From positions 1 through 64,000 of IMG/VR virus record IMGVR_UViG_3300000233_000007: a stretch of DNA of 64,000 nucleotides; one strand, 5' to 3'. A model generated the notes under the pieces. The model saw only the letters and a program-made list of their open reading frames with translations, did not search any database and was not told the DNA's origin. The first letter of the stretch is position 1; each line of letters opens with the position of its first letter. The position numbers and the translations under genes are program-made. Shown in pieces: positions 1 to 64,000 of the stretch. This stretch comes from a virus.

Positions 1-59
1 CTACAACTGGTGCAGCAGCATTAGACAATGCTACAACTGCAAACAAATCAACTTGGTAG
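1..59 (+). CDS. 3' end of a plus-strand gene entering from upstream; C-terminus ...TTGAAALDNATTANKSTW* identical to that of minus-strand ORF 114..857
   Basis: Frame 3 translation of 3..59 ends in TAG at 57-59. It is the mirror image of 114..172. Confidence 0.4.
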   Translation, partial: TTGAAALDNATTANKSTW

Positions 60-172
60 TAATCAAATAAATAAAAGAGAGTTAGAAATAACTCTCTTTT
101 ATTTATTTGATTACTACCAAGTTGATTTGTTTGCAGTTGTAGCATTGTCTAATGCTGCTGCACCAGTTGTAG
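1..172. repeat. Perfect inverted repeat (palindrome): arms 1..84 and 89..172, GAAA centre at 85-88, running to the window edge
   Basis: Reverse complement of 1..84 equals 89..172 exactly (checked base by base across 61..112 and 1..60 vs 113..172). It contains the stop codons and last ~19 codons of two convergent ORFs. Confidence 0.9.
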
Positions 173-857
173 CTCCAACTCCTTGTTGATTTGCTTTAGC
201 TGATTCCATGAAAGAAGAATTTCTATCAAAAGGATGCAAATTTCCTGCATCATCTTTATAATGTAAACCTTTTTCATCTCTAACTTCAACCCATTTTCCA
301 ACAGGAACAACAGAAGCATCAAGGAATCTACCACCTTTCATGTTTTTAGGTAATTCAGGATAAGTTCTATCTTGGTCTTCAGCAATTTCCCATTGATATT
401 CTAAAAAGACATCAACTGGTTTCTTTTGAAATTCTGCTGGTACTAAACCAGTAATTCTTCTTGCCCAATCAGAGAAACTTGATGCTGGAGTAGCAAAAGC
501 TGCATCAATTTGGTCTTGAGTTACACCTACTGCTTTTACTGCATGAGCAATAACAGCCATTTTCTGTTTCATATCATCAGAATACAATTCAGCATAACCT
601 TCTTGACCTGGTTCAATTAATACATTCTTTTTACCATATAGAGAACCTGTTGTTTCATACAATCTTCTTCTATATTCTCTTTCTCCAATTTGAACCCATA
701 CATCTACTGCATTTCCTGGTCCATTATCTTTACCTGCTGTGTCAGTAAATTCAATCTTGGTAATATTACCAAGATTTAATCCAAATTTACCACCACCTGA
801 TTTTCCTTTTAATGATTCATCTCCATCATTAACTGCTCCAAATACAAAATTACTCAT
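114..857 (-). CDS. Hypothetical protein (247 aa). GC-richer than its surroundings; possibly an ssDNA-binding or recombination-associated protein given the neighbouring Sak4-like ATPase
   Basis: Long ORF with Gly/Lys-rich N-terminus. Its C-terminal codons lie inside the palindrome. No motif I can name with certainty. Confidence 0.6.
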   Translation of the reverse strand: MSNFVFGAVNDGDESLKGKSGGGKFGLNLGNITKIEFTDTAGKDNGPGNAVDVWVQIGEREYRRRLYETTGSLYGKKNVLIEPGQEGYAELYSDDMKQKMAVIAHAVKAVGVTQDQIDAAFATPASSFSDWARRITGLVPAEFQKKPVDVFLEYQWEIAEDQDRTYPELPKNMKGGRFLDASVVPVGKWVEVRDEKGLHYKDDAGNLHPFDRNSSFMESAKANQQGVGATTGAAALDNATTANKSTW

Positions 858-922
858 ATTATATATTTTTTAAATTAAATTTGTTTAAGAAAACTCTTTT
901 AAAATAAAACTCTTGAATTTTT

Positions 923-1231
923 TTAGTTATTCCATGTAACTGCTTCACTATTTGAAGCTGTACCCTCTTCAGTAACTTGTTCAGATTCTTCTACTGAAGC
1001 TACTTCTGGTGCATCATTAGTTTCTTGATGAATATCTTCTTCAGAAATTTCATCTTTTACTAATACAAAAGCAGGTGCATGAAATTTTCTGATTTTCAAT
1101 CCTGCTGATTTTAATGCTGCACCCATTTGGGTTACTGGAATGTTGTAGAATTCTGCTAATTCTTTTTTCTTCATTCCATCATTAACTTGTTTAGTTAATG
1201 TTTCTACATTGATTTGAACTGGTTCTCTCAT
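923..1231 (-). CDS. Small HTH DNA-binding protein with an acidic C-terminal tail
   Basis: LTKQVNDGMKKKELAEFYNIPVTQMGAALKSAGL is helix-turn-helix-like. C-terminus is Glu/Asp-rich. Confidence 0.55.
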   Translation of the reverse strand: MREPVQINVETLTKQVNDGMKKKELAEFYNIPVTQMGAALKSAGLKIRKFHAPAFVLVKDEISEEDIHQETNDAPEVASVEESEQVTEEGTASNSEAVTWNN

Positions 1232-1256
1232 TTTTTAAAAAATTTTAAAATTTATA

Positions 1257-1976
1257 TTAATTATAATACTCGTTTACTTTTTCAACTACTAATCCTAAAT
1301 CATTTGGGATATATAATTGCTCAAACATTCCTGGTGCTGATTTTGATGGAAATTGTCCATCAAAATTAGTTACAAATTCTTTACTCACTTTTTTAGCTTG
1401 ATTATCATAAGATTGTTTACCATATAATACAATATCAAACTTTCCTTCAGGAGTAATATAATCTTGGGTCATTTTACCAACTGTCTTATATCTATAAGAA
1501 ACAGTATCACTACTACTATCTTTAAACTCTTCATAATGAGCCATCATAATAAAATTAACAGTATGACTACTTTCCATAGCTGTAAATATTTTATCCATAA
1601 ACTCACCAATTTGTTTAAAAACATCATAACCTTTTTTCATAGCATTTGCCATATAATAATCTTGCATAATATAATTACTATCATCAATAATTATATTTTT
1701 GATTTCTGGTCTATTACCAATAACATAAGTTATTGCTTTTGCCACATCAGCTCCATTATTACTAATAAATCTATTACCATTTTCTTTTGTTGGTGGTTGT
1801 AAAGGATTACAAATTTTGTAAATATTATTACTTCCTTTAAATGGTAATGGTTTACTTGTAGCACTAATAATAAAAGTTTCAGCAGGATTTAAACCTTTAA
1901 GTCCTAATTGTTCAGAACCACCAATACTGGTAGATTTACCAAATCCTGATGGTGCTAATACTAATATTTTTGCCAT
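1257..1976 (-). CDS. P-loop ATPase, AAA_24/Sak4-like (RecA-fold recombination ATPase)
   Basis: N-terminal Walker A ILVLAPSGFGKST and Walker B-like IIIDD. Size and layout are typical of the phage Sak4/AAA_24 family. Confidence 0.55.
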   Translation of the reverse strand: MAKILVLAPSGFGKSTSIGGSEQLGLKGLNPAETFIISATSKPLPFKGSNNIYKICNPLQPPTKENGNRFISNNGADVAKAITYVIGNRPEIKNIIIDDSNYIMQDYYMANAMKKGYDVFKQIGEFMDKIFTAMESSHTVNFIMMAHYEEFKDSSSDTVSYRYKTVGKMTQDYITPEGKFDIVLYGKQSYDNQAKKVSKEFVTNFDGQFPSKSAPGMFEQLYIPNDLGLVVEKVNEYYN

Positions 1977-1977
1977 A

Positions 1978-2760
1978 TTAATTAATAATTATAGGTGTTC
2001 TACCATCAGTAATAATAACTTTATTATTACTATTTCTGATAGCTTCTATCCATTGTTGTTGTAAAACTTCTTTAGTTAAACCTGAAGACTTCATTCTATT
2101 TGTTTCAGCATCAATTTTTGCTTTTTCCAAATACATTTTTGAAGTTTCTAATTCATTTTTAACTTTATTAGCTTGTTGAATAGCATTATTTCTTTCTTCA
2201 ATAGCATTAGCCATTGATTTAGGTGGTGTAAGACCTGAAGTTAATGTATTTAAAGTAAAGAATTTTTGATTAAATCTTTCTTTAAGTATTTGTTCAACAC
2301 TTTTTTCAAAAGTAGCAAGATTATTCATCAATGAATCAGTAGTATAATTTCTTGCTTCTTCTCTAAATACATCAGTTACTAATTTATTTAATACATTACC
2401 TTCTACATTATCAAGAAAACCATCTCCTGTACCTAAATGTTTATAATTTAATACAATATTTGGTCCTTTTGTTCTTGTAACTTGGTAAGTATAACTTGGG
2501 TCAATAGTAAACATACCTGCATCTTTAGCTGAAACTCTAACTGCATCTACATCAGCTTTTTGTTCAAACATAGGTACTTGATATAATTCACTTCCTGGTC
2601 CTAATGGTCCTTGAGCACCAGTAACAACTTTGAAAGATTCAATACCATTTCTACCATAATCTGTCATTAAAACACCTTCATAATTTGGTTCTGGTCTATT
2701 ACAAGATACAGATACAATTGCTAAAATAATAGCAACAACTAATAATTTAATTCTTTTCAT
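1978..2760 (-). CDS. Lipoprotein (signal peptide plus lipobox Cys); possibly an SPFH/band-7-like fold
   Basis: MKRIKLLVVAIILAIVSVSC N-terminus. C-terminal coiled-coil segment. Confidence 0.55.
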   Translation of the reverse strand: MKRIKLLVVAIILAIVSVSCNRPEPNYEGVLMTDYGRNGIESFKVVTGAQGPLGPGSELYQVPMFEQKADVDAVRVSAKDAGMFTIDPSYTYQVTRTKGPNIVLNYKHLGTGDGFLDNVEGNVLNKLVTDVFREEARNYTTDSLMNNLATFEKSVEQILKERFNQKFFTLNTLTSGLTPPKSMANAIEERNNAIQQANKVKNELETSKMYLEKAKIDAETNRMKSSGLTKEVLQQQWIEAIRNSNNKVIITDGRTPIIIN

Positions 2761-2947
2761 CTTTTTTTATTTTAAAAAATTTAACATAAGGAAAACTGAT
2801 TAATAATACTAAATGTAATAACATTATTATAAACCATAAAAATGGTATAGAACTTCTAAAGAAAGATAATGTTATAGTTAACATTAATACATTAAGTAAT
2901 AAAAATAACAATACTTTGAATATAAGAGTTCTCATATTATTGTTCAT
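2747..2947 (-). CDS. Small membrane protein (2 predicted TM helices)
   Basis: 66 aa, very hydrophobic. Start and stop overlap the neighbouring genes by a few nt. Confidence 0.4.
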   Translation of the reverse strand: MNNNMRTLIFKVLLFLLLNVLMLTITLSFFRSSIPFLWFIIMLLHLVLLISFPYVKFFKIKKDEKN

Positions 2948-3479
2948 TTGAAATTACTAACCAATCTTCTGCTAACAAATCAGGATTTGTAGGAGTATAA
3001 GGAGTAACATATCCTAAATCAGTTTTTAATGCAATATAACCAGAGTAAGGAACTTCTTCTCCAAATTCTTCTCTTGCTACATTAGTTCTTGCTGGATATA
3101 CACCAGGAGCAACATAATACAAGTATCTACTTTTACCTTGAATAACCCAAGATTTTCTTGTAACCTTGTAACCTTCTTTTAATGCTTCTAAAGCATCACT
3201 AAAATCATTTAATACACTTTCTCCACATCTTTCACATGTATCAGGATTACCTGAACATTGTGCAATGTCTTCAATGTTTTCTTCTGATTTTTTAAATAAC
3301 TCTTCTTCAGGAGTATTTTCTACTGTATCAACAATCTCTTCTTGTTCAAGTGATTTTAATAAAGCAGTTGAAAGTAGCAAACCTAAAAATGGATTTTTCA
3401 TTCCAATTTCTTTAATGAAATTTGGATTCACATCTTTAATGTCAATTTCTTGACCATTTTGAATAACTCTTACTTGCAT
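2937..3479 (-). CDS. Hypothetical protein; the C-terminal half has a W/P/D...DW pattern reminiscent of the DUF2829 family
   Basis: ORF 180 aa. CxxC-containing middle segment CSGNPDTCERCGES. Confidence 0.5.
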   Translation of the reverse strand: MQVRVIQNGQEIDIKDVNPNFIKEIGMKNPFLGLLLSTALLKSLEQEEIVDTVENTPEEELFKKSEENIEDIAQCSGNPDTCERCGESVLNDFSDALEALKEGYKVTRKSWVIQGKSRYLYYVAPGVYPARTNVAREEFGEEVPYSGYIALKTDLGYVTPYTPTNPDLLAEDWLVISNEQ

Positions 3480-3482
3480 AAG

Positions 3483-3760
3483 TTAATTTTTAATATTAAT
3501 TTGTCTAAAACTCTTTAAATTTCCAAGCATATTTGCTCTGAAATGTTGTGGAAAAATACAATGTCTTGATTCTACAAGATGTATTGTTCTCATATTAGGA
3601 AATATAGGATTATTTTTACTGTCTTTTATAGATAAACCAAAATGTTTAGTTAATTTATATCTTTCATCATTTGGATTAAATATTGTAAATACATAATCAG
3701 CATCTTCTGCTAAATTCTCTTTTATTATCACAGTTGTTCTTTTAATCAACTGTTTCTATA
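3483..3760 (-). CDS. Replicative DnaB-family helicase, exon 3 (C-terminal part; boundary approximate)
   Basis: ...LAEDADYVFTIFNPNDERY matches the DnaB C-terminal motif EQDADVVMFLYRDEYY. The reading frame opens only 12 codons upstream of the listed ATG, directly after an in-frame stop. Confidence 0.55.
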
Positions 3761-4627
3761 TATTTCTATATAGGATGGACTATATCATCATCTCTATTGA
3801 GATGTTGGGTACTCTTGTCAGTATTATATTCTACTATTAAAGTAGTTTCAACCATTAGTCTCTGAACCTTCACACTTTGTTAAAGGTGTGCTTGGCTGCT
3901 GATTACCTTGCATTTCTGTTTAGGCTTCCCAGCAATTCACCCAATTCCTTTACAACATCACTATTGTAAGGGGCTTATTGAATAATTATTTTCTATTATC
4001 TCTTTTAAATTTACTAAAATAAAATCCTTTTATAGATTTTACATTCATATTGTAATTATCAAACCTATTAATATGATTAGAAATTGAAGTTTTAGAAACA
4101 TTTAACTCTTCAGAAGCAAATTTTACTGATTTATACTCTTTATAAAAAGTATTATCACTATTATAACAATAAATAGTATTATAAAAATTTGTTTTATTTT
4201 CTTCTTTATTAAAATATTCTGTTATTTTTCTTTTCCTAACCATTTCATTATTAACATTAATATTTTTAATTAAGTTTCCTGGTCCAGCATCTACACCATT
4301 TACTAAACTATGTTTAATAAAATGTTTTTCAACTAATTTTTTCTCATAAATATGAGATTCTTCCCAAGAACAATTTAAAATTGTTAATAATTTAATTTTT
4401 GGTCCGATACCATTTTTTAATAAACTTCTTATCCAATTCTCTTTATGAGAATTTGAATAATTATTTTTTGATTTACAAATATGTTGTGAAAGTCTTTTTT
4501 CAAGACTACTTTTTGTTCTTCCAATATACCTTATTTCACAATTATAAGGATTATATAAGCAGTAAATTTTTATTTTCATAATCAATTTTTATATGACTAC
4601 AAAGATAAGTAAAAAATTTCTATTTTC
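3761..4627 (-). mobile_element. Putative group I intron 2 in the helicase gene, carrying GIY-YIG HEG 3986..4585 (boundaries approximate)
   Basis: Non-coding 3750..3985 separates helicase motif H4 (..SDDIKDTG) from ..LAEDAD. It shares 12-14-mers (tctctgaacctt at 3859, cttggctgctgatt at 3891) and a near-identical 3' end with the polymerase intron. Confidence 0.5.
3986..4585 (-). CDS. GIY-YIG homing endonuclease
   Basis: IYCLYNPYNCEIRYIGRT...LEKRLSQH...N: canonical GIY-YIG layout with the Arg and His, then a basic C-terminal DNA-binding half. Confidence 0.7.
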   Translation of the reverse strand: MIMKIKIYCLYNPYNCEIRYIGRTKSSLEKRLSQHICKSKNNYSNSHKENWIRSLLKNGIGPKIKLLTILNCSWEESHIYEKKLVEKHFIKHSLVNGVDAGPGNLIKNINVNNEMVRKRKITEYFNKEENKTNFYNTIYCYNSDNTFYKEYKSVKFASEELNVSKTSISNHINRFDNYNMNVKSIKGFYFSKFKRDNRK

Positions 4628-5402
4628 CAAACCTGTATCTTTAATATCATCAGAAGTAGGATATAATTCATCTTTAGCATGTCTTATTCTATCTACATCA
4701 GTCATACCTCTATTTGTATGTATAATAGGTACAAATGTATAACCACACCAATTTCTTAATTCTACCATATATTCAACCATTTTATCAACAGTTTGTTTCA
4801 TCTGCCAACCTCTCTCATTGATTAGTTTTCTTAAATGGTCCATTATTATGATAGTATATTTTTCTGGATGGTCTGATACATATCCACCTATTCTTGATAC
4901 AACACCTGATTGATAACTAACAAATCTTCCTGATTTTTTAGCATGTTCTTTAAGAAATTTATAAATTCCTGTTGGATTATCTTTTTGTTCAATAAATTTA
5001 ATTAAACCTTTTTTCAATAATTCACCATTTTGAGCATATTCTCCAAATAAAGGAATAATTCTGTTTTCATAAACAACTTTTAATGCTTCTTGAACACTTT
5101 CTTTAACTCTTATAATATTTCCATTATCATCTTGTAATCTACCTCTTAAATAATCAGGAGATAAATCAATAATATTATTTGTAATACCACCAGAAGTATA
5201 AGTAATACCTTCATCTAACTGTATTTTTTCCATACCAAAATCATGGAATAGAAAATAAGCAGCAAAATCAAATTCTTTACTTATTCTATCTAATTCAAAA
5301 GAAAAATAAATCCATTCAACAGGTATATTATTCTGTACTGCATATAGAAAAGGTTGTATTACAAAAGCATAATCTACAAATGTACTCTTACCCAAGAGTT
5401 GT
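4628..5402 (-). CDS. Replicative DnaB-family helicase, exon 2 (RecA-like core; boundaries approximate)
   Basis: Begins ..LLGKSTFVDYAF (second half of Walker A). IIIMDHLRKL is the H3-like motif. ...VPIIHTNRGMTDVDR...SDDIKDTG is the DnaB arginine-finger region. The ORF-track M is a TTG, and an in-frame stop lies 2 codons upstream. Confidence 0.7.
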
Positions 5403-6238
5403 TATCTTAAAGGCTCTTTATCCTTTAATTCTGCAATTTCATTTGTTATAGTTGCAGTTCAGACTATATCTTCTACTCTTTGAGTAGTGCTGATTTCTTG
5501 CACATATTATATTCTCTTTTACAGAGTTTCAATGTGTAGTCGTTTGGCATTTACTAATATATTATTATTAGATTTAGCACAGGATTGTCCACTTCTGGAG
5601 TTTCCCTGTTTAACAGCATTTTACAAGACCAGTTTATATGAGAATATATAACCATTCATTTGTTTGTATTTACCATATAATACTCTTTGTATTCCACTTC
5701 TATCCATACCTAATTGTATAGATGCTTGTCTTATACTTGAATATTCATTAATAAAATTACCTTCTAAATCAGTTTGTATAATTGATTTTGAACCATTTGG
5801 TTTCATTCCTTCTTCAAAAAGTTTTAATCTACTAATAGACATTTTCTTTTTACTTTCTTCTGAAGGAGTATTATTAATTACATCTCTTGTTATATTATAA
5901 ACAGGATTTAATTTATCAACAAAATATTGTTCTCTTTCTAATAAAGATTCTGTACAATATTCTAATACACCAAATTTAAAATTTTCAATACCATATTTAT
6001 TTACTGCTGATTGCAACAAATTATTAGGGTTTTTATTATGATTTAATAAACTAAAATGTTTTGTTTTTCTATTACCTAAATTCATAGAACTTCCAATATA
6101 CATTTCATTATTTACTAAATTCACAATTACATAAACACCTTCATTTTTAAAATTATATATTTCCATATCATTTATTTATTGCAAATATAAAAACTAATTT
6201 TTACATCCACAACAAAATGCACCATTTTCTTTAGCCTT
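5403..6238 (-). mobile_element. Putative group I intron 1 in the helicase gene, carrying GIY-YIG HEG 5621..6166 (boundaries approximate)
   Basis: It interrupts the Walker A box: exon 1 ends ..RIYGVAAAP, exon 2 starts LLGKSTF. DnaB has ..VAARPSMGKTAF. Non-coding structured segment 5403..5620. Confidence 0.55.
5621..6166 (-). CDS. GIY-YIG homing endonuclease
   Basis: GVYVIVNLVNNEMYIGSS...R...H...N motif set. Confidence 0.75.
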   Translation of the reverse strand: MEIYNFKNEGVYVIVNLVNNEMYIGSSMNLGNRKTKHFSLLNHNKNPNNLLQSAVNKYGIENFKFGVLEYCTESLLEREQYFVDKLNPVYNITRDVINNTPSEESKKKMSISRLKLFEEGMKPNGSKSIIQTDLEGNFINEYSSIRQASIQLGMDRSGIQRVLYGKYKQMNGYIFSYKLVL

Positions 6239-6376
6239 TGGTGCAGCAGCAACACCATAAATTCTACCTCTTTGTACTCCATTGATAGATTTAGAAACAT
6301 TAGCTAATCCATCACCCATAGGTAATCCTTTATTACTACCTTCCTGACCTTTTTTGAATTCTTCTATTAGATTCAT
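6239..6376 (-). CDS. Replicative DnaB-family helicase, exon 1 (no N-terminal DnaB domain)
   Basis: GLPMGDGLANVSKSINGVQRGRIYGVAAAP matches DnaB GLPTGFxDLDxLTGGLQPGDLIIVAARP. Downstream residues to the stop at 6194 look intronic. Confidence 0.6.
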
Positions 6377-6927
6377 TATTGCATAGTATTAGTTATAGCT
6401 GTTCTACCTTGTTCTTGTTCAATACTTAATTTGTATTTTTCAATCCAATCAAGTAAATCACTTGTTTTAGTAGCACCATCACCTTTTTCAATAAAATAAT
6501 GTGGAAATCTAATATAGTCTGGGTCTGTATTAAGAAGATACATTCTTGTAGCACCTAATACATCTTCTTTTCTTATATCAGGATTTTTAGCAAATAATTT
6601 TTTCATTCTTGCAGTAGCTTCTCTCACTTTTCCACCTCTACTTGAATTATGTTCTTTAAATGCTTCACAAAAATGAGTTTTAACCCAATCAAAAGCAGTT
6701 TGTTGTCCTTCAAATAATGGAATATTCCATTTATAAGAAGTTACATCACCATTTTTACTTATCTTTTCAGCTTCATAAATATTAGTAATATTCATTCTTT
6801 TTTTAAAATCATCAGGAACATAACTTGGATTATAACCATAGAATAAAGATATTAAATAACATATTCCATCATCTTTCTGAATTCTAAATTCAGTTAAGAT
6901 TTCTAAAATGTCTTCATTTATATTCAT
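6376..6927 (-). CDS. Hypothetical protein, probably replication-associated by position
   Basis: 183-aa ORF. Stop overlaps the helicase start (ATGCAATAATG). Confidence 0.5.
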   Translation of the reverse strand: MNINEDILEILTEFRIQKDDGICYLISLFYGYNPSYVPDDFKKRMNITNIYEAEKISKNGDVTSYKWNIPLFEGQQTAFDWVKTHFCEAFKEHNSSRGGKVREATARMKKLFAKNPDIRKEDVLGATRMYLLNTDPDYIRFPHYFIEKGDGATKTSDLLDWIEKYKLSIEQEQGRTAITNTMQ

Positions 6928-7691
6928 AGTTTTTGTTTTACTAATTCATTTAACTGATAATTTAACTCATGTTCATTATCTATATCAATTTCTGTTTGAT
7001 TTATACAATTTCTAACATCATTAATAGATAAACAAGGTTTATTTAATAAAACATATTCTTCAGCTTTTTCTTTTGTTGAAAAATACTTTCTATCTACACC
7101 ATTACCAGTATGAGTTTGTGAAGCTCTATTTACTTTATGTATTTCACTATTAGTATTTTTTAATGCTCCATAATCATAAACCCAATAATCATCACCTTCA
7201 GAAATATTTACACCATCTTCAGTTTTAAATAAAAAAGAAGTATGTCTAATTGTATTTAAAGGCATAGTTGTACCAGATTTAGCTTGACAAATAATCTTTT
7301 CACCAGGATAAAAATATGTTATTTCTTGAATAGCATAATTAGTCAATTCATCTGTTAAAGAATCTTGAACTTTATCACCAATAGTAAAAACTTTTCCATC
7401 AGATAATCTTTCAACTGAATAAATTGTAACACCATGAGTATTTAATAAAGCTGTAATATACTCTTCACCATGTCCAGTCATATTAGATAATCTACCATCA
7501 TGTTGTTTTAAAATTATTATTTTATAATTCTTTTCAACAACTTCTTCCCAATATTCAGGATAACCTTTTGGTTGAAACCAATTATGATTCCAATAATGAG
7601 CATAATCTTTTTGCATAGTAGGTTTTGATATATAACCTATTTCTGGACTATTTTCAAAAGGTAATTTTTTAATTAATTTGAACTTTTTCAT
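6924..7691 (-). CDS. Hypothetical protein
   Basis: 255-aa ORF overlapping both neighbours by 4 nt. No motif I can name. Confidence 0.5.
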   Translation of the reverse strand: MKKFKLIKKLPFENSPEIGYISKPTMQKDYAHYWNHNWFQPKGYPEYWEEVVEKNYKIIILKQHDGRLSNMTGHGEEYITALLNTHGVTIYSVERLSDGKVFTIGDKVQDSLTDELTNYAIQEITYFYPGEKIICQAKSGTTMPLNTIRHTSFLFKTEDGVNISEGDDYWVYDYGALKNTNSEIHKVNRASQTHTGNGVDRKYFSTKEKAEEYVLLNKPCLSINDVRNCINQTEIDIDNEHELNYQLNELVKQKL

Positions 7692-8800
7692 AATTTAATG
7701 TTTTTAAATCTTATATATTCAACTTTGCTTTTATCAAAATTTTGCAATGCAGATTCAACCCATTTTTCATCTTGAGTTCCAATTAAACATAATACCCAGA
7801 TAGTTGCTTTATAATTAGGTTGGTCCAATAATGTTCTTGCTACTTTTTGAGAAGTTAATCCATTTTTATCTGAATCAGCTTGAACCATAAATAAATGGTC
7901 AATTTCTTTATAAGTAGTACCAACTCCACCAGCATTTACCATAGCAATTTCATCAATTTCACCAGAAATAAATTTATTTAGATATTTATCATCAGTTTTA
8001 CTATGAAAAACATTACTACATAAATACTCTGCTTGTTTAATACCAGAAGAAAATATTAACTTTCTTCCTTGTAAATTATCAATAAGATATTTTGCTGCTT
8101 TAGTTTTTGAATCACTATCATAAACTGACCTCATTCTTGCAAGAATTCTAAATTGTGCATCTTTTCTTTTTTGAAAAATAGCTTTTTGTGCTGAACTACT
8201 TAACCATTTATATTGTTCTTCTTCTGAAGTCATAAATGGTTTATCTTTAGTACCAGCTTTTACAGTTTTTTCTCTACTCATATCAATCTCAATTACTTTT
8301 ATAGTATAATTGGCTAATAAACCAATATCTACTGCTTCATTAATTGATAATTCATATAATATAGGTAGTTTTAAAGACTTGTAAAGGTCTTTTTTAGTTT
8401 CATGTTTAGTTTGAGTTCCTGTCATACTAATAATGTAATCAGCAGTAAGTTTTCCATTGATTATATTAGATAAATTGTTTTCAGTAGCAAATTGTTCTTC
8501 ATCTAAAATAATAAGTTCATAATGACCTTTTATTTTATTTAAAGAAGTCCATGTTACTGTCTTCAATTTATTTAAGAACTTTTTAGCTTTCCAAGTATTA
8601 AATTCTTCTGGTATATCTTCTTCAGCTAATTTAGCTAAAGGAGTTACCCAAAGAATTGATTTTGGATTGTTCTTTTTAATAATATCAATAACAAGTTTAC
8701 TTTTACCTACTCTGGGTGCTAATAACAATCTACCATGAGGTTTCAAATCTAAAGAATCAACTATTTCCTTTTGGATTTTACTCTTTTCTTTGTTTGTCAT
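7688..8800 (-). CDS. SF2 DEAD/DEAH-like ATPase/helicase (UvsW/SNF2-like)
   Basis: Motif I LLLAPRVGKSKL, motif II LILDEEQ, motif III ISMTGTQ. Confidence 0.6.
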   Translation of the reverse strand: MTNKEKSKIQKEIVDSLDLKPHGRLLLAPRVGKSKLVIDIIKKNNPKSILWVTPLAKLAEEDIPEEFNTWKAKKFLNKLKTVTWTSLNKIKGHYELIILDEEQFATENNLSNIINGKLTADYIISMTGTQTKHETKKDLYKSLKLPILYELSINEAVDIGLLANYTIKVIEIDMSREKTVKAGTKDKPFMTSEEEQYKWLSSSAQKAIFQKRKDAQFRILARMRSVYDSDSKTKAAKYLIDNLQGRKLIFSSGIKQAEYLCSNVFHSKTDDKYLNKFISGEIDEIAMVNAGGVGTTYKEIDHLFMVQADSDKNGLTSQKVARTLLDQPNYKATIWVLCLIGTQDEKWVESALQNFDKSKVEYIRFKNIKL

Positions 8801-9030
8801 GCTTTAAATTCTTTTAAATATTTTATGACTACAATGATATACTCTATTTCAGCATTAAAAGACTTATTAAAAGTTTCTTTTATATCTTTAAAAATATTAC
8901 TTTCTTTATCAGTAATAATATTTAAAGGAATTTGAGAATCTTCTAATAAATTATTAATAACAAAATTAGAAGAAGGAGTTGCTTTACCTTCAACTTTTGT
9001 AATTATTATAGGATAACAAGTAAAACTCAT
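8797..9030 (-). CDS. Small hypothetical protein
   Basis: 77-aa ORF in operon context with 4-nt overlaps. Confidence 0.4.
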   Translation of the reverse strand: MSFTCYPIIITKVEGKATPSSNFVINNLLEDSQIPLNIITDKESNIFKDIKETFNKSFNAEIEYIIVVIKYLKEFKA

Positions 9031-9665
9031 ATTTTATGTTCTATTAAATTAATAACCTTGTAAACTTCATCAATATAATATTGATAATCAATTTTAGATT
9101 TTATTTCATCAACAGTAGTTAATTCCATATCATTAACAACAGTACATAAATAACCTGCTTCAATATTAGTATTTCTTGGTTTGATTAAAGATTCTTTATA
9201 TTGCTCATAAGTTCCTAAATAACCATTTTTTACTTCTTTATTAAAATCAGTAATCATTTTTTTAGTTTCTTTTTGAGCTAATGGTGGCATTTCTTTAATT
9301 AAAGTAACACCTGTACCATTTTGAATAAATGTTTTTGAATCTTTATCAAATTGTTGATAACCAGAAACATAATACCTAACAATTCTTTGAACTTCTTCTT
9401 GTGATATTATATTACCATTTTCATCAAGTAATCTTGCATATAATTTATCAGTTCTATTGATTTTAGTTCTTTTAAAGAAATCATAAATATCATTATGATT
9501 CATAATAAAATCTTTAACTGGTATATTATTAACAAAATATGCTTCTAATGCTTTTGGTACTATTAACATAGAGAAATTTTTATGAAGTTCTAATTCTCCT
9601 GGTTCTACTTTATATATAAAAGCAGCACCTTTTCTTTTAGCACTTCCATTAGTCTTAACAGCAAT
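9027..9665 (-). CDS. Family-B DNA polymerase, exon 2 (C-terminal thumb/KxY region; 5' boundary approximate)
   Basis: The frame stays open upstream of the listed ATG to an in-frame stop at ~9675: ...KTNGSAKRKGAAFIYKVEPGELELHKNFSMLIVPKAL.... The KxY-like segment follows motif C of exon 1. Confidence 0.6.
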   Translation of the reverse strand: MAVKTNGSAKRKGAAFIYKVEPGELELHKNFSMLIVPKALEAYFVNNIPVKDFIMNHNDIYDFFKRTKINRTDKLYARLLDENGNIISQEEVQRIVRYYVSGYQQFDKDSKTFIQNGTGVTLIKEMPPLAQKETKKMITDFNKEVKNGYLGTYEQYKESLIKPRNTNIEAGYLCTVVNDMELTTVDEIKSKIDYQYYIDEVYKVINLIEHKI

Positions 9666-10660
9666 GTAATTGTTTCACTTTATCTATATACTTTCATATA
9701 TAGGTGGACTATATCTTTAATTACTTGGTATTTTCTCAATATAATAACCTTTAAATAATACTTTATTAGATTTCTTTTTAAACATAGTTGCAATTACATT
9801 TTGTAATTTCATTTTTTGCAACTCATTATAAAATATATTTTTTATAAATGTCATTCTATTATCATACAAATTATAAGAGTATTTAGTTAAATTTTTAGAC
9901 ATTATTTCAGATTGTTGTTCTTTTCTTGAATGATTATCTTTCCAAGATTTTCTTAATTTTTCTGAATGATTATCTCTCAATCCTTCTTTCCATTCCTTTT
10001 TTAATCTATTTGATATTTTTTCAGAAGTTTTTGGATGAACTATCATATTTGTACTACTATCTTTTCTTAAATTATAACCTTTAGAAGAATCAGTTGTATT
10101 ATAATAATCTATCCAATATAATTCTCTATTTGAAATTAAATTCAAATTCTCAATATATTCAATAACAAAAAATTCAAAATTATCAATACTGTATTTGTTA
10201 ATTGAATTTAAAAAATATGAATTTATATGATTGAAATTTTGTCTATTTATTTCATAAATATATTGATGACATCTATTATAAAAACATTTAGTTTTTCCAA
10301 CATAAAGTTTATTATTTTTTAGGTTTCTTATACCATAAATACCTGATTTGTTCTTTAATAATATATTAGGATTCATTGTGAAATTATTTCAACAAAGATA
10401 CATAATTATTATAACTTATCAAACAAACTTTAATAACTATCTTGCTTTTCCCAGTAATAAATTACCAGTACTCCTTTTCAGGATAGTCTCTGAACCTTAC
10501 CCATAATATTTAAGTTATATTTTAGGGTCTTGGCTGCTGATTGTCCATTCATTCATCTCTTTAATTTTCAAGCATTCACACTCACCTTTTCAAGTCATGT
10601 TGTAGCTTAAAGAGCTTTAGGATATTCCAGCAATTAACAAGATTAAGATGCAAACTTTCA
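9666..10660 (-). mobile_element. Putative group I intron in the DNA polymerase gene, carrying GIY-YIG HEG 9717..10376 (boundaries approximate)
   Basis: Non-coding 10377..10616 holds tctctgaacctt (10487) and cttggctgctgatt (10529), shared with helicase intron 2. The 3' end (9676..9716) is near-identical to 3751..3790. Confidence 0.5.
9717..10376 (-). CDS. GIY-YIG homing endonuclease
   Basis: SGIYGIRNLKNNKLYVGKT...NR..QY...N. Confidence 0.75.
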   Translation of the reverse strand: MNPNILLKNKSGIYGIRNLKNNKLYVGKTKCFYNRCHQYIYEINRQNFNHINSYFLNSINKYSIDNFEFFVIEYIENLNLISNRELYWIDYYNTTDSSKGYNLRKDSSTNMIVHPKTSEKISNRLKKEWKEGLRDNHSEKLRKSWKDNHSRKEQQSEIMSKNLTKYSYNLYDNRMTFIKNIFYNELQKMKLQNVIATMFKKKSNKVLFKGYYIEKIPSN

Positions 10661-12137
10661 CATCTTTGATAATCATTTTGGAATACATTACATCTTCAAG
10701 TTCTAAACCAGTAAGAGTTTCCCATCTTCTGCATATAGATTTCATCTGCTCTACATAATTCTTATGAACTCTAACAGTCATACCATCAGTATTAATTTGT
10801 ATCATAGTACAATCAGGAATTTCTTCCATAAATCTTTCTGATAACATACATAATAATAATTGTCCATTAACTGTTGTTTTCATAGTGTAAGCAGGGTCAT
10901 ATAATGCTGAATATTCAGAATTACTTTTACCATAAGAACCATTTAATGCTAATTTCAATGCTAAATTTTCTGCTGGATGTGTTTTCTTATTATAACCTTG
11001 TCTTTCTATGTATATACTTTCATATATATCACAAAATTCTATACCTAAATGTTCAGGATAAAATTTATTTTTAATAGCAAGATTAGGATAATAAGAAGCT
11101 ACATCTACATCCCAAATCTCATATTCATCATCACTAACATAAATACCAGGACTTACAGAACCATGTATTCCACCAACACCAAAATCATATTGAAATCCTT
11201 TGTAAATAACATTTAATGTCTGTTGTTTACCATTTTTCTTTTCAACATAATAATGAGGTTCTAATGAAATTAATTCATCAAATGGAATCTCACTAAATAC
11301 ACCTTTAGTTTCAGTAATTGTTCTTGATTTAAACCATTCAAGTATTTTCTGAAATGGTTCAGTAGTAAATCTAACATAAGGGAATATTACATCATTAAGA
11401 TTAATAAATTCTCTTTTGGTATTTTTGATTTTCTTTCTAACCCCTCTGTCAGTTTCATACTTATCATAAACAACATCTTCTCCTAAATCAGTAATAATTT
11501 TACTTATCAATATATATTCTCCAATTTTAGTTGAATTAAAATTAGTAAAGTCTATTTTGTATTGTGGACTTAATTTTTCTCTTAATTCAATTTCTGGTAA
11601 TGTTTCAACATATACTAATTCAGTAGCATCTACATCATTATCACAATAATCAATTACATTTTGTATTTGTTCATTTGATAATATTGTTCCTGGTTCATAA
11701 GGGAGTTCTCTTATATTCTGCAATCTCAAGTTAAATTGTAACAATTTCAATGAAGTCATTTTTGCTTTATTGTCATAATGATTTATTTTAAACAAATCAA
11801 TTTGCTTTTTAATATAATCATATTCTTTAAAATAAACTTTCTTACCTTTAATAATACTTGTTGAATAATTAAATAATTGACTACAAAAATCTCTTCCTCT
11901 TAATGTCCATAGTTTCATTATAGCATGATGTAATACTGGATAATCATAGTATAAACTATTAAATCCAACCATTTCTTCTACTTCATACTTTAACCATAAA
12001 GCAATATCATTTCTATCATCACCTAATGGACTAACTTGAAATCTTCTTCTTTCTCCTGTTTCACAATGTTTAGCACAAATTAAAAATAGATTAGGATAAA
12101 TTTCTATATCATACACCCATCTTTTTTCATTATTCAT
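10661..12137 (-). CDS. Family-B DNA polymerase (phi29-like compact type), exon 1: exonuclease plus palm motifs A-C
   Basis: Exo I YDIEIY near the N-terminus. Exo II YCDNDVDAT. Motif A DVASYYPN (DxxSLYPS). Motif B KLALNGSYGKSN (KxxxNSxYG). Motif C INTDGMTV (DTDS). The last ~20 residues before the stop look intronic. Confidence 0.75.
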
Positions 12138-12720
12138 AATATTCTAATTTAATGTTTTTTGAAAAATATTTACTTTTCTGTTTTCTTTCTTTACCTATAT
12201 AATAATTAAATAATTTTGGAGTAATTTTAAAAAAATCTGCTGCTTCAACACATGATTCAAATATTTTAATTAATTTGTTATCAATATAATATGCAATTTT
12301 TTTTAATTTAGCTTTTCTAAATTCAATTATATTTTCAGGAACTTTACCTTTAAGTGATTTTGATATTTTTAATTTATGTTCATTAGATAATTTCTTAAAA
12401 CTTCTATTAACACTATCAGAAGCATCTTTAACATTATAAAGTTCTGTTTTTTGTATAGATATATAATATTTTTCTTTTTCTGTTAAATTTTCTTTTACAC
12501 AATACTCTAATATAGAAAAAGAAAAATTTTCTTTTCCATATTTATTATAAGAATGTTGTAAATGAGAATTAGAATGTTTATTATGATTTAATTCAAATCT
12601 ATGATAAATTCCTCTTCTGTAAACATTTTTACTTTGCCCAACATAAACTTTATTATTTAAAAGATTAGTAATAAGATATATACCTGATTTTTCTTGTATT
12701 TGTTTTTTTGATATTTTCAT
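12130..12720 (-). CDS. GIY-YIG homing endonuclease, free-standing; its stop overlaps the polymerase start
   Basis: SGIYLITNLLNNKVYVGQS...YRRGIYH...N. Confidence 0.75.
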   Translation of the reverse strand: MKISKKQIQEKSGIYLITNLLNNKVYVGQSKNVYRRGIYHRFELNHNKHSNSHLQHSYNKYGKENFSFSILEYCVKENLTEKEKYYISIQKTELYNVKDASDSVNRSFKKLSNEHKLKISKSLKGKVPENIIEFRKAKLKKIAYYIDNKLIKIFESCVEAADFFKITPKLFNYYIGKERKQKSKYFSKNIKLEYYE

Positions 12721-12766
12721 TTTACAAATTTACAAAAAAACTTCTATATCCCAAATCCATCTCATA

Positions 12767-13045
12767 CTATAATCTTGTTATATTATTGATATAGATATTA
12801 TTATACCTTTTACCATTCTTTTCAGAACCTTCAAATGAAAACTCAATTTCAACTGTTGAATTTTCATATAAATTATCTAACAATTTTAACTTTGCATTTC
12901 TTACTTCAGGATATAAAACCTGTTCATCAATAGTTTCTATTGTTAAAACTCTTTTATACAAATCAGGAATTCCTGTTCTTTGTATATGCACTAAATCACC
13001 TATTTCAGTGATTACTCCCTTGATTTTCAGATACTCTTTTCTCAT
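12767..13045 (-). CDS. Small hypothetical protein (possibly OB-fold)
   Basis: 92-aa ORF. 4-nt overlap with the Dda-like helicase start. Confidence 0.45.
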   Translation of the reverse strand: MRKEYLKIKGVITEIGDLVHIQRTGIPDLYKRVLTIETIDEQVLYPEVRNAKLKLLDNLYENSTVEIEFSFEGSEKNGKRYNNIYINNITRL

Positions 13046-14370
13046 ACTTTATATAAAATTAATAATTCACTTGCTCTTGTTACTGCTGTGTATAACAATC
13101 TTTTCTTTTCTTTTTCATTTTGGTTGATATTCAAATTCTTAATATTAACAATTGCTTGTTTATATGTAGAACCTTGACTTTTATGAACTGTAATTGCATG
13201 ATTATATTTCAAATCAGCAAATTGTTCAACAAATTCAAAATAGTCTTTCCAACCAATATCAGCAAACTTGGCTTTATCTTTCAATAACTTAACAAGTTTA
13301 TCAAATTCTTTTTCAGAATCTTCATGTATAACAATTATATTATCTACCCAACCAGCTTTTGTAAAATCACTCTCTTCCATATATATAGGATTTATAGAAT
13401 AACATTTTAAAGTTATATACCTATATTTTGGTTCTTCATTTTCAGTTGGGTCATCAACTCCTGTCTTGTTAGATAAATATTGAAATTGTTTTTCAAAAAC
13501 TCTACTTGATTTAACTAATATTTCTTGATTAGTAAAATAATCTTCTTTATATGGTGCATTAAAAACTAAAGTTTCTCCATCTTCAATTTTACTTGGTTTA
13601 CCATAAATTCTTTCTCTTACTTTTTTATTAATTTTATCTACCTCATTATTAGTATATGCAAGGTATTTGAGTTCATCAGTACCATTTATTTTTGCTAAAG
13701 TTTCAATAATTTTATCTTCATCATAAGTATAAATATATCCACCTATTTCACTTCTTTGTGCTTCTTTTGTGTTTATAAGTGATAAATTTCTACTTAAATC
13801 AATGATAGGATTACCCCCTTTTTGTCTTACTATTTCTGTAAGTTCAACTTCAGGATAATCTCTCATAAATACTGGTGATTCCTCTTCATTTACAGGATTT
13901 AATTGTTTATCATCACCAATAAAAATAACTTTACAATTATTTATAGTGGCATGAGCTTCTATATAATCCAAAAGTTCCTCGTTAACCATTGATGCTTCAT
14001 CTATTATAAATAGTTTTACATTTTTTAATGGTGGATATTTTGGGTCAAAAGAAGGTTTAAAAGAAATATCACCTGTTTTGTAATCAATATTTCTTTTTAA
14101 TTTTAGTGCAGCATGAGTAGTAATAAACTGAAGATTATCATATTTTTGAACCTTATCCTTTAATACTGAAACTGCTTTATTTGTAGGTGCAGAACAATAT
14201 ATATGTTCAGATGATTTGATATTCTTTGATAAAATACTAATTAAAGTATCAACCATATATGTTTTTCCTACTCCTGCTGAACCTTTTATTCTTAATCTAT
14301 CACTCCTATTAAGAATAAACAAACTTTCATCAAGTCTTTGTTGCTGATGGTCTGTTAATGCCATAATCAT
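13042..14370 (-). CDS. SF1 Dda/RecD-like DNA helicase
   Basis: Walker A GSAGVGKT, motif II FIIDEASMV, motif V-VI ITVHKSQGSTY / LYTAVTRA. Confidence 0.8.
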   Translation of the reverse strand: MIMALTDHQQQRLDESLFILNRSDRLRIKGSAGVGKTYMVDTLISILSKNIKSSEHIYCSAPTNKAVSVLKDKVQKYDNLQFITTHAALKLKRNIDYKTGDISFKPSFDPKYPPLKNVKLFIIDEASMVNEELLDYIEAHATINNCKVIFIGDDKQLNPVNEEESPVFMRDYPEVELTEIVRQKGGNPIIDLSRNLSLINTKEAQRSEIGGYIYTYDEDKIIETLAKINGTDELKYLAYTNNEVDKINKKVRERIYGKPSKIEDGETLVFNAPYKEDYFTNQEILVKSSRVFEKQFQYLSNKTGVDDPTENEEPKYRYITLKCYSINPIYMEESDFTKAGWVDNIIVIHEDSEKEFDKLVKLLKDKAKFADIGWKDYFEFVEQFADLKYNHAITVHKSQGSTYKQAIVNIKNLNINQNEKEKKRLLYTAVTRASELLILYKV

Positions 14371-14617
14371 TTATTTTTTCAAATGCTAAATTCATCTTTG
14401 AATTATCAGCAAAGTGGATAGATTTAACTCTATTAATCATCCAATCACTAAACTCCATTCTTTCTTTAACATATACTACTGATTTAACAAGTATTCCTTT
14501 TTCTTGTTCATTATTTAATTTGCTCATAAAACTCTTTTTTAATTGATAATGCAAAAAAAATAGAGTATCACAAAAGTAATACTCTATTTTCCTATAAAAA
14601 CTCATAATTTTGAACAC
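14330..14617 (-). CDS. Hypothetical protein
   Basis: 95-aa ORF overlapping the helicase start. Confidence 0.35.
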   Translation of the reverse strand: MFKIMSFYRKIEYYFCDTLFFLHYQLKKSFMSKLNNEQEKGILVKSVVYVKERMEFSDWMINRVKSIHFADNSKMNLAFEKINDYGINRPSATKT

Positions 14618-14653
14618 TAATAAGTTTTTTTTAAAAAACTCTTGTATTAAATA

Positions 14654-15283
14654 TTACAATGATTGTCCTTCTGGGATATGTACTGTACTATTTAATTCAG
14701 CTTTGATTACTGGACTTGCATAAAAATCTGCTGGGTCAACATTTCTTGAATCTACATCTTCAGCAGCAGTTTTGCTAAAAGCAATTCTTCTGTACTGAAC
14801 TTTTCCATCCTTTAATGCTAACATACCTGCATTTTCAGCTCCTTCAGGAACTCTAACAACCTGTCTATTAGCAAATGTATCAATAGTTACATTTGGTAAA
14901 TCTGGATTGTCAATTGCATGTTGTTCTGTATCAGCAATAATTGGCTTGTTAGATAAAATTCTATACAAGTTAGCTTCAGGGAACTTTTTAAGTTGCTCCA
15001 CTACACTTTCTCTTGTACTTCCTTCTGGTACATCAATCCAAGCAATTCTTGTTTCTTTGTTTGGAAATGATTTTTCTTCAAAACCAAAATCAGCCATAGC
15101 AAAAATATTTTCATTTAATGAATTAGCCACAGACTTTGTTGGATAGTAACTTACTGTTGTTACAGTCTGTTTTAGCTCTGCTGTTAATGTGCCTTCTTTT
15201 TGGTAATCAGATTTACTAACTTTTGATACTGATAAAGCTGATACTTCTACTTCTTTTCTGATGTTATTATTTTTAGTTTCCAT
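14654..15283 (-). CDS. Hypothetical protein (GC-richer, Ala/Val/Pro-rich)
   Basis: 209-aa ORF. Its composition is unlike the neighbouring Lys/Asn/Ile-rich proteins. Confidence 0.55.
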   Translation of the reverse strand: METKNNNIRKEVEVSALSVSKVSKSDYQKEGTLTAELKQTVTTVSYYPTKSVANSLNENIFAMADFGFEEKSFPNKETRIAWIDVPEGSTRESVVEQLKKFPEANLYRILSNKPIIADTEQHAIDNPDLPNVTIDTFANRQVVRVPEGAENAGMLALKDGKVQYRRIAFSKTAAEDVDSRNVDPADFYASPVIKAELNSTVHIPEGQSL

Positions 15284-15379
15284 CTTTTTAAAAATTTTAA
15301 ATTAATACTTAAATTTGAATTGTTACACTTTCAGATGTTAAAGTGTGAAAACCTATTTATTCCCAATATGTCAATGAAC

Positions 15380-15700
15380 TTATTTTTTACCAAGTAATTT
15401 ACCAAAGATTCTTTTAAAGAATCCTGGTTCTTCTGGTTGTGATTGTTTTTTAATCTCTTTCATCATTTTTTCATAGCTTTTTCTCTCTTCTGGTATGTAT
15501 TCATTAGCTTTTTGTAATGCTAATACTCTTTTATAACTAATACCAGGACCTTTAACTGGATAATTTCCATAAGGATTAGGAGTAATTGCATATCTACCTG
15601 ATGATTTGATTCTTTTATAGAAATCAAAATTGAAAGTAACTTTATTCCATACTGGAATAAGATTCATTCTTTGTATTTTTCTTGTAAATGATTGTGCCAT
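15380..15700 (-). CDS. Small basic hypothetical protein
   Basis: 106-aa ORF, Lys/Arg-rich. Confidence 0.45.
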   Translation of the reverse strand: MAQSFTRKIQRMNLIPVWNKVTFNFDFYKRIKSSGRYAITPNPYGNYPVKGPGISYKRVLALQKANEYIPEERKSYEKMMKEIKKQSQPEEPGFFKRIFGKLLGKK

Positions 15701-15876
15701 CTTTATAATTGTGTTATGGTTGTATTTGTTTGTGTAAAATATTCTACTGCTTTATCATAAGCAATTCCTAAAAGAAAAATATCTCTTTCATTTCTGATAT
15801 AGATAACTATTTCCTTATTCTTTAGTAAATGTATATAACATTGTACTATTGCAATCATTTCTTCTACTAATTTCAT

Positions 15877-16419
15877 TTATTTAAGTAATAATAGTTTATA
15901 ATTACCAGAATAACCTAAAGGCATTAAATCATCTTTATTAACATAAAGTCCAAAATATCCTTCAAGAAATGGATATAAATTAACTGGTTCATCACCAAAT
16001 ACATAAGATGGTACTACTCCATATTTATATTTCCAATCATTTGAATCATTTATTAATGGCTGAAAAATACCATCTGGTTCATATAATTTAGACATTAAAA
16101 TATCTTCTTTATTTTCTGACATACCATGATAAATAAATAATGGTTTATCATTCATAAAACAATATATTGCTTCTGAATATTGACCTTTACCAACAAATGT
16201 TTTCCATTTACTTTTTTCCATTTTTGTTGGATTTACCATAGGAGCAAGAACAACAAAGTCTGCTTCTTTTAAATCTTTATCACTATATGTTCCTGATTTG
16301 TATTCTGTAACTTCAAAACCAGAACCAATAAGAGATTTTCTTATTGGTTCAATTATTGTGTCTGATAATTGTAATGATTTACTTAAATAAACTTTTAATG
16401 GTTTATTTGTTTTTATCAT
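15877..16419 (-). CDS. Nucleoside 2-deoxyribosyltransferase-like (NDT-fold) protein
   Basis: N-terminal KVYLSKSL strand, ADFVVLAP, then GKGQYSEAIYCFMNDKPLFIY resembling the NDT DSGTAFExGyAxAxGKPV segment. A weak, pattern-level match. Confidence 0.45.
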   Translation of the reverse strand: MIKTNKPLKVYLSKSLQLSDTIIEPIRKSLIGSGFEVTEYKSGTYSDKDLKEADFVVLAPMVNPTKMEKSKWKTFVGKGQYSEAIYCFMNDKPLFIYHGMSENKEDILMSKLYEPDGIFQPLINDSNDWKYKYGVVPSYVFGDEPVNLYPFLEGYFGLYVNKDDLMPLGYSGNYKLLLLK

Positions 16420-16705
16420 TGAACATATATTTTAATGTTTCATTAGCAATTGCAATTTCAGCATCAATTAATTTAATATAAACTAATGCTTTTTGATAAT
16501 CATTTGCCCAAGATTCAAGTTTTGTTTCACTTGTTTCTACTGTAATCATTTCTAATTCTTCTTTTTTAGCTAATAGAGAATCTCTTTTGGCATCAAGATT
16601 ATCAACTAATCTTTCTTGATTTCTTTTTAATTGTCTTGCAATTCTTTCTGCTGCTTTTTGATTTAACTCACCTTTTTTAGCTGTTAAAATGTTTAAATTT
16701 TTCAT
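16403..16705 (-). CDS. Small coiled-coil protein
   Basis: 100-aa ORF with heptad-like Lys/Glu/Leu periodicity. Confidence 0.45.
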   Translation of the reverse strand: MKNLNILTAKKGELNQKAAERIARQLKRNQERLVDNLDAKRDSLLAKKEELEMITVETSETKLESWANDYQKALVYIKLIDAEIAIANETLKYMFNDKNK

Positions 16706-16767
16706 TGTTTTAAAGTTTTAGATATTAATATAAATGTTTGTATATTTTTGTGTTTTTGAAAGTAGAA

Positions 16768-16782
16768 GAAAAGCTGGTTATT
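16768..16782. repeat. Iteron-like 15-mer GAAAAGCTGGTTATT, copy 1; followed by its partial inverted complement CAGCTT at 16791
   Basis: Exact 15-mer repeated at 17086. The 10-mer core is inverted at 17277. Confidence 0.7.
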
Positions 16783-17085
16783 ATGTATAACAGCTTGATT
16801 ATTAAATAGTTAAATAATATATGTGTATTTTATTCTTATGAGTTTACTGTCATTTCAGATACACAAATAAATAGCAGTAATATAATATCTTATACTTTCC
16901 GAAGGTATAAAATACATATTGTTTATCTCTATTTCATAGCAGTTATTACTTAATATAAATAGTTCAGTTATCTATATTGTTCATTGAATACTTGCATCCA
17001 TACCAAGTGCCTTATTATTATTTATTATAAAGAAAAAGCTATTAATATAATATCTTATGATATTTTAGCTTTATTTAAAGTTAAG

Positions 17086-17100
17086 GAAAAGCTGGTTATT
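17086..17100. repeat. Iteron-like 15-mer GAAAAGCTGGTTATT, copy 2
   Basis: Exact repeat of 16768..16782. The second 16-mer family TAATATAATATCTTAT also occurs twice (16878, 17043). Confidence 0.7.
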
Positions 17101-17276
17101 TGTAGTGGAACACACACTCAACACATCAAATTAATCAGTTAAATAACTTATCTCTGCTAAATAAGATAATTATTTAATAAAACTAATAGTTTATGTTAAT
17201 TTTGCCTAATGGTAAGTGAGTGTTATTGACTTCTTTATATTACAATATTACATTCTAATATTTTAATACTACAAAT

Positions 17277-17291
17277 TAACCAGCTTTATAT
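17277..17291. repeat. Inverted copy (TAACCAGCTTTATAT) of the AAGCTGGTTA iteron core
   Basis: Reverse complement of AAGCTGGTTA. Confidence 0.6.
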
Positions 17292-17390
17292 ATTTTTAGG
17301 TGTTAATCAAATTCATCATCATATTATCTACCACATCTGAATACTCCTTATTTGACTAAACACCTTAATTATAAGGTATAACATATTAGT

Positions 17391-17419
17391 CTCAAAATTA
17401 GTGTGGGTTTTTAGGGTAG
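17391..17419. repeat. G-rich ~30-nt motif CTCAAAATTAGTGTGGGTTTTTAGGGTAG, copy 1
   Basis: Identical 29-mer at 17884. Degenerate copies at 18044 and 18333. Confidence 0.8.
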
Positions 17420-17556
17420 GATATAATGATAAAAAATAATATGACATAAGGTGCTTGGTTTTAGTAGTGTTGTTAAATAAAAAATAACTAAAATAATAAT
17501 ATTAGTTAGGAATTAGTAAGGGTTTTTAAGATATGCTGAATGAGAAAATAAATAAA

Positions 17557-17574
17557 GGGAGCATTTCTGCTCCC
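17557..17574 (-). terminator. Intrinsic terminator for minus-strand gene 17581..17853
   Basis: GGGAGCA-TTTC-TGCTCCC hairpin immediately 3' of the stop, followed on the minus strand by TTTATTTATTTT. Confidence 0.6.
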
Positions 17575-17580
17575 AATATA

Positions 17581-17853
17581 CTACAATACTTCTTCTGCTG
17601 GGTTATACATAACAATTCTGATTGCTGTGTATTCTCCTTGTTCTCCTGTTCTTACAGCTTCCTGTAATCCCAGAGAATCAATGTTTGGGTCAGCTTTCAG
17701 TTTTGCAACAGTATCTTTGTGTAAAGATACAGCAACTCTGTTTTCATTATCCCAATGTCTCATCCACTCTGTGTTGTTACCTTCAGCATCTTTTGCTGTG
17801 TTAAGGTTGAATTGTGGAATTCCCAATTTTGATTTGATGTCTGCTAATTTCAT
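17581..17853 (-). CDS. Small GC-richer hypothetical protein (90 aa), isolated in the switch region
   Basis: Clean ORF. Motif copy 2 sits 31 nt upstream. Terminator hairpin just downstream. Confidence 0.6.
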   Translation of the reverse strand: MKLADIKSKLGIPQFNLNTAKDAEGNNTEWMRHWDNENRVAVSLHKDTVAKLKADPNIDSLGLQEAVRTGEQGEYTAIRIVMYNPAEEVL

Positions 17854-17883
17854 AATGTAAATATTTAAAATTAATAATTAATA

Positions 17884-17912
17884 CTCAAAATTAGTGTGGG
17901 TTTTTAGGGTAG
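17884..17912. repeat. G-rich ~30-nt motif, copy 2 (exact)
   Basis: Read on the minus strand it ends ...CACTAATTTTGAG, which contains TAATTTTG (fits the Bacteroidota -7 TAnnTTTG consensus), 31 nt before the ATG at 17853. Confidence 0.8.
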
Positions 17913-18043
17913 TTGATGGATAAAACAAAAAGGGATAACCCCTTAATGTCTATCATAGTTTATTACTTCTGCTATATTAGAAGTTAAACTACCATCTGGT
18001 AATTGATACATTGTTTTCATAATATCCTGCTTAATAGTTAATA

Positions 18044-18070
18044 CTCAATATTTGTTTGGGTTTTTAGACA
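18044..18070. repeat. G-rich motif, degenerate copy (CTCAATATTTGTTTGGGTTTTTAGACA)
   Basis: Shares TTAATACTCAA..T.TG.GGGTTTTTAG with copy 2. Confidence 0.5.
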
Positions 18071-18332
18071 CTTTGCTAAACCAATAGATGCTTAATACAG
18101 AACTGCTTGATAGTAGAATAAACATTGAGCAGTTGTAGATTTGAGATTCTTCTTTTGTCATAGCTACTATGTTACCATTAACATCAACAATATCAGTATG
18201 ATTGTAGATAGCACATACAATTGATGAGTAGAATATAGCAATTAGTAGAATAGACAAAGAGATTATTTTCAATACATTATTTATGGCTGGAAGATTTAAG
18301 TTACACATTGAAAGGTAGGGGGATGTTCCCAT
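18045..18332 (-). CDS. Questionable small hydrophobic ORF (95 aa)
   Basis: Its start abuts motif copy 3 with zero spacing, and motif copy 18044 overlaps its 3' end. May be non-coding. Confidence 0.25.
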   Translation of the reverse strand: MGTSPYLSMCNLNLPAINNVLKIISLSILLIAIFYSSIVCAIYNHTDIVDVNGNIVAMTKEESQIYNCSMFILLSSSSVLSIYWFSKVSKNPNKY

Positions 18333-18365
18333 CTCAAGATTGGTGTGGGTGTTTGGGTAGGGTAG
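18333..18365. repeat. G-rich motif, copy 3 (CTCAAGATTGGTGTGGGTGTTTGGGTAGGGTAG)
   Basis: Same architecture as copies 1 and 2 with substitutions. Confidence 0.6.
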
Positions 18366-18425
18366 CTCACACCTTCATTTTATTTCTCAAAAAAAATTTT
18401 ATGGTAAAAATTTTCAGGCATAAAA

Positions 18426-18450
18426 AAATCCTTATAGTTCAGATAAGGAT
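18426..18450 (-). terminator. Hairpin AATCCTTAT-AGTTCAG-ATAAGGATT with a T-run on the minus strand (A-run on plus)
   Basis: Perfect 9-bp stem, 7-nt loop. Minus-strand reading is followed by TTTTTTTATGCC. Confidence 0.4.
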
Positions 18451-18695
18451 TTTGATTAATATAATATGAGAGAAAACTTCAACAAAATGTTTAAAAAGAA
18501 AAGAACCAAAAGAAAAACTATATATTTATGGCTTATGTTCTTTCAGAACTTATGTCTTACTATTTGTCTGCCCTGGGGGGCAGCATAGTAAAACTATGTT
18601 TGGCAAAGGTAGTCTTTTTTTCTGACATATTCAATAGTTTTAATGTTAAATTTTATAAAAGTTATTAACAAGCTATAATTAATCAAATCCTGGTA

Positions 18696-18736
18696 CTTTA
18701 CTATTTACTATTTACTATTTACTATTTATAGTAAAC
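18696..18736. repeat. Tandem heptamer array (CTATTTA)x4-5, ending in an inverted TAGTAAA
   Basis: ctttactatttactatttactatttactatttatagtaaac. Confidence 0.7.
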
Positions 18737-18769
18737 AACAAAATAAAAAATATTTAATTTTATTATGTA

Positions 18770-18796
18770 TTTGTATTAATATTTTTATTAACTTTG
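18770..18796 (+). promoter_or_regulatory. Candidate Bacteroidota-type promoter (TTTG ... TAACTTTG) for the plus-strand late operon
   Basis: TAACTTTG at 18789..18796 fits TAnnTTTG, 23 nt before the ATG at 18819. The upstream TTTG at 18770 has a 15-nt spacer, shorter than the 19-21 consensus. Confidence 0.3.
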
Positions 18797-18818
18797 CTTC
18801 AATTTTAAATGAATAAAT

Positions 18819-19175
18819 ATGATAGTAGAATTTAAGACTGTAAGGTCAAGTATAGAAGAAAAGTTTGAAAGAGACAAACAAGAAGAAATGAATGGTAAAT
18901 ATAGTTTACCTTTTTTAAATGAGTATGATTACATTGCAAGTATTTTTATTGAACTTAATAATGTAATTGATTTTGAAGAAGGTCAAGTATATGTTAATGA
19001 TAAACTTCATATTTGTGTATATGTCAGAGTTGATGATGATACTTATACAAGAAATGTTTTGATTGAACCAGGAAAATTTAAGAGTATTTTAGAATATAGC
19101 AGAAATGAAAAAATAAAAACTGCAACAGAAATATTAAATATTATAAGTAATGAAAATAATCCAACAAGCATTTAA
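18819..19175 (+). CDS. Hypothetical protein
   Basis: First ORF of the plus-strand block, 118 aa. Confidence 0.5.
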   Translation: MIVEFKTVRSSIEEKFERDKQEEMNGKYSLPFLNEYDYIASIFIELNNVIDFEEGQVYVNDKLHICVYVRVDDDTYTRNVLIEPGKFKSILEYSRNEKIKTATEILNIISNENNPTSI

Positions 19176-19506
19176 TTTAGAAACTCAAGATTATTATGTT
19201 ATGCACTTGAATATTGTTAATGCAATATTACCTGTTAAATTAACTGATAAAGAGTTAGAAGTTTTAGCAGCATTTATGGGATTAGAAAAGAATTTAATTG
19301 AAGAAAATTATTTTAATCCAGTTGCAAGAAAAAAAGTATTGAAAAAAGTAGGACTTTCTCCAGCAGGTTTAAGTAATCATTTAAAGTCAATGATTGATAA
19401 AGGATTTTTATCAAAGAATGATATTACTAATACAATAAGAATTAAACAATTTCTTTTACCAGAAGAAGATGGTCAAGGTTATCAATTTAAAATTGTAAAG
19501 AAATGA
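19150..19506 (+). CDS. HTH-containing small protein (regulator or small terminase candidate)
   Basis: KVGLSPAGLSNHLKSMIDKGFLS is helix-turn-helix-like. Confidence 0.45.
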   Translation: MKIIQQAFNLETQDYYVMHLNIVNAILPVKLTDKELEVLAAFMGLEKNLIEENYFNPVARKKVLKKVGLSPAGLSNHLKSMIDKGFLSKNDITNTIRIKQFLLPEEDGQGYQFKIVKK

Positions 19507-19820
19507 AGCTAACAAGTGAAGAATTATTAATTGAGTTTCACAAAGAAATGGAAAGTAAATATCCTGGTATAACTATTGAACAAGCAAAAGATATTTGTTA
19601 TGGTCCTTGGAGATTTTTAAAATCTGAAATGGAAAATGGAGAATTATCAGAAGTAAGGTTTAAATACTTTGGTACATTTCAAGTATATGAAGGAAGAGCA
19701 ATTAATATGTTAGAGAATATTAAGGAAAGATTTAAGTTTAATAAGATAAAAAAAGAAGAGTATTTTAGAATAAAAAATATGTTAACTAAATTTCTAACTA
19801 AAAATGAAATCAAAAATTAA
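19503..19820 (+). CDS. Hypothetical protein
   Basis: 105-aa ORF with 4-nt overlaps. Confidence 0.45.
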   Translation: MKLTSEELLIEFHKEMESKYPGITIEQAKDICYGPWRFLKSEMENGELSEVRFKYFGTFQVYEGRAINMLENIKERFKFNKIKKEEYFRIKNMLTKFLTKNEIKN

Positions 19821-20148
19821 TTTTAATAATATAGTTGCTTATATACAAGGTAATGTTAGATATAAGTTATGGTATTCTAATCTTTATTTTTTTATATCAT
19901 TGTATATAAGAGAACAAATTGATATGAGAATAGTTTCAATGAATAAAGAATGTTATGATAATGGTTCTTGTATAAAATGTGGATGTCGAACTACTCATTT
20001 ACAAATGGCTAATAAGAAATGTGAAGGAGATTGTTATCCAAAAATGTTAAGTAAAAAACAATGGTCTTATTTTAAGATAAGAAAGTTGATGGTTATTGAT
20101 GGAGTTTTATGGAAAATTAAACATAACAGATTTGAAAAAATTAAATGA
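19804..20148 (+). CDS. Cys-rich small protein (CxxC...C...C)
   Basis: CIKCGCRTTHLQMANKKCEGDC. Confidence 0.45.
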   Translation: MKSKINFNNIVAYIQGNVRYKLWYSNLYFFISLYIREQIDMRIVSMNKECYDNGSCIKCGCRTTHLQMANKKCEGDCYPKMLSKKQWSYFKIRKLMVIDGVLWKIKHNRFEKIK

Positions 20149-20441
20149 TGAAGTGGAAAAGACAATCTATAAATTTAGGAAATATTAAAGTTGGAGTTAA
20201 AAAAATTGTTATATTTGAATCATTAGATGTTTTAGATAATATTGATAATATGATTTCTTCATGTGGTTGTAGTGTTCCAAAGTTAGAAGGTAATAAAATA
20301 ATTGTTACTTATACTCCTGGTACTGTACCAATCCATTTGTACAATATTGGATATTATACTTCAACAAAAACAATAACAGTAAATTACAAAGATGGTAATA
20401 CAGATGTTTTGAGTTTTACAGCAAAAATATTTAGAAATTAA
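20145..20441 (+). CDS. Hypothetical protein
   Basis: 98-aa ORF, 4-nt overlap. Confidence 0.45.
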   Translation: MMKWKRQSINLGNIKVGVKKIVIFESLDVLDNIDNMISSCGCSVPKLEGNKIIVTYTPGTVPIHLYNIGYYTSTKTITVNYKDGNTDVLSFTAKIFRN

Positions 20442-20451
20442 AAAATAAATT

Positions 20452-20982
20452 ATGAAAGATATTGCAATAGTAATAGGACACACACAAAAAAGTAAAGGAG
20501 CATGTTCAACACATAACATACCTTGTGAATGGGATTTTAATAGTAAAGTAGCAGGATTTTTAAAAGATGTAGTTGATATATATACTTATGATAGTTATAC
20601 ATCAGGATATACAACAATGGTTAAGAAAAATGCAGCAAAATTAAATAAAGGTAATTATAAATTAGTTATTGAACTACATTATAATGCAGCATCAGTAGAA
20701 GCTAATGGATGTGAAACTTTATATTATTTTAATAATAAGAAAGGCAAATATCTTGCTGAACAATCAAGTATGTTAATAAGTAGTGTTTTTAAAGTTAAGA
20801 ATAGAGGAGCAAGAGCTTTAGTTAATGATAAAGATAGAGGATTTGCAGCAGTATTTTATCCAAATGCTACTACTATATTATTAGAACCTTTCTTTGGAAG
20901 TAATAAAGGTGATAGTGATAAGTTTAGAGATAAAGAAAAAGAGTATGCAGAGGTTATTAAAAGAATAATTAAATTAGTTTAA
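20452..20982 (+). CDS. N-acetylmuramoyl-L-alanine amidase (Amidase_3-type endolysin)
   Basis: IAIVIGHTQKSKGA (GH), ELHYNAAS...NGCETLYY (H, E), NRGAR, and AVFYPNATTILLEPFFGSN (E) in Amidase_3 order. Confidence 0.7.
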   Translation: MKDIAIVIGHTQKSKGACSTHNIPCEWDFNSKVAGFLKDVVDIYTYDSYTSGYTTMVKKNAAKLNKGNYKLVIELHYNAASVEANGCETLYYFNNKKGKYLAEQSSMLISSVFKVKNRGARALVNDKDRGFAAVFYPNATTILLEPFFGSNKGDSDKFRDKEKEYAEVIKRIIKLV

Positions 20983-20983
20983 T

Positions 20984-21556
20984 ATGGCATTTTTATTTCA
21001 AATAAATGGTAAAGCAGTATTTCCAAATCCTGAAACTTTATTAATACATCCTTTTAAAGATATATGGGATAGAGATGAATCACCAGGAAAGGAAATAGCA
21101 ATACAAGAGTTTGCATACATTGAATTTACTACTTCTATGTTGAAGTCAAATCCTTATAGAGAATATCCAGAAGATAAGAAAGATGTTATTCTTAAAAAAG
21201 AAATAATGTTAGATGAAAATTGGGAAGCTGATGATTTGATTATTGAAGGTATTAAAAAAATTCAAGAGTTACAAAAAGAAGGTTCTATAACATATAGTTA
21301 TTGGATGTCTAATAAAGTAGCTATTGAAAAGATGATAGAATTTTTTAATAACTTTGATATTGATGAAAGAAATTTTAAATCAGGTATGCCAATTTATAAA
21401 CCTAAAGATATAACATCAGCAGTTGCAGATGCAGAAAAAACATTAACTACATTAACAGCATTGAAGTCAAAAGTAGATGAAGAAGTATTTGAAATTTCAA
21501 AAACAAAAAGTGATAAAAAAATTAGTCCATTTGCAAACCCAGATAGTTTAAAATAA
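20984..21556 (+). CDS. Hypothetical protein
   Basis: 190-aa ORF. Confidence 0.5.
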   Translation: MAFLFQINGKAVFPNPETLLIHPFKDIWDRDESPGKEIAIQEFAYIEFTTSMLKSNPYREYPEDKKDVILKKEIMLDENWEADDLIIEGIKKIQELQKEGSITYSYWMSNKVAIEKMIEFFNNFDIDERNFKSGMPIYKPKDITSAVADAEKTLTTLTALKSKVDEEVFEISKTKSDKKISPFANPDSLK

Positions 21557-21562
21557 TAATAT

Positions 21563-23728
21563 ATGTATTCAGAAGGTAAATTAGATGCAGTAAGAAATCC
21601 AGATGGAATATGGATTAATAGTCAAGTGTTTAGAGAAGAAGGTAATAGGTTTAAAAAATATAACTATTATACACCTGACCCTTGGGGTTCTCCTGCTTGG
21701 TTTGACTATTGGCAAGAACAAAGAAAGAGATGTATAAATGGTTATACAGTAAGTGGAGTAAAGATTACAGGTGAACATTATTTTTATTTAAACTTTACAC
21801 CAATTCAAAAGGTTGATAATATTAGTGGAAATAGAGCAGATAAAGTAGAAGGTTTTCCTGACTTTTGGGATGGTGATTATAATTATTTCTGGTCAAGAGA
21901 AATTGCAAAAAATGGTTTAGTAAAAGCATTAGGAATAGATGATAAATTTGAAGAAGAATTTAAAATTCATTGTACTACTTTACCTGAAGCAGAAGCAAGA
22001 AAGAAATTATTGCAAAAATATTTTGATGGATTACAACTTGAAGTAAAAATTGAAGTAGATTATTTAGGTGGTGGTTATAATTTAATTGTAGGTAAATCAA
22101 GAAGAAAGGGTTATTCCCTTAAAAATCAAGCAATTGCAGCAAATAATTATCAAACTATACCAAAAAGTTATACAGCATTTGGTGCTTATGAAAAAAGATT
22201 CCTTTATCCTGGTGCTATTTTTTCATATACAATGGACACAATTAACTTTGTGAATACAAATACAGCATGGGCAATGCCTTCAGATGTATTGAAAAAAGCA
22301 GACCATATTAAATCAAGTTATATTGAATATAAAAATGGTATTAAAATTGAGAATGGTTTTAAATCAGAAATACAAGCAGTTACATTTAAAGATAACCCTG
22401 ATGCTTTAAGGGGTAAGAATGCAAAGGATATTTTCTTTGAAGAATCAGGAGCATTTGGTACACCAGGATTATTGAAAGCATCTTATTCAGCATCACAAGA
22501 CTGTGTAATGGCAGGAGCTATTAAAACAGGAATGATAACAATCTTTGGTACATCTGGAGATATGGAAGGTGGTACTTATGATTATGCTGATATGTTTCAA
22601 AGACCAGAAGCATTTGATTTAATGCCTTTTATTAATGTATGGGATGAAGGTGCAGAAAAAACTAAAGTAGGATTCTTTCACCCAATTAATTGGAATATGG
22701 AAGGGTTTTATGATGAACAAGGTAACTCAAATAAAAAAGCAGCAAAAGATTTAGAATTAGCTACAAGAGCAAAATTGATTCAAAGTGGTGCAACATCAAC
22801 AGAGTTACAACAAAGGATGCAAGAAAAACCACTTGGTCCAGCAGAAGCATTTGCAGCAGTATCAAGTAATACATTTCCAGTAGTAGAATTAAAAGCACAA
22901 TTACAGAAAGTTAAAGGTAATGGTTGGCAATTTACAAAAGGTACACCAGTTGATTTATTACTTGAAGATGGTAAAGTAATAGCTAAACCTATATTAAATG
23001 GTTCAAAAGAACCTATTACAAGTTATCATCATATACCAACTAATAAAAGAGGATGTCCTGTAATATATGAAATGCCTGTACATAATGCTCCTAAAGGTTT
23101 ATATAAGATTGGTTATGACCCTATTAGACAAGAAGAAGGAACATCATTAGCTTCTATTTGTGTTTACAAAGGAGTTCATATTGGTACAGTTTATCATAGT
23201 ATTTTAGTAGCAGAATATATTGGTAGATATGAAGACCCAGATGATATAGATAGGATAGCAGAAATGTTTGCTGATTTATATAACACTACTATAATGTATG
23301 AGAATGAAGTAACAGGTGTAAAGAATTATTTTAGAAGAATTAAAAGATTAGGATTATTAGCATTACAACCTGATTCAGTTATTTCTAAAAATGTAAAACA
23401 TAGTAAAGTAGCAAGGGTTTATGGTTGCCACATGAATGTTCAACTTAAAGATGCTGGAGAAAGATATGTAAAGTCCTGGTTATTAACAGTTTTAGACTAT
23501 GATGAAGAAGGTAATCCTATAAGAGTTATTGATAGAATCTATTCAATTAGATTACTTGAAGAATTAATTTCTTATAATAGAAAAGGTAACTTTGACCTTG
23601 TGTCTTCTTTATTTATGTGTATGTTTCAAGTACAAGAAGAAGTTTTAGGTAAAGAGTATGATGTTAAAAAAGAAAATAAAAATGCAAAAAAATTATTAGA
23701 AATGGTAAATGAAATGTATAAAAAATAA
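21563..23728 (+). CDS. terL: Terminase large subunit
   Basis: 721 aa. Deviant P-loop LIVGKSRRKGYS (22081..22120) resembles lambda gpA KSARVGYS. Sits immediately upstream of the portal. Confidence 0.65.
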   Translation: MYSEGKLDAVRNPDGIWINSQVFREEGNRFKKYNYYTPDPWGSPAWFDYWQEQRKRCINGYTVSGVKITGEHYFYLNFTPIQKVDNISGNRADKVEGFPDFWDGDYNYFWSREIAKNGLVKALGIDDKFEEEFKIHCTTLPEAEARKKLLQKYFDGLQLEVKIEVDYLGGGYNLIVGKSRRKGYSLKNQAIAANNYQTIPKSYTAFGAYEKRFLYPGAIFSYTMDTINFVNTNTAWAMPSDVLKKADHIKSSYIEYKNGIKIENGFKSEIQAVTFKDNPDALRGKNAKDIFFEESGAFGTPGLLKASYSASQDCVMAGAIKTGMITIFGTSGDMEGGTYDYADMFQRPEAFDLMPFINVWDEGAEKTKVGFFHPINWNMEGFYDEQGNSNKKAAKDLELATRAKLIQSGATSTELQQRMQEKPLGPAEAFAAVSSNTFPVVELKAQLQKVKGNGWQFTKGTPVDLLLEDGKVIAKPILNGSKEPITSYHHIPTNKRGCPVIYEMPVHNAPKGLYKIGYDPIRQEEGTSLASICVYKGVHIGTVYHSILVAEYIGRYEDPDDIDRIAEMFADLYNTTIMYENEVTGVKNYFRRIKRLGLLALQPDSVISKNVKHSKVARVYGCHMNVQLKDAGERYVKSWLLTVLDYDEEGNPIRVIDRIYSIRLLEELISYNRKGNFDLVSSLFMCMFQVQEEVLGKEYDVKKENKNAKKLLEMVNEMYKK

Positions 23729-23845
23729 TTTGTATATTTGCAAAAAATTTTAAACTATGGATAAAAAAATAAAAAAGTTTTTTATGAAGATAAAAGCATT
23801 GTCTATATCTGAAAAAATTACAAGAAATAAAATTATATCAAGAAC

Positions 23846-26275
23846 ATGTACACAATAAAACAAAATCAAAGAATATCATATACTGCTAAAAATGCTGATA
23901 ATAAAGCATGGTATAAAGAACAAGCAGATAGAATTGATAGTGAACATAACAGCACAAGTTATGTTCAAGGTGATATATCTAATTATAAGAGAATGAAAGT
24001 TAATTATGATTTATTTAATAATATACTTGACCTCTCTGATTTTGAATATGTATGTAAACCATTTGGTGCTAAAATGGGTGAATTACCAGCTAAAATGGTA
24101 AATAGAGATATTGTATCTGGAAAAATTAAAGCAATGTTAGGTATGGAAATGAAAAGACCATTTTCATGGAATGTTATTGCTACAAATCCAGAAGCAACTA
24201 CAAGAAAAGAACAAGAAGAATTTAAAAGAATAAAAGATTTTGTTATTTCAGAAACTTTAAAACCAATTAGATTACAAATTGAACAACAAAAAGCTGAAGA
24301 AGCTAAAGGTAAACAATTAACACCAGAAGAAATACAACAAATTCAACAACAAATAGAAGAAGAACTTCAAGCACAAACACCAGAAGAAGTTAAGAAGTAT
24401 ATGACAAGAGAACATCAAGACCCAGCAGAGGTTATGTCTCAACAATTACTTGAATATCTTACTCAAAAATGTGATTTAAAAAGAAAATTTAATAATACAT
24501 TTAAGCATGGTTTATTATCAGCTAAAGGTATTATGTATGTTGGTATTTTAAATGGTGAACCAGAAGTTTGGAATGTAAACTCTATGAGATTCAATGGAGA
24601 TAATTCACCTGATTTACAATTTGTTGAAGATGGTGAATATGCAAGTTGTGAATATCCAATGCAACCATCTGAAATAGTTAAATATTTTGGTGATGAATTA
24701 ACTCAAGATGAAATAGACAAGATATATAGCTCATGGTCTGGAAACAGAAAAGGAGTAATGGAAGATGATTTATTTATAGTTGATGAAAAACAAAAAGATT
24801 ATGATGATAATTCATCTATTAAATTAATACATTGTGTTTGGAAATCATTAAGAAAAATAGGATTTTTATCTTATAAAGATGATGATGGAGAAATTCAAGA
24901 AATGATTGTAGATGAAAACTACAAATTAAATAAGGATGCAGGAGATATTAAAATAGAATGGGAATGGATTCCAGAAGTTTATGAAACTTGGAAAATTAAA
25001 ACATTAGAACCTATCTATTTAAAAATGCAACCAATACCAGGACAGTTTAAAGATATTGATAATTTATATTATTGTAAACTTCCTTATTATGGAGTTATAT
25101 ATGATAATATGAACTCTCAAGAAACCTCTTTAATGGATAGACTTAAAATTTATCAATATTACTATAATATAGTAATGTATAGATTAGAGTTACTTTTAGC
25201 TTCTGATAAAGGTAAAAAAGTATTAATGAATATTAATATGATTCCAGATTCAGCAGGTATTGATATTAAACAATGGCAATATTTTATGGAAAGTACACCT
25301 TATATGTGGTATGACCCAAATGAGGAAGGTACAGGATATGCAGATGCTAATACAGTTGCTAAAGTAATTGATTTATCATTAGTTTCTGATATACAAAAAT
25401 ATATTGAAATTGCTGAATATTTAAGAACACAATGTGGTAGAAGTGTTGGTATATCAGACCAAGTTGAAGGTCAAATTGGACCAAATGATAGTGTTGGTGG
25501 AACAAGACAAGCATTAGTTCAATCTTCTCATATACTTGAACCATACTTTGAATTACATAGTTATGTAAAAAGAAATGTATTACAAGCATTAATTGAAACT
25601 GCAAAAATTGCTTATTCAGGAACTAAAAAAAGAAAACTTACTTATTTTCTTGATGATATGTCAAGAAGAGTTATTGATTTAGATGTTGGTTTATTAGATA
25701 CTTCTACATTAGGTATATTTGTTTCTAATTCAGCTAAAGCAGAAGAAGCTAAAGATTTAATTAGACAATTAACTCATGCAGCATTACAAAATCAAAAAGT
25801 TGAATTATCTGATGTTATTTCAGTTATTAGACAAGAGGGTATTGTTGAAGCAGAAGAAACTCTTAAAGCAGCAGAAGCAAAAAGAAATGAATATGAACAA
25901 CAAAGTACTCAATCTACTCTTAAAGCTAATGCAGACGAAGCAGAAAAAGAAAGAGAATTTACAAGAGAAAAATGGCAACATGAAAAAGATTTAGCAGTAT
26001 TGAAAGAAGAAGAGAAAAGAGAAACTGTTATTGTACAAGGTGCTTTAGTTGGAGCTTCATTTAATCCTGACCAGGATGCTGATAATGATGGTTTAAATGA
26101 CTTTATGGAAGTAGCTAAATATGGATTAGATGCAGAAGTTAAAAGAAGAAATGTACAATTACAAGAAAACAAATTAGAACACCAAAAAATGATAGATGAT
26201 AAAAAATTAAAGCAACAAGATAAAAAATTGAGTATTGAAGAAAAGAAATTAAATAAGCCTAATACCAGTAATTAA
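23846..26275 (+). CDS. Portal protein (large, with K/E-rich coiled-coil C-terminal extension)
   Basis: 809 aa, between the terminase and the scaffold/capsid genes. Size typical of crAss-like portals. Assigned by position and size only. Confidence 0.55.
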   Translation: MYTIKQNQRISYTAKNADNKAWYKEQADRIDSEHNSTSYVQGDISNYKRMKVNYDLFNNILDLSDFEYVCKPFGAKMGELPAKMVNRDIVSGKIKAMLGMEMKRPFSWNVIATNPEATTRKEQEEFKRIKDFVISETLKPIRLQIEQQKAEEAKGKQLTPEEIQQIQQQIEEELQAQTPEEVKKYMTREHQDPAEVMSQQLLEYLTQKCDLKRKFNNTFKHGLLSAKGIMYVGILNGEPEVWNVNSMRFNGDNSPDLQFVEDGEYASCEYPMQPSEIVKYFGDELTQDEIDKIYSSWSGNRKGVMEDDLFIVDEKQKDYDDNSSIKLIHCVWKSLRKIGFLSYKDDDGEIQEMIVDENYKLNKDAGDIKIEWEWIPEVYETWKIKTLEPIYLKMQPIPGQFKDIDNLYYCKLPYYGVIYDNMNSQETSLMDRLKIYQYYYNIVMYRLELLLASDKGKKVLMNINMIPDSAGIDIKQWQYFMESTPYMWYDPNEEGTGYADANTVAKVIDLSLVSDIQKYIEIAEYLRTQCGRSVGISDQVEGQIGPNDSVGGTRQALVQSSHILEPYFELHSYVKRNVLQALIETAKIAYSGTKKRKLTYFLDDMSRRVIDLDVGLLDTSTLGIFVSNSAKAEEAKDLIRQLTHAALQNQKVELSDVISVIRQEGIVEAEETLKAAEAKRNEYEQQSTQSTLKANADEAEKEREFTREKWQHEKDLAVLKEEEKRETVIVQGALVGASFNPDQDADNDGLNDFMEVAKYGLDAEVKRRNVQLQENKLEHQKMIDDKKLKQQDKKLSIEEKKLNKPNTSN

Positions 26276-26355
26276 AAAAAAGCTATTAGACATTATTTAA
26301 AAAAATTAAGTTTAAAAATGTAGTTTTATTAATTTTAATTATTAACTTTGTACCC

Positions 26356-27534
26356 ATGATAGTAGAAGAACAAAATAATAGTCTTGAAGGATTTGAAGGT
26401 TGGGCAGACCTTGCACCAGAAACAGACTTTTTTAGTCAGCAAGACACAGAGCAAGAGCCAGGCACAGATGCTAAATCTGTAATTGAAAAATTATCTCAAG
26501 ATGAAGTAGTTGAGGTAAAAGAAGAAAAAGAGAAGAAGAAAGAAACTTCACAAGAAAATAAAGATGAAAAGAATTTATTTGATGTAGAAGAAAATGAAGA
26601 TGAAGACCCTGATGATGAAGGTGAAGACCCAAAAGCAGAATTAGGAAGTAATGTATCAGTATTGAATACATTAAAAGAAAAAGGTTTATTAGATTATGAA
26701 CTTGAAGAAGGTGAAGAATTAACAGAAGAATTAGCAGAAGAATTAATTGAAGAAAAATTTGAAGAAAGTGTTGATAATAAGGTAAAAGAATTATTAATTG
26801 AATTACCAGAATTAGCACAACAATTAATTCAATTCACTTTAAAAGGTGGTAATCCAGTTGAGTTTATTCATAGTTTAACTTCTAATGAAGTTTCATTAAA
26901 ACCAGATATTGATTTAGAAAAAGAAGAAAATCAAATTTTAGTAATGAAACAACTTTTGAAACTTGAAGATAAAGATGATGAAGAAATTGAAACTGAAATT
27001 GAATTCTTAAAAGATTCTGGAAAATTAAAAACAATGTCTGAAAAGAAATTTAACAAGTTTAAATTAGAAGCAGAAAACAGACAAAAAGAATTATTGAAAG
27101 AACAAGAAGAAGCTAAAGAAGAAGAGAAAAAACAAATCAAACAAGCAAAAGCAAAAATTTCTAATTTTTTGAATGAAAGTCAAGAATTAAATGGTGTAAG
27201 TTTTTCTAAAGAAGATAAGAAAGAATTACCATCATATATGAATGACAGAACAGTTAAGTTGCAAAATGGAACTGTTATCACTCAAATGCAAAAAGAATTG
27301 TTTTATGACTTACCAAAGAATGAAAAAGCATTGATACAACTTGCTACATTATTGAAAAATAGAAATGATGATGGAACATTTAATTTTGATAGTATAGTAA
27401 AAAGTACAAAAACAAAAGTAACACAAGAAGTAAGACAAGAAATTAGAAGAAATAAATCGAGTATTCCTGGAAGTTCAACAAGTAAAAGTAATAAGGCAAA
27501 TAAAAATTTAGCTGAATATTTTACAAAAAATTAA
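26356..27534 (+). CDS. Scaffolding-like protein (highly acidic, Lys-rich, coiled coil)
   Basis: Glu/Asp runs (EENEDEDPDDEGEDP), long helical KE repeats, located between the portal and the capsid gene. Confidence 0.5.
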   Translation: MIVEEQNNSLEGFEGWADLAPETDFFSQQDTEQEPGTDAKSVIEKLSQDEVVEVKEEKEKKKETSQENKDEKNLFDVEENEDEDPDDEGEDPKAELGSNVSVLNTLKEKGLLDYELEEGEELTEELAEELIEEKFEESVDNKVKELLIELPELAQQLIQFTLKGGNPVEFIHSLTSNEVSLKPDIDLEKEENQILVMKQLLKLEDKDDEEIETEIEFLKDSGKLKTMSEKKFNKFKLEAENRQKELLKEQEEAKEEEKKQIKQAKAKISNFLNESQELNGVSFSKEDKKELPSYMNDRTVKLQNGTVITQMQKELFYDLPKNEKALIQLATLLKNRNDDGTFNFDSIVKSTKTKVTQEVRQEIRRNKSSIPGSSTSKSNKANKNLAEYFTKN

Positions 27535-27551
27535 AAATTAAAAATTAAATT

Positions 27552-29030
27552 ATGGCACAAGTAATTAACAAATTGCAAGTTAGACAAGCAAAATTTGATT
27601 CTACAAGAATGACTGACTTAAATCATTGGAGTAAGAATCTGGCTATTAAGCCAACTGTGTTTGAAGCACCACAAAGAGCATTGTTTGCTTCAAAAACAAA
27701 TAGTTTAAACCTATCTGCTGGAAATATCCTTGAAGGTGTTTTTGGATTAGGTAAAACTAAATACATAGATGACTTAAATTGGTCATGGAAAATGAATGTA
27801 AAAGGTTATAGACCTATTACTATTCTTGAAAACAGAACTGCTGGAGATACTCCAGGTAAGTTCAGACAAAAAATCAAAGTTTTAGTAGATGTAGATTTGG
27901 CAGCTATTGGTGAATCATGGTCTCCAGGTTCTTCTGATAAATCTCAAATTGTAACAGTTGTAGATAAAGTTAAAGAAGGTAGAGGATATTTATATACTTT
28001 ACAAACTTATACTGAAGGAGCTGAACACTTTATTAGAAAAGAGTATCTTGAACCAGGAACTAAATGGACAAGAATGTACACTATGAGAGGTGAAGCTGCT
28101 GAAAGTGGTGGTCATACTGAAGGATATACTAATGTAGAGTATAAAAACTCATTAGTTAAATTGAGAAAACAATTTAAAGTTACTGACTTTGCATCTCAAG
28201 CTGTATTAGATATTGCTTTTCAAGATGAAAATGGTAAAGTTTATAGAGCATGGATGGATATGCAAGAAGCACAATATCACATGGCTATGAATAAAGAATT
28301 AGCTACTCATGCTATGTATTCAAGATTAGGTGATATGCCATTGATTGACCCAGATTCAGGTTATCCAATCAACCCTGGTGCTGGTATGGAACAACAAATT
28401 GAATTTGGTGGTAACAATGAAAGATACACTACTTTAAGTGCTGATTTAATTGAAGCATTCTTTGATAGAATTGTTTATTCAAGAATTAGTCCTGGTGATT
28501 TAGGTGAAGTTATTGGTTTCTCTGGACACTATGGTATGAAAGAATTTGCTAAAGCTCTTGATACATGGGCAGGTGGTAAAGCTATTGTTAGAGAAAGTTC
28601 TACTTTTGTTTCAAAAGACCCAACTGGTGTTCATAACAATTCATTGAGAGCAGGTTATCAATATACTAAATATGATTTACCTAATGGTGGTTCATTCAAG
28701 TTAATTCATAATCCATTAAATGATGATAAATCTATCCATAGAGATATTGACCCATTAACAGGTTATCCTTTACAATCACAAAGAATTACTATTCTTGATG
28801 TAACTGGTGGTAATGGACAATCAATCAATCAAAAAGATAATATCTGTCTTGTTAGAAAAAACAAAGTATATGGTACAACTTTGATTGAAGGTAGAGTAGG
28901 TCCTGGTGGAGAGATTTCTAAAAATCCTAAACACTCTGGGGATTATTACAGAGTAGATATTTCTGATTCAATTGGTGTTGAAATTAAAGACCCAACTGTA
29001 ACAGGAGAATTGATTAAAACAGTAAACTAA
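27552..29030 (+). CDS. Major capsid protein (by position and size)
   Basis: 492 aa directly after the scaffold-like gene. No sequence motif verified. Confidence 0.5.
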   Translation: MAQVINKLQVRQAKFDSTRMTDLNHWSKNLAIKPTVFEAPQRALFASKTNSLNLSAGNILEGVFGLGKTKYIDDLNWSWKMNVKGYRPITILENRTAGDTPGKFRQKIKVLVDVDLAAIGESWSPGSSDKSQIVTVVDKVKEGRGYLYTLQTYTEGAEHFIRKEYLEPGTKWTRMYTMRGEAAESGGHTEGYTNVEYKNSLVKLRKQFKVTDFASQAVLDIAFQDENGKVYRAWMDMQEAQYHMAMNKELATHAMYSRLGDMPLIDPDSGYPINPGAGMEQQIEFGGNNERYTTLSADLIEAFFDRIVYSRISPGDLGEVIGFSGHYGMKEFAKALDTWAGGKAIVRESSTFVSKDPTGVHNNSLRAGYQYTKYDLPNGGSFKLIHNPLNDDKSIHRDIDPLTGYPLQSQRITILDVTGGNGQSINQKDNICLVRKNKVYGTTLIEGRVGPGGEISKNPKHSGDYYRVDISDSIGVEIKDPTVTGELIKTVN

Positions 29031-29040
29031 ATAAAAATTT

Positions 29041-29862
29041 ATGATAAGTAAAGAGTTAAAAATAGAAATTAGACCAATCCCAAATAGAAATAACATTAAG
29101 CAATTTTCTGAAAATTTGGAATATTTTTCTCAATCTAATACTATATCAGCATTTGTGAACCCTGTCTCATTAAAATATGAGACAGGTCTAACAGAAGAAG
29201 ATAAAAAGTATTTAAAAGATGAAGGATTTCCTTATGACATTTCAGATAATTATACTAAAGGTGTTCCACATCCATTCTGGGAAAGTTCTATGGTAAAGGT
29301 AGAATTGAAAAATAGTCCATCATTCTTATTTCCAGGTAAAAGTCTTTTAGATTATGTAAAATATAAATATTTGTTAGTAAACAATTATATTTATAAATCA
29401 GAAGAAGAAATGAAATCTGGAATTAAACCACAAGCTACTCATTATATCTATAATGAAACTGAAGCTACCTCTTTAAAAGCAAGTGAATTAGAAGTAAGAA
29501 ATTCATTAATTAGAAAAGTAGGAGAATTATCTTTAAAAAGAAAAAGAGATATTGTTCTTATTCTTATGAATGAAAATACTGATAATAAAAATGAAGATTA
29601 TTTAACTGTAAGATTAGATACTATTATTAATAATAAGGAGTTATCTGAACAATTAGCAGAACTTTTAAAAGAAGAAATAGAAGGAGTATCTTTATCAGCA
29701 GAAATTAAGTCTGCAATACAAAAAAATGTTTTGAAGAAAACTAAAAAAGGAATATTTTATTTTGAAACCAATCTTGGTTTTTCAGAAGAAGATGTAAAAG
29801 AGTTTTTAATTCATCCTGAAAACCAGGAAATTTTATTAAATATTAAATCTAAAATTCAATAA
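29041..29862 (+). CDS. Virion-associated hypothetical protein (capsid auxiliary candidate)
   Basis: 273-aa ORF in the structural operon. Confidence 0.45.
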   Translation: MISKELKIEIRPIPNRNNIKQFSENLEYFSQSNTISAFVNPVSLKYETGLTEEDKKYLKDEGFPYDISDNYTKGVPHPFWESSMVKVELKNSPSFLFPGKSLLDYVKYKYLLVNNYIYKSEEEMKSGIKPQATHYIYNETEATSLKASELEVRNSLIRKVGELSLKRKRDIVLILMNENTDNKNEDYLTVRLDTIINNKELSEQLAELLKEEIEGVSLSAEIKSAIQKNVLKKTKKGIFYFETNLGFSEEDVKEFLIHPENQEILLNIKSKIQ

Positions 29863-29864
29863 TT

Positions 29865-30950
29865 ATGAAGAGTACATTAGCAGACATCAAGCAATTATTT
29901 AATGTTAAAGCAATAGCTTATAACACAAATATTAATGCTTTAGATGAAGGACAATTTGGAGTATTTCCAGAAGATAGTGATGTAAGTGTACCAGCAGGTA
30001 CAACTTTTGCAACACTTCCAGCTAAATTTAGAATCATATCTAAATTAAATGGTAAAATTTATTATAGTTTTGACACTATTGAAAAGTCAAAAGTTTTTAA
30101 TCAAGTAGCTTCACCTTATAAAGCTGAACAAGTAAATGTATGGGAAGGTATTATAGAACATTGTAATTGTATTAATGGAGTTCAATTAGTTATCAATATT
30201 GATGAACAATCATTAATTCAAAGAGATGGTCTTACTTGGACACATAGAGATTTTGTAGTTGCAGTATCACCACAAGAATTACTATGTCATTGTGCATGTG
30301 ATGGTACAAAAGCAGTTTATGAAAATAACATTTTAACTAAATTGTTATTTGAAAAAATAAATGCTTTGAACTCTCCTTTTTATGAAGCAGAAGTTGTACA
30401 AGAAGATGGTACTCCTGTACCTGATGTTGCAGCATTTGTTTTAGCAAATGAAGCAGTAAATACTGATGCTGATGATACTAATGATGGACCAAAATTAAAA
30501 TTGGTTATCAAAGGTAAACCTCAACCAGCAGGACTTTACAGAGACCTTGAAGTAAACTATGTTTATCCAAGAGGTGTTAGATTGAATCCAGCAGTACATA
30601 TAAACAATGAACTTGCTATTCAATTTACTCAAACTCAAGCATTGGGTTATGAAATTGGAGCAGGTTATGATTTGAGAGCAGAAGAATTTGAATCAATGTC
30701 TTTATATACTAACATGAACTTCTATCCAAGATTAAGTGATGGTATTCAAAGTCCTGATTTAGTTTATCAGTTTGAAAATAACAAAAACTATGATACTGTA
30801 ACTTTTGAATTTTATTCAAAGAAAAGTGGATTAGAAGATGTTCCAGAAGGAAGATACAAAAAATTTGGTGTATTGTTAGGTGCTGAAGATGGAAGTGCTG
30901 AAGATGGAAGTCCTTCATCTGCTGCAATGACAGCAATGTTTGTAGTCTAA
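29865..30950 (+). CDS. Structural hypothetical protein; C-terminal AEDGSAEDGS tandem duplication
   Basis: 361-aa ORF. 15-nt tandem repeat at 30889..30918. Confidence 0.5.
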   Translation: MKSTLADIKQLFNVKAIAYNTNINALDEGQFGVFPEDSDVSVPAGTTFATLPAKFRIISKLNGKIYYSFDTIEKSKVFNQVASPYKAEQVNVWEGIIEHCNCINGVQLVINIDEQSLIQRDGLTWTHRDFVVAVSPQELLCHCACDGTKAVYENNILTKLLFEKINALNSPFYEAEVVQEDGTPVPDVAAFVLANEAVNTDADDTNDGPKLKLVIKGKPQPAGLYRDLEVNYVYPRGVRLNPAVHINNELAIQFTQTQALGYEIGAGYDLRAEEFESMSLYTNMNFYPRLSDGIQSPDLVYQFENNKNYDTVTFEFYSKKSGLEDVPEGRYKKFGVLLGAEDGSAEDGSPSSAAMTAMFVV

Positions 30951-30968
30951 TAATTAAACTACATAGAT

Positions 30969-31670
30969 ATGACTATAAAAGATATGCACTATGACTTCAA
31001 AAAGAAGTTAAATAAAGTAGATAGTCAACAAAACAGGAATCTTTTGATTCCTGAAATTGACTGGGCATTGAATGAAGGTTATGAGCTATTTGTTAAAATG
31101 ATAGCTCAACCAAGAACAAAGTCATATCTTGGTTTTGAAATTAATCAAAGAAGTATAGATGATATTAGAACATTGGTTGTAAATAACCAATGTTCTTCTA
31201 TATCAAATAATATAGTTCCACTACCTCAAAATTATTGGCATTTTTTAAAAGGAGAAGTTACTGTTTCAAAAGGTAATTGTACTGGTAAAAAAGCTAAATT
31301 TCATTTAAGACAACATGATGATGAATTTGAACAAAGTCCTTTTGATAAAAGTTCTTTTGAATGGAGACATGTTAATGGTATATTTTTTGAAAATGGAATA
31401 AAATTATTTGATGATGGTACTTTTACAAATGATGAATTTTGTATTAGTTATATTAAAAGACCAAGATATATTCACAATGCAGAAGACTTTAGAACAGGTA
31501 CTTACAAATTACCTTCTGGTCAAGTATTAACTGGTTCAGTTGATTGTGAACTACCAGAACATACTCATAGAGAAATTGTTGATATAGCTGTATTAATTGT
31601 AACAGGAGAAATACAAGCATCTGATTATCAAATAAAACTACAAAAATTAAACTTTAATCAATTAAAATAA
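30969..31670 (+). CDS. Structural hypothetical protein
   Basis: 233-aa ORF. Confidence 0.5.
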   Translation: MTIKDMHYDFKKKLNKVDSQQNRNLLIPEIDWALNEGYELFVKMIAQPRTKSYLGFEINQRSIDDIRTLVVNNQCSSISNNIVPLPQNYWHFLKGEVTVSKGNCTGKKAKFHLRQHDDEFEQSPFDKSSFEWRHVNGIFFENGIKLFDDGTFTNDEFCISYIKRPRYIHNAEDFRTGTYKLPSGQVLTGSVDCELPEHTHREIVDIAVLIVTGEIQASDYQIKLQKLNFNQLK

Positions 31671-32350
31671 TGGCATATACAATAACAAGAAACAATAATG
31701 TATTTACAATTAATACTAATGGTGGTAATGCCTTATACATAACTGTATATACTCAAACATTTTGTGGTTCTAATCAATGGGAAGTTCTTATTCCTGAACA
31801 ATTTACAAATGATACAATTAATATTACTTTACCTAACAAAGATGATTTATATAAAATAGTAGTTACAGATAAACAAGGAATGACTGAAAACCATGATGTA
31901 GCAATATATAGTGAGTTTTTAAAATCTTTTGTTGAAGATGTAAATTATGTTTTATGTGGTTGTCCATGTGAAGAATGTGATGATTGTAATAAAAAAGAAA
32001 AAGATTATCTTTCAGCATTAATAAAATTATTATCTTATAATGTTATCAATGGTGGAATATATAATCAATATTTAACAGCAACAAATAATTGTGTTAAATG
32101 TAATGTATTAGATACTAATCAATGTTTACTATTACATGAAACTATGTTGGGTAATGGTGATAATACATTATTAATGAAACAAATAATAGCTTATTATTAT
32201 TTAGTATTCTATTATACAGATTTATTATTAAATAATAATTCTCCTATTGTTACACAAAAATACAATTATAATAATATTATTCAATGTATAAGAAAATTAG
32301 GTTTAGATGAGTTGTGTATAAAAAATAACATACTTATCTTTGAACCCTAA
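31670..32350 (+). CDS. Cys-rich structural protein
   Basis: CGCPCEECDDCNKKEKD and CVKCNVLDTNQC clusters. Confidence 0.5.
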   Translation: MAYTITRNNNVFTINTNGGNALYITVYTQTFCGSNQWEVLIPEQFTNDTINITLPNKDDLYKIVVTDKQGMTENHDVAIYSEFLKSFVEDVNYVLCGCPCEECDDCNKKEKDYLSALIKLLSYNVINGGIYNQYLTATNNCVKCNVLDTNQCLLLHETMLGNGDNTLLMKQIIAYYYLVFYYTDLLLNNNSPIVTQKYNYNNIIQCIRKLGLDELCIKNNILIFEP

Positions 32351-32391
32351 GGAATTTATACTTTTGAATTTAATAATACCTTTATGTAATT

Positions 32392-33168
32392 ATGCCATAT
32401 ACTAAACAACAAGTAAAAGATAACATAGACCAAGATATTAGGTTAAAAACAACAGTTAATAGTATTTCTCCTGAAAATGTAGGGAAGAATATGAAAGATA
32501 TTGTTGATTTAATACCTGATGCAATTGTAGGACCTCAAGGTCCACAAGGAATACAAGGTCCAATTGGTCCTCAAGGTAATCCTGGACAAGATGGAGATTC
32601 TGTTTATGAAGTTGCTGTACAAAATGGTTTTACAGGAACAGTAGAAGAGTGGTTACAAACTTTAGTAGGTCCACCAGGAGCAGATGGTAATGGAAGTGGT
32701 TCTATATCATATTTACCAATACCTCAAATAGCAAAAAGAAAAGTATTTATACCTGATGGTAAAGTTCCACCTTCTAATGATAGAAAAAGATTAGATAGTA
32801 TATCTCCAATTAATTATATATTTGAAGATGTTATGACATTTTCTTTTCCAGAAGAATACTATAAAGAACAATTTGATATATATTTTAATTCTTTTGGTGA
32901 TAGAGATTGGTTATCTTTACCTAATAAAAGAGTAGAACTTTGTATGGTTTCTAATAGACAAAATAAAAAATCTTATAGTAATTCTAATACAAGTGGCTTA
33001 TCAATTAGTGGAAATGGTAATAAAGATAATTATACAAATTCAATAGTTCATCCAGCTAATACTAATGATAGAAATACTACTATTATTAATACAATATATA
33101 GTGGTGGAAATGCTGGAGATTCTAATTTTGACCAAACAGGAAATTCTTTAAATACTTATATTGGGTAA
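32392..33168 (+). CDS. Collagen-like repeat protein (tail fibre or whisker candidate)
   Basis: GPQGPQGIQGPIGPQGNPGQDGDS...GPPGADGNGSG Gly-X-Y repeats (32527..32700). Confidence 0.6.
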   Translation: MPYTKQQVKDNIDQDIRLKTTVNSISPENVGKNMKDIVDLIPDAIVGPQGPQGIQGPIGPQGNPGQDGDSVYEVAVQNGFTGTVEEWLQTLVGPPGADGNGSGSISYLPIPQIAKRKVFIPDGKVPPSNDRKRLDSISPINYIFEDVMTFSFPEEYYKEQFDIYFNSFGDRDWLSLPNKRVELCMVSNRQNKKSYSNSNTSGLSISGNGNKDNYTNSIVHPANTNDRNTTIINTIYSGGNAGDSNFDQTGNSLNTYIG

Positions 33169-33348
33169 ACTGAATGGATATTAGATGAAAATGATACTTC
33201 TTTTGGAGACAGTATATTTAATCATGGTTTAAATAAATTAAACAATCCTAATATAACAATAGAATTAGATATTAGAAGTTTCTTTAGAGAAAGAAGTACA
33301 AGAATACCTATTACTTATCCTTTTAATTTAACAGATAGTAATTATGTT

Positions 33349-33624
33349 ATGGTTAAAAACATAGGATTAATAAAAGATACAGGTAATGGAAAAGTATTTA
33401 AAAGAAATTCTGTATTATTTTTTAGATTGAGTGCAGGTGTTCCTGGTACTGAAAAATTAATAACTGACCCAAAAGGTAATTCTATAACAGTTTATCAAAA
33501 AAGAGTATTTAGTGAATTATCACAACCAATATATATAAAACCTAAAATAAAAATGTTTGTAGATAATACAAATAATAGAGAAGTTCAAGTTATTGTAGGA
33601 CATAAAACTACAATAGGAAAATAA
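33349..33624 (+). CDS. Small hypothetical protein
   Basis: 91-aa ORF. A 180-nt gap upstream may hold an N-terminal extension. Confidence 0.4.
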   Translation: MVKNIGLIKDTGNGKVFKRNSVLFFRLSAGVPGTEKLITDPKGNSITVYQKRVFSELSQPIYIKPKIKMFVDNTNNREVQVIVGHKTTIGK

Positions 33625-33749
33625 AAAATCCATGTTAGAATGTTTGTTTTGATAACACAGATATTCTTTTTAAGGTACTCCCTTTTGATTACAGAGAGAC
33701 CAGAGATAGAGCTGCTTTTTTGATAACAAAGCAGCTCATGGATTTTTTT
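33625..33749. other. Structured intergenic element: 12-bp closing stem AAAAAATCCATG/CATGGATTTTTT around a 10-bp hairpin GAGCTGCTTT/AAAGCAGCTC and a duplicated TTTGATAACA box
   Basis: Inverted repeats read directly from the sequence. A-run and T-run flank it symmetrically (bidirectional-terminator-like). Confidence 0.45.
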
Positions 33750-33774
33750 AATCATTAAAAAACAAATATAAAAA

Positions 33775-34464
33775 ATGGATTTAAAAGACTTAAAAAAATT
33801 ATTCAAATGTGATGAAGATACTATCACAACACCAATAAGTTTTACACTTAATGGTAAATGCACAAATGCTAATCTTATTACTAAATTAGTAAATTTCTGT
33901 GTAAAAAAACAAATGGTTTTATTTAAAGGAAAAAGAATGAGTTTAGCTCAAATAGGTTCTTTTAAAGATGGATATTGTACTTGCTGTGAAGAAGTTATTG
34001 TAACTCCTGGTGGTTCAAGTAATCCAAATGGTTCTGGTTCAGGTGGAGCAGGAATAGGTGGTAGTTCAACAACTTCAGGTTCAGGAGGTGGAGCAGGAAT
34101 AGGTGGAAGTTTAGTAGAAGCATGGGCAAATGCTAAATTATTTCCTAATCAAAGTAATAATGGATTTTTATGTGGAGGAGTTTTTAGTAATGTAAAAGCT
34201 ATTAATTTTGATGGAAAACTTTATTTTGAAGCTTTTTCAAATCAATTTGTTGCACTTAATAATGTATCAATAGAGGTATATTATAATGGTTTAGTATCAC
34301 CTATTATTCACTCTTTAGGTTATTGGAATAGTGGACTTATTAGTTTTAATGGTACTCCTGGTTATAATGTACAAAACATACAAAAAATTGTAATTAAAGC
34401 TTCTACTTATAGTACAAGCAATAATCCTTTATGTACAAGTGGTTCAGTAACATTTACACCTTAA
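33775..34464 (+). CDS. Gly-rich fibre-like protein
   Basis: GSGSGGAGIGGSSTTSGSGGGAGIGGS repeat. Confidence 0.5.
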   Translation: MDLKDLKKLFKCDEDTITTPISFTLNGKCTNANLITKLVNFCVKKQMVLFKGKRMSLAQIGSFKDGYCTCCEEVIVTPGGSSNPNGSGSGGAGIGGSSTTSGSGGGAGIGGSLVEAWANAKLFPNQSNNGFLCGGVFSNVKAINFDGKLYFEAFSNQFVALNNVSIEVYYNGLVSPIIHSLGYWNSGLISFNGTPGYNVQNIQKIVIKASTYSTSNNPLCTSGSVTFTP

Positions 34465-34467
34465 TAT

Positions 34468-35286
34468 ATGAAAGCAGTATTTAGTTTTTGGAACACAAGT
34501 GGTAATGCTTTAGTACAAGCAACTAATTGGGCAAATCCTAAATTTCATTTATACTCATGGACTTTGGCAGTTAATCAAGCTGCCAAATTCTTTGATGAAG
34601 TTGAATTAGTTACAGATAGTGCATCATTACCAATCTTTAAAAAATTAGATTTACCTTTTACAAGTATTAGAACAGACCTTGATGAATTAGAAAAATATCC
34701 AAAATCTTTTTGGTCATTAGGTAAAATAAAAGCATATCAAATACAAGATAAACCTTTTGTACATATAGATAATGATTTTATTATGTTCTTAAAACCATCA
34801 GAAGAATTTTTAAATGCTCCTATTGGATTTCAGAATACAGAAGATGGAGATTGGTTTGAAGGTTATTATAGAGGTCAATTTAACAATTTAAGTGAGTATG
34901 GTCAAGGTCTTCCTGAAAGTTGGGGATTAGTTGATGAAGCATTTAACTTTGGTATTTATAGTTGTAATGATATGAATTACAATAAAAAGTATTGTGAAGA
35001 AGCATTTCAATTAGTTGATAATAATACAGACTTAATGGTAAATACAGGACATCCTGGTTTATATTGTGTATTATTTGAACAATATCTTGGAGCAACAACA
35101 GCTAAACTTTTAAATATAGAACCTTATTTTTTGTCTAAATATTGTAACCATCAAGATATTGAAAGACAAGGATTGATTCATATTTGGGGAGCTAAAAATG
35201 ATGATAAGTTTTATAAGAATATTGAAAGAATAGTTCATAATGAATATCCTGATAAATATGAAATAATTAATAAATTAATAGACTAA
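34468..35286 (+). CDS. Hypothetical protein (possible DxD-type nucleotide-sugar transferase fold)
   Basis: FVHIDNDFIMF acidic motif. Weak. Confidence 0.4.
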   Translation: MKAVFSFWNTSGNALVQATNWANPKFHLYSWTLAVNQAAKFFDEVELVTDSASLPIFKKLDLPFTSIRTDLDELEKYPKSFWSLGKIKAYQIQDKPFVHIDNDFIMFLKPSEEFLNAPIGFQNTEDGDWFEGYYRGQFNNLSEYGQGLPESWGLVDEAFNFGIYSCNDMNYNKKYCEEAFQLVDNNTDLMVNTGHPGLYCVLFEQYLGATTAKLLNIEPYFLSKYCNHQDIERQGLIHIWGAKNDDKFYKNIERIVHNEYPDKYEIINKLID

Positions 35287-35287
35287 T

Positions 35288-35653
35288 ATGAAAGAATGGT
35301 TAATAAGTAACTTAATGAATATAATCTCATTAGTGTTTGGTGGGGGATTTTCTTTAGCTTATTTCTTTGAAAGAAAGAAAAATAAAGCTATGACAAATCA
35401 AGAAGTTGCTAAAGCATCACAAGAAGAAGCAACTGCATTAACTAATATGAGACAAGCATATAAAGATTTTACAGAAGACATGACCCAAAGATATGAAACT
35501 TTGAGTTCAGAAGTAAAAGATTTAAAAAAAAAGCTAACAGATGTGAGTTCTGAATTAGATGAAGAAAAAGGAAAGTATAATAAACTGAAGACTGCTTATG
35601 ATACTCTGAAAAGAGAATTTGATAATTACAAAAAAAAACATAATAATACTTAA
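35288..35653 (+). CDS. Single-pass membrane protein with coiled-coil (holin- or spanin-like candidate)
   Basis: N-terminal TM LMNIISLVFGGGFSLAYFF, then a charged helical region. Confidence 0.45.
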   Translation: MKEWLISNLMNIISLVFGGGFSLAYFFERKKNKAMTNQEVAKASQEEATALTNMRQAYKDFTEDMTQRYETLSSEVKDLKKKLTDVSSELDEEKGKYNKLKTAYDTLKREFDNYKKKHNNT

Positions 35654-35655
35654 TT

Positions 35656-36972
35656 ATGATAAAAAAACAAGTTATAAACTATCTGCTATCCAAATCAGGT
35701 AATTTGGATAGTGGAGAAACTTGGTATGATGTTGGTGTCAAATTTGGCATAGAACCTCAAAATAAAGAAAGAGCTTCAACTGATGAAGCATATAGAAAAA
35801 GGTCAATACAAACTCAAGCTAATGATATTTGGAGAGGATATATAAAACAAACAAATAAATTAGCAGTAGTAAAACAAACTTACAAAGATGGTGAACTTAA
35901 ATTTGAAACATTTAAAGAGAAACCAGAAGATGTTAAAATAAACCATGAAGATTTTGACATTGAAAAATTTACCACTAACCCTTATGGTGGAGCTTGGATA
36001 AAGCTAAAAAGAAAAGAAAAGATGTTTGAACAAGAACATCTTGATACACTAAAAGAAATCCTTACAAAAGAATTAAACCCTGTATTTATTAGAACACCAG
36101 AAGTTATAAATGATAAAGCATTATTTATTTATGGTTCAGACAAACACATAGGAGCATTAACAAAAGAAGATTCTATCTATACTAATAAGTATGATAGAGA
36201 AGAAATGAGACAAAGAATTGTTATTCAAACATTAAATCAAATACAACATAATGTAGCTTTATATGGTCAATTTGATTCATTATTTATAATGGATTTAGGT
36301 GATGCTTTAGATGGGTTTAATGGTAAAACAACAGGTGGATTAAGAGGAACTTCTTCTCATACATTACCTCAACAATTAAATAATAGAGAACAACATGACT
36401 ATTATTTAGAATTACACAAAGAATTATTTGATACAATTGCTGTAAATTTATTTGCTAAAAATATTTATTTTGTAGCTACAAGTAATAGTAATCATGGTGG
36501 AGATTTTGAATATGGAGCTATGAGAAATTTAGAAACATATTTGAATGTAAAATATCCTGATATTAAAACTTATGTATCATATAAAGCATATAATCATTTT
36601 GTTTATGGAAAACATTGTATAATATTTGGTCATGGTAAAGATGATGAAGATATGAAAAATGGTTTACCTTTAGTATTAAATGATAAAGTTTCAAATGTAA
36701 TATCTGATTATATTAGAGTTAATAAATTAGAAGATTATAATATTACATTTGTTTCTGGTGATTTACATCAAAGTGCTGAAACATATTCTAAAAACTTTAG
36801 ATATAAAAAAGTATTATCACAATATGGTAGTTCTAAATGGATGCACACAAATTTTGGTTCAGGTATTCCAGGATTATCTTCAGAAGTATATGAAAAAAAT
36901 TCAAGAAAGATATTTAAAGAAGATGAATTTTTTAATATTGAAAATGAATCTAATACAGGAATTACTTTCTAA
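35656..36972 (+). CDS. Calcineurin-like metallophosphoesterase
   Basis: Ordered motifs GSDKH (DxH), FIMDLGDALDG (GDxxD), TSNSNHGG (GNH), IIFGHGKD (GH), VSGDLHQS (GDxH). Confidence 0.65.
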   Translation: MIKKQVINYLLSKSGNLDSGETWYDVGVKFGIEPQNKERASTDEAYRKRSIQTQANDIWRGYIKQTNKLAVVKQTYKDGELKFETFKEKPEDVKINHEDFDIEKFTTNPYGGAWIKLKRKEKMFEQEHLDTLKEILTKELNPVFIRTPEVINDKALFIYGSDKHIGALTKEDSIYTNKYDREEMRQRIVIQTLNQIQHNVALYGQFDSLFIMDLGDALDGFNGKTTGGLRGTSSHTLPQQLNNREQHDYYLELHKELFDTIAVNLFAKNIYFVATSNSNHGGDFEYGAMRNLETYLNVKYPDIKTYVSYKAYNHFVYGKHCIIFGHGKDDEDMKNGLPLVLNDKVSNVISDYIRVNKLEDYNITFVSGDLHQSAETYSKNFRYKKVLSQYGSSKWMHTNFGSGIPGLSSEVYEKNSRKIFKEDEFFNIENESNTGITF

Positions 36973-36983
36973 TTAAAAATAAT

Positions 36984-37715
36984 TTGTATCTTTGCTGCAT
37001 GGAAAAAGTAAATATACAAATATTAGAATATTTTAAAGGTTTAGAATTTAAAGAAGACAATCATAAATACTTTTTTAAATCTAAACCTATTAAAATATCT
37101 GTTTCTGGTTTAATAAAAAAATATGTTGAAGAGTTTGATTCTTACACTATTAGTTTAAGAATTGCTGAAAGAGATGGTTTAAACCAAAAAGATATTTTAA
37201 AAGAGTGGGATGATGAAGGTAAAAGAGCAAGTAAAAGAGGAAACAAAGCACATTTATTTGGTGAAGTATATCCTTTCAATAGACATATAAAACCAACTGA
37301 TAAATTAGAAGAAGCTATTGTAAAATTTTGGAATGATTTACCTGAACATATTGTACCTGTAATTATGGAACTTCAAATGTTTCATAAAGAATTTATGTTT
37401 GCTGGAACAGCAGACATTTTGTTGTATAATAAAGTTACTGGTATGTTTATTATAGGAGATTATAAAACTAATAAAGATTTGTTTAAAAATTATAAAGAAA
37501 AAAAATTATTAGGTCCATTTTCAAAAATGTTAGATTGTCCTTTTAATAAATATCAATTACAATTATCATTTTATCAAATATTATTTGAACAAACTGGTTT
37601 AAAAGTTTCATCAAGAAAATTAATATGGTTATTAGATGATGGTACATATAAGATGTATAATATGGATGACCACACAGAAGTTTTAAAACAAGAATTAAAA
37701 AATATTGAAATATGA
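36984..37715 (+). CDS. PD-(D/E)xK nuclease (YqaJ or lambda-exonuclease-like)
   Basis: FMFAGTADILLYN....IIGDYKTNK is a D...(D)YK catalytic core. Confidence 0.5.
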   Translation: MYLCCMEKVNIQILEYFKGLEFKEDNHKYFFKSKPIKISVSGLIKKYVEEFDSYTISLRIAERDGLNQKDILKEWDDEGKRASKRGNKAHLFGEVYPFNRHIKPTDKLEEAIVKFWNDLPEHIVPVIMELQMFHKEFMFAGTADILLYNKVTGMFIIGDYKTNKDLFKNYKEKKLLGPFSKMLDCPFNKYQLQLSFYQILFEQTGLKVSSRKLIWLLDDGTYKMYNMDDHTEVLKQELKNIEI

Positions 37716-38416
37716 AAATAGTAGAAATTATACAAAGAATAAAATCACTTTATAATAAAGGTGTTCAATCAGATGATAGTACATTGTCTGATAGACATAT
37801 TTATAATAAAATGATTACTGTTAGAAGTAAACTTATTTCACAAGAAGCTAAAAAAAGACAAAAAATTAATCAATGGAGTTACCAAACATTAAATTGTATT
37901 GAACTTATTAAAGCTCAAGCACATGAATGTCCTTGTTTACCACCAATAGGTTGTGAGATATTGAGAAGTAAATATCCTATACCTAAACCATTAACAGATT
38001 TGAATACACATTTAATTCAGTCTGTTACTACTTTAGATGGTAGTATTATATTTTCTGAAATAAGTTGGAGTGAAAAGAAGTATAAATCTTCAAATAAATA
38101 TACAGCTAATAAACCAGATTATTATATGAGAAATAATTATTTATATATTACTCATAAAAGTGGTTTAAAAGTTATTACATTAACTGGATTATTTGATGAC
38201 CCATTAGAAGCAGAAAAGTTTCCATCTTATTGTAATGAAGATTGTCAAGATTGTTTTGATTGTGAAAGTATGTTAGAAAAAGAATTTCCTATTGATAATG
38301 ATATGATTGATACATTAATTGATATGAGTAAAATTGAATTAATAGAACAATTTTCACAAATGACAGGAGATTTAACAAATAACTCTTCTGATAATATACC
38401 AGAAAATAGTAAATAA
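37712..38416 (+). CDS. Cys-rich hypothetical protein
   Basis: CPCLPPIGCE and CNEDCQDCFDCE clusters. Confidence 0.5.
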   Translation: MKIVEIIQRIKSLYNKGVQSDDSTLSDRHIYNKMITVRSKLISQEAKKRQKINQWSYQTLNCIELIKAQAHECPCLPPIGCEILRSKYPIPKPLTDLNTHLIQSVTTLDGSIIFSEISWSEKKYKSSNKYTANKPDYYMRNNYLYITHKSGLKVITLTGLFDDPLEAEKFPSYCNEDCQDCFDCESMLEKEFPIDNDMIDTLIDMSKIELIEQFSQMTGDLTNNSSDNIPENSK

Positions 38417-38417
38417 T

Positions 38418-38882
38418 ATGCCTTGTAAAAATGTAAGAGATAGTTATAAATTATATAAACAATCAACTCAAAATCCTGTTGATTTAAAACAATATATAGC
38501 TTATGCAAATGATTATAATAAATATTTAATTAGTAAAGTATTAGATGGTGAAGAAATAACATTACCATCAAGACTTGGTACATTATCTATAATAGGTAAA
38601 AAACAAAAAGTATCATTTGATGAAGATGGTAAAATAAAAGGTTTAGCTCCTGATTGGGTTAAAACAAAACAATTATGGGATAGTAATCCTCAAGCAAAAG
38701 AAAAAAAACAATTACTATATCATACTAATAGTCATACTGATAATACAAGATATAAGTTTTTCTGGTCCAAACAAAGAATTTTAATTCAGAACAAAATTTT
38801 ATATTCACTTAAAATAACAAGAGATAATAAAAGAGCTGTTCACAACCTTATTTTAAAAGGTAAACAATATATAACTAAATAA
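38418..38882 (+). CDS. Hypothetical basic protein
   Basis: 154-aa ORF. Confidence 0.45.
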   Translation: MPCKNVRDSYKLYKQSTQNPVDLKQYIAYANDYNKYLISKVLDGEEITLPSRLGTLSIIGKKQKVSFDEDGKIKGLAPDWVKTKQLWDSNPQAKEKKQLLYHTNSHTDNTRYKFFWSKQRILIQNKILYSLKITRDNKRAVHNLILKGKQYITK

Positions 38883-38884
38883 TT

Positions 38885-39151
38885 ATGGAAGCATTAACAA
38901 GAGCTACATTTAAACAAAAGGAAGTTGATAACATTCCTAAAGGTGCAAAGATACTATCTAAAGATGTATCAGTAACAGTAGAAGAAATTGAAAATGGATT
39001 TTTAGTTTCTAAATCTACTGAAGTTAAATATGAATATGAAAAAAGAACTGATTATTCATATAATACAAAAAAATATTTTGCAAAGGATAATCCTTTAGAG
39101 TTAGATATGGAAAAGATTTCAGATAAATCATTAGCAGATAATTTTAATTAA
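38885..39151 (+). CDS. Small hypothetical protein
   Basis: 88-aa ORF. Confidence 0.4.
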   Translation: MEALTRATFKQKEVDNIPKGAKILSKDVSVTVEEIENGFLVSKSTEVKYEYEKRTDYSYNTKKYFAKDNPLELDMEKISDKSLADNFN

Positions 39152-39152
39152 T

Positions 39153-40124
39153 ATGTCAGAATTACAATATACAACAATTGACAGAATTCTTTCTAAATTT
39201 CATAGAGATTTAAGAGGAACATATATAAATGAATCTGATGTTGTTGAATGGATTGGTGAAGCATTAGAATTTCTAAAAGTTCAACAAATCCAAGACCAAG
39301 CTATTGCTTTTATTGAAGTTAATAATCATCATGCTGAAATACCAGAAGGATTTCAAATGGTATTACAAATTGCAAGAAATAATAAATGGGTAAAAGAAGA
39401 AAAAGATAAATGTACTCCTTGTAATACAATAATTAATATTCAACAACCTCAAGAAGATTGTGAAGAATGTAATAGTTGTAATGATGTATTAGTAACTGAT
39501 TGTAATGGATTTATAATAGAAGATAATGAAATTGTAGATTATAAACCACAATTTGATTTAAAATTTGAATATCAATATTGGAAAAATAGTGATTATTATA
39601 AAAGAAATTATTCACCAGTTAGATTAAGTAATCATTCTTTATTCAATTCTATTGTTTGTAAAGAAAAAATAGATGAATGTTTAGGATGTACAGATGAATA
39701 TACAATAGTTGGTACAACAGAAAAAAGATTAAGATTTTCATTTCAAGATGGTCAAATAGCAATGGCATATTTAAAAAATGCTATTGATGAAACAACAGGT
39801 TATCCTTTAGTTCCAGATGAAGTATCATACATAACTGCAATTACTTATTACATACAATGGAAAATTGCACAAATGTTTGATTGGAGTGGTAGAGAAGGAT
39901 TTGCAAGAATATCTCAAGATAAAGAAAAACTTTGGTTGAAGTATGCAAGACAAGCTAAAAATAAAGCTAAAATGCCAAAATCAATTGATGATTTTCAAGA
40001 TTTATTAGAACAAACACATTACTTAATACCAAATCATAAAAAATATTATGGTTATTTTGGTAATTTAGGTAAATCACAACAATTAAGATTTAACTTAAAT
40101 ATAGAAGCAAATTATGGAAATTAA
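39153..40124 (+). CDS. Cys-rich structural protein
   Basis: CTPCNTII...DCEECNSCND cluster. 323 aa. Confidence 0.5.
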   Translation: MSELQYTTIDRILSKFHRDLRGTYINESDVVEWIGEALEFLKVQQIQDQAIAFIEVNNHHAEIPEGFQMVLQIARNNKWVKEEKDKCTPCNTIINIQQPQEDCEECNSCNDVLVTDCNGFIIEDNEIVDYKPQFDLKFEYQYWKNSDYYKRNYSPVRLSNHSLFNSIVCKEKIDECLGCTDEYTIVGTTEKRLRFSFQDGQIAMAYLKNAIDETTGYPLVPDEVSYITAITYYIQWKIAQMFDWSGREGFARISQDKEKLWLKYARQAKNKAKMPKSIDDFQDLLEQTHYLIPNHKKYYGYFGNLGKSQQLRFNLNIEANYGN

Positions 40125-43100
40125 CAATAATAATATTTCTGAATTAAATACAGGTTTACATACAGATAATTCACCACAAAATCAACCTAAAGGTACTTAT
40201 AGATTTGGTTTAAATACTGTGAATGAAACTGATAGAGGAGATGAATTTTTTAGAAGTAATGAAGAAAGTAATGAAAGATGTTATTCATTAACTCCTGGTT
40301 TTGTACCTATTGGTAAATGTTATATTGGTGGCAATGAAACTATTTTATTTTCAGTATCACAAGATAATATTATTTCAGAAATAGGTATATTAAAAAACAA
40401 TTGTAATTATGAAGTGCATGTTAATGACTTATCTTCTGCACCAGAACATAAATTAGGATTTACTATTGAACATCAAATTCAAGCTACTTATAGATTAAGA
40501 AGAGGTTGTGAAAGAACAATTTATTGGACTGATGATAATAGAAAACCAAGATATTATAATTTTGATAAACCAGCAGATTTTAAAAATGATGATGGTACAT
40601 GGGCAGGTAAAAAGTTTAATTTATTCAAAGAATACAATGAAATACCTGAATTTAAAACTGTTGAAGTATTAGATTCTGGTGGTGTACTTGAACCAGGAAG
40701 TTATAATATTGCTATTCAGTATTTAGATGAAGGTTTAAATCCTTCTGAATGGATTATAACTTCTCCTACTATTAATATTTATAATGACTTATCAACAGAA
40801 GATTTTCTTGATATTCAAGGTAGTATAAATTCTGATACAGATTATATTGATTTTCCTGTAACAACTAAATCTATTAAAGTAGAATTTGATAATTTAGATG
40901 AAAGTTATGCTTTTTATAGACTTGCCTTTATGGAAGCTACTAATGGAACTGGTAATATTAGTGATGTAAAATATACTGATACTATACCAACTTCTAAAGA
41001 TTTCTTTATATATACAGGTGAAAATGCAGCAACTACTGGTACACAAGAAGAAATATTATTTTTTAATGAAGTAATATATAAAGCTAATTCAATTGAACAA
41101 ATTGAAAATAGATTAATATTAGTTAATACAGAAGGTAAACAAACTAACTTTTGTAAACTTCAAAAATATGCAAGTAGAATAAAAGCTGATGTTGTTACAA
41201 AAAAAGTATTAACTAATCAATTAGATGACCCAAGAAATACTAAAAATCCTACTGTACATTTTGGAGATATGACCACAGGTGGTACAGGTTATATGCCAGG
41301 TGAAATATATTCATTTGGTATTGTTTATGTATTTGAAGATGGTTCATTAAGTCCAGTATTTCATATACCAGGAAAGAATCCTAATGTAGATGCTTCTATG
41401 GTATTTTCTCCAGGTGATAATACTTATCCTATGGATAATAATAATGAAAGTGTTAATAACAGATATATTGATAATGATAATTGTAATAATAATGATTATT
41501 GGGGATTAGATTCAGAAGGTGTACCTCTTCAAGGTAAACCAGTTAGACATCATAGATTTCCATATAGAAGTAAATTAGGATTACCATTAGCAAAAGAAGA
41601 AACTGCTTTAGGTACAGGAGAACAAACTTTTCCATATTACAGAATACAATTGACAGGTACAGGTACTATAACATTACCAGTAACATGTAGTCAAGATGAA
41701 ATAGATGCAGGTACTTGTACACCAGTATTAGCACCACCATTTCAAGTAAGAGTTACTTATACTGTTGATGGTGTTCAAGAAACTATGGTTGTAAATATTG
41801 ACCCAAGTGTATTATCAAATCCAGTTAATATTTTAGAATTTTCTAATTTATATACTTCAAATAATATAGTTATTATTAAAATTGAAGAAGCAGATGAAAA
41901 TGGAGTAGTTACAGATGTAACTTCAAGTGTTTCACCTAAAGGTATTACTTATGTAGCTTTACCTGTTAATTCAACAATAACTACTGAAGGTAGAGTATAT
42001 TCAACTGAAATATTAGGTATTAAATTTAGTGGTGTAGATTTACCTTCATTAAATGATACTGATGGAGAAAAAATAGTTGGTTACTATATAGTTAGAAATG
42101 AAAGAGTTGAAAATGAAAAAACAATTTTAGATAGTGCTGTATTAGTACCAACATTAAGTAATAATAAATATATAGCTCATGGTTTATTAGCACCTCAAGT
42201 TGCTGATACAAATAGATTAAGTAAAACATTATTTGGTGTTATACATCCTGAACATAAATTTAATGGAAGAGAATATAACAATTTTGATTATATAAAACAA
42301 GAAGGTAACTTTAATGTTGATAAAAGAAATTTAAGTAAAACTATGTATAATGATGTACTTGATGGTTCATCTTATGATGGTGATGCACATAAAGGTGGTA
42401 ATGATGATGGTCATGGAGCTGATGGTCAACCAAGTACAAGAAGTTATGATGGTTGGTCATTAACATTGATTATTAGAGATAATTACTTATCATATAAAAT
42501 TAAAACATTATTTAATATTGTTAAAGCAAATGTAAAAGAAGTATTTTATTTAAAAGCATTGCAAAGTAGAGATATTAATGATGGTGCAAATGCAGCTTAT
42601 AATATTACTGGAGATAATAGAATAGGAATGATTCAATTTAAAAATGATGAAGTAAATCCTGTTATAAACAATTTACCTTATGTATTATTAGGAAGAAATA
42701 TTCTTGATTCATATTCTAATTTTAGAACATTACCTTATTATAAGGATAGTTTAAATTTAGAAAAATTTGATGCAAATGGAGTTGGTGTATCTACTATATT
42801 TAATGGAGATACTTATGTATGTCCTATGAGATATACTAATAGTTTATTTTGGGATAATAGAGTAGCTGAAAGAGCTGGTAGAACTTCTGTATGGAATTAC
42901 ATTATTGGTGGTATATTAATTGTTGTAGGTGCTATTTTAACTTTCTTTACAGCAGGTGCATCTACATTAATTATTGGAGCAGGTATTGCTATTATTGGTG
43001 GTGGTGCTTTATTTATAGCTTCTGGTATTGAAAGAGATGCTTTAGTAAGAGCATATAATGAAGAATATAGAAGAGGATTAAGAGAAACAGCTTTAGATGA

Positions 43101-46035
43101 TTGGGTTGATTCTTTTTATAGATATAGAAATAATATACCTTTTGGTTATTCAGGTAATGGTGATTATGGTGGTTCAGGTCCTTCTGATGATGAGATTCAA
43201 TGGATAGGAGATACATTAACAGATTTATGGTTTGAATCAACTATTAATATTTCATTAAGAAATAAAATGGTATCTGATGCACCTACATTTCTTGATGCTC
43301 CTGGTATTTTAGAATCTGGAAATAATTCTCCAATTAATACTTGGAAATTTTTTGGTAAATATTATACAAATAGTAATCCATCAAGATACCCTGTTTCTAA
43401 ATTAGACTATCACATGAATAAAAAACTATTAGTTTATAATTCAAAAAGAAATGATAGTAGAGAATATATTGGTGCAGCATTAGGAGAATATTATCAAGTT
43501 AATCCTGATTATCAAAGAAAAAATAAAGAAAAGATATTTTATCATTTACCTTTAGAATATGATTGTTGTTCAGAATGTCAGGAAGATTTTCCACACAGAT
43601 GGCATTGGTCAGAGCAATCATTCCAAGAAGAATTAACAGATAATTATAGAGTATTCTTACCTAATAATTATAAAGATTTAGAAGGAGAAACTGGAGAAAT
43701 AACTAATGTATTTAAAATTGGTAATAATCTATTTATGCACACTAAAGAAGCATTATGGCAAATACCAAGAAACTATCAAGAAAGAGTAACAGACCAAATT
43801 ATATCTTTTATTGGTACAGGAAATTATGGTGAAATACCAGCTCAAAAAGTATTAGATGATGATACTGGAAGTTCAGCAGGTTCTCAACATAAATGGGGAT
43901 TAATTAAAACTCCAAATGGTGTATTTTTTCCAAGTGAAAATCAAAGAAAGATATATCAATTTGAAGGTGGTCAATTAAAACCTATTAGTAGTTTGGGTGT
44001 AGGTAATTGGTTTCAAAATAATATGGAATTATTATTAAATAAACAATATTATAATTCAATAGGTAAAAAATATAGTTATAATGATAATCCATCTAATCCA
44101 TTTGGTACAGGATTTATTTCTACTTATGATACTAAAAAAGAAAGAATAATATTTACTAAAAAAGATTTTTTACTTGATGCTGGATTAATTGATAATCCTG
44201 ATTTTGAGTTATGTGTTAATAATGGACAAATGACTTATTTTCCTAACTTTAATCAAATTATTCAGACTGAACAAGCAAGTGGTTGGAGTTATGAAGGATT
44301 GATAGACTGTAAAATGAAGTTTAGTAAAAGTGTAACTAAAACTAGACAAGAACCTAGAGAAGTAACAGTTAATCTACCAAATAATTCTGATATAATTGTA
44401 CAGTTTGATAGTTCAGGTAGTTTTAGTGGAACAGGTGTAGCAAATGTAAAGGCTACTGTATTAGCTTGGTTTTTACAATTCAAATTAAACAATCCTAGTT
44501 TTCAAGGAAGATTACTATATGTATTGGCTAATCAAGGATGTAATGGACAATCTTGGTTAAGAATATTAAATTGGTTACAAAATACTCATAATGTATTTTT
44601 AGTTGATGATGCAGGAGTACAAACACCAATAACTAATTTTAATAATATAAGTAAAAACATAGTAATAGTATCTACTGTTAATGAAGCTGCTATTAATAAT
44701 TGTGGTGGATGTGGAACTTGTGGAGAATACCATCAATCAGGAATTTCTAATCCTACACCAGGACCTTCTCAAGAATATATAAATGATTTTAATGATTATT
44801 TTAATAGATATGATAATTTAAAATCATTAGGATATAATATATTTGGTTTGCAATATCCTATTGTATATAGTCATAGTTCTCAAGGACCTACTAAAGGTAT
44901 GTTACAACATAGTATATCAGCTATTGTTGGAGAAACTTTAGGAGCAACAGAGATAGCAACATTAATGGCTTCTCCTAATGTGTTTGTTCCTATTGTAGAA
45001 TACTCTGTTTTATTAGATGCTTTAGATGGACCTAATCCATATCCAAAATCTACACCAACAGTTGCTAATCCTACTCCAAGAAGTTTAAGAGATATAGGAT
45101 GGCAATATAAACATACAAGAGGTTGGAATGGTAATGGAGATATAATTCCAGTAAGTCAGTTTACACAAGATATTGAATTGTTTCTTGGTAATTTAACTTC
45201 TGTTGAAACTGTTATGGTGGATATACCATATTTAGATATAGAGTATAAATACATTGATGGAGAAGTATTAGATAATCCTGTACAAGCTAATAATTCTTGG
45301 ACTATGAGTTATTCATTAAAACAAAATAGTTGGATTTCATGGCATTCTTATTTACCTAATTTTTATATTAATGTTCCAGAGAAATTTTATTCTTGGATTT
45401 ATGGAAATAACAATATATGGAAACATAATAAAGAAGGACATTATCAAACATTTTATGATAAATTAAATCCATTTATTTTAGAATATGTATCTTTATCAAA
45501 TCCATTAACTACAAGATTATGGGAATATTTATTGTTATTAGTTGAAGTTAAAAAATATAATAATTCATTTAAAGAATTTACTGATATTAATGATACATTT
45601 TTTAATAAATTAATAGCATATAACTCAAGACAATGTTCTGGTTTAATGAATATTAAAGTTAAAGATGCTGACCAAGAATCAGAAGATTATTTATATGAAC
45701 AAATAAATAATTTAGATAATGATGAAATTATTGTTGATAGAAATGAAAGAAATTGGACTTTAAATAATTTAAGAGATATTAGAGTTAATTATAATGAACC
45801 AATATTTATATCAGACTTGGCTTCATTACAAACTGAATATTTTATAGATAAAGTTCTTAATAATAATTCAATTGATTATGAAAAGGATTGGTCAGAGTTA
45901 GAAAGTTTTAGAGATAAATATTTGGTGGTTAAATTAATATTTGATAATTTTGCACAGGAAAGAAAACATGAAGAAGGAACTATCAAAATGATAATGAATT
46001 TTTCAGGAGAAAATGAAAGTCAATCTTTTAGATAA
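40114..46035 (+). CDS. Giant tail or ejection protein (1973 aa) with an internal transmembrane-hairpin cluster
   Basis: Uninterrupted 5.9-kb ORF. WNYIIGGILIVVGAILTFFTAGASTLIIGAGIAIIGGGALFIASGI (about nt 42886..43030) is two or three TM helices inside an otherwise soluble protein. Confidence 0.7.
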   Translation: MEINNNNISELNTGLHTDNSPQNQPKGTYRFGLNTVNETDRGDEFFRSNEESNERCYSLTPGFVPIGKCYIGGNETILFSVSQDNIISEIGILKNNCNYEVHVNDLSSAPEHKLGFTIEHQIQATYRLRRGCERTIYWTDDNRKPRYYNFDKPADFKNDDGTWAGKKFNLFKEYNEIPEFKTVEVLDSGGVLEPGSYNIAIQYLDEGLNPSEWIITSPTINIYNDLSTEDFLDIQGSINSDTDYIDFPVTTKSIKVEFDNLDESYAFYRLAFMEATNGTGNISDVKYTDTIPTSKDFFIYTGENAATTGTQEEILFFNEVIYKANSIEQIENRLILVNTEGKQTNFCKLQKYASRIKADVVTKKVLTNQLDDPRNTKNPTVHFGDMTTGGTGYMPGEIYSFGIVYVFEDGSLSPVFHIPGKNPNVDASMVFSPGDNTYPMDNNNESVNNRYIDNDNCNNNDYWGLDSEGVPLQGKPVRHHRFPYRSKLGLPLAKEETALGTGEQTFPYYRIQLTGTGTITLPVTCSQDEIDAGTCTPVLAPPFQVRVTYTVDGVQETMVVNIDPSVLSNPVNILEFSNLYTSNNIVIIKIEEADENGVVTDVTSSVSPKGITYVALPVNSTITTEGRVYSTEILGIKFSGVDLPSLNDTDGEKIVGYYIVRNERVENEKTILDSAVLVPTLSNNKYIAHGLLAPQVADTNRLSKTLFGVIHPEHKFNGREYNNFDYIKQEGNFNVDKRNLSKTMYNDVLDGSSYDGDAHKGGNDDGHGADGQPSTRSYDGWSLTLIIRDNYLSYKIKTLFNIVKANVKEVFYLKALQSRDINDGANAAYNITGDNRIGMIQFKNDEVNPVINNLPYVLLGRNILDSYSNFRTLPYYKDSLNLEKFDANGVGVSTIFNGDTYVCPMRYTNSLFWDNRVAERAGRTSVWNYIIGGILIVVGAILTFFTAGASTLIIGAGIAIIGGGALFIASGIERDALVRAYNEEYRRGLRETALDDWVDSFYRYRNNIPFGYSGNGDYGGSGPSDDEIQWIGDTLTDLWFESTINISLRNKMVSDAPTFLDAPGILESGNNSPINTWKFFGKYYTNSNPSRYPVSKLDYHMNKKLLVYNSKRNDSREYIGAALGEYYQVNPDYQRKNKEKIFYHLPLEYDCCSECQEDFPHRWHWSEQSFQEELTDNYRVFLPNNYKDLEGETGEITNVFKIGNNLFMHTKEALWQIPRNYQERVTDQIISFIGTGNYGEIPAQKVLDDDTGSSAGSQHKWGLIKTPNGVFFPSENQRKIYQFEGGQLKPISSLGVGNWFQNNMELLLNKQYYNSIGKKYSYNDNPSNPFGTGFISTYDTKKERIIFTKKDFLLDAGLIDNPDFELCVNNGQMTYFPNFNQIIQTEQASGWSYEGLIDCKMKFSKSVTKTRQEPREVTVNLPNNSDIIVQFDSSGSFSGTGVANVKATVLAWFLQFKLNNPSFQGRLLYVLANQGCNGQSWLRILNWLQNTHNVFLVDDAGVQTPITNFNNISKNIVIVSTVNEAAINNCGGCGTCGEYHQSGISNPTPGPSQEYINDFNDYFNRYDNLKSLGYNIFGLQYPIVYSHSSQGPTKGMLQHSISAIVGETLGATEIATLMASPNVFVPIVEYSVLLDALDGPNPYPKSTPTVANPTPRSLRDIGWQYKHTRGWNGNGDIIPVSQFTQDIELFLGNLTSVETVMVDIPYLDIEYKYIDGEVLDNPVQANNSWTMSYSLKQNSWISWHSYLPNFYINVPEKFYSWIYGNNNIWKHNKEGHYQTFYDKLNPFILEYVSLSNPLTTRLWEYLLLLVEVKKYNNSFKEFTDINDTFFNKLIAYNSRQCSGLMNIKVKDADQESEDYLYEQINNLDNDEIIVDRNERNWTLNNLRDIRVNYNEPIFISDLASLQTEYFIDKVLNNNSIDYEKDWSELESFRDKYLVVKLIFDNFAQERKHEEGTIKMIMNFSGENESQSFR

Positions 46036-46062
46036 TATCAATCTGAAATAATTAATATTAAA

Positions 46063-47985
46063 ATGAAAAAAAATAAAGTTAAAAATAAAGTGCCAAAGTT
46101 TGAATTTGGCACTTTAATAGAAAATCCTGCTACTGATTTATATGAAAATCAATTAGCTATGGTTAGAGCTTCACAGAAAGCTGGTAATAATGGTTGGGTA
46201 AAAGGATTAAAAATATTTGGTAATCTTGCACAACAAGTTGGTACATCTATGATGAACAAAGGTGTAGCTAATGGTGAAGGAGCTGATGGAAAAGGTGTTG
46301 CAGGATTCTTAAATAAGAATAATGGTGATATACAATCTGGTATGGGAATGATGGGAGCATTTTCTCAATTTTTAGCTATGGGTGGATTAGTACCAGGAGT
46401 TCCAGTAGAAGTAGAGGGAGAAGAAGTTGGAGAAACTCCACAAGGAGATGTAGTTCAATTTAAAGGACCTTCACATGAACAAGGTGGAATTGATGTTGCA
46501 TTACCAGAAGGAACTGAAATGTTTTCTAAAAGAATTAAAGTTGATGGTGTTTCTATGGCAGATAGAAAAAAGAAGAGAGAGAAAAGAACTATGACTTTAG
46601 AACAACTTTTAGAAAAAAATCCAAGTGATAGTTTTACTAAAAATTCTTTAAAAAGAACTTCAGAAGTAAATGATAAAGAAGACAAGTTTGATAGTAATAT
46701 ACAAGAACTTGTAAAAAATACTTTAGACCAGAAAACTAAAGAGGATAATCATTTAGTAGATATAAATGAAAAGCAAAAATTTCAAGGTGGTGGAACTGTC
46801 ATAGGAGATGGAAAAGGAATAATGGAAGCAAATGGTAATCCAATATTAGGTATGATATTTAATATGATAAATAATGGTGGTATGCTAACTGATAATGCTT
46901 ATGGTGGTTATGGAGATGGAACAAGACCACCTTTAGCAACTCCTGGTATTGTTGCAGATGGCACTAAACCAAAATATAGTATTACTGGAAAGAAGTTATA
47001 TTCTAATTTGAAATATGATGATGTATATGATGAAGTGGATAGAGTTGCAGGTCATTTAGGGTTAAATGTAAATTTTGATGACCCAAATAGTGTTAAAGAA
47101 TACCAAAAAGCAATAGGTATTAAATCTGCTGATGGTAAGTTTGGAAAAGATACTTTTAACATTACAAAGAAGTACTTAACACCAATAGGAGAAGGATTAA
47201 AACCAGCAGGTATAATAATGCCAGAATTAAAAGCACCAGAATTAGATTTAAGCAAGTTACCTTCTCTACTTAATGTGGGTATATCAAATGAGGAAACTTC
47301 AAGTCAAGAAAAAACTGGCAAAGGCACATTTAACCCAAAAGATATATTAGGTAGTTTAACTACTGGAGATGCTTTAGGATTAATAGGAAACTATATATCT
47401 ACTTTTGGTCCTGGTAAAAATACAAAAGCAAATAGAGCTGGAGATACTCCTAATATAGATGCTTTTAAAAATTATGGTAAAAAAGGTTTAGAAACTTTAG
47501 ATAAAACTAAACAATATGTAAATCAAGTAAGAGATGAAAAAAATAAAGATTTAGAATTATCAAGAACAGGTTCTATAAAAAGAAATAGTAATTCTGCAAG
47601 AAGTATTAATACTGTAAGAGCTTTAAATTTAGCAACTGATGCAAGTGTTAATAATACTAAAGAAGAAACTTATAATACTTTTGCAGAACAAATGATGTCA
47701 ATTCTTGGTCAAGAATCTCAAATGGAAAATCAAATTGATAGTGTTGTAATGCAAGGAGAACAAAATAGAGATTTAGCTGATAGACAAGATAGAGATAATT
47801 ATTTTACTCAACTTGCTCAAGATATTTCTACTAAAGGTTTTGGTTTACAAGAAACAGGTAAAGATATTAATCAAATAAAAGAAAGACAAGTTATTCAAAA
47901 TTTATTAAATCAATTATCTAATTATGGAATTACTATTGATTCTAATGGTAATTTATCTTCAAAATCAACAACTAAAAAGAAATAA
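46063..47985 (+). CDS. Virion hypothetical protein (640 aa, Gly-rich N-terminus)
   Basis: ORF in the tail and cargo gene block. Confidence 0.55.
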   Translation: MKKNKVKNKVPKFEFGTLIENPATDLYENQLAMVRASQKAGNNGWVKGLKIFGNLAQQVGTSMMNKGVANGEGADGKGVAGFLNKNNGDIQSGMGMMGAFSQFLAMGGLVPGVPVEVEGEEVGETPQGDVVQFKGPSHEQGGIDVALPEGTEMFSKRIKVDGVSMADRKKKREKRTMTLEQLLEKNPSDSFTKNSLKRTSEVNDKEDKFDSNIQELVKNTLDQKTKEDNHLVDINEKQKFQGGGTVIGDGKGIMEANGNPILGMIFNMINNGGMLTDNAYGGYGDGTRPPLATPGIVADGTKPKYSITGKKLYSNLKYDDVYDEVDRVAGHLGLNVNFDDPNSVKEYQKAIGIKSADGKFGKDTFNITKKYLTPIGEGLKPAGIIMPELKAPELDLSKLPSLLNVGISNEETSSQEKTGKGTFNPKDILGSLTTGDALGLIGNYISTFGPGKNTKANRAGDTPNIDAFKNYGKKGLETLDKTKQYVNQVRDEKNKDLELSRTGSIKRNSNSARSINTVRALNLATDASVNNTKEETYNTFAEQMMSILGQESQMENQIDSVVMQGEQNRDLADRQDRDNYFTQLAQDISTKGFGLQETGKDINQIKERQVIQNLLNQLSNYGITIDSNGNLSSKSTTKKK

Positions 47986-47988
47986 GAA

Positions 47989-49626
47989 ATGGGAAGATTT
48001 TATAAAACAGCACATCCACAATTTGTAGATAGAAATATATATACTCCACCTGCTGAATTAATGGCTAAAGTAATAGGTAATGCAGATACTCAAATTGAAA
48101 AAAATGAGACTGCATTATTATCATTATATGATAAACTTCAAGCACAATCATTAGCAGTTGATGAACCAAGATTAAAAGAAATAATTAATAGTTATCAAAA
48201 TAATATTGAAGAGATGGCTAAAAAGGTTCAAGAAGACCCATTAGCTTTCAGAAAAGAAATTGGTAATATTAGACAATTAAGTAGAAAAATAAATGATGAT
48301 TGGACTAAAGGTGAAGTTGCTGCTATTCAAGGTAATAAACAAACAAGAGATGCTTGGGTTAAAGACCATTTAGAAAAAGCTAAAAAAGAAAAAGGATATG
48401 TAACTCAAGATGATATTACTTATGCTAATAGTGTGTTTGATAAACAATTTAATGAGAAAGGTGGAACTAAATATGATAATGGAAAGTATAATAGTTATAC
48501 AAGTGAAAACCTTAATCCATTTGTTAATTTAGAAGATTTAGGAGAAGAAAGAGCTAAAGGATATATAGCTGATGTAGTAACTAAAAATGGTGTATATACA
48601 GATGGTAAATATATGTACACTTCTGAAAAGAAAAATGAAGTAGTTCCTTTTGAAACAGTTAAACAAGGTGTATTATCATCTATGATTAATGATAAAGAAT
48701 TAATGGCTTATTATGGTCAACAAGTAAGATTAGGAAGATATACACAAGATGAAGTTGCACAAAAATTAGAATCATCAGCAAATAGAGTTGCTGAAAAATA
48801 CAGTTATAAAAAAGAAGAATATGGTAACAAATCAACAACAGGAGACCCTTATGCTTTAGAAAATTTAAGACAATCTCATAGAATTGCTCTTGAAGATTAT
48901 AAAGACAAATTAAAAAATGAAGGATTAATTACTGGACCAGGAGAAAATGTATTATGGGCAACTAAAGAACAGCAATTAGAATGGGATAGAAAAAGTATTA
49001 CTCAATTAAATGAGTTAGCTAAAGCAAGTGGTATTAGAATTAATAGTACAGACCCTATAAAAGTAGTAGCAGCTATGAAAAAGATTTATAATAATCAACT
49101 TACACTTGCTAAAAAATCTAGAAAATCTCAAAAAGTAATTGATGTAATAAATAATAATTTAAGTCAATTAAATAATATTGATGGATTTCATAATAATGGT
49201 AGAGGTGTAGCATCATGGACTGGTATGGCAGAAGGTATTACCTTATTAAGTAATGGTAGATATGATGGAACTAAAATTGCTGCAAATACTAAAAAATCTT
49301 TAGAAGCATATTCTAAAAATGGAGCAATGAATAATGTACCATTTTCAATGGAGATAAATGGTAAAATGGTTAAAACAACAATTAATAAATTATTAAAAGA
49401 AGGTAAAATATCAAATGAAAAAGATGTAGTAATATCTAATTCATTTATGCCTACTTGGAATAATCTTAACCCAAATAAACAACATTTGAATCAAGTAGAT
49501 TTTAAAATAAAATTAAAAGGTAATTCAACAGGTAATTTTGATAGTAATGGTAATGAAGTATTTAATACAGAAGTAGTACCTGTTAAATCAACATTTTCAG
49601 ATTTTGAATTGAATTTTTATCAATAA
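47989..49626 (+). CDS. Virion hypothetical protein (545 aa)
   Basis: ORF in the tail and cargo gene block. Confidence 0.55.
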   Translation: MGRFYKTAHPQFVDRNIYTPPAELMAKVIGNADTQIEKNETALLSLYDKLQAQSLAVDEPRLKEIINSYQNNIEEMAKKVQEDPLAFRKEIGNIRQLSRKINDDWTKGEVAAIQGNKQTRDAWVKDHLEKAKKEKGYVTQDDITYANSVFDKQFNEKGGTKYDNGKYNSYTSENLNPFVNLEDLGEERAKGYIADVVTKNGVYTDGKYMYTSEKKNEVVPFETVKQGVLSSMINDKELMAYYGQQVRLGRYTQDEVAQKLESSANRVAEKYSYKKEEYGNKSTTGDPYALENLRQSHRIALEDYKDKLKNEGLITGPGENVLWATKEQQLEWDRKSITQLNELAKASGIRINSTDPIKVVAAMKKIYNNQLTLAKKSRKSQKVIDVINNNLSQLNNIDGFHNNGRGVASWTGMAEGITLLSNGRYDGTKIAANTKKSLEAYSKNGAMNNVPFSMEINGKMVKTTINKLLKEGKISNEKDVVISNSFMPTWNNLNPNKQHLNQVDFKIKLKGNSTGNFDSNGNEVFNTEVVPVKSTFSDFELNFYQ

Positions 49627-49640
49627 TTAAATAAAACAAT

Positions 49641-52600
49641 ATGGCTAAACAAGTTAGATTAGGAAAAGGTAATTTAGGAGCAAAACAAGAAGTAGATAAA
49701 GAAATTATTAAACTTCAAAAACAACAATTATCTAATAAAGAATATCAAGATTTCTTATTAGAATTTCCTTCATTAAAAGCTCAAGAGAAACAAGAAGAAG
49801 ACCAAAATCTTGCAGTTCTAAATCAATTAGAAAAAGAGCAAGAAATTTCAGAAGTGGTTAAACAAAATCAATCACAAGAGAAATGGTATTCTGGTATTAC
49901 AAATTTTTTTGAATCTTTTAGTGATAGAGGAGATATAGCTGATTTATGGTATAATAAAGAAGATGGTAAATGGTATGAAAAACAATCAGATTTATTTGGT
50001 ACTTATGATAAAGAAAATTTAAAAGAAGTTCCTTATGATAAAGTTCAATCATTAATAGAAGCTCAAGCAAAAAAAATGAGTAAATCTGGTGGTTATCAAA
50101 CTGGTATTGCCACAAATAATATTGTAGATAAAGTATTTGAAGATGGTGTATGGGGAACTGTATATGGTCTTGGTAGTTTAATAACAAGAGGTGTTACTGG
50201 TAATTGGGATGATGTTAATGATTCTCAAATGGAATCACTATGGAATAGAACTAAATATTATGGTGCTAATGTATTAGATGTATTTAATGATGCTATAACA
50301 AGTGCTGATGCTGGTTTAGAAGATGAAGCTAATAATCCTGATATTCCTTTTTCATTCTTAATGAGTAAACAAGAACAAGATATTAGAGATGCAAAATATA
50401 ATAAAGAATATAAACAAATTCAACAAAAAGGACAAAAAGCATTAGAAGTTAGATTTGAAGAAGAAAAGAAAAGAAGAGCTTCTGGTGAAAAACTTTTAAT
50501 TGATAAATTATATGATTGGTCAGAAGTTGAAAAAGATAATGATTGGTTTGCACAACAACAAAAATTAAAACAAACAATTTCTGAAAGAGCTATGGAGCTT
50601 GAAGGAAGAAAGAAAAAATCATTTACAAATGTAAAAGATACTATAAATCCTGGTACTTTTAAATATGTTGATGATGCTAAAAAAATAAACATGGAATTAC
50701 CATTAGAAAAAACTGGTGAAGGTAATTCTAAAAGTATATGGGATGTACAAAAATTAATTATTGATGCTTCTGGTAAACCTGTATTAGATGAAACAGGTCA
50801 ACCAATGTATGCAGATAAATATTCATTTACAGAAAAAATTGCAAATTCTAATTGGGATGTTCTTGGTGATGCTTATTATTTACAAGATGATTTAGCTCAA
50901 GGAGTTGGTACTGCTGCTGGTTTTATAGTAGGTGGTAAAGGTACTAATGCAATGTTAAATACAGTAGGAAAAGGTATTGGTAAAACTGCTAATGTAGTTT
51001 CTAAAGGTTTAAATTTAGAAAACAAAGTATTTAATTATACTAATAAATTATTAAGTACAACTAATAAAGTAACACAACCATTAGGTAAAACTATTAATAC
51101 TATTGATAATACTGCATTTAATAAAACATTAAATATAGTAAATGATAAAGTATCAAAAGCAATAAGAACTACTATTCAATCATATTTAATGTCTAATACT
51201 GAATCTGAACAAATTGGAAGACAAGTTCAAAAACAAGTATTAGATGAACAAATAGATAAGTATGCTAAAATCAATATTCAAGATATTGCAAAAGATTTAA
51301 GTGAAAGTGGTAATTTTTCAAGTGATGCTTCTTTGTTTTTACAAGCACAAATGAAAGCAGAAACTATTAGAAAAGAATGGGCAGATAAAAATCCTGAACT
51401 TTTTAATGAAATATTATTACAATCTCAATTAGCACAAGAACAAGCAAGAGGTATTAATAACATAAACTTTATTAATAATATAACTTCAGCAGGTTTATTT
51501 GTTAAAGGTAAATCTTTTTCAAGAAATTTATTATCTAATCCTTTTTCTAAAGCAAATTTAATAAAAGGTGCATGGACTATATCAAGAGAGATGGTTCAAG
51601 AAGGTTTAATTGAAGAAGGTTTAATTAATGGGTTTGCAGAAAAAGCTGGTAAGCAAACTGGTAATATGAAATTCTATGATGTATCTGACTTCTTTAAAAA
51701 TGATGTTGGTTCATCTGAATTTGTTGAAAATGTTTTTGCTGGAGCAATACTTGGTGGTTTACAAACTGCTGGTACTAAAGGAGTTAATGTTATTAGTGAG
51801 TACAAACAATTTAAAGAACAAAAGAAAATTGTAGATGAGTTATCTAAAATTGGTTCTTTAGATACTAAAGAAAATATTAAAAAAGTAATTGAATATTCAT
51901 TAGACAAAGCTAATAATGAAGCTGTTGCTCAAAGAATGAATGAGTTATTAGCAGAAGGTAAAGAATCAAAAGCAAATGCTTTAGCTGATACTTTATTGTT
52001 AAACAAATCTGTAAGAGCTGCTACTTCAGGAACTACTGAAGTTTTGAATAAATCATTACAAGACTTAATGCAAAATAAAGAATTAAGTCCAGAAGATAAA
52101 CAAGAATTACAAAAAGCAATTGATTTTAATAATAAAATTGCAGATACTTTTGATGCTCATATTAAATATGCAAACAAAAAAGGTATTATTGAAAATAGAG
52201 GTAATAGAGAATTACTTGAAAATTATAAACAAGATTTAATATCTTCATTACCAATTCTTGAAAAAGAATATAATGAAGCATTAGAAAGACAAATTAGAAA
52301 AGAATTATCTTCTGAAAATTCTGATTATTCAAATACTAATTATTCAGAGATTTTTGAAAATAAAAAACAATCATCTAAATTAAATGATGACCATAGAGCA
52401 TCAGTAGAATTAAATACTGCTAAAAAACAATTAGAAGAATTACAAAATGTTCAAGATGAATTAGATGATAAATATGATTATATAATTTCTGATAAAGGTC
52501 AAAAAAAATATATTAAATTAATGAACAATATTAGAAAAAATAATATTGTTAGAGATGTTAATGATAAAAATGTAGATGAAGTAAAAGATAATTTAAGAGA

Positions 52601-55600
52601 AAATGATGAACTAACACCAGAAGTTAATTCTGAAATTAATCAAACAGTTGAAGAAAAAGTTGCTAAAGATAATTCTAAAGTAGTTGAACCTGTTGCTAAT
52701 AAACAGGAAGAATTTGTTGCACCTAATAATGAACAAACAGTAAAAGAAGATACTAAAGATGTTCCAGAAAAAGTTAAGGAAAAAGCAAAAGAATTTAGTG
52801 CAATAGTTCAAGAACCTTTATTTGATGATAATCTTGGAGACCCATCAAATGATGTTAGAAGTAATGAAGAAATTGCTGATGATAATGATTCATTAGCTTT
52901 ACAACCTATTGGATTAGATGAAAATAATTCTAATCATAAAAATATTGTTAGTAAATATACTAACATAATGAAAGCATTAAATAAAAATATTGCTGATGAT
53001 TTTGGTACTAATTTAACTGCTAAAGAAATGTTTGGTTTATTTGCTTCTCAAGTTGGATTTGATGTTGCAGAAAAACATTTTAATTTCTTTAAAAAAGGAT
53101 TTGAACAATCAGGTATTGTTGATGAAAATATTAACTGGGATAATTTATATAGTAAATATTTTGATAAAATTAAATCATTTTCATTTAATGAAGAAGTATT
53201 AGAAACTCCTTCTACTATTGAAGAAGTTAAAAAACAAGATGAAGAAACTAATTCAATTATTCAAGAAGATAGTAAACCAATTGGTTATAATCAAGACAAT
53301 ACTCTTATCAAGTATCTTGGTAGAAAGATTGCTGCTGCTGTTAATAAAATTCCTTTTTTAGGAATTAAATATAGAGCTGTGTTTAATGAAATGGATGGAA
53401 GTGTTACTTATGTTAATGATGAAGATGGAGAATTAAATACAGAAGGAATGTCTAATTTAGATGTTGTTTTAAATCCAGATTTATTAGTTTCTGGTAAAAA
53501 ATTCACATTAGAAATTCCACAAGATTGGAGAACAAGAACTGTATCTGATTGGAAGTCAAATGAATTAGGTGTGTTAATCCAAACTACTATGACTATGGAA
53601 GAATGGATGCAACAAAAAAATATTACTCAAGATTCTCAAGAATGGTTGGATAAAGTTCCAATGGATATGATTGTTGATGGTGTTAATATTGGTCCTGGTA
53701 TACATGATGTTTCTTGGTGGAATACAAGAAATGTAGCTGATTTTGTAGATGCTACTATTAATGATGAAAAAATATCATCTGAACAAGCTAAACAAAGACA
53801 AAGAAAAATTATAAGTGAGGGTAGAGAACTTACAAGAAATATTAGAAAAAATGTTTTAAATGGTAATAATGAAATGGTAATTACTGATAGAGAAGAAGGA
53901 CATACTCTTTCTACTCCTGATGGTAAACTTAATTCAATTACTGAAGCTAATCCTTCAGCACAAATTGCTATATTCAGTCCACAAGGATTTATAGTTAATA
54001 AAGGTGATAATGGTAATGAGTATTCTAAATTAAATATTGTTAATATTAATTCTATTACTGATAAAGGTCATGTTTATATGATTTCAAGAATTGGTACAGA
54101 AGTTAAAGATGGTAAAAATGTTCCTACTTATGTGGCTCATAAATTACACACTAATCATAATCAACAAAATTTAGTTGAACTTGCTAAATCAAGACAAAGA
54201 ATGTATGATGCAGCAGATATTTTAAATAAAATTGGTAAGTATAATAATCCTACACAAGAACAAATTACTTGGGCAGAGAGTGTTAGAAATCAAGTTAGAA
54301 CTATGACTGGTGTATCTATTGATAATATTTCATCAGAAGGTACTTCTATACAATATATTGGGTTAGGTAAATTAAAACAATTATATCCTTTAACAACAAA
54401 AAATAAATCTGGTTTAATGTTATTACCTCAACTTGCAAATATTAATAATCAAAAGTTACCTGTTGTACATGCAGATGGTTCAGTAACTAATTATAAATCA
54501 AAAGCAGGAGAAGGTTATAAAGCTATGTTAATGGATAATTTACATACTCAAAAGAAATTTCATACTATACAAGACCAGGAAGGTAATAGTATGCAAATTC
54601 TTGATATACAACCAAGAATCAAATTTGATTTAGTAAATAAAGACAAAGATGTAGTTAAAGAAGAAAAGAAAGAAGAAATTAAAAAAGCTAAAGAAAAAAC
54701 TTCTTTAAGTGAAACTGAAGTTATTTCTAATGAAACATTTAATGATTTTGTTGATAATGGTACTGTTGATAATTCTGTAATTGAAACAATTGCTGAAAAA
54801 ATAAAAAGTAATGAATCTTTATCAGAAAGAGAGTTAGCAATATTTAATGATAAAACTTCAGAAGTTAATGAAGTTTTAAAAAATATTCCTATTGAATCTA
54901 TAACTCATGGTCAAAGACAAAGAGTAGTTGAACATTTGTTTCATAAAATATTAAGTTCAATTGATATTAGTAAAGATTTTACTAATCAAGATGTATTAAA
55001 TGATATTAAAAATTCATTTGATAATCATTTAGCTGATATTAAAGATACTAAAGAATATGAGTATTTAGTTGCTAATAGAGATTCTATATTAGGTCTTGGT
55101 AATTTTTCTAATGATATTAATACAGTTAAATCTGAAATTGAATCATTTTTAAATCAAGAATTTCAAGAAGATACTAATGAAGAAACTCAATTAAATGATG
55201 AAGGTCAATTTGAAAAAAATAATAATAAAGCATCTTTTGAAAATGATGTAAGAACTTCATTATCTACAAAATTAAAAATGTTTTTTGCAGGTATTGAAAA
55301 AGATAGTTCTAAAGTAGTATCAGAAGATTTTGCTGGTTTAAGTTCTTATTATGGATTAGATGAAGTTATAGGTGGTTTACAAGATATGTTAGTAAATGTA
55401 CCTAATAATCCATTAGCATTTAAAAATAGAATTGAAAACCAAATTGCTAAAAATCCAGAAGAGTTTGGATTTTTACAAAATGTATTAGATAAATTTGAAT
55501 CAGCTCCAGTTGAAATTCAAAAAGAAATTCTTTTTAGATTAAATCAAACTAAAAATGAAATGTCTTTTGTTATGTATTCTAAATCAAAAAATGGTAATTA

Positions 55601-58600
55601 TACACTAATGACTTATGATGCTAATTCAAAAAATCCTAATATTAAAACAAAATTGCAATGGCAAGAGAATTTTAAACAATCTAATTTAATTGAAAATTAT
55701 GGAGATAATTATAGAGTAAAACAAGATATTGCTAATCAATTAATTAATCAATACAATTCATGGAAAGGTAAATATGAAAATGTACCTAATAAAGAATATG
55801 TAGATTGGTTATCTAATTTTGGTATTCAAGTATCTGAAAAAACTATTCAAGATTATAAAGATGGTTTAGTTGATGGTAATATTAATTTTCCTGGTGTATT
55901 TGCTGTAAATGGTGGTGTATTTGGAACATTATATAGTAACCTTACTTCTGCTATTGATAAACAAAATAAAGATTCAAAATTAGTCTTTAAATACAAAAAT
56001 GAAAATAAAAACTCAAAAGATGGGTTCAATATATTAATGAATAACAATAATGGTTTCTTAAAAACTATGATTGATGTTCAAGTTAATAATACATTTAATT
56101 TAGCAAGTAGTATGTATATTGGTGGAAAAACAATTAATGCTTTTTCTCAACCTAATTATACAACTGAACAATTAAGAAAATTAAAAGATGATACTAATCC
56201 TTTAGTTTCTAATTTACAAAATACTGCTTTTGCTAAAAATAGTTTATTATTGAAACTTATTAATAATCCAAAGATTAAAAATGCTTTAAACATTGGATAT
56301 GTAAGTTTACAATCACTTAAACAACAAGGACAAAAATTATATCAAGATTCAGAAATTGTAGATTTATCATCACAAGATTATGATTTATTGTTACAAGGTT
56401 TCTTTGAAAGTGAAGGTGCATATTTCAAAAACCAGGAATTAGAAAATAATGGTATATCATTAAGAGAAACTAAAATGACTTTTCCTACTCTTTCAGATTC
56501 ATCACAAATGTTTGTGTTTAATACTGTTGGATTAGATTTAAAGAAAGGTAATTTTACTTTTGTAGATGGTAAAGTTAAAATCAATTCAGAGGTTTTAGAT
56601 GTTTTATATAGTCAATTAGTACAACCTGATTTAGATAGAATTGAAGCATATTTAAAATCAGTTGGTAATACTAATGTACAAGGATTAGATTTAGGTTCTC
56701 AATTGTTTACAATGATACCAAGTCTTAATACTTTACCAATTAAAGTTAATGGTACTGATGTTAAGTTATTAACTTTGATTCATACAGGAATTAAAAATGG
56801 TAATAATGTAAATGATATAATTGAAGAATATAAAGAACAAATTCATAAAAAATTACAAGATGTAATTTCTAATAGTGCTGAATCAAAAATCAAAGTTGAA
56901 AATCAACAAATGAGTGGTTCATGGGTTACTAATGGATTTGTTCAAAATGGTGAAACTGAAAGGGCAGGTGTTAATGTTAGTTTCTTGGATTCTAAATATA
57001 TTAATTCAAGAGGTACTACAAGTAAATTAGAAGCAACTCAAATTGCTGCTTATGATTTTACTATTAATTATTATATAAATCAAGCACAAATTCAAATGTT
57101 GTTTGCTGGAGATATATCTAATTATGTACAAGATAAACAAGCATCTAAATTTAATATTGATAAAAATGGAAATGTAGATGTTACAAAACCTAAAGTTTCA
57201 GTTAATGATAATGAAAATCAATTAGAAAAAGAACAAGAAGTTTATACTAATATTATTAAAGATACTTCTGTTAATATGTCTAAAAGGTTGAAAGAACTTA
57301 TTAGTCCTGGTAATAGAATAGCTGAAAGTACAAATGAAAAATATATACAAGTAATGGTTAATGATGTTGAAGAAGCATCTAACACATTAGAAGAATTAGT
57401 TAAAATGTGGTATTCTGATTTGTATGAAGAAAATAAAAATGATATTAAAAAACTTAAAGAATTAGAAAGTAAAATAAGAAAAGAAAATAAAGAAGGTAAA
57501 TCTGCTAAAGTTTCAGAGAATGAATATAATGCAATCAAGAAATCATTACAAAATAAATTTCCTGATATTGCTAATTATTTTAAAATTACTGCAACTGATG
57601 CTCAAGAATATACTACTTGGCAAGAACATTTACATATTTTACTTAATCAAGGTAGAATTAAAAAAGATGTATTTGATAGTTTATATTCTAAATTAGATTC
57701 TCAAAGTAAAGATGGTTTAAATGAAAATAATACTTTAAGTAAAGATGAGAAAAAAGTTATCTTTCAAGTTATTAAACCTTTACATGCTGGAATGTATTTT
57801 GAAGATTTAAAAAATAATAAAGGTGAAGTAGTATCAAAAATACAAAGATATGTTTATGTTAAAACATCTTCTTTTCCATTATTACCTCAATTAACTCAAG
57901 GTATTGAATTAGATAATTTGAGAAAAAATATTGAACAATTGGAAGCAAAAACTGGTAAAAAAGTTAGAGTTTCTTATCAATCAGGTAATAAAGTTGGTGG
58001 TGTTAAAAATGCAATAAATATTTCTGAACTTTATTCAGATTATAATGGTGAATTAGAAAGTAAAATTATAGCAAGTTCTGCTACACTTGATAGAGAAAAT
58101 TTTTCTATTCAACAAGATAAACCATTTAAAACTGATAAAAATATTAAAGCTAATAAAAGAGATGAAATTAATAGAGGTACTCAATTTGAAAAAATTATAT
58201 TAGGTAATGGTATTAATCAAATAACAGAAAAAATATTTCCTAATAAATTTGATAGTTCTTTATTAAAATCATTAGGTATTACTGAAGATAATGGTAAAAT
58301 ATCTGGTAAAGATTTATATGCAATATATAATAATCTTTATTCAAGAGAACAAAGTATATTAAGAAATCAATTATATAATTCATTAGGATTAAATAATAAT
58401 GGTGATTGGGTTAATAATATTGAAACTTTAGAACATATTAAAAATGCTTTAAATAAAAGATTATCTAATCAACAAGATAAAGAAATACTTGAGTTATCTT
58501 ATATAGTTGCAGAAGAAGATGAGAATGGTAAATTAGTTAATCATTATTATTCTAAAAAACAAATGGAAGAAAAAGGTTTAAAACCTACAAGAGCAGAATT

Positions 58601-61600
58601 TAATATTCCTATTTGGATGTCTCCAAATTCAAGAAAATTTGAATCTGTACTTAATTCAATTGTTAATAATAAATTGGTTAATCTTAAACTTCCTGGTTTT
58701 TCATCTCCTGTTGCATCTCAAGAAGGATTTAGATTTGTTGATAATTTAGATTCTATTGATAAAACTGGAATTATATTTACAGATAAATTTGAAGGAGAAT
58801 TAAAAGCAACTCATAATTCAGATGGTAGTTTAAAAACTGCACAAGTATTAGTTGCATCTAAATTTAGAGTTAAAAAGGAAAATGAAGATACAGGTAAATA
58901 TACAGATGAATTATTAGACCTTACTCAATATACTAAAACTCTTGAAGATGGTAGAACAGTTCTTGATATGGATAAAGTTAATCCAGAATTATTAGAAATG
59001 TTCTCATTTAGAATTCCAACATCAGCTCACCAATCAGGTGCTTTGATTGAAATAGTTGGTTTCTTACCACATGGTTCAGGAGATTTAATGATTGTACCAA
59101 AAGACCATACTACTCAATTAGGAGAAGATTATGATATTGATACAAGATATGTTTATTCTCAAAATTATAGAATAGATAGTAAAGGTAATGTAAGAAAGAT
59201 TGATGCAAAATACATTCAAAGAAGAATAATAATGTTAGAAGATAATTTTCAATCAGAACAAGAAACTGAAAGAAGAATTGATGACATATTAAATTTATTT
59301 GATTCTATTAGAAATAATGAAGAAATACAAAATATATTTGCTAATGAAAGAACAAGTCAAGAACAAAAAGTACAAATATTAAAAGATAAATTAAACCATC
59401 TATTAATTGAAAATCAAATTATAGATGTATATAAATCTATATTTTCTTCTACTGATGAAAAAATTCAGAAGATGATTGGTGCTACATTATCTACAAAATT
59501 TGCTGAAGATAATGCTAAAGCAATAGATGATAAAATAAACAGTCAAAATACAGGAGAGAATTTTTCAATATTTGATGATAGACACCAGAAATCAATTTTG
59601 AAACTTGGTGCTTCTGGTAAATTAGGTATTGGGGTACATTCTAACTGGGTAGTATTAAATTCATTATTTCAACAAATGGAGAAAAAACCAAGATTGATTA
59701 ATGGATTTAATCAAAAAACTGGTAAAGCAATACCTTTTAGTATGAGAATTGGTAACTTCTTATCAGTTGGTAAATTAGGAGAAACAAAAGCATTAGAACC
59801 AGAAAAACCAATAAAAGGATTTATACCAAGGTTGTTATCAGTAGTTAATATGGAATCTCAAAACTCTGCAACAGATAATCAAAAATTACAGATTATGGGT
59901 AGAAGAAATGAGAATAAATATACTATTAATGTATTTGCTTTGATGTCTAATTTAGGATTTGATAAAGATATAGTAAATGGTAAAGAATTATCTCTTCCTT
60001 CATTATTTATATCTCAACCAATTATTAGAAGATATGTAGAATTAAAAGAACAATATGATTCTATTATATCTGATTATCAAGAAGATGTTGATGAAAAAAT
60101 AACAGGTATATTAGCTCAAGAATTTAGTGAAGGAGTTGATTTAATTAATACTAAAGCTGGATTAAGAATGGATTTTGACCAAATGAAAGGTGTTGAAGTT
60201 TCTGAATTAACTGCTCAAAAATTATATGATAGTTTATTAAAAGGTAATAATGCTCAACAATGGGCTGTGTATGAAAAATTTATGGATTTATCTATTCATG
60301 CTAAAAATATAAATAAAGTTCAACAACTTGCTAATATTGATAGTGATGGTTTAGGAATATCTTTCTTTAATACTATAAACAAAAAAGATTCATTGTTATT
60401 ACAAATGACTTCTGAAAATCTTAATATTGAAGGTATTGAAGGATTGTTTGGTAAACAACAATTAGTTAATAATAATGAAGAAGATTTACAAAATGATTTA
60501 CTTAATGAAGGTTATATTAAAGTTGAAACACAAGATACATATAGTGTTTTTGTTAAACCTACATCACCATTAAATAGTAAATTAATTAGTTCAATATCTT
60601 CTGGTTATAATTTATGGAGAAATGTTTTACCATTTGAAAATGAATTTATTGATGAACAAATTAATAGTATAATTGATATAACAGGTAAAAATGCTGATAC
60701 TAAAAATGGATTAGAATTAAAATATAAAGTAATTTCTGAAATGAAAGATTTTATTTATTCATACTCTAATCTTGGTATATTTGATAAGTCAGTTAATGAA
60801 GAAAGAAATTCTTTATTCATTGATACTGATACTAATCAATCATTAGCATCTTATCTTAATGCACTTAAAAAATCTAATCATAAATTATTTAATGAACCAT
60901 TTTTTAAAGATTTAGAATTTGTATTAAACAAAAATAATGAACCATCATTAGTTAAATATACAACCAATGATAGAACTAATTTTAATAAAAATTCAGTTTA
61001 TAATTTGTTTAGTATATTAAATGAATCTAAAGAATCATTACCAGGATTTAATCAAGATATGAATTATACTTTTGAGAAATTAATAAAAGATTTAACTAAA
61101 TATAGTTTGTTAGCTAATCAAGAAAATGGTGCAATTGGATTTAGAAATTATATTCCATTAGCAGTATTAAATAAATATAAAGTAACTGATAATTTAAGAA
61201 GATATTCTGGTGTAGGTAAAAACAGTAGTCATAATTTATTATTGAATGGTGATTTTAAAGGATTAATGAATATTATTGGTGCATATCAAATAAATGAAGA
61301 TAATACTATTGATGTAGAATATGGTAATTCAAAAATGATTCAAGGTATTATAGATAAGATAAACACTAAATATGGTACATCTTCTTTAGTATATGATGAA
61401 AATAATAGTAGAATAATTGTTAATACAGATTTATCTAATTTTAAAAGTGTATTCATTAGACAATTCTTTCAACATAATCCAGAAGAAGCTAAAAAATTCA
61501 ATTGGAGAACTAAAAAAGAATGGTTAAAACAAGCTAATTCACAAACATTAGAAGAATTAGATTGGTTTGTTCCAAAGAAAGAAATGCCTGAATATATTTC

Positions 61601-62786
61601 AATTAGAGATTCTAAAAATAGTAAATTCTTATTATTTGAAAAAGATTCTAATGGTGTTTATAAAAGAGTAAATAATTTAGGTTCATTTGGATTTAATGAA
61701 TATTCTCCTTTTGTAAATAATAATGAATCATTATTAGAGAGTAATAGAAAAGTAAATATAGTAACAACTCAACCAATAGTTGAAAATATTAATGTTGATG
61801 AAGATTTTGGAATATCTAATGGTTTAAATTCTGTTTTAGAAAATATTATTAAAGATAATTCTAAATTTAAAGATGTTGCTGAATTACTTTTACCATTTAT
61901 TAATAATATTCCAATTGAAGTTAAAAATATTAATGGATTAAAAGCTAATGCTATATATGTTCCTTTACAAAAAGGTGGTGTAGTTAGTACAAGTATTGGA
62001 GAATTAAATAGAGGAACAATTTATATTTCTGAAGATTTATTAAATAGTGGTAATAAAGAACGTATTTATTATGCTATTATGGAAGAGGTAGTTCATTCTG
62101 TTACTATTGATACTGTTGATAAATATGTAGATACAAGAAAATCATACATTAATGAAAAAGGTGAAGTAAATATTAATTATTTAAGTGATAATCCACCTGC
62201 TCATATTGTAAAATTAGTATCTTTATTTAAAGAAGGTTCAAAACATATTTTAAATAAATATGCAAAAAATAGTTCATTAGAAGAAGCTATAAATATTTTA
62301 AACCAACAAAAAGCAATTTGGAATAATGATACTGAACATGAATTATATTCTAATGAAAATAATGCTGATAATAATTTAAAGGTTGATAGTTATAGAACAT
62401 TAAATCTTGGAGAATTTATTGCAGGTGTAATGTTGTCTGATAAATTTAGAAGTGAAATGAATAATGTTGAATATAGACAAACAGGAAAAACTATTCTTTC
62501 ACAATTTGCAGATGTAGTTAGTAGAATTATAAATTCTATTGCTCCTGGTGTTGTTAAAAATTCAATAACTGAACATACATTTGATGCAGTAATGAGTTTA
62601 CTTACAAATAAAGAATCAGAAAGTAATGTAGCAAGTAATTCTAAATTTAATGAAACTAAAGCTGATATTGAAGCTAAAAAACTTTTAAATGAAGAAGGTA
62701 ATCCAGAGAATGATGTAAGAGATGAAAATAGTGTTGATTTACAACCAATTGGATTATCAGAAGTATTGAAAATTAAAACTTGTTAA
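49641..62786 (+). CDS. Giant virion protein (4381 aa) containing a two-barrel (multisubunit-type) RNA polymerase catalytic core: a probable packaged and ejected virion RNAP
   Basis: β-like DPBB motif SGNKVGGVK at nt 57981..58007 (compare bacterial β GRHGNKGV). β'-like DPBB RIPTSAHQSGALIEIVGFLPHG...LMIVPKDHTTQLGEDYDIDT at nt 59010..59141 aligns with E. coli β' RAPTLHRLGIQAFEPVL....NADFDGD. Single uninterrupted 13.1-kb ORF. Confidence 0.8.
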   Translation: MAKQVRLGKGNLGAKQEVDKEIIKLQKQQLSNKEYQDFLLEFPSLKAQEKQEEDQNLAVLNQLEKEQEISEVVKQNQSQEKWYSGITNFFESFSDRGDIADLWYNKEDGKWYEKQSDLFGTYDKENLKEVPYDKVQSLIEAQAKKMSKSGGYQTGIATNNIVDKVFEDGVWGTVYGLGSLITRGVTGNWDDVNDSQMESLWNRTKYYGANVLDVFNDAITSADAGLEDEANNPDIPFSFLMSKQEQDIRDAKYNKEYKQIQQKGQKALEVRFEEEKKRRASGEKLLIDKLYDWSEVEKDNDWFAQQQKLKQTISERAMELEGRKKKSFTNVKDTINPGTFKYVDDAKKINMELPLEKTGEGNSKSIWDVQKLIIDASGKPVLDETGQPMYADKYSFTEKIANSNWDVLGDAYYLQDDLAQGVGTAAGFIVGGKGTNAMLNTVGKGIGKTANVVSKGLNLENKVFNYTNKLLSTTNKVTQPLGKTINTIDNTAFNKTLNIVNDKVSKAIRTTIQSYLMSNTESEQIGRQVQKQVLDEQIDKYAKINIQDIAKDLSESGNFSSDASLFLQAQMKAETIRKEWADKNPELFNEILLQSQLAQEQARGINNINFINNITSAGLFVKGKSFSRNLLSNPFSKANLIKGAWTISREMVQEGLIEEGLINGFAEKAGKQTGNMKFYDVSDFFKNDVGSSEFVENVFAGAILGGLQTAGTKGVNVISEYKQFKEQKKIVDELSKIGSLDTKENIKKVIEYSLDKANNEAVAQRMNELLAEGKESKANALADTLLLNKSVRAATSGTTEVLNKSLQDLMQNKELSPEDKQELQKAIDFNNKIADTFDAHIKYANKKGIIENRGNRELLENYKQDLISSLPILEKEYNEALERQIRKELSSENSDYSNTNYSEIFENKKQSSKLNDDHRASVELNTAKKQLEELQNVQDELDDKYDYIISDKGQKKYIKLMNNIRKNNIVRDVNDKNVDEVKDNLRENDELTPEVNSEINQTVEEKVAKDNSKVVEPVANKQEEFVAPNNEQTVKEDTKDVPEKVKEKAKEFSAIVQEPLFDDNLGDPSNDVRSNEEIADDNDSLALQPIGLDENNSNHKNIVSKYTNIMKALNKNIADDFGTNLTAKEMFGLFASQVGFDVAEKHFNFFKKGFEQSGIVDENINWDNLYSKYFDKIKSFSFNEEVLETPSTIEEVKKQDEETNSIIQEDSKPIGYNQDNTLIKYLGRKIAAAVNKIPFLGIKYRAVFNEMDGSVTYVNDEDGELNTEGMSNLDVVLNPDLLVSGKKFTLEIPQDWRTRTVSDWKSNELGVLIQTTMTMEEWMQQKNITQDSQEWLDKVPMDMIVDGVNIGPGIHDVSWWNTRNVADFVDATINDEKISSEQAKQRQRKIISEGRELTRNIRKNVLNGNNEMVITDREEGHTLSTPDGKLNSITEANPSAQIAIFSPQGFIVNKGDNGNEYSKLNIVNINSITDKGHVYMISRIGTEVKDGKNVPTYVAHKLHTNHNQQNLVELAKSRQRMYDAADILNKIGKYNNPTQEQITWAESVRNQVRTMTGVSIDNISSEGTSIQYIGLGKLKQLYPLTTKNKSGLMLLPQLANINNQKLPVVHADGSVTNYKSKAGEGYKAMLMDNLHTQKKFHTIQDQEGNSMQILDIQPRIKFDLVNKDKDVVKEEKKEEIKKAKEKTSLSETEVISNETFNDFVDNGTVDNSVIETIAEKIKSNESLSERELAIFNDKTSEVNEVLKNIPIESITHGQRQRVVEHLFHKILSSIDISKDFTNQDVLNDIKNSFDNHLADIKDTKEYEYLVANRDSILGLGNFSNDINTVKSEIESFLNQEFQEDTNEETQLNDEGQFEKNNNKASFENDVRTSLSTKLKMFFAGIEKDSSKVVSEDFAGLSSYYGLDEVIGGLQDMLVNVPNNPLAFKNRIENQIAKNPEEFGFLQNVLDKFESAPVEIQKEILFRLNQTKNEMSFVMYSKSKNGNYTLMTYDANSKNPNIKTKLQWQENFKQSNLIENYGDNYRVKQDIANQLINQYNSWKGKYENVPNKEYVDWLSNFGIQVSEKTIQDYKDGLVDGNINFPGVFAVNGGVFGTLYSNLTSAIDKQNKDSKLVFKYKNENKNSKDGFNILMNNNNGFLKTMIDVQVNNTFNLASSMYIGGKTINAFSQPNYTTEQLRKLKDDTNPLVSNLQNTAFAKNSLLLKLINNPKIKNALNIGYVSLQSLKQQGQKLYQDSEIVDLSSQDYDLLLQGFFESEGAYFKNQELENNGISLRETKMTFPTLSDSSQMFVFNTVGLDLKKGNFTFVDGKVKINSEVLDVLYSQLVQPDLDRIEAYLKSVGNTNVQGLDLGSQLFTMIPSLNTLPIKVNGTDVKLLTLIHTGIKNGNNVNDIIEEYKEQIHKKLQDVISNSAESKIKVENQQMSGSWVTNGFVQNGETERAGVNVSFLDSKYINSRGTTSKLEATQIAAYDFTINYYINQAQIQMLFAGDISNYVQDKQASKFNIDKNGNVDVTKPKVSVNDNENQLEKEQEVYTNIIKDTSVNMSKRLKELISPGNRIAESTNEKYIQVMVNDVEEASNTLEELVKMWYSDLYEENKNDIKKLKELESKIRKENKEGKSAKVSENEYNAIKKSLQNKFPDIANYFKITATDAQEYTTWQEHLHILLNQGRIKKDVFDSLYSKLDSQSKDGLNENNTLSKDEKKVIFQVIKPLHAGMYFEDLKNNKGEVVSKIQRYVYVKTSSFPLLPQLTQGIELDNLRKNIEQLEAKTGKKVRVSYQSGNKVGGVKNAINISELYSDYNGELESKIIASSATLDRENFSIQQDKPFKTDKNIKANKRDEINRGTQFEKIILGNGINQITEKIFPNKFDSSLLKSLGITEDNGKISGKDLYAIYNNLYSREQSILRNQLYNSLGLNNNGDWVNNIETLEHIKNALNKRLSNQQDKEILELSYIVAEEDENGKLVNHYYSKKQMEEKGLKPTRAEFNIPIWMSPNSRKFESVLNSIVNNKLVNLKLPGFSSPVASQEGFRFVDNLDSIDKTGIIFTDKFEGELKATHNSDGSLKTAQVLVASKFRVKKENEDTGKYTDELLDLTQYTKTLEDGRTVLDMDKVNPELLEMFSFRIPTSAHQSGALIEIVGFLPHGSGDLMIVPKDHTTQLGEDYDIDTRYVYSQNYRIDSKGNVRKIDAKYIQRRIIMLEDNFQSEQETERRIDDILNLFDSIRNNEEIQNIFANERTSQEQKVQILKDKLNHLLIENQIIDVYKSIFSSTDEKIQKMIGATLSTKFAEDNAKAIDDKINSQNTGENFSIFDDRHQKSILKLGASGKLGIGVHSNWVVLNSLFQQMEKKPRLINGFNQKTGKAIPFSMRIGNFLSVGKLGETKALEPEKPIKGFIPRLLSVVNMESQNSATDNQKLQIMGRRNENKYTINVFALMSNLGFDKDIVNGKELSLPSLFISQPIIRRYVELKEQYDSIISDYQEDVDEKITGILAQEFSEGVDLINTKAGLRMDFDQMKGVEVSELTAQKLYDSLLKGNNAQQWAVYEKFMDLSIHAKNINKVQQLANIDSDGLGISFFNTINKKDSLLLQMTSENLNIEGIEGLFGKQQLVNNNEEDLQNDLLNEGYIKVETQDTYSVFVKPTSPLNSKLISSISSGYNLWRNVLPFENEFIDEQINSIIDITGKNADTKNGLELKYKVISEMKDFIYSYSNLGIFDKSVNEERNSLFIDTDTNQSLASYLNALKKSNHKLFNEPFFKDLEFVLNKNNEPSLVKYTTNDRTNFNKNSVYNLFSILNESKESLPGFNQDMNYTFEKLIKDLTKYSLLANQENGAIGFRNYIPLAVLNKYKVTDNLRRYSGVGKNSSHNLLLNGDFKGLMNIIGAYQINEDNTIDVEYGNSKMIQGIIDKINTKYGTSSLVYDENNSRIIVNTDLSNFKSVFIRQFFQHNPEEAKKFNWRTKKEWLKQANSQTLEELDWFVPKKEMPEYISIRDSKNSKFLLFEKDSNGVYKRVNNLGSFGFNEYSPFVNNNESLLESNRKVNIVTTQPIVENINVDEDFGISNGLNSVLENIIKDNSKFKDVAELLLPFINNIPIEVKNINGLKANAIYVPLQKGGVVSTSIGELNRGTIYISEDLLNSGNKERIYYAIMEEVVHSVTIDTVDKYVDTRKSYINEKGEVNINYLSDNPPAHIVKLVSLFKEGSKHILNKYAKNSSLEEAINILNQQKAIWNNDTEHELYSNENNADNNLKVDSYRTLNLGEFIAGVMLSDKFRSEMNNVEYRQTGKTILSQFADVVSRIINSIAPGVVKNSITEHTFDAVMSLLTNKESESNVASNSKFNETKADIEAKKLLNEEGNPENDVRDENSVDLQPIGLSEVLKIKTC

Positions 62787-62835
62787 GATAGAATTATTTC
62801 ATATCTTTGTTAAAAATTTTAAACATAAAAATATA

Positions 62836-64000
62836 TGAGTTTAGGATGTAATTTAAAAGACATAAAAAAGAATGCTTTTGAAAGTATTCAACAAATAGTA
62901 AAAACTAAAACCATCTCTATGAACAGAGATGGTTTTATTACACTTGATTACTCAAAGAGTAATAAGTACAAAACAAGAGATGCTGCTTATAATGTAGCTG
63001 TAACTATTCAGAATAAAATTAAAGATTTCATTTCTGAACAAGTTGGTCCACAATTTACTGAAGGATGGACTGAAATTATACAAAATAATAATGAGGTTTC
63101 TTTAAGATATACTTTTCCAAAGTATGTTGAAAATGCTTATAATAAAAAATTTGCTATACTTGAAAATAGACAAAAAATTCAAAATGAAATTGAAGAAGCA
63201 AGACAACAACATATTGAAGATGCTAAAAGAGCAGGTATAGATGAATCTGAATTTGCTAATGATTATATGTATTTTCAATATCAAGATGATTTTGATGACT
63301 TTCTTGACCCTGATGTACAAGAAAGAATGGATAATTCTATTCCAAATGATTTTAGTTCTTATTATAAATATAAAACAGAATTATTAAAAAAATTAGAAGA
63401 TAATTTTGAAACTTATAAAATTCTAAATAAAAACAATTATGGTACTGATAAATATAAAACTGATGTATATACTTTTCAATATACTATAAATAAACTAAAA
63501 GATGAAATTGAAAATCTTGATGTTGAAAATACAGAATTAGTATTTCAAGATGTTATTAATGAAATAAATTATCTTAATAGCTTACTTGATACAACTAATA
63601 CTGAATTATTAGGTAATCAAGATATTATTAATAGAATTGATTTCTTACATCAAATGATTACTGGTGAAAATCTTAATGGTGATTTAGTTAATTATGATGT
63701 TTGGAATGGAGATACTTATGTAAAATATGATTCTTTAATTGTTGCTGGGATTACTAAATTATCAAATAAATTAAAAACAAAACAACAAGCAATTATTAAA
63801 GATTTATTATCCAAAGATATTATATATCAAGCACATAAAGATGAATTTACAGAAGAAGAAGTACAATCATTATTTGAAAAAATGTCTGATATTAATGTGT
63901 TACAAGAATTGTTTCTTGGTATAAATTCTAATAATGATAGTATTGTAGCTACTTTATTAAATACTACTTTTCAAACTAATGTTCAGAAAACAAAACAATT
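62836..64000 (+). CDS. 5' part of a further large virion protein; ORF open to the window end (at least 388 codons)
   Basis: ATG at 62836 with no stop through 64000. Same strand and codon style as the giant gene. Confidence 0.55.

Follow-up and report, generated by a model that had tools for sequence, protein, structure and literature searches.

Crassvirales phages encode a set of giant cargo proteins, among them gp67, gp66 and gp65 of phi14:2, gp47, gp50 and gp49 of crAss001, and gp32 and gp33 of FpV4. Members of the set from phi14:2 and crAss001 are packaged in the virion and ejected from it, and the three cargo proteins are already known to be fused in some phages (10.1101/2020.03.07.982082; PMC10172136). 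A zincin-like domain has been reported for the cargo gene set (10.1101/2020.03.07.982082). How this cargo of more than 1 MDa, including the virion RNA polymerase, is loaded, ordered, ejected and activated was still an open question in 2026 (PMC13434306). Cleavage of the fused polyproteins has been a subject of speculation since 2018-2021, with no candidate sites proposed (10.1101/2020.03.07.982082; PMC5512222).

The locus analysed here lies in a 64,000-nucleotide stretch of viral DNA (the window) and encodes a giant protein homologous to this cargo set (Table 1). Its ORF matches PHROG 16227, annotated as ‘virion structural protein’ (E=8e-192), and, starting at 49641 after TerL (21563), portal (23846) and major capsid protein (27552), lies at the end of the structural module. 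This is the position typical of the Crassvirales virion RNAP/cargo family, whose gene follows those for the terminase, portal, major capsid and tail proteins. Searches with tblastn returned matches in phages of the FpV, crAss001 and phi14:2 types. FpV4 gp32 is 27% identical to the giant protein over aa 971-4321, and residues 955-1758 of phi14:2 gp66 align with it (BLAST E=2e-27). The DYDID sequence, a candidate catalytic metal-binding motif, falls inside the gp66-aligned segment and is probably the exact counterpart of the catalytic DFDID of phi14:2 gp66. On the basis of homology, the DxDxD motif and gene position, the protein is assigned to the Crassvirales virion RNAP/cargo family. It appears to correspond roughly to a fusion of a phi14:2 gp67-like part, a gp66-like RNA polymerase and a zincin-like C-terminal domain. 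The described cargo proteins share its gene position, DxDxD-type polymerase motif and giant size. The arrangement differs in one respect: the gp67-like and gp66-like parts are fused here and the split before the next protein is downstream of the zincin-like motif, whereas in phi14:2 the split is upstream of it. An exhaustive HMMER search of a representative library supplied the relatives used below, with 364 homologues in total; a word-indexed protein search had yielded one match and then none, its candidates being flooded by low-complexity words.

Table 1. Coordinates of the features discussed, numbered from the first nucleotide of the window.
Feature	Nucleotides	Residues	Strand	Basis
Giant virion cargo protein of a crAss-like phage	49641..62786	4381 aa	+	ORF list and translation
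Internal motif copy in linker J1, before dom2, GDPSNDVRSNEEIADDNDSLALQPIGLDE	52836..52922	1066-1094	+	translation
dom2, folded module after the internal motif	52923..54680	1095-1680	+	AlphaFold model m5133e1701b66
DYDID, candidate catalytic metal-binding motif of the virion RNA polymerase	59127..59141	3163-3167	+	read from sequence
Variant zincin-like motif EEVVHSVT	62082..62105	4148-4155	+	family alignment
C-terminal motif copy in disordered tail, GNPENDVRDENSVDLQPIGLSE	62697..62762	4353-4374	+	translation
Sole Cys codon of the giant protein (last residue)	62781..62783	C4381	+	translation
Start of next cargo gene (MSLGCNLKD...), running off the window	62835..64000		+	translation

The original prediction held that a peptide of the form NDVR...LQPIGL occurs twice in the giant protein, internally and at the extreme C-terminus. 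Both copies are present, at aa 1070-1092 and aa 4357-4372. The peptides had been read correctly, but their nucleotide limits were a few bases off and out of frame. In the internal copy, NDVR occupies aa 1070-1073 (nt 52848-52859) and LQPIGL aa 1087-1092 (nt 52899-52916); the corresponding positions in the C-terminal copy are aa 4357-4360 (nt 62709-62720) and aa 4367-4372 (nt 62739-62756). The unit common to both, G-x-P-x-NDVR...S-Φ-x-LQPIGL-x-E, is longer than first noted. The C-terminal LQPIGL is followed by SEVLKIKTC and the stop codon, and this copy therefore ends 9 residues before the stop. No further copies were found in six frames of the 64-kb window; a third ENDVR, at aa 1867, falls within a folded part of the protein and is not followed by LQP. 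The upstream NDVR is not kept in the internal copy of a 70%-identical relative, which reads LDSK, and megablast and tblastn searches of GenBank phages with the motif region found no near relatives. At the DNA level, synonymous differences separate the copies (CCT/CCA, GTT/GTA), and the palindrome CCAATTGG is found only in the C-terminal copy, the internal copy reading CCTATTGG. These differences rule out a DNA-level repeat or a recent gene conversion.

Judged within this protein alone, the LQPIGL repeat is only marginally beyond chance. The protein is rich in N, K and E, and some exact repeated hexamer arises in 61% of its shuffles; the real protein contains four repeated hexamers, including the 8-mer NQLEKEQE. 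A repeated hexamer as improbable as LQPIGL arises in 4.2% of shuffles. The gapped Smith-Waterman score of 65 was exceeded by every shuffle, whole-protein shuffling of this kind being uninformative for such a composition. When every window of the giant protein is compared with the internal linker, however, the tail ranks first. Since this is so, and since the two-site arrangement recurs in distant relatives, the repeat is clearly non-random.

This recurrence was established by comparing about 190 distant relatives, with dom2 as the positional anchor. In many lineages a family motif, [DE]x-Φ-[F/L]-x-P-x-x-Φ-[DE], stands directly before dom2. It returns in the C-terminal tail and, in some clades, is found in a third linker (J2), a copy that is missing from the giant protein of the present phage. 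The family form can also be written acidic run - Φ - F/L - x - P - x - x - Φ - D/E/N, and alignment A1 shows no variation at the proline of the internal copy. When a leave-one-out matrix was used, 25 of 62 relatives had their best whole-protein match in the 65 aa that precede dom2, against 0.95 expected. A matrix trained on internal copies only found its best downstream match in the last 60 aa of 14 of 110 proteins (2.5 expected, p=2e-7), and matches scoring 9 bits or more are grouped at just three sites, namely J1, J2 and the tail. The search of relatives thus recovered a position-equivalent motif in distant lineages. In crAss001 it occurs at about residue 751 of gp47 and at about residues 91 and 2369 of gp50, the latter 44 residues from the end; as gp50 exemplifies, the motif is kept whether neighbouring modules are fused or encoded as separate genes.

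The copies also vary together. Similarity between J1 and the tail is greater within proteins than between them (permutation p=5e-5). The tail ranks in the top 1% of its own protein’s windows for 10 of 58 proteins (p=3e-10), a figure that becomes 7 of 45 if the comparison is restricted to linker-like windows; the similarity is detectable in only about one third of lineages. Individual lineages illustrate the pattern: relative P0114 carries SFSPDVYDF, SYSPDLLED and SFSPDIQDF, P0126 has AFEPN in three copies, and clade L045-L049 has DLSI(S)DT in both. Motif-like tails were found in relatives, and in one clade the tail NPENDVRDENSxDL is nearly identical while the adjoining domain is only about 25% identical, the tail thus being more conserved than the neighbouring folded domain. 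The chance occurrence of a repeat in a long, compositionally biased protein, which the shuffle frequencies given above would favour, is already contradicted by these comparative data: position and co-variation are kept across tens of lineages that share less than 50% identity with one another, and the tail is the top-ranking window within the giant protein itself. We consider it extremely unlikely.

Structural models place both copies outside folded domains. In the AlphaFold models, the internal copy lies in a low-pLDDT linker that stops 5 residues short of the first dom2 helix modelled with confidence, and the C-terminal copy is disordered with a short helix after it. The dom2 module comprises a helical N-subdomain, an acidic loop and a beta-rich domain, and has a stand-alone homologue (P0001) in a bacterial contig. 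Foldseek searches of the PDB with both models (dom2 and the C-terminal region) gave no match, nor did sequence searches of the PDB. The proposal that the peptides are functional signals is therefore upheld to the extent that they are positionally conserved, lie in disordered linkers and co-vary within each lineage. The repeated peptide is very probably the local version of a recognition signal, although docking sites and cutting sites would look alike at the sequence level.

Our preferred reading, held tentatively with a probability of roughly 0.38, is that the motif is a multivalent docking or tethering site for one common virion partner. It corresponds to the repeated capsid-targeting signal that the original prediction had named as one alternative, which is viable and which we rank first. 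The copies would be equivalent docking sites for a single partner inside the particle, such as the portal, the capsid interior or another cargo protein. Two copies here, and three in some clades, would tether the 4381-aa chain at defined points, so that it could be loaded into the procapsid and held in order for ejection. The last copy adjoins the terminal cysteine that probably joins the chain to the next cargo protein. We favour docking because the best matches fall before dom2 and in the tail and cluster at J1, J2 and the tail, because the copies co-vary within a protein in lineage-specific versions, and because the tail outconserves its adjoining domain. It is favoured further by the disorder of both copies, typical of docking motifs, by the independence of the motif from gene fusion or splitting, and by the apparently uncut state of the crAss001 homologues in virions. 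A precedent that supports this reading is the N4 vRNAP, which is packaged unprocessed and needs its C-terminal region for encapsidation (PMC5512222).

Several observations count against docking. Six-frame and matrix searches showed the motif to be missing from the 1973-, 640- and 545-aa ORFs and from the start of the next ORF, and a general cargo-loading peptide would be expected to be common to these cargo-like proteins. Sites at module boundaries, with a consensus that is lineage-specific yet the same at all junctions, are equally a signature of polyprotein cleavage. The restriction of J1-tail similarity to about a third of lineages and the lack of a J2 copy here also weigh against it. Neither copy docked onto the adjoining domains in the AlphaFold monomer models, a weak test given the shallow alignments.

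The cysteines of the cargo proteins follow a rule of their own. Cargo proteins are nearly free of cysteine except at their termini. The giant protein contains one Cys against about 41 expected (the other ORFs contain 0.95% Cys), and a Cys falls within the last three residues of 132 of 150 relatives. In the next gene, residue 5 is the only Cys among the 388 aa inside the window; the closest relative’s full-length downstream homologue, of 1550 aa, likewise has its only Cys at position 5, and the large downstream ORF begins M-x(1-2)-C in all 31 related loci. Because Cys is confined to the C-terminal end of one protein and the start of the next, these sequences suggest a head-to-tail disulfide linkage between successive cargo proteins. 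An extension of this idea is that the cargo proteins form one continuous head-to-tail chain, joined by a peptide bond where fused and by a disulfide or shared metal site where split, with the motif holding the chain, releasing it, or both. The C-terminal Cys would pair with the Cys at position 3-5 of the next protein, the linker motif would flank the junctions, and release would occur in the reducing cytoplasm by cleavage or reduction. A BLAST search with the downstream protein (closest relative, FpV4 gp33) against the 150 relatives gave no match. We regard this extension as unlikely; if true, the chain would be a redox- and motif-controlled ‘beads on a string’ device for protein ejection.

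The cutting of the giant protein can be envisaged at two stages. Cuts at the two sites would give the originally predicted fragments of ~1090 and ~3280 aa. Cleavage by a prohead protease during virion maturation, as originally predicted, is unlikely because no such protease gene was found in the window, the motif is confined to one of the proteins encoded there and the crAss001 homologues run at about full length. PHROGs identified neither a prohead protease nor any other protease family among the structural-module ORFs of the window (about two thirds of a ~100-kb genome), and the window holds no homologue of gp66, the ‘aspartyl protease’ of crAss001. The suggested search for LQPIGL in other virion proteins gave, for the window ORFs, no six-frame copy and no matrix match above chance. 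On reducing SDS-PAGE, crAss001 virions show bands of about 150, 270 and >300 kDa (PMC6235969), which fit unprocessed gp49, gp47 and gp50 running at about full length (sizes from PMC10172136). Cleavage after delivery is the chief rival to docking. The copies would then be polyprotein processing sites, cut by the protein’s own zincin-like domain or by another phage or host enzyme, and the cuts would split off the next protein, putatively linked by a disulfide, and separate the RNA polymerase part, dom2 and the N-terminal module from one another. The placing of the sites, at module junctions J1 and J2 and shortly before the terminal Cys, would suit such a role, as would the use of one consensus at all junctions of a protein but a different one between lineages, a feature of viral polyproteins. 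Some metallopeptidases prefer Pro at P3 and a hydrophobic residue at P1’, and the P-x-x-Φ of the motif (P-I-G-L here) resembles this preference. The same protein carries a zincin-like domain with the family consensus [H/E/K]-E-x-x-H-[SA]-x-T, its motif starting at E4148, 234 residues before the C-terminus; E219, H222 and T225 are invariant in alignment A3, including the catalytic Glu and second His. Fused crAss-like polyproteins have been hypothesised to be ‘likely cleaved’ (10.1101/2020.03.07.982082), and zincin-like peptidases to process phage polyvalent proteins, possibly post-injection (PMC5512222). However, relatives read HExxH, EExxH or KExxH and the present phage EEVVH rather than HExxH, and the KExxH lineages P0038 and P0070 still keep co-varying copies. 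Pfam matches to this domain were sub-threshold and found in relatives only (SprT-like, E=0.003; DUF6782; Aspzincin), and the fold search gave no zincin fold. The N4 vRNAP has a zincin-like domain too and yet enters the particle unprocessed, as gp47, gp49 and gp50 of crAss001 appear to do. In addition, the motif is kept where modules are already separate genes, and a cut at the tail copy, 9 residues from the end, would free only a tiny peptide. On balance we find processing somewhat doubtful.

Two further explanations involve neither a virion partner nor a protease. The motif could have a purely structural role in the linkers and bind no outside partner, for example as a helix-start or hinge motif combining a hydrophobic staple with a capping box (Φ-[S/D]-P-x-E-Φ) at the start of each module; linkers recombining now and then would keep the copies alike. 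The family consensus F-[S/Q/E]-P-x-[E/V]-[ILVY] fits the pattern of helix N-termini. The end of the internal copy 5 residues before a dom2 helix and the short helix after the tail copy agree with this, and repeats of 25-45 aa in P0035 and P0140 resemble duplicated segments. Yet these mostly helical proteins contain more than 100 helices, whereas their strong matrix matches are confined to J1, J2 and the tail; the residues of L-Q-P-I-G-L cap poorly and include a Gly, the synonymous differences argue against recent conversion, and the tail is conserved far beyond its neighbouring fold; the explanation is quite improbable. Alternatively, the motif could bind a host factor after ejection, for instance to bring the injected polymerase to a conserved protein of Bacteroidota, be it the sliding clamp, a membrane component or the host RNA polymerase. 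The core Φ-F-x-P is kept across phages of many Bacteroidota hosts, and the motif shares its disorder and acidity with many host-targeting peptides. P0031, P0033, P0070 and P0020 read Q-S-L-F or D-L-F, which loosely recall clamp-binding peptides. The beta-clamp-binding consensus QL[SD]LF itself was rejected for the present phage: neither its LQPIGL nor the DLSI(S)DT of L045-L049 fits, and only some relatives have QSLF or DLF. Strong lineage-specific divergence would also be unexpected for a highly conserved host target, and we judge host-factor binding very improbable.

Neither the linker motif nor the terminal cysteines were found described in the crAss-like phage literature searched. The motif supplies concrete residues for mutation and for mass-spectrometry searches, and it occurs in cultured models (crAss001 gp47 and gp50). 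The terminal-Cys rule predicts gp47-gp50-gp49 adducts, detectable on non-reducing gels or as disulfide-linked peptides.

Among known systems, the prohead-protease motifs of large myoviruses provide one comparison. These are L/I-x-E for T4 gp21 and S/A/G-x-E for phiKZ and SPN3US (PMC10052503; PMC7411985). Like the motif described here, they are short and are repeated in virion and ejected proteins; they differ in being three residues long, in occurring in many head proteins and in needing a dedicated protease gene, none of which applies to the present motif within the window. The polyvalent proteins, including the N4 vRNAP, are likewise very large, multidomain, packaged in the head and injected with the DNA, and combine a polymerase with an HExxH-type domain near the C-terminus for which autoprocessing has been hypothesised (Iyer et al. 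2017, PMC5512222). Their class lacks a defined motif for cleavage sites and the N4 vRNAP is packaged uncut, while the present protein, presumably packaged and injected too, has EEVVH in a putative zincin-like domain. The capsid-targeting sequence (CTS) of T4 internal proteins and the cargo-loading peptides of encapsulins are short conserved peptides in a flexible linker or terminus of a packaged protein, the peptide being inside, or loaded into, a shell of HK97-type protein. Within one particle such peptides recur on the different cargo proteins, and in T4 the prohead protease removes the CTS. The present motif differs in being limited to one protein, in 2-3 copies, with no prohead protease found in the window; like them, it is a short conserved peptide in a disordered linker or terminus.

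The 4381-residue giant protein is a virion cargo/RNA-polymerase polyprotein of an environmental crAss-like phage, roughly a fusion of gp67 and gp66 of the cultured phage phi14:2. This assignment follows from its homologies and from the terminase, portal and major capsid protein genes located 5' of it. A Pfam search of the protein gave no match; tblastn recovered the giant proteins of FpV4-type Flavobacterium phages (32% identity), crAss001 and related crassviruses. Residues 1141-3845 match PHROGs family 16227 ('virion structural protein'), FpV4 gp32 (4287 aa) aligns over residues 971-4321, and residues 2646-3579 align with the phi14:2 virion RNA polymerase gp66; DYDID at residues 3163-3167 agrees with the catalytic motif of DFDID type that the literature gives for gp66. 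An orthologue with ~70% identity lies on one IMG/VR contig. The window yielded no tRNA genes. Where its leftward gene block (replication-type) gives way to the rightward one (structural), ~4 kb contain no ORF of 150 aa or longer and are likely a divergent promoter or regulatory region.

The original prediction of two NDVR...LQPIGL peptides, one internal and one C-terminal, was correct for the peptides and a few bases off in their nucleotide limits. Both copies share the unit G-x-P-x-NDVR, 6-13 residues, S-Φ-x-LQPIGL-x-E. There is no third copy in any frame of the window, and the same all-frame search did not find LQPIGL in the other virion proteins. A third ENDVR (FENDVRTSLSTKLKMFF), kept in the 70%-identity relative, is probably unrelated, as it lies in a folded region with no LQP-type motif after it. 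The exact 8-mer NQLEKEQE also occurs twice, probably by chance in a K/E/Q/N-rich protein.

Features of the giant protein and its surroundings (window coordinates)
Feature	Residues	Window position	Strand	Basis or remark
Giant virion cargo/RNA-polymerase ORF	4381 aa	49641-62786	+	ORF list, translation
Internal copy, NDVR...LQPIGL	1070-1092	52848-52916	+	translation
Tail copy, NDVR...LQPIGL	4357-4372	62709-62756	+	translation; followed by SEVLKIKTC and stop
Zincin-like motif EEVVHSVT	4148-4155	62082-62105	+	family form [H/E/K]-E-x-x-H-[SA]-x-T, C-terminal domain
Third ENDVR	1867-1871	55239-55253
NQLEKEQE, first copy	61-68	49821-49844
NQLEKEQE, second copy	2526-2533	57216-57239
Terminal Cys of giant	last residue	62781-62783
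Start of next ORF, MSLGC		62835-62849
Upstream ORF	640 aa	46063-47985		PHROGs, unknown function
Upstream ORF	545 aa	47989-49626		PHROGs, unknown function
Stretch between gene blocks		16420-20451

Taken within the giant alone, the LQPIGL repeat is weak evidence. At least one repeated hexamer appears in 61% of shuffles and a repeat as improbable as LQPIGL in 4.2%; the real protein has four repeated hexamers, including an 8-mer. For a protein of this composition, gapped local scores carry no information. When all windows of the giant were compared, the one scoring highest against the internal linker was the C-terminal tail, and we regard a chance repeat as highly improbable.

To collect relatives, the giant's last 1200 aa were put to an exhaustive HMMER search. 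It returned 364 homologues, of which the best 150 mostly span 4000-5500 aa and share <50% identity with each other. The folded module following the internal copy (dom2, giant residues 1095-1680) served as positional anchor in each. In lineage after lineage of the anchored relatives, a related motif stands directly before dom2 (for example NEALTLQPIIRD, NESLNLQPHVFE and VDSLFAPVELDE; further relatives have NQSLFQPATVNE, EQAFSPREIDKN and DSSLFDPLELRE). Its consensus is [DE][DE]-x-[L/F]-F/L-[S/Q/E]-P-x-[E/V]-[ILVY]-[DEN], with the proline invariant in a 10-sequence alignment. The motif proved to be conserved: with a leave-one-out matrix, 25 of 62 proteins (0.95 expected) had their overall best match within the 65 aa preceding dom2, and a matrix from internal copies only placed the best downstream match within 60 aa of the C-terminus in 14 of 110 (2.5 expected, p=2e-7). 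Relative to dom2, strong matches form three clusters only, namely J1 (the linker before dom2), J2 (a linker ~600-900 aa past J1, at the gp67|gp66 boundary) and the tail; the source phage's giant has no J2 copy. Motif-like peptides in crAss001 at gp50 residues 91-102 (DLDFDPRTRRD) and 2369-2380 (VYGAPLEVNEG) and gp47 residues 751-762 (NFSPVRLINE) provide direct experimental handles in a cultured model phage. A stand-alone dom2 homologue (562 aa, 57% identical to giant residues ~1121-1680) starts just past the position equivalent to the internal motif at L003:10001-11689, in the bacterial chromosome-sized ENA contig ctg11928 (397 kb); several transposase genes surround it, and it may be a remnant or domesticated copy.

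The copies change together and the motif is under strong constraint, as the following observations show. J1 is closer to its own protein's tail than to other proteins' tails (permutation p=5e-5), and the tail ranks in the top 1% of its own protein's windows against J1 in 10 of 58 proteins (p=3e-10), or 7 of 45 when the comparison is restricted to linker-like windows as a control for lineage composition. Each lineage has its own version: SFSPDVYDF / SYSPDLLED / SFSPDIQDF in relative P0114, AAFEPN / ASFEPN / SAFEPS in P0126 and two copies of ISIGGFNFSxGG...F..EI.K in P0035. In one clade (L045-L049; giants of 4388-4489 aa), the tail reads NPENDVRDENSxDLSLSDT, and DLSI(S)DT replaces the source phage's LQPIGL at both J1 and tail. 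NPENDVRDENSxDL is near-identical in the source phage (window 62697-62738), with only ~25% identity in the adjoining domain. Within the C-terminal region, conservation between the two is thus highest in the tail. Tails retain the NDVR half; the 70%-identity relative lacks it in its internal copy.

The junctions are also marked by cysteine. The giant's terminal Cys is its only one, against ~41 expected from the 0.95% mean of the window's other ORFs. Among the best 150 of 364 relatives, 132 have Cys in the last three residues, with a median total of one. In the next ORF, the residue-5 Cys is the only one within the window. The rule (loci L004, L006, L007, L009-L049) extends to cultured relatives: in phi14:2, Cys occurs only at the last residue of gp67, residues 3 and 2179 of gp66 and residue 3 of gp65; in crAss001, only at residue 2339 of 2341 in gp47, 5, 1334 and 2404 in gp50 and 5 in gp49; FpV4 gp32 and gp33 also obey it. 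Adjacent gene ends do not account for the pattern, because crAss001 gp47 lies on the strand opposite to gp50 and gp49. Of the giants in 36 IMG/VR loci, 32 terminate in Cys. A large ORF follows immediately 3' of 31 of them and begins M-x(1-2)-C in 31/31; the four giants without a terminal Cys lack such a neighbor. Every split is Cys-marked, though split points vary by lineage: the zincin-like motif is upstream of the split in the source phage and downstream in phi14:2. Inter-subunit disulfides are known to be abundant in crAss001 virions. On its simplest interpretation, this arrangement suggests that consecutive cargo proteins may be joined head to tail through terminal cysteines, by disulfide or metal linkage. 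The pair of ORFs immediately 5' of the giant is free of Cys, which fits general Cys avoidance in ejected proteins.

Judged from sequence, the peptide is very probably a recognition motif. We rank first, at a probability of about 0.38, a multivalent docking or tethering motif: the giant chain would be held through copies docking on one common virion partner. It is preferred because the motif, a stretch both disordered and acidic that has a hydrophobic core, persists with modules fused or split and belongs to proteins that appear uncut in virions, and because the analogous N4 enzyme needs its C-terminal region for encapsidation (PMC5512222). In AlphaFold2 models, each from a 10-sequence alignment, the tail around the C-terminal copy is disordered and neither copy docks onto a neighboring domain. 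The internal copy ends a low-confidence linker five residues before the first confident dom2 helix. Among the lesser rivals, a structural helix-start or hinge element is improbable, and a host-factor binding motif slightly more so. No PDB fold matched the dom2 or C-terminal domain models.

Cleavage after delivery is the main rival. Maturation by a prohead protease, as originally proposed, is unlikely: no such family was found in the window's structural module, nor any homologue of the crAss001 'aspartyl protease' in the window, and gel bands of the crAss001 homologues match uncut sizes. Reducing SDS-PAGE of virions gave bands of 150, 270 and >300 kDa (PMC6235969), in agreement with gp49, gp47 and gp50 (154.5, 262.5 and 276.9 kDa; PMC10172136), which speaks against any cutting prior to or during assembly in crAss001. 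The copies might instead be post-delivery processing sites of a putative zincin-like peptidase domain, which we consider possible but unlikely. As in polyprotein cleavage sites, the motif stands at module junctions and has a lineage-specific consensus common to all sites. A zincin-like domain has been reported in the crass giant-protein gene set, along with the suggestion that fused polyproteins are 'likely cleaved' (Drobysheva et al., 10.1101/2020.03.07.982082). Zincin-mediated processing of phage polyvalent proteins has been proposed by Iyer et al. (PMC5512222), who nevertheless point out that the N4 vRNAP enters the virion unprocessed. Across relatives the zincin-like motif begins with H, E or K and its Glu and second His are invariant; Pfam zincin matches are sub-threshold and confined to relatives. 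KExxH lineages still have co-varying motif copies.

We found no description of the motif or the terminal-Cys rule in the crassvirus literature searched. Packaged proteins are already known to carry short linear signals; new here are this particular motif, the co-evolving arrangement of its several copies and the tie to Cys-marked junctions.
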